A stretch of DNA of 43,405 bases, from positions 1-43,405 of the forward strand of contig CBFFRP010000213.1 of the NCBI GenBank assembly GCA_965644295.1, read 5' to 3'. The notes under the pieces are model-generated. The model was not told the origin of the DNA. It was given only the letters and a program-made list of their open reading frames with translations, and made no database searches. Origin of the DNA: Paraphysomonas bandaiensis (Eukaryota > Protista > Chrysophyceae). Position numbers and translations under genes: made by a program. Shown in pieces: positions 1 through 43,405 of this stretch. The number at the start of each line of letters is the position of its first letter. The stretch's first letter is position 1.

Positions 1-190
1 GCTCTATGCGTATCTTATACAGTCACTTCAAGTACTAAACTGAAAATAACATTTCCTATCTACTGCGCTGTATTCTTCTTCGGTGTCCTACAGGATGTAT
101 ACCATTCCAATACGGTGCAAATATACTGCAGTACACCACACAGCTCACTCCGTCCCATGTACCTGTAGATGTACCTGTATACCTGTACTG

Positions 191-320
191 CATCACCATG
201 TACATGTACCTGTATACCTGTACTGTTGGACACATCACCATGTACATGTACCTGTATACCTGTACTGTTGGACACATCACCATGTACATGTACCTGTATA
301 CCTGTACTGTTGGACACATC
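191..320. repeat. Tandem repeat, 42-bp unit x3 (catcaccatgtacatgtacctgtatacctgtactgttggaca) with a partial copy upstream
   Basis: Exact copies start at 191, 233 and 275. It explains the repetitive ORFs at 56-811. Confidence 0.95.
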
Positions 321-379
321 TCCGGCTGTCTCTCTCTCTGTCCAACACACTCATAGCACCGCTGCACTGTCATACACAC

Positions 380-1035
380 GCACCTTACACTCTACCTCTT
401 CCTCGAGAACCTCCAGACAAATTATTTCCCCTCCCTCCGTCTCTGACACCTTGTCGTCATCTTCCTTCCACACACACTCTATGCCTCAGCCTGTACCCCC
501 CTGCACCAACACAGACACTAACAAGGGCAGCTGAGGACGTCCGAGTGTCTCCTCCAGACCATCATCATCTCGTGCATAGGTCTATCAGAGTACCCGACCT
601 TAACAGACCTAGTTCTGTTGCGCAGTCCCACTCTCCTCAATCAGATGTTGCCTCTTTTGCACCATCACACTCCCTCTCGACTCCCTGTTGCTGGGCACAC
701 CAGATAACCCTCATATCCCACCCCTGTCCAGCTATACACTCTCTTGCATGTGCTCTCTACCGTTGGCTAAGACAGCAAAAGAGTCGATTTCGACGCTTCT
801 TCACAGTGTAGGCCATAACCTTTTGCAAGACCTTCATCCACATACCTCCGAGCCACTTGGCACAATGCGTAAAGGAAGGCCACCAGATCGCCAATATAAG
901 CAGGGTATAGTACTGTGTTCCCCTGGTTGCCGTGAAGTACATAAGGCAGTCCCCGATGCAAATTGCACACAATGTATGTGTAGTCTTAAGCGTTCCAGTG
1001 TTGTAGTAGTAGACTTAGATCACTGCTTTCACTTG
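380..1035 (+). mobile_element. Probable degenerate 3' portion of a non-LTR retrotransposon (continues after the MULE at 25509-25805)
   Basis: C/A-rich sense strand with a Pro/Ser/His-rich translation containing EPPD, SPPD and KGRPPD. The non-LTR ORF at 33386 also ends in KGRPPD*. The 5' boundary is uncertain. Confidence 0.4.
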
Positions 1036-1160
1036 GGGATATATTATTCAACCTAGTCAATTTGGTGGACTTTCCTAGTCACTCCAAAATTGGTGTAATA
1101 ACCTAGTCAAAGCAATAAATGACTCAACCTAGCCAATTATAGTATTAAACCTAGTCATGA
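1036..1160 (+). repeat. MULE left TIR plus subterminal acctagtca motifs
   Basis: Reverse complement of the right end, with about five (a/t)cctag(t/c)ca copies. Confidence 0.9.
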
Positions 1161-1953
1161 ATTGTACTCGCATATATAGCTACGAATTACAGAAGCATGA
1201 GGTCATAGAAGGTGAATTAAAATCAATACAACATAGATCAGGCGAACACAAAGCTAAAGAGCAGTAATATAGTAAGATATAACAGCATGGGCAGGACTCC
1301 ATCGCTCTCCAATGCTCTAATAGGCTTTTGTACACCATTCTTTCTCAACACAATCTCCATAGATGTCCTTCAGTCGCTTTCAGAAATATTGATGAAACCT
1401 TGTACTCTGGGGGGTCTATCAGCATCACTTAATTTAATAATATAACTATGAATTATCATGCACAAGTGTGACAACAACACGCTACAACCTCTCACACACC
1501 AAACTACACACTGAAAACGACTGGTTTGGAAACCAAATCGCATCTTGAAAAGATTTGCAGTTTGCTGGTGGATGCTTCACAGCTGAAACATTCTGACTGT
1601 ACAAGATACTTGCTCCATACCATACGAAGTATTAGTGGTTTAGAGGAGAGCATATAAACAACCATTCTAAGATTAAGTAATCTGATATATTATTATAATA
1701 TAGCAATAATATAGATATATCTATATATATATCCTTACCTATGGATTCTATGAGTCAGTGCTTAGAGGAAAAGAAGAAGTGTTGAAGCAACCTTAAGACA
1801 AACGTGGGACAAATGTTGAAATTTGGGACTTTTGATTGAAAGCTATATTCTACGAGTATTTTTAATGTTGATTTGTCCCGAAGTGTTATTCGAGTAGTTT
1901 GCAAGAAGTTTTCATAATAATAATATGATATTTTAATAAAATATATGAATCAT

Positions 1954-3228
1954 CTATTCTTTATAAGTGGTAACCGTGCGTCTGTTACGTTTTCCGATAA
2001 CTTCTGGGGCTGAACCTACTGCACCAGTATCTTTCCATTCATAAGGTACAACTTCTACTTCATAACTACCACAAGTTCTATTGACTCTTTTTCCTGATGG
2101 CTTGGGTCGAGGTTTCAGCAGTTTCTCTTCCATTCCTTCAACTACTTCACCGTCTATGAACTCTATATCATATTTTCCATTTTTGTAATCTAATACAACA
2201 CCATTAAAATTGTGAATATTTCTAATCTTTTCACCTATTGCAAACAACTGTACGTGTCCACTACTATTCTCAGCACTACTATCGCCGCAATAGTTTTCAT
2301 TTCCACTTTCTTCACTCATACTGTCTTCGTTTCCACTTTCTTCACTCATACTGTCTTCACTTGAACAGAGCTCCTCCTCACTGGAACTGGTAACTTGAAG
2401 TCGTGGACGCTTTTTCTTATGGGCAACCTTACGACGAACAGTTCTATGCAACTCAAAATCACTGTCATCATCGGAGACATCAGACAATACAACACCACGG
2501 TCAAGATTGAGTGGATGCTGCTGCAGGTCATTACGCCCTCCAAGAGTAGCTGCATCCCTCAGAACAATAACGCCATCGGCCTGTCCCCCAATGCCATCGA
2601 CAGGTGCATCTATCTCCCCATATGCAATCCAACCTTCCGCCACCTTATGCTCAAATGAATTCATAGGGTCATCGGCTGGGAAAAACTGACCACCCCGCTT
2701 ATTCCTCCAATAAACCCTCTTGCCTCCACTTCGGATATTAATCACTTGTCCTTGACGAACTAATCGAGATGCCATATCAGTTGGGAACTCTCTCCCCAGA
2801 ACAAACTCAAATATTCCAACCTCATCTGCAGCCAGCTTCTTCCTTCTCTTCCACTTCCTGAAGACCTGAACTTGTACAACTTCTCCGTTAATCATACAGC
2901 GCTCAACACGCGCACTGAACTCAACGTGGTGATCTAATCGCTTAAAGCCCCATCGACTCCATCGAACACAATCTGTGGTGCGCATCCGCTGAAGATCGCC
3001 GGCTATATTGCGATCACTCAAGGGAACAACCTCCACAGGATCCACAGGTTCCCCTGATAAAAGGATATCACCAAGTGGTATCCGAAGACGGTGGTCTTTA
3101 AGGTATTCTGCTACCGTATCCACACGTGGAATTTCTGACCTTGCCCACTCGTTCCATTCATGGAGAGCAGATTGATGTTTTCCTTGGAATTCCATTCGGC
3201 ATTTGTATAAGACCTCTATACCTCCAGC
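1954..3228 (-). pseudogene. C-terminal part of a Sola-like transposase (catalytic core deleted), with an acidic tract and a Tudor/SH3-like tail
   Basis: HEWNEWARSEIPRVDTVAEYLKDHRLRIPLGDILLSGEP...TDCVRWSRWG aligns with E transposase DEWKHFRDYIAPQTDDVEDFIKDHPLHIPFFNQLVKGEP...TDYVHWSRRG. Contains a 30-bp tandem duplication at 2300-2358 (EDSMSEESGN x2). Confidence 0.75.
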
Positions 3229-3229
3229 T

Positions 3230-3535
3230 CATTCTCGCTCGGCGGAAGAAATCACGATTGCAAAACAAAGAAGTGAGATTGATGCGCTGATGCAAGTTGC
3301 GGAGAGTTTAAGAGAGGTCATCAAAGCTCGCGATGACGAATTGGTTAAAATGCAGCAGCCCAAGAAGCTAAAACGAAAGCGAGAGACTGCAAAATCCAAG
3401 AAGAAGAGCAGGAAAAGGCGACAACTAAGTGAAAATGATTTAATCATGTATGAACGTGATTCGGAATTAATTGCAACTAACAGTAGACAGGCCCAAGAAA
3501 TACGCCGTCTACGATTCTTACAGACGCAGGAATAG
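3230..3535 (+). pseudogene. 3' fragment of the element D accessory gene (coiled coil plus basic NLS-like tract)
   Basis: Open frame with no ATG at its 5' end, beginning at the inferred deletion junction. Its position, orientation and composition mirror the C-terminus of E's accessory gene. Confidence 0.5.
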
Positions 3536-3770
3536 TTATTATTGTAAGGTGCTTATAACTATAATTTACTACTATACCAATAATTCTATTGAAATCTCCT
3601 ATTCATTTGTTACAAAATTCAAGCACTTAAAATAGTTTCGTAGCCACTATATAATATTATTACACTGTTATAATAACACTAGTTTAATGAAAACCATAAG
3701 TATAGGATGAGGTACAAAGGGGTCCAAAACGTGGGAAATTTTTTTTCCCACGTTTGTCTTAAGGTTGCTT

Positions 3771-5625
3771 TTGGTTAACGAGGTTGTTGACAGAACACCG
3801 GATAGATCTTCGGATCTTCCAAGTTCTTTGGAAAAGCGGCCGTATTTATTATCTTCAGACGAAGATACTGGGGATAATGATGACGACAGTGATTTCGATG
3901 AGTTGTCGAATATCCCGCTTTTTACGCCGCCAAAGAAAAAAAGGGGTTTTGAGTGGAGAAAAATACAACAATCTCAGAAGAACACCCTCGTGAAGGGGCA
4001 TTCCTGGTACAGTCCCCTGAGGAATGGGGTGGTGAAGAAGTGTGTTATTATGCACCAAGACTGTGAGCACTTTGTGAAAGTGCTCCAGACAGGAGAAGTG
4101 TACGAGCGAGGTGTGCATAGTACACTCCTCAATGTAAACGTCCCCAAGTCGAGGGGAATATCTCCTCAAATCATTGACGAGGTAGATGAGAAAATCCGCG
4201 AAGGTTTCATGCCGACATACATTTCCAACTTTTACAAAAGCCACTCGGAGTACCGAAACGTTGCTCCCACTGTTCACCAAGTATCGAATCGAAAGAAATT
4301 TCTACATAAAAGCACTTTAAAAGTGGATTCAGTGAAGGAGCTGCAGTCCTATCTGCAGTCCAAGACTGTAAGTATACACTTTACTGATATTATATACTTC
4401 ACCTAGACTTATGTTATCAACGTACAGGTACCTATTGCAGGACTTATGTGCCGTGATATTGTGAACTGTCCGGAAGAAGAGAGCGCAGATATGCTGGTGC
4501 TAAAAACTTTCCAGCAGGAAAGCCAGGATGACGATGGCAACCCTGTAGTATGTTGTGACGGCTGGATATTTTCCAGCTATCATGAGCTCGATAATTTTAT
4601 CGCTGTACTCAAGGCATACAAGGAGACAGGTCTGTGCCTTTCCGTAGATTCCACGTATAAGAAGGTGACGAATAAAGGGTGGACATTGACTGCCCTAATT
4701 GCCGACAACCTCATAGAATCACGTGGAGGTAAGTTCACCTAAAGTACTCATACCTTTAATGTAAAATGTGCTTAGGGGCTAAGAACAAGCACAGGCTTGT
4801 AAATAAGTTATATTTAGATACAGCGATTGGTCATGCCAAGGTAACGGGATATGTATACACTGTGTATGCATTATATTTAATAATATTAAACGTTTACGAT
4901 GTACAGATGCTACGTGCCATATCCGAAAGGAGAATATTTATACTAATGCGTGATGCCGTTGTTAGAGAGTGGCGAAGTAATGGGGAAGATGACTATGCAG
5001 ACTGGTTTTGCAAGGTATACCTTGCTTCTAGTTCTAATACACGGCTATTGCTAATAAGACGACATTCACTACTATAGGTATACCTCGCTGAGGAGTGGAA
5101 TGGGGGTACATTCAACGTAGGGGCACCGGGCATACCCGGTCACGCCCCGCAGAACAATACATCGGAGTCATTATTTCGATCTATTAAGTTACAGATTAAG
5201 GAGAGGGCGGCTATATGGCACATTTTATAGAGGTCTCTATTCCTTCTATGTTGAGACATCTGCGAGAAAAGTACCGGGTCACTAGGGTCAATTTCTTATG
5301 TAATGATCAGCTTGCTTTACTGCAACATGGTCACGTGCATCGAGACTGCCTGCTTGGCGCATGCTCTATTATTGATCCAGGTCCTCAAAACTGTAAACGC
5401 ATGGATGTAGTAGTGAAAGGTAGAAATGAAGTCCATTGGTTAGTAACTCTAATTTATTATATATAATTATGCGTCAGTAACATAAGTTTTCTAATAGGTA
5501 TGTGAACTCAAAGAAAAACTTGTTCATTGAACACACCGGTGAGAATCGAATGACCAAGTCTTTCATAGATATGTTCCATTGCGTTAAAGGAAGAGACACA
5601 TAATATCAAGTAGAGGAATGTAGGG
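3771..5625 (+). pseudogene. MULE transposase, 5' and central exons
   Basis: Exons bounded by GT/AG (e.g. donor 4368, acceptor 4427). Motifs LSVDSTYK (first catalytic D) and QNNTSESLFRSIK (catalytic E). The second Asp and CxxH were not found. Cut by gypsy A at 5625. Confidence 0.75.
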
Positions 5626-6640
5626 TGTGACGTAACCCGGTTTGAAAACCGAAATCACGGCTCGCAGTATATGTATACCACAAAAACACGCAAGTGTAAT
5701 AACAATGTATTATTTATGTTGTGACTACTCTAAGCAATAACCTAATGCCCGGTTAATGATTTCCGCCAGAAATCACCACGCAGGTAACACCGCCAGTGCA
5801 ACAAGATCGTTGGCACCAAGCACTTCGGTTAAGCCTAAACAAGTGCATAACACCATAGCATACATGTTACACCCACTCCTACTCCTCAACAACATCACAA
5901 CACCCTGCAACGTCATCACTACCCACAGAAACGTGTTTATTCTATAAACTGAATACACACAGCAACCTAGGAGCAACGTATAACCGCATACTAATAGTAC
6001 ACTACATCCTACGTTTTACTTTCTACCTAAATTCCCTTACAAAAACAGTATACCGCCACTTTGGTGTATTTTAGCATTCAAGAACCCAAAATCCCTAATA
6101 TCCAGGTTATGCGTAAATACAACCTTGCATACCAGGTATTACATATCACAATTGATTCCCCACTGAGTCTGGTATGAACACTCGTACACCTCGAGTATAT
6201 AATATCCATTCTCCGTTGATGTGATATGTACTTGCCCCCCTATAGGGTAGTATGAGTAATGCCAGTACGTATTCCTATGGAAGTATACACTGCAACTGCT
6301 ACACTGGAATACTGACCCACATAACTTTATTATAAATTTGTGGCAGGTTTCACATTGCGTGAAGTCACCATCAGCAGATCATAGTGTACATCATCATCGG
6401 CAGATAAAGTGGACATCACACCTGAACGTTGATTCCGTGTGTAGGTACATCATAGCTCGTTACCCCATCTTAATGAGTATAACATAGAATATGCATCCTA
6501 GACATGGTATAGGGTCCTGATGATATAATGTTCTTGATATAGGGTCCTAAGCTAATATCACAGGGTCCTGAATGGGCAATGCATGCAGTTCTGGTACTAT
6601 AGCCACGTAGATAGGGCATAGGAAATGCCACGTGGTCACA
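5626..6640 (-). repeat. Element A 3' LTR
   Basis: Direct repeat of 23632-24646, adjacent to the PPT. Confidence 0.96.
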
Positions 6641-6656
6641 CTGCCTCCCCCCCTCG
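6641..6656 (-). other. Polypurine tract of element A (cgagggggggaggcag)
   Basis: Purine-rich run immediately 5' of the 3' LTR on the minus strand. Confidence 0.85.
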
Positions 6657-6811
6657 TTTTTGTGAGAAATCCATGGTCGCACACATGTCAATGGGACTAG
6701 GTTTGAAATAGCCATCCAAACGAACCACCATGGAGTATTATTATCATATTATAGATGTAATTCGGAGAATACTGAAAAATTTCACATCGTAAATTGTAGA
6801 GTAGGAACACT

Positions 6812-9800
6812 TTATACCGACTGATTAACTTGTGGAAATTTGCTGGCAAATTCCTCGTCTACCAAGACCATTGTAGAAGAATCAAATTCTTTATGGGCAA
6901 AACAATGGATATGGTAATTATCAAGTCGGAAAGTTTGTTTAGTCATCACATTTTTAGTTGAGAGTATCCGTTTGGAACTTTTATGATACCAATGTGTGAA
7001 GACAAAACGTGCAACATAAGTAATAAAATGAGAATCCGGTAACTCCAGGCTTTCATACCACAGGTCCCCGAAAACTCTTAAGTCAACATAAGCCTCATCA
7101 CCTGGCTGAAAACTAGTGATAGGCTGCTTACGGATTTTTGCAATATATTCCTTTGCCTCTTTAACCGGATAAATAAGATGATATAAATATCTTTTCTTAG
7201 AACAGAAATCGGCATATGGAATAGAGTCAAAAATATCCTTACTGAATGGAATGTCACGAACATCACCATCCTGAAATTTCACAGTGAAAACTAGAGAGGT
7301 TCTGGTGTCTCTATCACCTCTGTAGTATAGAATCGTGTCAATCACATGCTGTTCATGGTCTCTACAAGCCATGTTATACGCTGTGTCTTGATCACCCGCA
7401 AAAAGTTTAACCTCCCGCACATCGACTTTCACAACTTGTCCTGTCACCAAATGTCTGCAATCAATGTCATTTTTATATTGAGATATGACTTTGAAAGGAC
7501 CCATATAGCGGTGAGACATCTTAGGATGGACTTTAGCACCCTTGTCGAACAAAACAAGATCTCCCGGCTGATATCTGTTCTGCTTGTCGGCCGGTATACC
7601 TTGGCTAGCCCGCTCTTGCACAAGACGCTGTTGATAAGCATGCGAAGCTGCCCTGAGCTCACGAAGGTTATCATTAAAACGTTTAAGTCGTGCATGCGCA
7701 TCCTGGGAAAGAGAGTCGGTGTCCACGTTAAAATAACGCTTATCCTCCGATCCAAAAGTCAACTCGAATGGTGAGAAACCCGTCTCAGATGACACTTCAG
7801 AGTTAAGAATGTGTTGGACACTGGCGATCCAGCTAGGATCTTCAAAAACATCTGTGCGCTCTTGACGCTCGCTAGCATCATATACTAGAGCTCGTAGGTG
7901 ACGTACTACCTCACCTATGATACGTTCTGAGCCATTCGCATGCCGGTTGGCTATACTGAACGTATGGCGCATTCCCATGTATTCCGTTAGCTGTTGGGAT
8001 AGATCCGAAGTTAAATCCGGACCCTGGTCTGAAATCACGACATCCGTGTGACCGTAATAGGACCAATACTTCCACACAGTATTCGCTAAATTCAAAGCCG
8101 TTACTCCTTTTACTGGTTCCAGAAAAACGAGCTTTGTGTGAAGGTTCACTATCACATTGATATGAGTGTAACCGTCCTTGCCATGTGGAGTAATCTCCAC
8201 TGCATCAATTCCAATAGCACTGCGAGCCCCCGGTGGTTTTAGGTTGCGCACTATGGGAATAAGTGCTTCCTTCATGGCTAACCGGGTTTTTACGCAAGTT
8301 GGACAGTTGGATATATATTCTGCTACCACCTGATATGGTATTCCATGCCCTGGAAAACGTTTATTGAGACGAATCCAAGTAGCTTTCCCTCCAAGATGAC
8401 CCACGCGAGAGTTGTGTACCTCACGCAAGCATTCCTCACGAGATATATTCATGGAAGGTTGTTCTTGGTCACTGAGATCCGACGGGTCCATAAAATTTCC
8501 TAGGAATGAGAAATACTCAGAATCCTGACAGTCCTCTCCCAGAAAATAGGCATCATCCCACATAGAATCATCCAAGAACATGCCCGACAGATAAGCCAGT
8601 TGGTGTTCCCTGGATAACCAGTCTGCTAACCAATTCTGTGCTCCCGAAATATGTCGGATTTTAAAATTGAATGATTGCAAGAATATTCTCCATCTAACAA
8701 TTTTTGGTACCTCAGACGCTTCCATCCAGAGCAAATTGTTATGGTCTGTTTCTATTGTAAACTGCTTTCCAACTAAGTAATACGCTAGCTGTTTAACCGA
8801 ATAGTAGATACCATAGCCCTCCTGCTCTATAGTAGCCCATTTCATTGCTTGCTCTGAAAACTTTTTAGAGATAAAGGCAATAGGTTGCAATTGAGCTTCT
8901 CCTGACGGTAATATCTTCCGTTGTAGTAGTACAGAACCTATACCTAGCTCACTTGCATCAGTCCGTAAAATCCACTCTAACTCATAATCAGGGTAGAAGA
9001 GCTCACAAGCATCTTGTAAACCTTTTATGAAACGTTTGTACTCAGCTTCATAATCATGACGCCAAGTAGATTTATTCCAATTGAAAGATTTCTTGGTGAG
9101 GTCCGTTAGATGACCTACTAAGTCAGAGTACTTTGGCGTGAAGCTGGAAAAGAAAACTCCCTTGCCTAGCAGAGATCTAGCTTGTTTAGTCGATGATGGC
9201 ATGGGTATGTTTGCCAGCGCTTCCTTTTTATCCGGACACACTTCATACGATTTGTGTTTGCACACATATCCAAAAAAATTAACCTTTTTAAAACCAAGCC
9301 AGCTCTTAGCCATTTTCAACTTTATGTTTCTCTCCAGACATCTGTCAATAACTCGTTCCAACTTTTCATAAGCATCCTGGGGATCGTTGGCTAGTATTAG
9401 CATATTATCAAAAATGACGATGGCCCAGTCTGAAAAATCAGCAAATATCTCCCGAACAACCTCTTGCAGTACACCAGTAGCAGGTGCTATACCCTCTGGC
9501 ATGAAATTAGGTGCAAACTGTCCCCATGGCGTTTGAATGGACAATTTCTCGGAAGTTTCCTCATCCAAAGGTATTTGATGAAACGCATTTGTAAGATCTA
9601 TATCCAAATAATATGGAAAATTAATGATCTTGTCAAGTTCATGTTTGACATTGGGAATAGTGTAGTTTCCCACATGCATATGATCATTTATCTTAACGTA
9701 GTCCCCACAAAATCGAATGTAAGGAGGTGTAGCCTTGGGCGCTACTACAAGGCAAGAAGCCCATGGCGATCTACTCTTCCGGTAAAAATACCCACACAGA

Positions 9801-10798
9801 CGACGAAATTCTTTCTCTGATGCTTCCCATAGCTTCGGGTTAATAGGCCTCGCTTTGGGTTTGATCCGATCCGGAAGTGTATCTTTCCACTTAATTTTTA
9901 AAGGTTCAACACCTTTTACACCAGACCACTCATCTGGTACAAAGACTTTAACCGCTTTAGTTCGTAGGAGATGCATCACATTAGTTTGTTCCTTCATCTC
10001 ACTATTAACATGGGTCTCCAACAACTGCTCATAGTCTTTTAAAGCTTCCACTCTAGTCTTTCCTAAGAATACCAAAGCTTCTTTAAATTGAACCGGCAAT
10101 TCGGAATCCTCTTCCTCCGGTGCAATTTGAGTACTCGCTTTAGACCATGGTTCCACTATTTGTCCATGCTCTAAGCCAGACAAATCATGACTCGAAATCT
10201 TCTTGGTATCACTTTCTATCTCATAAGATGTTTGTTCAAAAGCATGCCTCATCAATTCACACATAAAGGGATACAAAGTACCAGTAAGTGCCGGCAATCC
10301 AAGTATGACATCATTATGTTTCATGTCAATAATTAGGAAATCCCCTTTGAACTGATACTGTTTTCCATAAGGGTCAGCCAACAAAAGATTGAGTCTGACT
10401 CCTTGTGTGACTGTTTTTATAGTAGTACTATCCGCCAATACTACTCTATGATTCGCATCGTATAAAAATTCGGGGTTTAGCTCTGGCATTAAACTCTCAA
10501 CCAGACCCCTAGACACATAGTTGGCTGAAAGCGCTCCCGTATCGCAAAGTACGGTGATCAATTTTTCCGAATTCTCTCTCAAATTATTGTTCATTATTAG
10601 CCTTGCTACAGTATGTGCTGATGTCATTTTTCGCGTACTAGGAAAACAAGCATACAGCTTAGCTTGCCCCTCGGTTTGCACAGAACACAATGCCGCCGTG
10701 AATGTAGACTCTTCAAATTGTAAGCAACAATCGTCATCCCCGTCACACCCATTAACTACACTGACATCCTGCGCTCCCCACACGCAATGGTCCTTCCA
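6812..10798 (-). CDS. pol: Element A Pol: aspartic protease, RT, RNase H, integrase, chromodomain-like module, extra C-terminal domain
   Basis: CDTGA; LDIDLTNAFHQ and IFDN; TDAS/EQE/TDH/ADWLSR; HHCC (HNSRVGH..CPTC) and D,D,E (IDAV, SDQG, GSER); YMGPF. The frame is open from just after the TGA at 10799-10801. Confidence 0.95.
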   Translation of the reverse strand, partial: WKDHCVWGAQDVSVVNGCDGDDDCCLQFEESTFTAALCSVQTEGQAKLYACFPSTRKMTSAHTVARLIMNNNLRENSEKLITVLCDTGALSANYVSRGLVESLMPELNPEFLYDANHRVVLADSTTIKTVTQGVRLNLLLADPYGKQYQFKGDFLIIDMKHNDVILGLPALTGTLYPFMCELMRHAFEQTSYEIESDTKKISSHDLSGLEHGQIVEPWSKASTQIAPEEEDSELPVQFKEALVFLGKTRVEALKDYEQLLETHVNSEMKEQTNVMHLLRTKAVKVFVPDEWSGVKGVEPLKIKWKDTLPDRIKPKARPINPKLWEASEKEFRRLCGYFYRKSRSPWASCLVVAPKATPPYIRFCGDYVKINDHMHVGNYTIPNVKHELDKIINFPYYLDIDLTNAFHQIPLDEETSEKLSIQTPWGQFAPNFMPEGIAPATGVLQEVVREIFADFSDWAIVIFDNMLILANDPQDAYEKLERVIDRCLERNIKLKMAKSWLGFKKVNFFGYVCKHKSYEVCPDKKEALANIPMPSSTKQARSLLGKGVFFSSFTPKYSDLVGHLTDLTKKSFNWNKSTWRHDYEAEYKRFIKGLQDACELFYPDYELEWILRTDASELGIGSVLLQRKILPSGEAQLQPIAFISKKFSEQAMKWATIEQEGYGIYYSVKQLAYYLVGKQFTIETDHNNLLWMEASEVPKIVRWRIFLQSFNFKIRHISGAQNWLADWLSREHQLAYLSGMFLDDSMWDDAYFLGEDCQDSEYFSFLGNFMDPSDLSDQEQPSMNISREECLREVHNSRVGHLGGKATWIRLNKRFPGHGIPYQVVAEYISNCPTCVKTRLAMKEALIPIVRNLKPPGARSAIGIDAVEITPHGKDGYTHINVIVNLHTKLVFLEPVKGVTALNLANTVWKYWSYYGHTDVVISDQGPDLTSDLSQQLTEYMGMRHTFSIANRHANGSERIIGEVVRHLRALVYDASERQERTDVFEDPSWIASVQHILNSEVSSETGFSPFELTFGSEDKRYFNVDTDSLSQDAHARLKRFNDNLRELRAASHAYQQRLVQERASQGIPADKQNRYQPGDLVLFDKGAKVHPKMSHRYMGPFKVISQYKNDIDCRHLVTGQVVKVDVREVKLFAGDQDTAYNMACRDHEQHVIDTILYYRGDRDTRTSLVFTVKFQDGDVRDIPFSKDIFDSIPYADFCSKKRYLYHLIYPVKEAKEYIAKIRKQPITSFQPGDEAYVDLRVFGDLWYESLELPDSHFITYVARFVFTHWYHKSSKRILSTKNVMTKQTFRLDNYHIHCFAHKEFDSSTMVLVDEEFASKFPQVNQSV

Positions 10799-10887
10799 TC
10801 AAGGTCGGGAATCGCCGAAGCGATCCCTTCTCAAGATAGAAGTTGGATTGGTTCTACCAGTGGAACCATCCTCAGCCTTCAGGAAAG

Positions 10888-11204
10888 TGTAGGACTATCC
10901 ACTTACATATAGAATATATACGTGTACATGTCCTGTATTATATGATTAGTAGTACAGTACTGTATTGTATACGTGTACCATGTAGTTAGGAATACAAACT
11001 GTAGGGAATGTGATTGTTGGGATTAGCAATAGCCGTTGATATTGTAGACAGTATTATTAGCCGTTGATATTGTAGACAGTATTATTAGCCGTTGATATTG
11101 TAGACAGTATTATTCATGATTCATTATACGATAATAATCATTATTTTGTACTTCTGTACTTGGGTATTGCTTTGCACACATACACATATGTATGCAAGCC
11201 CACA
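10888..11204 (+). repeat. B1 5' LTR (317 bp), containing a 28-bp x3 tandem repeat at 11031-11114
   Basis: TG...CA ends; matches the reverse complement of 17429-17745 and 22695-23011. Confidence 0.95.
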
Positions 11205-11253
11205 GTAATATTACTTAATAAGTAGTACTCAATCTCTGTGATATAACAATATT

Positions 11254-14200
11254 ATGGGGGAAAGTAAGAGAAGCAAAATAAAAGCAGCTCCTCAAATAGA
11301 GGAATTGTTAGCTGCTTCGGGTTCTTCGTCTAAAAAGACGAAAAGAGAGAGAGAATCCTCTCGGAAACGAGCAAGAGATGCAACAACATCATCTCAAATG
11401 CAATCTTCTCCTCAAACTGAAACATCAGTAGAGGCGGAAGGAGAATTGAGTGGAGTATCATTTCGTGAGCTCTCTTCTTCTCAACCAAAGAGAAAGAAGC
11501 AAAGGAGTGGAGATCCGCACCCCAACAGGAGTGAGCGTATTGACTTGAATGAAGTCATTGCGACGGAATCCACTCCACATGAAGTAATCAATACCGACTC
11601 TATTCCCTACTTAGGTAGTGTGCAAGATGAGGATATCATCGAATTTTGTGAAAATCTCTCGAAAAGAGATCCTAAAGGGACAAAATTCATAAGGTCAGAA
11701 ATCATGGCACCAACAGTGCGTGATATGCTTCAGTTTCAGCGACAGCAGGATTTTGGAGATGAGTCTGACGAGGACTGGCTAGATCCAAACATTGTAACTA
11801 CTGAGGAATTGATTCAGTGGTTAAAGCAAGCCTTTCTAGAGGAAGAGGAGCGATACTCTGATACATTGGAGCCTCTTCCTAGGTTCATAGATAATATCAT
11901 TGGACCAAAGGTTAAGGTGGATATTCATGTTCCTAAAGTATTCTTAAAAGAATATGGACGTCTGAATGAGCTTTATAAGCTCATTCCGGAGGCAAGTCTC
12001 ACAGAGGTAGCCTCGGATACCATAGTCAAAACCCTCAAGAAAAACATTAAACTTGTGGGCGGACATTCCTTCAGAAAGGATGCCAAAGAGAAATTTATAG
12101 CGGATATAGGCCAAGGTCAATCTGCACCAAAAGATTTCGGAGCATTCTGTAGAAAGGTGCGAGAGCTTAACAATGACTATAGTCAAGCTGTGAGAAAAGT
12201 AAAGAGGATGGAAACTAAATTGGATTCCAAAGAAACGTCTAAGTCTAACAAGTCTAAGACTACAAAAACTTCATCCTCCAGCTCATCCTCAAGTACTAAA
12301 GCGACAACTGATACTAAGGAAGCATGTTGGATATGCGGTAATCTTCATAAAGGTGACTGCACCCGCAAAACCTGTGCATGGGCTAACCATGAAAAGAAGC
12401 CATGGAAAGATTCCACACAGGGCAAAAAATATGCGGCTATGGGTTGGAGTACCTGCCCTTATGTGGAGAATCCTGATGGTCCTCCGAGATCGAAAACAAG
12501 TAAGTTATCATGCCCTAAGTGTTTATATATAAATGCTATTGACATGAATAATGATATGCTCGATGTCTTTGTATATCCTAAAGCTGATGTCAATGTACAA
12601 CAGGTAAAGGAAAATCTAAGGGCTAAAGCCTTATTGGACACGGGGGCTACTGGGAATAATTTCATTAACCAAGAACTTGCTGATATGTTAGTTGCTAGGT
12701 ATAATATTCCATTGCACGAGTGTAACATTAAAATTTGTAGTGCGCTTGATAATGCTTGTTGTAGTAGCAAGCAATATATGATAATAACTATAAGATTAAC
12801 TGATGAGTATAACAATACTCTTGATATTGAGTTGCAATGTTTGATAATAGATAGCACCTTTGATATCATAATTGGTAGAGAAACTATCAAGAAATATAGA
12901 TTAGTTGATCATTTTCCATCTCACTTTATGGAAAGAGAGTTAGCAGGGAAAATGCTAGCTACGGCCGCGGGCCATGCTGAGAAGACTCAGCTTCTCTCGG
13001 AACATATTAGTGAGAGAACCACAGTGTCGGATATGCCAATGGATGTTCCACCTTTTGAATTAGAGGTAGATAGGGATGCTTGGGAACAACCAAAACATTG
13101 TGGTCCGCCACGAAAGATGGATCGAGTACGACAGTATGCTTGTAAAAAGCAAATCGATACATTTGTGGAGCATGGAATAATACAACCAAGTACGGCTCCT
13201 TATTATAGCCAGGTATTATTAGTTCCCAAACCAAATGATAAATGGCGATTCTGTGTAGACTATAAAGGTCTAAACAAGCACACACAGAGGGAACGTTGGC
13301 CAATACCTAACATCAAAGAAATGTTAGAACGTATTGGGTCTAAGAAACCCAAATACTTCATAATTCTGGATTTAGTATCTGGTTATTACCAGGCTAAAAT
13401 TTCAGAGTACTCGAGGAAGTGGACGGCATTTATAACCTTCTGGGGAGTATTCGAATGGCTCCGACTACCCATGGGTTTGAGTGGTGCTCCATCATACTTT
13501 CAACGAGTATTAACAACAATTGTGCTTGCCGGGTTGATTATGTTCATATGTGAATTATATCTAGATGACCTGATTATATATGCTTCTACAGAAGATGAAC
13601 TAATTGAAAATTACGTTAAAGTTCTAGAACGCTTCAGGAAATACAATGTTTACATTAATCCTGAGAAAGTGAAAATAGGAGAGTCCGAAGTACAATATGT
13701 AGGACATACTCTAAATGAGGAAGGGTTACACTTTACTAGAGAACGTCTGGATAGTGTATTAAATTTCCCAAAGCCTGAAACTATGAAGGGTCTAAAATCT
13801 TTCCTCGGATTGGCAAATTATTTTCGGGATCACGTGCACAACCACTCCTTAGTGGTGAGACCGTTAAATAAAATGCTTCTCAACTATCATAGACGTAAAC
13901 GTCTACAATGGACAGAGGATGCCAATGAAGCATTTGAAAAGATCAAATTGATGATCCATGAATGTCCAACATTATTTTTCATTGATGACGAGTCACCAAT
14001 ATATTTATTGACCGATGCATCTGATTATGGAATAGGAGCATACCTCTACCAAGTAGTAGATGGTGTAGAACGTCCAATAGGATTTCTCAGTAAAACATTC
14101 GATGAAAGAATGATGAATTGGGATACACCTCAGAAAGAAGGATATGCTAAATACTATGCCTTAGATAAATGGGACTACCTATTAAGGTATAGATACTTTA

Positions 14201-15768
14201 CGATCAAAACAGATCATAAAAATATTACTCAGTTGAGAACTGATTACGCTAAGGATAAGAAAGTTCAGCGATGGTTGAAATGTTTCCAAGCATATGATTA
14301 TGATCTATGTGATATTAAAGGATCTGATAATGTTGTTGCTGATGCATTTAGTAGACTATGTGCATTAGAATCTAAAATGACAACAAAATGTGCTTCCCTA
14401 ATTCCCGATATTAAAGTTCCAAACAAGGAATGGGAAATTATTAAAAGATTTCATAACAATGTTACAGGTCATCATGGTATTGATCGTACAATACAAAAAT
14501 TACGAGACAATGGTCATAAATGGTCAAAGCAAGGGGCACATGTGACAAAATTTATTAAAACTTGTCCTTGTTGTCAAAAGATGAGTAGAATTAAACCAAT
14601 AATTAATGCTCATCCCTTTACTGTCTCAACATATGGCCCGATGCAAAGAATAGCAGTGGATTTTATTCAGAGTCTGCATCCAGATGAGGATGGATACACT
14701 AATATATTAGTGATTATCGATTCCTTTTCTAGGTGGGTAGAATTAATCCCTACTAAGAATCTCACTGCCATGGCGGCGGCAAAGGGATTGCTTCAACACC
14801 TGGGTAGATATGGAGCACCTATTGAGATTCATTCGGATCTTGGACCAGCATTTGTGGATGATTTAACAAAATCATTGATAGAAATGGTTGGAAGTAATCA
14901 ATCATTTTCGATGGCGTATTCTAAAGAAGAAAATGCTATAGTTGAACGTGCTAATAAAGAAATTTTAAGGCACTTAAGGAATATTATATTTGATAAAAAT
15001 GTACTAAATAATTGGTCAATGTATCTACCTTTAGTACAAAGAATTATGAATTCTTCTAAACATAGAAGCACCGGCGTTACTCCCGCTAGTATTCTATTTG
15101 GGAATGCAGTAGATTTAGATAAAAGTTTATTCATTGAACACAATGAGTACTTGGACGGGAACGAACAAAAGCTATCACATTGGATAGATAGAATACAAAA
15201 GGTTCAGTCCACTATTATGGATATTGCAAGACGAAATCTTCGCAAACATGATGAAATCCACATGGCAACTGCACCAAATATACAAACAAAAGAATTTCCA
15301 ATAAATTCTTATGTGTTAGTTGAGCATAGACAAAATGCTTTACGTCCTGGACCGGCAAGTAAGTTATTACCATATCTTAAAGGTCCAATGCGAGTAGTCA
15401 ATGTTATTGGAGATAAATATACTCTTCAAGATATTGTTACTAAACGTAATAAAGACTATCATATAAAGAAATTAAGGGAATTTAATTACGATCCCTCTAC
15501 TATTGACCCCTTACAAGTGGCATGTAAAGATGGTGGAAACTTTTATGCTATTGACCATATTTCAAAAATAAAAGGTCGAGCTAAAGGTCCGAAAAGTCAA
15601 ATAAAATTTCTAGTACATTGGATAGGGTATGAAAAACCTACATGGGAACCATGGGCTAACGTTAGAAAAACGTATGCTCTACAAAATTTCCTAACTCAAC
15701 ATCCTGATGAAAATGTAAGAAATTTACTACCTCGAAATGTGGTTTATTCTTCTGATGAAGAAGATTAA
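11254..15768 (+). CDS. gag-pol: B1 Gag-Pol polyprotein (1504 aa; lacks 106 aa present in B2)
   Basis: Cys/His knuckle-like CWICGNLHKGDC; LLDTGA; YLDD; TDASD; HHCC and DDE integrase; chromodomain KFLVHWIGYEKPTWEP. Confidence 0.95.
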   Translation: MGESKRSKIKAAPQIEELLAASGSSSKKTKRERESSRKRARDATTSSQMQSSPQTETSVEAEGELSGVSFRELSSSQPKRKKQRSGDPHPNRSERIDLNEVIATESTPHEVINTDSIPYLGSVQDEDIIEFCENLSKRDPKGTKFIRSEIMAPTVRDMLQFQRQQDFGDESDEDWLDPNIVTTEELIQWLKQAFLEEEERYSDTLEPLPRFIDNIIGPKVKVDIHVPKVFLKEYGRLNELYKLIPEASLTEVASDTIVKTLKKNIKLVGGHSFRKDAKEKFIADIGQGQSAPKDFGAFCRKVRELNNDYSQAVRKVKRMETKLDSKETSKSNKSKTTKTSSSSSSSSTKATTDTKEACWICGNLHKGDCTRKTCAWANHEKKPWKDSTQGKKYAAMGWSTCPYVENPDGPPRSKTSKLSCPKCLYINAIDMNNDMLDVFVYPKADVNVQQVKENLRAKALLDTGATGNNFINQELADMLVARYNIPLHECNIKICSALDNACCSSKQYMIITIRLTDEYNNTLDIELQCLIIDSTFDIIIGRETIKKYRLVDHFPSHFMERELAGKMLATAAGHAEKTQLLSEHISERTTVSDMPMDVPPFELEVDRDAWEQPKHCGPPRKMDRVRQYACKKQIDTFVEHGIIQPSTAPYYSQVLLVPKPNDKWRFCVDYKGLNKHTQRERWPIPNIKEMLERIGSKKPKYFIILDLVSGYYQAKISEYSRKWTAFITFWGVFEWLRLPMGLSGAPSYFQRVLTTIVLAGLIMFICELYLDDLIIYASTEDELIENYVKVLERFRKYNVYINPEKVKIGESEVQYVGHTLNEEGLHFTRERLDSVLNFPKPETMKGLKSFLGLANYFRDHVHNHSLVVRPLNKMLLNYHRRKRLQWTEDANEAFEKIKLMIHECPTLFFIDDESPIYLLTDASDYGIGAYLYQVVDGVERPIGFLSKTFDERMMNWDTPQKEGYAKYYALDKWDYLLRYRYFTIKTDHKNITQLRTDYAKDKKVQRWLKCFQAYDYDLCDIKGSDNVVADAFSRLCALESKMTTKCASLIPDIKVPNKEWEIIKRFHNNVTGHHGIDRTIQKLRDNGHKWSKQGAHVTKFIKTCPCCQKMSRIKPIINAHPFTVSTYGPMQRIAVDFIQSLHPDEDGYTNILVIIDSFSRWVELIPTKNLTAMAAAKGLLQHLGRYGAPIEIHSDLGPAFVDDLTKSLIEMVGSNQSFSMAYSKEENAIVERANKEILRHLRNIIFDKNVLNNWSMYLPLVQRIMNSSKHRSTGVTPASILFGNAVDLDKSLFIEHNEYLDGNEQKLSHWIDRIQKVQSTIMDIARRNLRKHDEIHMATAPNIQTKEFPINSYVLVEHRQNALRPGPASKLLPYLKGPMRVVNVIGDKYTLQDIVTKRNKDYHIKKLREFNYDPSTIDPLQVACKDGGNFYAIDHISKIKGRAKGPKSQIKFLVHWIGYEKPTWEPWANVRKTYALQNFLTQHPDENVRNLLPRNVVYSSDEED

Positions 15769-16097
15769 TAACAAAGTTTACAGAATTGAGTGTCAATATA
15801 ACACATTAACACATCAATTATAAGGGGAGGTAGTATAAGACTATTGAGCTTACATACCGACTACATACGTCAACATGTCCTGTAGTGTATGCTCAGTAGC
15901 ACTGTACTGAATTGTATGTGTACCATGTAGTTAGGAATGCAACTGTAGGGCATTGTTGCATTGATTAGCCATAGCAGACATCTGCCGTCAGTGCTATTAG
16001 CCGTTAATATTCTAGACAGATTACTCTGATACTACACGTATCACCAGCAGGTTGTATCCTGTAGATAGAATTGCCATACACAAGACAACCTCTATGC

Positions 16098-17428
16098 TCA
16101 TTAACAACTGCTGTAGGATCAGGTTCCAGATCCTGCGATGAAGTAACGTCCTTGGCTGAGCCACGACGTAAATCCACGTTACCCTCTTCATCATCTGAAG
16201 AACTAGGGTATTCGAGATTTATCTGCTCCGGACCTCGATCAAAATCCGAATCATCAGAAACATATCCATCAATGTGAGTGAGAGCATGTGAATCTCTGTT
16301 ATTCCGATGATCATAGTCCTTGTAAGAAGTAGACCGCATCGGAGACGGATGTTTCTCATTATTCTTGGAAAACAAATCCCTTTTCCGTTTGTTGTACTCA
16401 TCAAGTTTGTTTTTAGCCTCAATGTTAGCCTCAAACGGTAACTGACGAGCTGCTAAGCAAATCTGATAATGATCTACTAAAATGGCCGTAAATTCATCGA
16501 AAAACTCGTTCATCGTGTCAAACTGTAGTTTATTCATGCACCCAAAGACATAACGAACATAATCCCTATCGTTCAAGTTTTTGAATAGTCTTACGAGCCC
16601 ATATTCTTTGTCATCTACTCTGGGACACCAATCCTTATTAAACTCCAACATAATGGATAACATGGTTCGAAACAAATCAATAAGTTTCAACTGTTGGAAG
16701 TAAAACTGTTCGAACGTGACAGTTGTCACTTTCCTCCACTCCATGATCTTTATGTGTCTAAGAGAATCTCGTAGCTCCTCATAGAATCCCACACAATTAA
16801 AAACCCGAGTTTCCTTTGCAATTACACGCAGTAAGTCGGACAAATCCATCTCTGAAATCTCCGCATGACCGAGATGATACACTTCTCTTAGATGATCTCT
16901 TAATTCTCCAGAGACAACCTTTTGTAGACGCACAGTGGTCTGTTCCTCTTCTTGAAAATCCAAGATTTGTTTGACAGCTCTAGCCACTTTAGAAAGCTTT
17001 AGTTCATTGATACGAACTTTGCAAGTCCTTTCCTCACGCATTACAACAGTCTGTTGCACATTTGGAAGGTTGGCATTCTTTTTCAATTCCCTGAACAGCT
17101 TCCCAGGTTTCTTGCCTCCTAACAAAGCTTGAGTTCTAGTAGGGAATTCAGAAGCCACCTGCTGATCACCATCTTCCTCAGCATTGCCATTTGACTGAGC
17201 AGTAGAAGTATCTTCCTCCTCCAACAATTCTCTTACAGACTCATCCCGCCAAGGAGTGCGATAGTGCTCCGCTAAATTATGCAGAGTAGAGTATCTCCTC
17301 GTATCACGTTTCTTTACCGGTTTCGGCAACGTGTCAGGAACTGTAGGTGTTCCTTTCGTAACTGTTTCATCTGCCCCTGGGATATTTTGATCTTCCCTTA
17401 GAATCGTGGGGCTCTGCGCTCTAGAGCC
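16098..17428 (-). pseudogene. gag: Element A gag, central part (N-terminus at 23012-23219, probable C-terminal tail at 10799-10887)
   Basis: Removing B2 plus one agcc TSD joins ...RGTPVG to SRAQSPT... in frame. It lies between the 5' LTR and pol. Confidence 0.8.
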
Positions 17429-20400
17429 TGTGGGCTTGCATACATATGTGTATGTGTGCAAAGCAATACCCAAGTACAGAAGTACAAAATAATGATTATT
17501 ATCGTATAATGAATCATGAATAATACTGTCTACAATATCAACGGCTAATAATACTGTCTACAATATCAACGGCTAATAATACTGTCTACAATATCAACGG
17601 CTATTGCTAATCCCAACAATCACATTCCCTACAGTTTGTATTCCTAACTACATGGTACACGTATACAATACAGTACTGTACTACTAATCATATAATACAG
17701 GACATGTACACGTATATATTCTATATGTAAGTGGATAGTCCTACACTACCTCCCCTTATAATTGATGTGTTAATGTGTTATATTGACACTCAATTCTGTA
17801 AACTTTGTTATTAATCTTCTTCATCAGAAGAATAAACCACATTTCGAGGTAGTAAATTTCTTACATTTTCATCAGGATGTTGAGTTAGGAAATTTTGTAG
17901 AGCATACGTTTTTCTAACGTTAGCCCATGGTTCCCATGTAGGTTTTTCATACCCTATCCAATGTACTAGAAATTTTATTTGACTTTTCGGACCTTTAGCT
18001 CGACCTTTTATTTTTGAAATATGGTCAATAGCATAAAAGTTTCCACCATCTTTACATGCCACTTGTAAGGGGTCAATAGTAGAGGGATCGTAATTAAATT
18101 CCCTTAATTTCTTTATATGATAGTCTTTATTACGTTTAGTAACAATATCTTGAAGAGTATATTTGTCTCCAATAACATTGACTACTCGCATTGGACCTTT
18201 AAGATATGGTAATAACTTACTTGCCGGTCCAGGACGTAAAGCATTTTGTCTATGCTCAACTAACACATAAGAATTTATTGGAAATTCTTTTGTTTGTATA
18301 TTTGGTGCAGTTGCCATGTGGATTTCATCATGTTTGCGAAGATTTCGTCTTGCAACATCCATAATAGTGGACTGAACCTTTTGTATTCTATCTATCCAAT
18401 GTGATAGCTTTTGTTCGTTCCCGTCCAAGTTCTCATTGTGTTCAATGAATAAACTCTTATCTAAATCTACTGCATTCCCAAATAGAATACTAGCGGGAGT
18501 AACGCCGGTGCTTCTATGTTTAGAAGAATTCATAATTCTTTGTACTAAAGGTAGATACATTGACCAATTATTTAGTACATTTTTATCAAATATAATATTT
18601 CTTAAGTGCCTTAAAATTTCTTTATTAGCACGTTCCACTATAGCATTTTCTTCTTTAGAATACGCCATCGAAAATGATTGATTACTTCCAACCATTTCTA
18701 TCAATGATTTTGTTAAATCATCCACAAATGCTGGTCCAAGATCCGAATGAATCTCAATAGGTGCTCCATATCTACCCAGGTGTTGAAGCAATCCCCTTTG
18801 CCGCCGCCATGGCAGTGAGATTCTTAGTAGGGATTAATTCTACCCACCTAGAAAAAGAATCGATAATCACTAATATATTAGTGTATCCATCCTCATCTGG
18901 ATGCAGACTCTGAATAAAATCCACTGCTATTCTTTGCATCGGGCCATATGTTGAGACAGTAAAGGGATGAGCATTAATTATTGGTTTAATTCTACTCATC
19001 TTTTGACAACAAGGACAAGTTTTAATAAATTTTGTCACATGTGCCCCTTGCTTTGACCATTTATGACCATTGTCTCGTAATTTTTGTATTGTACGATCAA
19101 TACCATGATGACCTGTAACATTGTTATGAAATCTTTTAATAATTTCCCATTCCTTGTTTGGAACTTTAATATCGGGAATTAGGGAAGCACATTTTGTTTC
19201 CATTTTAGATTCTAATGCACATAGTCTACTAAATGCATCAGCAACAACATTATCAGATCCTTTAATATCACATAGATCATAATCATATGCTTGGAAACAT
19301 TTCAACCATCGCTGAACTTTCTTATCCTTAGCGTAATCAGTTCTCAACTGAGTAATATTTTTATGATCTGTTTTGATCGTAAAGTATCTATACCTTAATA
19401 GGTAGTCCCATTTATCTAAGGCATAGTATATAGCATATCCTTCTTTCTGAGGTGTATCCCAATTCATCATTCTTTCATCGAATGTTTTACTGAGAAATCC
19501 TATTGGACGTTCTACACCATCTACTACTTGGTAGAGGTATGCTCCTATTCCATAATCAGATGCATCGGTCAATAAATATATTGGTGACTCGTCATCAATG
19601 AAAAATAATGTTGGACATTCATGGATCATCAATTTGATCTTTTCAAATGCTTCATTGGCATCCTCTGTCCATTGTAGACGTTTACGTCTATGATAGTTGA
19701 GAAGCATTTTATTTAACGGTCTCACCACTAAGGAGTGGTTGTGCACGTGATCCCGAAAATAATTTGCCAATCCGAGGAAAGATTTTAGACCCTTCATAGT
19801 TTCAGGCTTTGGGAAATTTAATACACTATCCAGACGTTCTCTAGTAAAGTGTAACCCTTCCTCATTTAGAGTATGTCCTACATATTGTACTTCGGACTCT
19901 CCTATTTTCACTTTCTCAGGATTAATGTAAACATTGTATTTCCTGAAGCGTTCTAGAACTTTAACGTAATTTTCAATTAGTTCATCTTCTGTAGAAGCAT
20001 ATATAATCAGGTCATCTAGATATAATTCACATATGAACATAATCAACCCGGCAAGCACAATTGTTGTTAATACTCGTTGAAAGTATGATGGAGCACCACT
20101 CAAACCCATGGGTAGTCGGAGCCATTCGAATACTCCCCAGAAGGTTATAAATGCCGTCCACTTTCTCGAGTACTCTGAAATTTTAGCCTGGTAATAACCA
20201 GATACTAAATCCAGAATTATGAAGTATTTGGGTTTCTTAGACCCAATACGTTCTAACATTTCTTTGATGTTAGGTATTGGCCAACGTTCCCTCTGTGTGT
20301 GCTTGTTTAGACCTTTATAGTCTACACAGAATCGCCATTTATCATTTGGTTTGGGAACTAATAATACCTGGCTATAATAAGGAGCCGTACTTGGTTGTAT

Positions 20401-23011
20401 TATTCCATGCTCCACAAATGTATCGATTTGCTTTTTACAAGCATACTGTCGTACTCGATCCATCTTTCGTGGCGGACCACAATGTTTTGGTTGTTCCCAA
20501 GCATCCCTATCTACCTCTAATTCAAAAGGTGGAACATCCATTGGCATATCCGACACTGTGGTTCTAAATCTATCCTTATAGATTTCATGGATTTCTCTCA
20601 CCCTCCTTTGTAAAGATTCGGGACCAGAGATTTTAGTTGGTAACGTAGTACCTTCTACTTTTTCCTGAGTATTTGTAACTATTTCTTCTGGGATTGACTC
20701 CAGATAGTTATCTCTAATCTCGCCTATATCTTCCTTTTCATATGCACTTATACGCATGGATGATATTGGAGGTGAATACATAGTACTAACCAAGCTATTA
20801 CTTGTAAGTAAATTATTATTATAACTAAGGTGTTCCTTAGCTTGGCGCCTTAATGTTTCCATGTTATTATAACATGTGGCTCTCTCACTAATATGTTCCG
20901 AGAGAAGCTGAGTCTTCTCAGCATGGCCCGCGGCCGTAGCTAGCATTTTCCCTGCTAACTCTCTTTCCATAAAGTGAGATGGAAAATGATCAACTAATCT
21001 ATATTTCTTGATAGTTTCTCTACCAATTATGATATCAAAGGTGCTATCTATTATCAAACATTGCAACTCAATATCAAGAGTATTGTTATACTCATCAGTT
21101 AATCTTATAGTTATTATCATATATTGCTTGCTACTACAACAAGCATTATCAAGCGCACTACAAATTTTAATGTTACACTCGTGCAATGGAATATCTATAC
21201 CTAGCAACTAACATATCAGCAAGTTCTTGGTTAATGAAATTATTCCCAGTAGCCCCCGTGTCCAATAAGGCTTTAGCTCTTAGATTTTCCTTTACCTGTT
21301 GTACATTGACATCAGCTTTAGGATATACAAAGACATCGAGCATATCATTATTCATGTCAATAGCATTTATATATAAACACTTAGGGCATGATAACTTACT
21401 TGTTTTCGATCTTGGAGGACCATCAGGATTCTCCACATAAGGGCAGGTACTCCAACCCATAACCGCATATTTTTTGCCCTGTGTGGAATCTTTCCATGGC
21501 TTCTTTTCATGGTTAGCCCATGCACAGGTTTTGCGGGTGCAGTCACCTTTATGAAGATTACCGCATATCCAACATGCTTCCTTAGTATCAGTTGTTGCTT
21601 TAGTACTTGAGGATGAGCTGGAGGATGAAGTTTTTGTATTCTTAGTCTTGTTAGACTTAGATGTTTCTTTGGAATCCAATTTAGTTTCCATCCTCTTTAC
21701 TTTTCTCACAGCTTGACTATAGTCATTGTTAAGCTCTCGCACCTTTCTACAGAATGCTCCGAAATCTTTTGGTGCAGATTGACCTTGGCCTATATCCGCT
21801 ATAAATTTCTCTTTGGCATCCTTTCTGAAGGAATGTCCGCCCACAAGTTTAATGTTTTTCTTGAGGGTTTTGACTATGGTATCCGAGGCTACCTCTGTGA
21901 GACTTGCCTCCGGAATGAGCTTATAAAGCTCATTCAGACGTCCATATTCTTTTAAGAATACTTTAGGAACATGAATATCCACCTTAACCTTTGGTCCAAT
22001 GATATTATCTATGAACCTAGGAAGAGGCTCCAATGTATCAGAGTATCGCTCCTCTTCCTCTAGAAAGGCTTGCTTTAACCACTGAATCAATTCCTCAGTA
22101 GTTACAATGTTTGGATCTAGCCAGTCCTCGTCAGACTCATCTCCAAAATCCTGCTGTCGCTGAAACTGAAGCATATCACGCACTGTTGGTGCCATGATTT
22201 CTGACCTTATGAATTTTGTCCCTTTAGGATCTCTTTTCGAGAGATTTTCACAAAATTCGATGATATCCTCATCTTGCACACTACCTAAGTAGGGAATAGA
22301 GTCGGTATTGATTACTTCATGTGGAGTGGATTCCGTCGCAATGACTTCATTCAAGTCAATGCGCTCACTCCTGTTGGGGTGCGGATCTCCACTCCTTTGC
22401 TTCTTTCTCTTTGGTTGAGAAGAAGAGAGCTCACGAAATGATACTCCACTCAATTCTCCTTCAGCCTCTACTGATGTCTCAGTTTGAGGAGAAGATTGCA
22501 TTTGAGATGATGTTGTTGCATCTCTTGCTCGTTTTCGAGAGGATTCTCTCTCTCTTTTCGTCTTTTTAGACGAAGAACCCGAAGCAGCTAACAATTCCTC
22601 TATTTGAGGAGCTGCTTTTATTTTGCTTCTCTTACTTTCCCCCATAATATTGTTATATCACAGAGATTGAGTACTACTTATTAAGTAATATTACTGTGGG
22701 CTTGCATACATATGTGTATGTGTGCAAAGCAATACCCAAGTACAGAAGTACAAAATAATGATTATTATCGTATAATGAATCATGAATAATACTGTCTACA
22801 ATATCAACGGCTAATAATACTGTCTACAATATCAACGGCTAATAATACTGTCTACAATATCAACGGCTATTGCTAATCCCAACAATCACATTCCCTACAG
22901 TTTGTATTCCTAACTACATGGTACACGTATACAATACAGTACTGTACTACTAATCATATAATACAGGACATGTACACGTATATATTCTATATGTAAGTGG
23001 ATAGTCCTACA
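17429..23011 (-). mobile_element. Ty3/gypsy element B, copy B2 (full length, 5583 bp)
   Basis: 317-bp LTRs at 17429-17745 and 22695-23011; 4-bp TSD agcc (17425-17428 / 23012-23015); PPT at 17746-17758. Confidence 0.96.
17811..22645 (-). pseudogene. gag-pol: B2 gag-pol, broken by two +1 insertions (~21195 and ~18795)
   Basis: Three ORFs nearly identical to consecutive parts of B1 gag-pol. Extra G in ggtataGatatt and in aaaGgggatt relative to B1. Confidence 0.9.
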
Positions 23012-23219
23012 AGCCTACAGGTGTACCTCTACGTGAGGCCCGCTCTTCGAGTCGCGTGACTCTGAACGTTAAGTCATCTATTCTCGTATCGAATTTCCTT
23101 TCCAAGGCATCGAAACGTGCAAGAATGATTTCGAGCATTGAAGGCTCTAGATCCTCCTTAACACTGCCTTCAGAACCAGAGTGGCTCTTAGGGCTACTCC
23201 TACCAACGGGAGTTTGCAT
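23012..23219 (-). pseudogene. gag: Element A gag N-terminus (coiled coil)
   Basis: ATG at 23219, heptad-like LARFDALERKFDTRIDDLTFRVTRLEE, in frame with 17428 across B2. Confidence 0.8.
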
Positions 23220-23631
23220 CTTCCACCTTAGTTGCTGTTACACTCTTTAGTTTATATACCCACAGAGTGATTATATATATATTGCCTAATGTGGGGTTCT
23301 ATATTTATGCACACCAGCAGATTTTCCACCTCAGAGCTACACAGCTCCCTTGGTTTCAGAGACTAACAAAGATCGACAAGGAGGGAATTTAAATTCGCTC
23401 ACAGGTCTCAATGAAATAACTCAAATCCAGTCCCAAGTCCCCCGGAAGAAACTGACAAATCCACAGACCTGCGTAAGAATCCACCAAGACACCAAGGCAC
23501 CACTCAACACACTGACACAAGACACCCCTGCACAACGCACACAAGCAAGGCACACAGACAGGTCTATCTAAATGATGTGTATCAAGAATTAATTACAAGA
23601 ATTCTTGTGCGAGCAAATAGTAAATATTTAC

Positions 23632-24646
23632 TGTGACGTAACCCGGTTTGAAAACCGAAATCACGGCTCGCAGTATATGTATACCACAAAAACACGCAAG
23701 TGTAATAACAATGTATTATTTATGTTGTGACTACTCTAAGCAATAACCTAATGCCCGGTTAATGATTTCCGCCAGAAATCACCACGCAGGTAACACCGCC
23801 AGTGCAACAAGATCGTTGGCACCAAGCACTTCGGTTAAGCCTAAACAAGTGCATAACACCATAGCATACATGTTACACCCACTCCTACTCCTCAACAACA
23901 TCACAACACCCTGCAACGTCATCACTACCCACAGAAACGTGTTTATTCTATAAACTGAATACACACAGCAACCTAGGAGCAACGTATAACCGCATACTAA
24001 TAGTACACTACATCCTACGTTTTACTTTCTACCTAAATTCCCTTACAAAAACAGTATACCGCCACTTTGGTGTATTTTAGCATTCAAGAACCCAAAATCC
24101 CTAATATCCAGGTTATGCGTAAATACAACCTTGCATACCAGGTATTACATATCACAATTGATTCCCCACTGAGTCTGGTATGAACACTCGTACACCTCGA
24201 GTATATAATATCCATTCTCCGTTGATGTGATATGTACTTGCCCCCCTATAGGGTAGTATGAGTAATGCCAGTACGTATTCCTATGGAAGTATACACTGCA
24301 ACTGCTACACTGGAATACTGACCCACATAACTTTATTATAAATTTGTGGCAGGTTTCACATTGCGTGAAGTCACCATCAGCAGATCATAGTGTACATCAT
24401 CATCGGCAGATAAAGTGGACATCACACCTGAACGTTGATTCCGTGTGTAGGTACATCATAGCTCGTTACCCCATCTTAATGAGTATAACATAGAATATGC
24501 ATCCTAGACATGGTATAGGGTCCTGATGATATAATGTTCTTGATATAGGGTCCTAAGCTAATATCACAGGGTCCTGAATGGGCAATGCATGCAGTTCTGG
24601 TACTATAGCCACGTAGATAGGGCATAGGAAATGCCACGTGGTCACA
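23632..24646 (-). repeat. Element A 5' LTR
   Basis: Direct repeat of 5626-6640. Confidence 0.96.
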
Positions 24647-24650
24647 AGGG

Positions 24651-25283
24651 AGAGGTGAAATAAATATTGTACTTCTTTATTTATGTACTAATCATTCTAT
24701 ATAACAGATTCCTCAGTATGTTTGTTGTTCGAGAAGTTCCTTACAAAATAAAGCGTAGGACCTATACCTCTCTTATTTGCAGCTGTCCGCGGTTTTGGGA
24801 CAATGGTCGTTACTGCTCCCACTCCTCCCTAGCCGTACATCACTTGCGAGGTATGTGTATGTCACTTACACACCCTTACATATTATATTAATTATGTCCT
24901 TAGGGGACATTGATGTAAAGCACATGGCGAGCACTATCAGGCCTGCAAGGAAATGCGGCCGGCCTCGCAATGCAGCTAGGGCACTTATCAACGATGACCC
25001 CATAGATGTGGAGGCCCTTAAGCCAGGGGACTGGAAGAACGCGTATGTTCGCCACCCACAGTACCTGAATGGTATGTGCGTGGATTACCGCGTGGTGCTG
25101 AACCACAGAAATAAAAAAATTCTTCGCTGGCAGTGTCGGTTTTCTGATGCTCCAGACAACATCCTTGCTCATCCGAAGATTGTGGGGTTCAATGCCCATG
25201 AAATGAAGATTGCTGTGGAGCTACACCGGACTTGGTCATCAGAAACAGCCCAATTTGCATTCGACTGTGAAGACGAAGTGTGA
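24651..25283 (+). pseudogene. MULE transposase 3' exons, including a SWIM zinc finger
   Basis: CSCPRFWDNGRYCSH (CxCx9CxH), then an AT-hook-like RKCGRPR. Lies just inside the right TIR. Confidence 0.75.
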
Positions 25284-25324
25284 GGCATATAGAATTTTAA
25301 TTTATGGCTATAGTACGCTCCCCT

Positions 25325-25499
25325 GTTTGACTAGGTGAATACTCAATTCCACCTAGTCAACCTAGTCAACCTAGTCATTGTAAAGTTAAAAATCTAATTA
25401 TTTAATGACTAGGTTTTTAACCTTTTGACTAGGTTATTACTCCAATTTTGGTGTGACTAGGAAATTCCACCAAATTGACTAGGTCGAAAAATACATCCC
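25325..25499 (-). repeat. MULE right TIR plus subterminal acctagtca/tgactagg motifs
   Basis: Reverse complement of 1036-1111; about eight motif copies in both orientations. Confidence 0.9.
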
Positions 25500-25508
25500 T
25501 TTCACTTG

Positions 25509-25805
25509 TCATGCTGTAAGTTGCACAACGTGTCCCCTACATACACATCTATCATATAGCGCCGGTGAGTCCTAGGACACACGACAATGGCGAAACTCGC
25601 AATCAACATCAAGAACGGAAGTGGTCGCACCTTGGTGCTTGCGGCGACGCACAAGCAGCTTCTGTAGCGTTAAATAGTAGGATAATGGAATTTGTGCTGA
25701 TTAGTTATGGGTAGAGGTCTAACTAGTATGTCTAGCATTCAACTAGCCACTATATTGGCACAGGTTTTTAACGCCTATTGCTAAATAAAAAGACTTTCAA
25801 TATAT
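25509..25805 (+). mobile_element. Non-LTR retrotransposon 3'-end remnant
   Basis: 25623-25658 matches the 3' UTR motif of the LINE at 33326-33374. It ends aaataaaaagactttcaatatat, similar to that LINE's aaataatcagactttcatatat. Confidence 0.55.
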
Positions 25806-26564
25806 GCCAAGTACGACCTGTGTTTCTAGGACCATGCAGTTTCATTGGATTCCCTGTGAGATTGTAGCAGTGACTTCGTCGGTCTGTAGAAATTGATGTC
25901 AGTTACTGTAGGCGCCAAGTGCACTGCCAACGCAGATATGTATGCCTTGCAAGGAGAACGAATTTCGGTATCAGGCAGACGCAAATACTATGCTACAAAA
26001 TATATTGTCAAAGTTGGGAATAATAAATAGCTTTGTTATTGCTTACCAAGATGTTCTTTTCTCGAATGTATAAGCCTTTTGAACTGTATATGTCTTTTCC
26101 AGTTACTTAGATTTGTTCAATATGTGGACACAACATTTTCAGATCTCTACGGCCCGTAAAAGCCCAATATTCTGAAAAATTGCAACCCATTCTTGCATTG
26201 TTGTTGTTGCAGACATGTTGATTCGCCATCTCCTAAAATTGTGTAACATAATGATAAAGTGGCTTTTAATGACTGTCAATTTCTTTTCAAACCGAATAAT
26301 GCAGTTGAATGTCTATATTTGCCCAGTGCTAATACGAGCGCTCTGTTGAACATAATTCAGGCCAAAAAACACTTTTTTGAAAGACAATATGGGATACGAA
26401 TTTATATCACGATACAAAGCACAGAAATATATGAAGCTGCATGTATTGCTTTTATTAATTTCGAAAGCACTTGTGTTATACCATAGAATGCAAACATGGC
26501 AGATACAATCAGCAATTGCCAATAGTTCCACATTCTTTGTAAAACGTGTTAGCATTTAAAACAC

Positions 26565-29465
<2,901 letters not shown>

Positions 29466-30424
29466 CTAACAGAGGTAATGAAGAAGCATGGGTAGGTTTA
29501 CCATAGTAGCAGAACAAATCGTTAAATAGCAAAAATTAAAACTACGATTGAAATTAGTTAATTACTACGAAATATCACCACCTACCTAACGAGAGCTGTA
29601 CGGATGATAGTATATGCAATGCAATTGACAGTACAGTAAATAGAAGCAATCCAGCTGTGTATATATTCTGCGTATGGCTTCTCAGCCTCAAAATCCTGTG
29701 CAAGAAGATCAGAAAGCACGAGTAGCACTTAACACATTCTTTCACTGGACGTCTTCTGTCAGTCCATGTACAGAGTAGGATTCCTATATAAACCTGAAAA
29801 TATCTGCTTTTGGTGTCTGTACCGACAATAAAACTTGGTTACTGTGATACAGTTCCAGTAATGTGATGGATTTCTATGCTTAAAAAGTGCACTTTTATAC
29901 TTAAAATAAGGGTTTTTTGGAGTTTAAGCTGTGTAATCTATTTTTCATACTTTTACACTAAAAATTACACTCGTTTGCTATGAGATCCTATCCGCGAAGT
30001 ATGAAAAATAATTTACTCAACTCCAAAAATCTGAGGTTTTAATTTTCATATTTCTTTGGGTTTTAAGGATTTTTGAAATCACTTAATCTTTGTAATACAG
30101 CAGTACCAGTGCTGTACTTTGTAGCAGTATTCCCTACACTCCAGCTGACAGCAGTACACAGTTCTCGTATGTGTGGTGAAATTTTAGTTTTGCTTTCCTA
30201 CCTCTCGTGCAGCAGTGTGTATTGCAGACGGATGGGTCCATTATGTGAGCATAACTCGCTAAACTGTGCATTATTATGCCTCACTGTTAGCGTCAATTAC
30301 AACAACCAAATTAAAAAAATTAAGTAAGTTGCAACGCGAGCATAGCCCGAGCTAATAAGGTGTCGATTATATATTGGTTGCAGATTGAAACTTACGATTG
30401 ACATCGACAATTGCTCTCATTGAT

Positions 30425-31819
30425 ATGGCTAGTCAATCTGCACCTACGGAGCCGGACCAAGAATATCAGAATAGAGAAGCCGCGAGGCAACTTTCTATCA
30501 TTTTAATTAAGCGTGGGGTTAATTGTACGATAATTACAACTGAAGGTTATTCTGTCCCCTCAGTGCTTAGATTAGGTATGTCCAATAAAAATCTGTCGAT
30601 ATTTTGGAGAGCAAAGCCTGAAAAACTTGGATGTGAACTTTGTTTTGTTGAATCTGTGGTTGGCGGGAACGTATTAGGGAAAGTAAATCGAATTCTGGAC
30701 CCGCAGAGATGTATCGGCCTTATTTTTCATGATTTCAAATTGCAACTCGAAACTGTTGATTCTGAAACATGTGCAGCTTTACAGCTTTGTCTGCAAACAC
30801 TATTGGGCGAAGTGAAAGCGACTGATGTTGAGAGAGAGGCAAATTCGTTCATGAAGCGTGTACGAGTCGCTGGGTACCATATATCTATTCAACAGGAGAA
30901 GATATTTCAGTTGCATAAGCACGCAAGTATCAAAGAGGCTGCCTTTCTACTTATCAATTTTTTTGAAAAATCTTACTTTTTCCAAACCAGAAGGGTAGTT
31001 GATAAGTGGATAGATTTTGTGAGGGCAATGAATGCGGACAGTAAAAACAAAGACAAACATAGATGGAGACTACATGCCGTGGCCAATATGGATATTGACC
31101 TGCAAGCATGGTACCATTCCATATTTCACGATCAAGTATACAGGGTGCGGGGTCCTTTTTGGTTTCGCGAGGCCGCCCTTGCCACATACAGACGAAGTTA
31201 CGATTTAGTACATAACACACTAACAGCACTTGAAGAGAATGCTCTCGCACATGTCTTATGTTCGACGGAAACATCATATGGTGATGTTGCCGGTCAAATG
31301 TTTACTGTTCAAGAGATAGTTGAGCCTGACAAATTCTCGCTCTTTCAAAAACTTGCTGCGACGGGAATAACAGTAACTAAGTACCCAAGAATGGGAAGAC
31401 CCGCACGAAAAGTTTTTCGGCTCTCTTTTGTTGAAGGGTTTATATATTTGACGTGGAAAGGACGTTTTGGTAATCAGGGGGTTGAATTAAATCGTGTTTC
31501 TGCATTAAAGAGCGGAATTTGTACGGAAGTTACTCGGAAACAGGGAAAACAGGACAAAGCCGGACAATATCTGTCAGTAATATCTGTTGGGCGTTCATTG
31601 GATCTTTTCTTTGATTCTGTTGAAGAGAGACAGCGGTGGCAGGATTTATTATCTGTCCTTGTTGACAAGGAGTTAGGCCGCCTTGACGTGCTCAAAGTGG
31701 AGAATACTTCGGATGCATCGGAATTTGATAGGTTGGTGACGTATGCATCAATTGGTAAATTACCGGAAAGGTATTACCAGACACATGCGTGGAAAATGTC
31801 AATGGAAGAATCTCCTTGA
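30425..31819 (+). CDS. Protein with two PH-like domains (PLC-PH-like)
   Basis: Uninterrupted 464-aa ORF from the first ATG. The C-terminal GITVTKYPRMGRP...LTW...RSLDLFFDSVEERQRW fits a PH fold, and a similar, weaker repeat sits at the N-terminus. Confidence 0.7.
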   Translation: MASQSAPTEPDQEYQNREAARQLSIILIKRGVNCTIITTEGYSVPSVLRLGMSNKNLSIFWRAKPEKLGCELCFVESVVGGNVLGKVNRILDPQRCIGLIFHDFKLQLETVDSETCAALQLCLQTLLGEVKATDVEREANSFMKRVRVAGYHISIQQEKIFQLHKHASIKEAAFLLINFFEKSYFFQTRRVVDKWIDFVRAMNADSKNKDKHRWRLHAVANMDIDLQAWYHSIFHDQVYRVRGPFWFREAALATYRRSYDLVHNTLTALEENALAHVLCSTETSYGDVAGQMFTVQEIVEPDKFSLFQKLAATGITVTKYPRMGRPARKVFRLSFVEGFIYLTWKGRFGNQGVELNRVSALKSGICTEVTRKQGKQDKAGQYLSVISVGRSLDLFFDSVEERQRWQDLLSVLVDKELGRLDVLKVENTSDASEFDRLVTYASIGKLPERYYQTHAWKMSMEESP

Positions 31820-34011
31820 AGAACTACTAGATTCAGCCTTCGCCTAGTGGAGCAGTGTATTTATAATTTAGCGCAGCTGTACCCTGATTGACACGTATGG
31901 CTGCTGGATGTACGCTATAGTCGCAGTACCATATCACAGTCGTCAATATACTTGATGTTGAAGGTTCTCGTACCCTGCAACGTATTCACTTTACATACTC
32001 CCGTTTAGTTCATTGCCCTAATTTTAAATTAATTATAATTCTCATAGCAATATATTGTTGGAGTATTATTCACGACAGTCGTTCTTGTCTGTTGAGAGAC
32101 TACCACCATAGAAGTCAATATGTTGTAATTGTAGTGTTGTGCTCTAGAGTAGTGTAGTGTGTAGTAGAAGCGAAAAGTGTTGTATTGTGCGATCGGCACA
32201 ACGAACTTACTAATACTCTGAAGAAAATTGAGGTACATATATAATATATATATTATACATGATATATGAATAGATAAGATTTTCACTATACTGTGAGATG
32301 GACTGGGGAAATATGATAAACATAGGATTTGTAGTAGAACTGGTATTCACCTAATGCTATATAAACATTGTGAGGTATACTGAGGATATAGTACTCATGC
32401 TGTTGAAATATGCACGATACTCTCATAAGAGAAATATATATATTAAAGACATTGAAAGAATCATCAATAATGACGAATTCACCGAAAACCTGAAGGTATA
32501 ATATATGTAATAACCAGCTATCGGATTATTTTATAATATAAGCTCTTTATCTTTATTGTATATACTCATGCTTGTACATACTCTATATTAAAATTTGAAG
32601 TAATAATAATATTATTATTAATGTCGGCTCTATGAATCAAGATCTACTGAATAACATGACAATGATATGATAGGCATACTATTGATATGTTATGAATTGA
32701 TATATCACAGATACAGACAAAGAAATAAAAGATATATTATGATGAAAACTATGATTGATGATATTTACAGGACATTATTATAATGACGCGTAAGGCAGAA
32801 GAATTTTACTGGAAAATTCCGGGATCTATATCCAGGTTAATAGATGTGTATTGCCAAATTATCCAGTATTACAGTTGTAGTGTTGTAGTGTTGTTCTGAA
32901 GGGATTGTAGGTTGTAGGAATCCTATATCTCAAGTCTTCTTGCACATATACATACCTATTTGGTGCGTATATAGAACAACATAATATATATTTATATATA
33001 TTATCCATAGTATCCAATGTTAAATATGAAAGATCTGTTTCAATTGGAACACTAATTTTCTTAATTATTTCTTCGCTAGCTAATTTACTGCTAAAATACA
33101 AAAATCCATAATTAATCTTTTAGTTGCATTCAGCTTTTACACTCAATTCAATATATTTTCTCTAAAATCATCTGTATATATATTATATTATATATTATAT
33201 GTTTATTAAATATATGAAAGTCTGATTATTTTTACATGAGTACGGTTGCGTACAGAAACTAGTTTATGTCTATAGACTAGAGCTAATAACTAGATTTGCT
33301 ATATACTACTAGTGGCGGGCAACCGTCTCGGGACTGCTTGTGCATCGCTGCGAGCACCATGGTGCAACCGTCCCTTGTAGTGAGGTTAGTCGGGGGGTCT
33401 ACCTTTGGGCAATGTGTCTGGCGGGCCTGTGCCATGGATTATGTGGGGGGTGGGTGAGGCGAGATGTATATGAGAGTGCAAGTCGGTGGTGGAGATGGTG
33501 CTGGTTGTTGAGGTGGGGTTTCGGCTACAAGTAAGGAGAAGTTGTTTCCGGAGTGGTTGCCCTTGCCTCTAAGTGAACCCAATACATAGCCGGTCAATTG
33601 GCCGCTTCCCGGTCAATTTTTAGATAAGGCTATAATAGTGCTATAGTTGCAAGTATGTATGCGCTGAATATTGTCAGTATATTAAAATTATTTTTTGCAT
33701 TAAAATTTGTCACATATTGAATGTTGAAGTTGAAGTTTTTAACGGTAAATTCAAAGTTTTAAAATCAAAAGTAAATCACTTTATGATGTATCATCTCAAT
33801 GAAATAGTAATTAAAAAAATATATACAAAATAAAATTCATTTGTAATAAAGCTATTACTACAGCCAATATATAAAGATTGATAATATATAAGATACAACA
33901 ACAAAGAACCATCATAATGTAAACCTCTAACCACATAAATAAATGAAAAATTCAAATTCAAATCTACACAATATACAACTAAACAACATAATATATATCG
34001 TGAACAGCCCA

Positions 34012-37000
34012 CTAGTCATCAGTGTATTCCTCTGACGAGTCTGATAACATTACATCGGATAATCCATCAGCAGGAGGCAAAGTGGGAACATCAACAGAAG
34101 ATCCGACTATTGGAGAGAAAGATGATTTCAAAGCCGAAATTTTTCGTTCGGTAGTGGAAGCGACAACAGAAGATTTTCTTAGAGCTCGTGACTCTTTAAC
34201 TGCCGCAACTTTCTGTGCAATAGATCGAACAAGCTTATTACAACGCTCTTCCTTGTCCATATTTTGATGCCTCTGATTCGAAACATTGAGCAGAGAACAA
34301 TGATTTGTTACAGCTGTAGTCTTTAAAGTGCCGTCATTCTCACTTTCGCTGCTGCTGGAGTTAACTGGTCTCTTTCTCGCTCTGCTTCTTGACACGTTAG
34401 CTCTACTATCAGAAGGGGGAGGTACAGGGGAGTTCATGGCACCAACGATTGTTCCAGATCGAAGAGTTCTTGGTTTAAAAACATCAACTGTCACCTCTTC
34501 GTCAAATTCTGCAGGAGGAACTAACTCTACTCTCCATGTTTCCAGAGTTTTTCGAGGGGCCTTAAGCTTCTGAGGAGACGAAGTGTTTTTATCAAACTTA
34601 ATCATCGACCTCTTCTCACTCGTAGACAAGAAGTCTTGGCACCTGACATAAAACCATTCACTAGAGCCAGGTGGAGGAGGAGATGGATTCGTGACATGGT
34701 TATAAAATTTAAAGTACACCTCATCTCGGTCTCCTCCGACGCGACGAACAACCGCATGGATCTTTCCGGTTTTGCATCTCTCCCCAAAATGAGCTTTCTG
34801 CACGTATTTATCGATAACTTTAAATGTACTTCCAACTCTATACTGAGGCGAACCATATATCGGAAGTTTGTGATCTCTTTTGCAAATTAACCAGCCGTCG
34901 TCGGAATCGCTACCAGTCGAAGAACTAGAACAGTCATCATTAAACGACAAGTCTTCTTCGCTCATGGAATTTTTATTGTTGTCGAATCCTCGTTCAGGAC
35001 TACTTCTATCAGCACTATGCTCTTGTTCAACTAAATTTTGCCCTTCGGATACCTTACCGCTTCTTAAACTCTTCAAAAACTGCTTGGTTTTCAGCTGCTG
35101 GTTACGCTTCTTCTTTTTTCGTTGTTTATCATTATTGTCTCTTCCACTGATATCCTCTTGTTCAGGACACAAAGAGTTTTTCTTTGCAGTCTTGCAGAAC
35201 ACAGGAACGGAATATAGAACACCTTCCGGTCCATCTACCACAAAGTTTGGCAAATGCATGCTTACATCATCTGCATCTACTTTACGGCCTCTGCGTGACC
35301 AATGCACATAATCAGTCATGCATGAAACACGAGAACGGCTTTTACTGGGCTGATCAAGAGATCGAGGAGGGCCCTTACTACCCTGCTTTGGCAGGAAAGG
35401 TTCACCTTTAACCAGTTGATTAAAAAATGGAATATGCAACGGATGATCCTTGATAAAATCTTCCACATCATCAGTCTGGGGGGCTATATAGTCTCGAAAA
35501 TGCTTCCACTCATCATGAAAGGTCTTCCCCACATCCGTACCATACTCCTGGCAAAATTTCATACACACATCTTCCAGCAATTTACGCGAGCCAGGCACAA
35601 ATGCTTCAGGAATAATAGCTTCCTTCTGTGGAAACTCTTTCAGCAAAAACATTCCCTGAGGAATGCTGTATGTGGGCTCAGCAAGAGGATACCATTGGAT
35701 GTCTTCCAATTCATCAGTTTCCATTCCACACAGAGCCGAATAATCTTTTACAATGCGTGTGTGACAATCTGCGGCGAATGGGCGCCAACTAGTTTTCACT
35801 CCAAGTGGGAAAAAAGGCAACAAATCTGGATCTTCAATTTTCTCAAACTTGAACTGAAGGACAGACCAATCCTTTTCACCAACACGCTTTGCATATCTTT
35901 TAAATTTAGAATCCACACTCTTCCGAATAAACTCATCGTAGTCTCCTATCACAAAAAGATCTTGAACTTTACAGGGAAGGCCATCGCGACCAACTGCAGT
36001 TTCTATGCAATTTTTGTAGTCACTCATGGTGAGCACAAAGGCATTACGAACTCTACGCCAAACCTTAGCAAAACGAGCATCAATATCTTCGTGAGTGTGG
36101 CCAACCATGAGCCGAGACATATGTAACCTCTTCACAACGCCCCTTGCAACAAGTAGCTCGCACATCCCAATCACAGTCTTAGAAACATTCTCCTTTCCAC
36201 CGTCGACTTGAATGAAAACGTCATCGGGAATTCTCCCTTCTTCGTTATATACTTTCTCAAGAGCAAGCAACAGAGTGTGTATCTGCATGTTTGCATCATT
36301 GAAACAGTTATGATAAGTTCTGAACATTTGACAATACCGGCCGTGGGCAAGGACTCCTTGGATATGCTGTGGCAACGTATCTGAACCATCCAAGTTACCA
36401 TACCAAGGAAGTTCACAATGAGCCTGCATCATCCCATCTGTAATGATGGATAGAAATTTATCAGGCATTGTCATTGCTTTCCTTCTTCTTTCATAATACA
36501 GCCTCCTTTCATTCATATAACCCATCCGATGACAAGCATGCAACATTTGAATATGTTTTCGCTCCATTCTACCCTTATGAGTTTTTCGGGCAAGTCCCAG
36601 CGCCGCGCATGTATGACACTTCCCAACAAGACCAATATACTCTCTTCGCTTTACATTCGGAAAACACTCTTCCCACAACAGTTCAAATTCACTTTTTGAA
36701 ATCACTTCTTGGCCATTCAATTGCACGTCGAAAGCATACTCATCGAATATTTCATTTGTTGTCAGTGGCTCAATAACTACATCCCATCCATTGGGTTCAG
36801 TCTCCCCAACAAGCGCAAAGAAGTCATCCAACCAGGCAAAACAATTTAAAGACTTTACGGACGAAGGAACTGCCAAAGAGGCCAGTCGATTTTTGTCGAG
36901 TGTAATGCCCCTCAAACGAGCAAACTCTTGAAAAGCATGAATAAAGTTCGGGTTATTCTTCAGGGAAACTCTTCCACCCCCATCGGTAGTACTTGCTCGA

Positions 37001-37443
37001 TGCCCAGCATCAGACGTTACAAATCCTAGCAAGCATAATAGTGAGTTAAGAGTAGAGAAAAACGAAGAATTATAAAATATACCTTGTTTGACCTCATGTC
37101 GAATGTCCATCAGCTGGGTCTTACCAATGCCATATACATTTAAAAAGCATTGCATACAAACCCCATACTCTTTATGATGTATTCCGGTACCCAGAATGTA
37201 GGGACAATCTAAATATCCACCAGAAGAGATTCCAACTGAAGCATCTCGAATCTTGCTGAAGATATAATCGTGCTTCTTGAATCTGTCCAGTTCAGCAACT
37301 TCGTCAAGACAGTGCTTGATGACAGTAATGGCACGAGCTTTCCCAAGTAACTTCAAGCATTTAGCTGGACAACATTTTTTATTGTAAATTCGTAGGGCTT
37401 GGAGTCGTTTGGCATTTTTGTCTGTGAATATAATTAACATCAC
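34012..37443 (-). CDS. DDD-type transposase (Sola-like / DUF7869-like); 5' exons unresolved
   Basis: CxxC..H motif (GKCHTC...HACH); acidic triad IITDGM, QVDGGKEN, VGHTHEDID; long low-complexity C-terminus; probable in-frame intron at ~37027-37083. Confidence 0.8.
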   Translation of the reverse strand: MMLIIFTDKNAKRLQALRIYNKKCCPAKCLKLLGKARAITVIKHCLDEVAELDRFKKHDYIFSKIRDASVGISSGGYLDCPYILGTGIHHKEYGVCMQCFLNVYGIGKTQLMDIRHEVKQGIFYNSSFFSTLNSLLCLLGFVTSDAGHRASTTDGGGRVSLKNNPNFIHAFQEFARLRGITLDKNRLASLAVPSSVKSLNCFAWLDDFFALVGETEPNGWDVVIEPLTTNEIFDEYAFDVQLNGQEVISKSEFELLWEECFPNVKRREYIGLVGKCHTCAALGLARKTHKGRMERKHIQMLHACHRMGYMNERRLYYERRRKAMTMPDKFLSIITDGMMQAHCELPWYGNLDGSDTLPQHIQGVLAHGRYCQMFRTYHNCFNDANMQIHTLLLALEKVYNEEGRIPDDVFIQVDGGKENVSKTVIGMCELLVARGVVKRLHMSRLMVGHTHEDIDARFAKVWRRVRNAFVLTMSDYKNCIETAVGRDGLPCKVQDLFVIGDYDEFIRKSVDSKFKRYAKRVGEKDWSVLQFKFEKIEDPDLLPFFPLGVKTSWRPFAADCHTRIVKDYSALCGMETDELEDIQWYPLAEPTYSIPQGMFLLKEFPQKEAIIPEAFVPGSRKLLEDVCMKFCQEYGTDVGKTFHDEWKHFRDYIAPQTDDVEDFIKDHPLHIPFFNQLVKGEPFLPKQGSKGPPRSLDQPSKSRSRVSCMTDYVHWSRRGRKVDADDVSMHLPNFVVDGPEGVLYSVPVFCKTAKKNSLCPEQEDISGRDNNDKQRKKKKRNQQLKTKQFLKSLRSGKVSEGQNLVEQEHSADRSSPERGFDNNKNSMSEEDLSFNDDCSSSSTGSDSDDGWLICKRDHKLPIYGSPQYRVGSTFKVIDKYVQKAHFGERCKTGKIHAVVRRVGGDRDEVYFKFYNHVTNPSPPPPGSSEWFYVRCQDFLSTSEKRSMIKFDKNTSSPQKLKAPRKTLETWRVELVPPAEFDEEVTVDVFKPRTLRSGTIVGAMNSPVPPPSDSRANVSRSRARKRPVNSSSSESENDGTLKTTAVTNHCSLLNVSNQRHQNMDKEERCNKLVRSIAQKVAAVKESRALRKSSVVASTTERKISALKSSFSPIVGSSVDVPTLPPADGLSDVMLSDSSEEYTDD

Positions 37444-37852
37444 CCCAACATCGGCAGGTATTCATTGTTACCATCAAGGAGCTGATGCCTGTTATAAACT
37501 CCTGGTCCTACATGCCCTAACCCATGTGGCATACTTTATATTAAGCACAGTTTTGATGTGTATTATAACGTGATGCCTCTCTAAGGAAGTATTGAAACAT
37601 GTTGCCAGAGGTATTGTACGTGCTTACTGATATGCTGCGACATGACGTGTACACCTCCCACCTACCCTCGTACTATTATTATCCAATCATTTTAGTCATT
37701 ATCATTACATACAAATATGATTGGTCAAAAATTTGGTTCAAGTTGCATTTATCGTTTTTTTGTGTATCAACACGCTGTGATGACAATGAGTTCATGACTC
37801 TTAAGCAGACATTGCGGGGTAAACGACAAGATTTTGGCCCCATAAGCAAGCA

Positions 37853-39603
37853 ATGTCTTCACCTCATACCACTACCACAAATGTTGCCACCGATTACGAA
37901 ATGCTGCAATGTAAGGGGAAGAATTGTGGTGGCAAAATGTTTAAATCAAACGAAGTTGGTGCCAACAAGGTGTTGATGCTGTGCGCTCTGTGCCACAACT
38001 CCTTAAAATCTTTCATTGAAGGTGAGCACATATCCATTATTTTAATTACAACTTCTAAATAAATTGTAGAAGGCGATATATCTGGACAAACAAGTGAGAA
38101 TATTTCTGATTCTTCAGGGATTCCGTCAAGATTCTTTGGAAATGAGGACGAGGAAGGTACAAAAACACCTTTATCCAATGAGATGAACGATGAAGAAGTT
38201 GACATAGATGAGCAACACACCAACCAGCAGCAAGAGGCGGATTCCTCTTCTGTATTACCAGTTGTTCTACCAGTCGACACTCCAGCTCCACCGTCTAACA
38301 TCGGACAGATGAAGGCAATGTTTCGTGTTCTGGTCTCAATGGCAAGAAATGAAACCATGACCATGACATTGAATTCGGCTTTACTACAGTGGGAATTAGC
38401 AGATGCTGCTATATCTATCATGAAGAACACGCATCACTTCTTTGTGGTGGGGCGGGAGAGGTTAAAATTATATTGGTTTGAGCAGTATGGCGCCATTATG
38501 ACCCCATCTCACCTGTACGTGGAGTACTGTAGCTTGTCCAATGGCGATGTAATTGTTGGTGTGTGGGAAACGCGGTGTAATAGACCATTTCATGCTATTC
38601 TTGTTTGGAGGAGACCTACCGGGAAATGTGAACTTTTCACGGTTGCTGATCATCGGCACGTTTTCCTTGGTGTTGTTCTGGATCCTTCTGCAACATTTGA
38701 CTTTGAGATTTGCTACAAGTAAGTAATAACTAACACTTTGTCGTGTGTATTACCTTCTAAATTTTATTACTCTAGAGCTAAAATGGAATGGCTTGTCGTA
38801 CATCGTCGTATTTTCGATATCAAGAGGGGTTTGCATGAAAACTGCAAGTATGTGATTTAGCTATACTCCACTGTTACTTATAATCGAAACTATGTTGTAG
38901 ACATCCTGAAGTCAGTGATCCGCATGACAGTGATGGTGACGATGATGCCAGTAGTGATGGTCATGGTGGTATTGGAGAGGATTATAATTTATCGGATGAG
39001 GGTGAGGATGAGGTGATTGAGGACTCAGTTGCCACTACTTCCGCCAGTGATTCTCTGAAATCTCTCAGAAAATCACGAAGAAAGCGCAAGCCAGTAACTC
39101 AAATTTATTCACCTGCCATAGAAAAACGGCCAAAAAGAAGAGAAGCACAAAAAAAGGTAGTGAAAGAGAGGAAGAAACCCACCACTGGATCACAACCTCG
39201 CCGTTCCCCCCGGAAACATGTTATCAAGGAAAGTCATAACGATGCGCCGCTGCGTAAACGACCACCGCTGCCTCCTCCATCCAAGCGATTAGCCCCACCC
39301 AGCGGTGATGATGACATTAAAGCAGTGCTTACCAAGATGGTTCAGCAACAAAGTGAGCTTCTGAAGCTCATGCATGATAATTGCAATGCAACTGAGCCTG
39401 GCTTGCGTGAAGAAAAAACTTCTACTCCTTCTTCGAAGCAGCTTTCTGATCCAACCCTGCAACGTAAGCATTCGATGCAATCCTTCATCGAGAACAATCT
39501 CGAGATGGCACGGCTAATCGAGGAGAACGCAAGGCTCCGAAAGGAGCGCTTGGTTCAAAAATTTTTGTCCTCATATATGAGGAATGATGATGGCAACTTT
39601 TAA
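37853..39603 (+). CDS. Element E accessory protein (spliced; Cys4 finger-like N-terminus, acidic and basic tracts, C-terminal coiled coil)
   Basis: Intron 38022-38069 joins ORF 37853 to ORF 38183 in frame. Further GT-AG pairs near 38719-38775 and ~38848-38900 lead to ORF 39013-39603. Confidence 0.65.
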
Positions 39604-40153
39604 TGCTGGCGACATTAATGTATGTGCTTCACACTTATTGTTGGTTTCGTTGTTGTAACATACTACATACGAATTAATTATGTTGTTATTGCTAGGGTAT
39701 TAAGATTAATATGATAAGAAAATACTTCTCTTGTTGGTGAGTAGTAGTCATGAATGATTAGCAATTATGTAATGTATATATATATGAATCGAGATAATAC
39801 TATTATGTATTAAATGTATAGTGATGTATACAAGTATCATAATAATACGCTAGATACATACTGTTTAAAAATATTGTAAAACGAAGTTTTCATTCTTTAA
39901 CTTATGTTTTTAATTACTATTTCATTGAGATGATACATCATAAAGTGATTTACTTTTGATTTTAAAACTTTGAATTTGCCGTTAAAAACTTCAACTTCAA
40001 CATTCAATATGTGACAAATTTTAATGCAAAAAATAATTTTAATATACTGACAATATTCAGCGCATACATACTTGCAACTATAGCACTATTATAGCCTTAT
40101 CTAAAAATTGACCGGGAAGCGGCCAATTGACCGGCTATGTATTGGGTTCACTT

Positions 40154-43100
40154 CTGGGCTCTTGCAGAGAGTGTAGTTCGTGGGGTGGATGTCGCCTGGA
40201 GTAGCTGGAGTACTTTTGGTGTCGGGTGGGTATCCTGGGGCTGGCGTTGCTTTGCGTGTGTCGGGACCGGTGTCGCCGGTGCCGTGTCTACGTTGTGGTG
40301 TCTGTGTCCCCTATTGCGAAGCATGCGGAGCCCTCCATCATATAGGGGGAGTAGGATAGAGGCGATGGATTTTTCTAGGGCGTGGAATTGATGTTCGAGC
40401 AGTGAGCTGGATATGTGGCGTCCGAATGCGCCGGCCATTTGTGTGGCAGTAATGTGGCCGGTCCAGTAGCGCTCAACCTGGGGGGTGGTTGGGTTCCATG
40501 CGGCTTTGGCTAGTTTGGTTATGGCGGTGTAAAACCAGGGATGGGGGAGCGTGCGTGTGCGAAGTTTGTCAAGCTTATTGTGGTGTGCTTGGTGGACATC
40601 TTCACGTATGTGAATGATGTCAGGGTGAGTGCAGGTGAGAAGCATGTGCGCCATGTTGTCTGTGGGGTGTGCACAGTCTGCGCATGTGGAAGCCGTTGTG
40701 CGATCGTGTCCGGATTTTCCTTTGGCTCGGTTTCTACCCATTGCAAAGGATTTGTCCCATACGTATGCCGTCTCGCGTATACGCTCTGCGAGGGGGATGT
40801 AGTGTTTGGAGGAGTTATGGGTACGGAGGGGATGGAGCTTGTGTGGGAGCCTTGTTCCGCTGCGTGTCCAATACTGCGGGTCTCGTTGCGTTTGTGCAGC
40901 ATACATGCTATCTCGTCGGAGGGTGTATTGATGGAGGTCCCACTGGTGGTGGAGATCTGTAACGTCTCCTAGCATAGGACCGAGGTCTGTGAGGAGGTGT
41001 GTATCGTATCTACGCCAGTGCCATTGACCCGTGGTGAAGAATTCTTCCAGTATGTGCGTAGCGTCTGTTGTGACAACACTGTAGTTGGAGGCTCCGAGCA
41101 CTTTGTCTAGTGTCTTCCAGTCGCCGCTGGCGGCGGCGTCAGCTATATAAATGCCGTGGTCAGTGTAGGTCCAGTTGCTTTGATCTTGTGTTCTACGTTC
41201 GGGGTGCGAACGCGTCCATTGTATTGGGCGCTGTTTAAGAGCTGTGGTGGCGAGGCATTCGTAAAATATTCCCTGGGGCTTTGTTCCGAGGGCGCGCCGT
41301 CTGTGTGAGAGGGCCTCTTTGGTCCGCGTCTGTACCGCCTGGCAGTCAGTCCAGATTGGCACGGAAGAGTGGAGTACATTGGAGAATGTCAGTGCTGCTG
41401 ACATTGCAAGGGTTTCGTAGGTGTATGCGTTGAGGCCAGGCGCTGTGTACTGTGGTGCCGTAAGTTGTAGGATTTTGGTTTGTCTGTGACCCCAGGTGTT
41501 CTTGGGCGGGAGCCATACAATTGCAGCTCCTCCGTCGTGAGAATTGGGCTGTGTGTGGGTGTTGCCGAGTAGGTGAGCAGGGGTGAGGTGTGTGCGTGTG
41601 AAGGATCCATCCGTGAAGATGGCTTTGTAAGCATATTTGTGATCATTGTACAGTTGTAGCTGTGATTGGACTTTGTCAATGGTAGCTCGGAATTGTGGCG
41701 TAGCTGGGGAGGGAGGTTGTATTCTGATGCCTAGTTGTTGCCCCCATTGTACCAGACTGGTGATGTACGTGTCAACGTCCTGGGTGTGTCCATCCGTGAA
41801 GATGGCTTTGTAAGCATATTTGTGATCATTGTACAGTTGTAGCTGTGATTGGACTTTGTCAATGGTAGCTCGGAATTGTGGCGTAGCTGGGGAGGGAGGT
41901 TGTATTCTGATGCCTAGTTGTTGCCCCCATTGTACCAGACTGGTGATGTACGTGTCAACGTCCTGGGGGGGGTGCTCGTAGCGTTGCAAGAGCGATATGG
42001 CCGCACTCTTGGGCTGTCCTCCGAGTGTGAGAGCTCGTTGAAGAGTATGCCATTTCTGAGTCTGGGCGTGGGTTGAAAATTTGCGCAGTCCAAGCCCTTT
42101 GTATTTCGGGGGAAGGTAGATAAGATCCGTGGGATATCCAGGGGGGAGACGGAGTATTTTCCTAGCGGCCTGCGCGAGTAGTTTGTCTATGGCGATGTAT
42201 TTAGCGTATGTCCAGGATGCTTTGGTGGCCTTGTATAGTAGGGTCGGGAGTATTTGTGTGTTGAGGACGAGTAGCTTGCAGTCAGGTGTCGCGCATTTGG
42301 ATCGTAGAACTGCCGTGGATGTGGCTATGTAGGTGGTGCACCAGCTGTGGGAGTCGGTGTCCTTTACTGAGAATGGAAGTTGTACGCCGAGATACTTGGT
42401 GGAATTGGTGGTTGTTCGGATGGGGATGGGGTGTGGGCACCAGTTCCAGTCTCTTATGATGATGTGTGGGTTTGATTCTAACATGGCCGTCACCGCAAAT
42501 GGGGCTCCCAGGGCAATGCATTCAGTTTTGGGGATGTTTAGTTGCATTCCGGAGAAGGCGCAGAAGGATGAGAGTTTGTCGGCCTTGAGCTGAGTGGCCT
42601 CAATGGAAGTTGTGATTTGGGAGAGGTCATCTGCGTACGCCTCATCTTGGCTATCATCATGTAGGTCAGACCAGCATAGGATCATGTCAAAGATGACGAT
42701 CCATGCAACTGTGGATTCAGTTCCACCTTGTGTGACCCCTCTCTCCGCGGAGAATCCCATGTCAGGGTGCTGGATAAAGGAGCCATCTGAGCCAAGCAGT
42801 TCTTCGAGTGATCGGGGATCGATGTTGTCGGCCATGTGTGGGGTCCAGATGAAGGTGCGACCCCCATCGTCGAGGTCGCTTAGCCATTTGATCGTGTCAT
42901 CGGGGACACCAAGTCTTGCCCATGCTAATTTGAGAAGATTGGGTGCGATGGAGTCGAAGGCCTTTTGAAAGTCCCAGAAGGTGCAGAGTTTCACATGCCC
43001 GGTAAGTTTGGCCAGTTCCGTGGCCGCGAGGACTCGTAGAATGGCCGTGTCCGTGCCGTGTCGCCATCGATAGCCGTGTTGCGCAGGGTGTAGGACTTCA

Positions 43101-43248
43101 TCTTCTTCCCATATGTGGAGGAGCCGGTGGGTGATGATACGGGTCATTAGTTTGCGCAAAACCTCTAGGAGCCCTATCGGTCGGAGGTTCTTTAGAGACG
43201 TGTGTCCTGGTTTTTTAAGAAGTGGCGTCATGACTCTGTCTCTCCACC
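40154..43248 (-). pseudogene. LINE F ORF: RT, RNase H, CCHC
   Basis: NLRPIGLL, DFQKAFDSI, GVTQGG, AYADDL, KYLGV; RNase H IFTDGS/ETLA/WTDC/SH/ADAAA; CADC..H....C. Confidence 0.92.
41606..41967. repeat. In-frame tandem duplication (179 bp plus 4-bp filler; period 183 bp)
   Basis: Copies at 41606-41784 and 41789-41967. Confidence 0.95.
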
Positions 43249-43393
43249 GTTGCACCAAGGTGCTTGCAGCAATGCACAAGCAGTCCCGAGAAAACTCAGT
43301 ATTTAGCAACTCTGATACCACTAGTCTAAAGTCGTAGATAGCTAAAAAAAAACAAAGTAGTTCTCTCATGTAATAATCAGATCTGTATATATA
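43249..43393 (+). mobile_element. Short retroposed element (5'-truncated LINE 3' end or SINE), inserted antisense into the RT of LINE F
   Basis: Flanked by TSD tgtctctccacc (43237-43248 / 43394-43405, reaching the window edge); similar to F's 3' UTR; ends in (ta)n. Confidence 0.8.
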
Positions 43394-43405
43394 TGTCTCT
43401 CCACC

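Follow-up and report, generated by a model that had tools for sequence, protein, structure and literature searches.

A probable autonomous DUF7869-family DNA transposon with Sola1-collinear core motifs and a divergently transcribed second gene in Paraphysomonas bandaiensis

INTRODUCTION

The Sola superfamily of transposons was reportedly introduced by Bao, Jurka et al. in 2009. To our knowledge, Sola1 is among the least studied cut-and-paste superfamilies, and we know of neither a solved structure nor any biochemistry for it. The textbook target site duplication (TSD) of Sola1 is 4 bp. Zator elements have a 3-bp TSD and a transposase derived from bacterial TP36/ISAzo13, and we know of no second gene in that superfamily.

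The hallmark Sola1 TSD is given as 4 bp of the form AWWT/AWDT in a passage of PMC3845634 that cites Bao et al. 2009, the mean size of Sola1 elements is 5445 bp (PMC10294476), and Repbase assigns elements to Sola1 by PSI-BLAST similarity to reference transposases (PMC4455052). The core of Sola1-1_AP includes the segments FDLEKVLTTP, SDNCGGQN, and GHTQ (supplement of PMC3985635). The Zator-1 element of amphioxus has the 3-bp TSDs TAA and TTA (PMC12905397). An earlier note on the DNA studied here had described Sola groups as making 4-bp TSDs and as defined by a transposase. The 4-bp hallmark agrees with the literature, but a transposase-only definition does not, because Sola1-1_Ec32 of the brown alga Ectocarpus carries an accessory gene on the strand opposite to its transposase (PMC12477816).

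RESULTS

Boundaries, terminal inverted repeats, and age of the element

The analyzed window is the 43,405-nucleotide Paraphysomonas bandaiensis contig CBFFRP010000213.1 in its entirety. Its positions 33571 to 40153 (6583 bp) very probably represent a single autonomous cut-and-paste DNA transposon of the DUF7869 family, recently inserted and with core motifs collinear with those of Sola1. The terminal inverted repeats (TIRs) are 251 bp long, and the left arm (33571 to 33821, plus strand), which begins with AAGTGAACCC, is complementary at 249 of 251 positions to the right arm (39903 to 40153, minus strand), which terminates in GGGTTCACTT. Mismatches are confined to TIR positions 176 and 248; the repeats are near-perfect, as claimed earlier, but measure 251 rather than 247 nucleotides. 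The element's termini are AAGTG...CACTT. Retention of AAG at all seven ends detected in the genome, with a variable preceding base, bears out the AAG...CTT ends originally proposed. Each TIR contains CCGGTCAATT twice without mismatch, at a spacing of 19 bp (33590 to 33618, plus strand; mirrored at 40106 to 40134); these are candidate binding sites for the transposase. The CGGTCAA core of both sites is retained, as GCGGTCAATT and CCGGTCAAAT, in a copy that is 82-86% diverged (C419).

The assembly holds one full copy of this transposon family. The element is low-copy and young: its TIRs are 99.2% identical to each other, the copy designated C28 is 98-99.8% identical to it, and the flanking LINE sequence matches other LINE copies at 99-100%. 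We also considered whether a left end (C541) and the right end of C28 belong to a single copy and rejected this pairing: the flanks, TTG versus CTG, are not decisive, and C541 diverges past TIR position ~241.

Sister elements duplicate 3 bp of target

Four sister elements with AAG...CTT ends are flanked by exact 3-bp TSDs (AAT, CTT, ATG, and TTG), and the fourth base never matches; the joint chance of four independent exact 3-bp TSDs is about (1/64)^4. One of these elements is nested in the C28 copy of our transposon, where AAT stands on either side of AAGTCGACC...GGTCGACTT (5709 bp, plus 3 bp duplicated); its true empty site, AAT, is found at 39385 to 39387 (plus strand), inside exon 4 of the second gene described below. 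Another, non-autonomous, lies in the same window at 1785 to 3770 (AAGCAACC...GGTTGCTT), with a TIR free of mismatches over 24 bp or more and the TSD TTG. Three further paired sister ends lie at C141:168470-169419, C297:677725-678917, and C491:12682-13390. These data show that the sister families of this genome duplicate 3 bp, unlike the 4 bp of Sola. The alternative ends AGTG...CACT with a 4-bp TSD, raised in the earlier note and taken here as TNNA, are contradicted by these exact 3-bp duplications and have T as the outer base at just three of seven ends. Four metagenome contigs (L095, L113, L116, and L130) also have AAG-containing termini, but their flanks never match, likely because assemblers joined flanks from different copies.

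The transposase

The transposase gene (34012 to 37443, minus strand) is an intact single open reading frame of 1143 amino acids with its ATG at 37440. The Pfam comparison proposed in the earlier note returned DUF7869 (PF25273; 108.1 bits against a gathering cutoff of 26, E = 5.6e−31), which is also matched by all 32 aligned transposase relatives. The RNase H-like catalytic core (residues ~277 to 566; 35746 to 36615, minus strand) contains the catalytic residues D336 (in IITDGM), D414 (in QVDGGKEN), and E452/D453/D455 (in GHTHEDID, 36079 to 36102). All of these are invariant across the 32 relatives, in agreement with the DDD transposase ending its core with GHTHEDID that had been read from this locus; the motif is present as VGHTHEDID. 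The structural model (pLDDT 83, pTM 0.81) is most similar to Mos1 (Z = 8.6) and Metnase (Z = 8.5) over ~175 residues; integrases, TnsB, IstA, and Sleeping Beauty come next (Mos1 and integrases, Z = 7-8.6). By eye, and only by eye, the core motifs are collinear with the segments of Sola1-1_AP and XP_003249065 (PMC3985635 supplement).

Upstream of the core, residues ~194 to 274 (36622 to 36864, minus strand) form a winged-helix, RFX-like DNA-binding domain, as indicated by structural matches to RFX5 (Z = 7.5) and RFX-DBD (Z = 5.8) and by Pfam RFX_DNA_binding matches in three transposase relatives (best E = 2.5e−4). For the N- and C-terminal parts of the transposase itself, scans against Pfam gave no match.

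Transposase relatives with up to 95% identity occur in environmental assemblies, and the family profile matches 16,810 cluster representatives. In metagenome contigs, a single-protein search recovered no close transposase relatives, and an alignment-based query recovered only relatives at 26-44% identity. DUF7869 has nine matches in bacterial genomes, mostly on short MAG contigs, and a 732-kb Nitrospirales contig holds one additional, broken copy; the bacterial matches are of no help for classification.

A spliced second gene conserved in environmental relatives

A spacer of ~410 bp (37444 to 37852), presumably a bidirectional promoter, separates the transposase gene from a second gene that is divergently transcribed and, like it, located inside the TIRs with their AAG...CTT termini. 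As the earlier note had proposed, this helper gene is predicted to be spliced, with four exons on the plus strand and three frame-keeping GT-AG introns (48, 57, and 53 bp), and both genes end adjoining a TIR, their stops 190 and 299 bp away. Exon 1 (37853 to 38021) contains the start codon together with a zinc-ribbon-like motif of the Cys4 type (C-x4-C ... C-x2-C-H). The N-terminal part encoded by exon 2 (38070 to 38718) is disordered and precedes a conserved beta-rich domain of ~130 amino acids (THHF ... WETRCNRPFH ... FD). The in-frame exon 3 (38776 to 38847) has 72 nucleotides and GT-AG introns on both sides, and exon 4 (38901 to 39603, stop at 39601 to 39603) encodes an acidic stretch, a K/R-rich stretch, and a C-terminal helical part. 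The predicted product of ~530 amino acids thus starts with a zinc-ribbon-like region, continues with the conserved beta-rich domain, and ends in a charged tail.

Searched individually rather than as a joined protein, the helper exons yielded neither a Pfam nor a PDB match, nor a significant match to any fold, and a Myb domain was not found. Exon 1 matches an IBR half-RING weakly (E = 0.039) and has an 89% identical copy in a derivative element (C12). The structural model of exon 2 (pLDDT 69) retrieved nothing in Foldseek at E ≤ 0.001, and VIA-align returned just SH3/Tudor/WYL-like barrels at Z of ~5, under the noise bar; neither an OTU nor a Myb fold appeared in these searches.

Seventeen environmental relatives of exon 2 were found, with 39-99% identity and 25 invariant columns. 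Transposase and helper relatives are found on contigs of coinciding size (4566, 6473, and 6561 bp), and relatives of exon 4 (98% and 46% identity) are on contigs sized like those of exon 2 relatives (2208 and 4327 bp), with a further pair at 6114 bp. The equal contig sizes suggest that helper and transposase are conserved as a pair among the closest environmental relatives. Within the 62.5-Mb assembly, exons 1 and 2 have no paralogues outside this transposon family. A profile of the 17 relatives finds this locus alone in the genome and has no match among 80 related metagenome loci, and no helper homologue is detectable at the genome's ~40 sister transposase loci. The helper is therefore not a property of the whole AAG...CTT group. 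Of the distinct lineage with a dedicated accessory protein suggested in the earlier note, the conservation alongside the transposase holds for the relatives but does not extend to the sister families.

The insertion site in the host LINE

The element is inserted within a host LINE, between GCCTCT (33565 to 33570, plus strand) and CTGGGCTC (40154 to 40161, plus strand). In 22 of 22 other LINE copies inspected (the genome has at least that many), seven additional bases, mostly GTCGGGT, stand between the two flanks, so that the usual reading is GCCTCT-GTCGGGT-CTGGGC. Because of this net loss of seven target bases, the TSD of this copy is unreadable. The flanks TCT and CTG have only CT in common, and a 4-bp duplication is not present, since matching TCTA to TCTG would require an A that belongs to the conserved AAG end. 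The absence of a Sola-like 4-bp TSD, claimed in the earlier note, thus holds for this copy and for the sister elements. To account for this copy, one must assume either that a deletion at the junction followed an ordinary duplication of 3 (or 2) bp or that the integration was aberrant.

DISCUSSION

Alternative readings of the locus

The earlier note had fixed the empty site by the restored reading frame of the LINE, giving the TSD CT (or TCT). In such a scenario, which we regard as rather doubtful, the lineage makes a 2-bp TSD and the element inserted into a LINE copy that had lost three codons in frame. CT is indeed common to both flanks, excision of the element with one CT restores the LINE frame as far as the normal stop, and a single extra event would suffice, because a 9-bp loss between two TCTG repeats is a natural product of slippage with 4-nucleotide microhomology. 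However, the proposed empty site has no match in the genome at up to two mismatches, all 22 inspected LINE copies retain the seven bases, and no LINE sub-variant lacking the 9 bp was found as an insertion target. Moreover, a two-base match is expected by chance in 1 of 16 cases, all four readable sister insertions are exactly 3 bp, and an independent deletion at precisely the insertion point of a young, 99-100% identical LINE copy is improbable.

A 3-bp TSD in the sister group raises the question of whether the element belongs to Zator, as Zator-1 has TSDs of this length; at this copy itself, the flanks are TCT and CTG, with seven target bases missing. The second motif, DGG(S/P/K)EN, resembles VDGGPDEN of Zator-1_HM, the top structural match is the mariner Mos1, and 95% of the members of one Atlas cluster carry DUF7869, while 11% carry PF07592. 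On the other hand, the window's transposase has no PF07592 match at E up to 10, none of its 32 relatives has one at E up to 1, and NCBIfam IS models gave no match; the genome as a whole is also without PF07592 matches, which is weak evidence, as control genomes are equally silent. The third motif, G-H-T-H/Q, is common to Sola1-1_AP and differs from PGRSAF of Zator-1_HM. We therefore give an assignment to Zator rather than Sola1 little credence. Similarly improbable, in our judgment, is a reading in which the second gene was captured as cargo or is a host gene carried as a passenger, with no dedicated part in transposition. In favor of that reading, the gene lacks any known DNA-transposition domain, and no homologue was detected at the ~40 sister loci or at the 80 metagenome loci with transposases of 26-44% identity. 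Nevertheless, the whole assembly contains no host paralogue, and on contigs of equal size the helper is conserved at 39-65% identity beside transposases that are 58-63% identical. Most likely, the helper is a lineage-specific cofactor of transposition or targeting.

Proposed mechanism and implications

We propose that the transposase acts through its winged-helix DNA-binding domain and its RNase H-like DDD core (D336, D414, and the D455 region). Binding presumably takes place at the paired CCGGTCAATT sites of each 251-bp TIR, and the enzyme may cut at the AAG/CTT ends, with integration following via a short staggered cut; a 3-bp stagger is seen in this genome's sister families. The helper, transcribed divergently from the shared 410-bp spacer, would likely serve as a cofactor in a role comparable to that of the second open reading frame of PIF/Harbinger. 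More tentatively, we hypothesize that a protist DUF7869/Sola1-like lineage moved to 3-bp TSDs and AAG...CTT ends, and that each of its sub-lineages possibly acquired an obligatory cofactor of its own, different from the others. In the present element, this would be an undescribed zinc-ribbon and tandem beta-barrel (Tudor/SH3-like) protein that tethers the transposase to DNA or chromatin and is needed for transposition.

An intact young element, a filled and empty site pair for a sister, conserved candidate TIR binding sites, and a conserved helper without a fold match together make a practical system for asking how TSD length and cofactor dependence evolve inside one transposase family. The element is also a possible tool for diatom or stramenopile genetics. 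For annotation, our data indicate that a 4-bp TSD rule is unsuitable for screening DUF7869 elements.

Comparison with known systems

The element shares with Sola1 a DDD transposase with an RNase H-like core, a long size (~5-6 kb), and, as judged by eye, a beta-1 aspartate followed 8-10 residues on by a proline, D..GG.(E/Q)N, and G-H-T after beta-5. It differs from Sola1 in the 3-bp TSDs of its sister group (AAT, CTT, ATG, and TTG), which show no AWWT/AWDT preference, in its AAG...CTT termini (GGACC... in the insect family), and in its helper gene with predicted introns. Sola1-1_Ec32 likewise comes from a stramenopile, is of the Sola1 type, and carries an accessory gene opposite in strand to the transposase, but it is 21.5 kb long and its accessory protein is a fusion of a ParB-like part and a DNA methyltransferase, whereas the element described here has 6.6 kb and an unrelated zinc-ribbon and beta-rich helper. 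Zator has the 3-bp TSD seen in the sister families, and it resembles the element in its short spacing of D-D-E/D and in a second motif like DGGxxEN, but not in the third catalytic motif, nor is there PF07592/ISAzo13 similarity by HMMER. PIF/Harbinger elements have a 3-bp TSD, as the sister families do, and, like the element described here, a transposase with a second, separately transcribed protein, a required cofactor there and probably a cofactor here; their transposase (DDE_Tnp_4/Plant_tran) is unrelated, and the Harbinger helper is Myb/SANT-like, whereas the helper of P. bandaiensis, in which a Myb domain was not found, pairs a zinc-ribbon-like motif with a beta-rich domain.

Termini and copies of the element

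The transposon at window positions 33571-40153 (6583 bp), which is inserted in a host LINE, is a real, recently active element, and the anatomy that the earlier note had drawn from its terminal inverted repeats (TIRs), ORF and second gene describes it well. An inverted-repeat search delimits two TIR arms of 251 nt each (33571-33821 and 39903-40153) that differ from each other only at TIR positions 176 and 248. When the window's own assembly (62.5 Mb, 669 contigs) was searched with the TIR, seven ends were matched, all of them starting with AAGTG or AAGAG and preceded by t, g, g, g, a, g and a, respectively. Because AAG is constant and the preceding base is variable, the element truly starts with AAG and finishes with CTT, in agreement with the ends proposed earlier. 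The only full copy found by this search is the one in the window. Partial copies are located on contigs C28 (right 1.3 kb of the element), C541 (left end, at the contig edge) and C419 (right end, 82-86% identical), with a rearranged derivative on C12 and an 85-bp remnant on C358. Each TIR holds two perfect copies of CCGGTCAATT, 19 bp apart, and the CGGTCAA core is preserved at both sites in the old C419 copy; these paired motifs are likely candidate binding sites.

The transposase is predicted to combine a winged helix with a DDD/E core

The transposase ORF occupies 34012-37443 on the minus strand (1143 open codons, with an ATG at 37440). Its sole Pfam match is DUF7869 (108 bits, cutoff of 26), and NCBIfam models gave no match to it. 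A word-indexed search recovered 62 relatives of the transposase core, every one DUF7869, the nearest being 95% identical (ENA) and the next 58-65% (JGI, ENA, Logan). Since a profile built from 32 relatives matches 16,810 cluster representatives, the DUF7869 transposase family is large. Columns invariant in the 32-relative alignment include the D of IITDGM (ORF residue 336), the D and N of QVDGGKEN (residue 414) and G-T-H-E-D-I-D of VGHTHEDID (residues 448-455). In bacteria, a broken DUF7869 gene is present at positions 4001-4574 of a stretch (L164) within a 732-kb contig of a Nitrospirales MAG; the remaining bacterial-MAG matches, located on short contigs, may represent contaminating eukaryotic DNA.

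The AlphaFold model obtained from the same alignment is good (pLDDT 83, pTM 0.81), and its predicted topology, beta1-2-3-alpha-beta4-alpha-beta5-alpha, is that of RNase H-like enzymes. Foldseek rows for the model are weak, yet all are RNase H-like (Argonaute PIWI, RNase H, Mos1). The top VIA-align matches are Mos1, both as its catalytic domain (Z 8.6, 174 aligned residues) and as the paired-end complex (Z 8.6), and Metnase (Z 8.5); integrases of retroviruses, TnsB, IstA, Sleeping Beauty, Tn5 and Mu rank lower. VIA-align also matched model residues 25-105 to the winged helices of RFX5 and cullin (Z 6-7.5), and three transposase relatives match Pfam RFX_DNA_binding. Together with the Mos1-like core, these matches point to a winged-helix plus DDD/E cut-and-paste transposase.

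A predicted spliced helper gene probably accompanies the transposase in close relatives

The divergent spliced second gene was also borne out. Read from the DNA, it comprises four plus-strand exons (37853-38021, 38070-38718, 38776-38847 and 38901-39603), which total 1593 coding nt (530 codons and a stop). The three predicted introns (48, 57 and 53 bp) begin with GTGAGC, GTAAGT and GTATGT, end with AG, and keep the frame. Homology was searched separately for each exon. Exon 1 has a C-x4-C...C-x2-C-H motif and a weak IBR match. For exon 2, 17 relatives (39-99% identity) were recovered, all of which stop at, or a few residues from, the donor site of the window exon. Their C-terminal ~130 aa form a domain under strong conservation, in which 25 alignment columns are invariant, THHF, WETRC.RPF and FD among them. 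Relatives of exon 4 are 98% and 46% identical to it. The helper model (pLDDT 69) is all-beta, and because its matches to Tudor, Spindlin, WYL, CarD and KOW barrels are within noise (Z about 5 at most), we infer a function rather than assign one: the helper would be a lineage-specific cofactor and is probably a nucleic-acid or chromatin binder.

Co-occurrence of this gene with the transposase, which the earlier note had put up for checking, is indicated for close relatives and was not seen for distant ones. Relatives of exon 2 and of the transposase are found on contigs of equal size (4566, 6473 and 6561 bp), as are relatives of exons 2 and 4 (2208, 4327 and 6114 bp). By our own arithmetic, chance alone would give about 0.2 such coincidences. 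Equal contig sizes tie the helper pieces and the transposase together indirectly. The helper had no match in 80 metagenome loci whose transposases are more distant, and neither single-exon searches nor the profile turned up a helper paralogue in the assembly beyond the studied family.

Sister elements duplicate 3 bp

The C28 copy of the studied transposon is interrupted in helper exon 4 by a 5.7-kb sister element (positions 544-6255 of L069, a C28 stretch), whose 573-aa DUF7869 ORF is 38% identical to the studied transposase. The C28 copy reads AAT/AAGTCGACC...GGTCGACTT/AAT, whereas the uninterrupted window has a lone AAT at 39385-39387. The two copies are a true filled/empty pair with a 3-bp target site duplication (TSD). 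The second gene of this sister starts with a different Cys-rich motif, CIECCDC...CEPC.

A scan of the collected DNA for AAG...CTT inverted termini yielded three further clean TSDs: CTT on C4, ATG on C430, and TTG around a 1986-bp non-autonomous element with perfect termini (AAGCAACCTTAAGAC...) at window 1785-3770. Each sister TSD is exactly 3 bp, with the fourth base mismatched every time, and the studied element is the sole outermost AAG...CTT pair in the scan without one. A 3-bp TSD is therefore the group rule, as given by the sister families, and the 2-bp TSD claimed earlier is left unsupported. In divergent metagenome relatives (26-37% identity), AAG is at, or at most 2 bp from, the inverted termini, and the flanks are uninformative.

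Two other arrangements were observed. At C66 105639-132041, the plus strand carries six AAGTCGACCTGGGCAT-family termini at spacings of 4-8.5 kb, none with a listed partner in reverse orientation; one-ended copies arranged in a tandem or segmental array could explain them. A giant near-perfect inverted duplication at window 11196-22703 (arms ~11196-15845 and 17757-22703), with matching AAG/CTT words (0-3 mismatches) throughout, looks like two head-to-head retroelement copies or an assembly artefact.

The window copy shows a target deletion in place of a readable TSD

The host LINE (33210-33570 and 40154-43369; RVT_1, ORF of >1073 aa) is very young: for each flank the assembly contains at least 40 matches that are 94-100% identical, and the LINE family is very recently active. 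The element junctions read ...GCCTCT/AAG on the left and CTT/CTGGGCTC... on the right. In every pair of flank matches assignable by contig, 7 bases separate the two matches, and the 22 inspected LINE loci read GCCTCT-GTCGGGT-CTGGGC, with one variant among them. The empty site that the earlier note had fixed by the restored LINE frame, giving a CT (or TCT) duplication (GCCTCTGGGCTC in context), has no genome match at up to 2 mismatches. The note's arithmetic was right in that the LINE frame survives when the element and one CT are taken out, but the residues differ: intact copies translate as ...SARAQ-TRQ-RQAQ..., and the window copy so treated as ...SARAQ-RQGQ....

The window copy thus shows a target deletion in place of a readable TSD. 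Because 7 target bases are absent, an n-bp TSD demands a (7+n)-bp deletion. A 2-bp TSD would be accompanied by a 9-bp loss between TCTG repeats, a single extra event with 4-nt microhomology; a 3-bp TSD (TCT) would likewise need a single extra event, a 10-bp junction loss, with 1-nt microhomology; and an aberrant integration could itself have removed the 7 bp. The window copy alone allows no choice among these three readings. To the right of the element, the window copy (40154-40157) and the C28 copy (L069 7034-7037) have otherwise unrelated flanks that both open with CTGG, which could be chance (1/256) or target preference.

Comparison with Sola1 and Zator

Bao et al. are said to have made a 4-bp TSD defining for Sola in 2009. 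Sola1 elements prefer AWWT as their TSD (PMC3845634), and neither this preference nor a 4-bp TSD is seen here. Zator TSDs are 3 bp (PMC12905397). The Zator-linked domain PF07592 was not seen in searches of the window protein, its relatives and the genome, except in one Atlas cluster with mixed annotation. We compared the window protein by eye with the RNase H cores of Sola1-1_AP and Zator-1_HM printed in the supplement of PMC3985635. The core motifs are collinear with those of Sola1-1_AP, where FDLEKVLTTP, SNEIGTCLL, SDNCGGQN and LERGHTQ align with window TDGMMQAHCELP, ANMQIHTLL, VDGGKEN and LMVGHTH, respectively, whereas the second motif alone is common to the window protein and Zator-1_HM. 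On this by-eye collinearity, we tentatively file the element as Sola1-like. In the brown alga Ectocarpus, the element Sola1-1_Ec32 is already on record as having an accessory gene on the opposite strand (PMC12477816).
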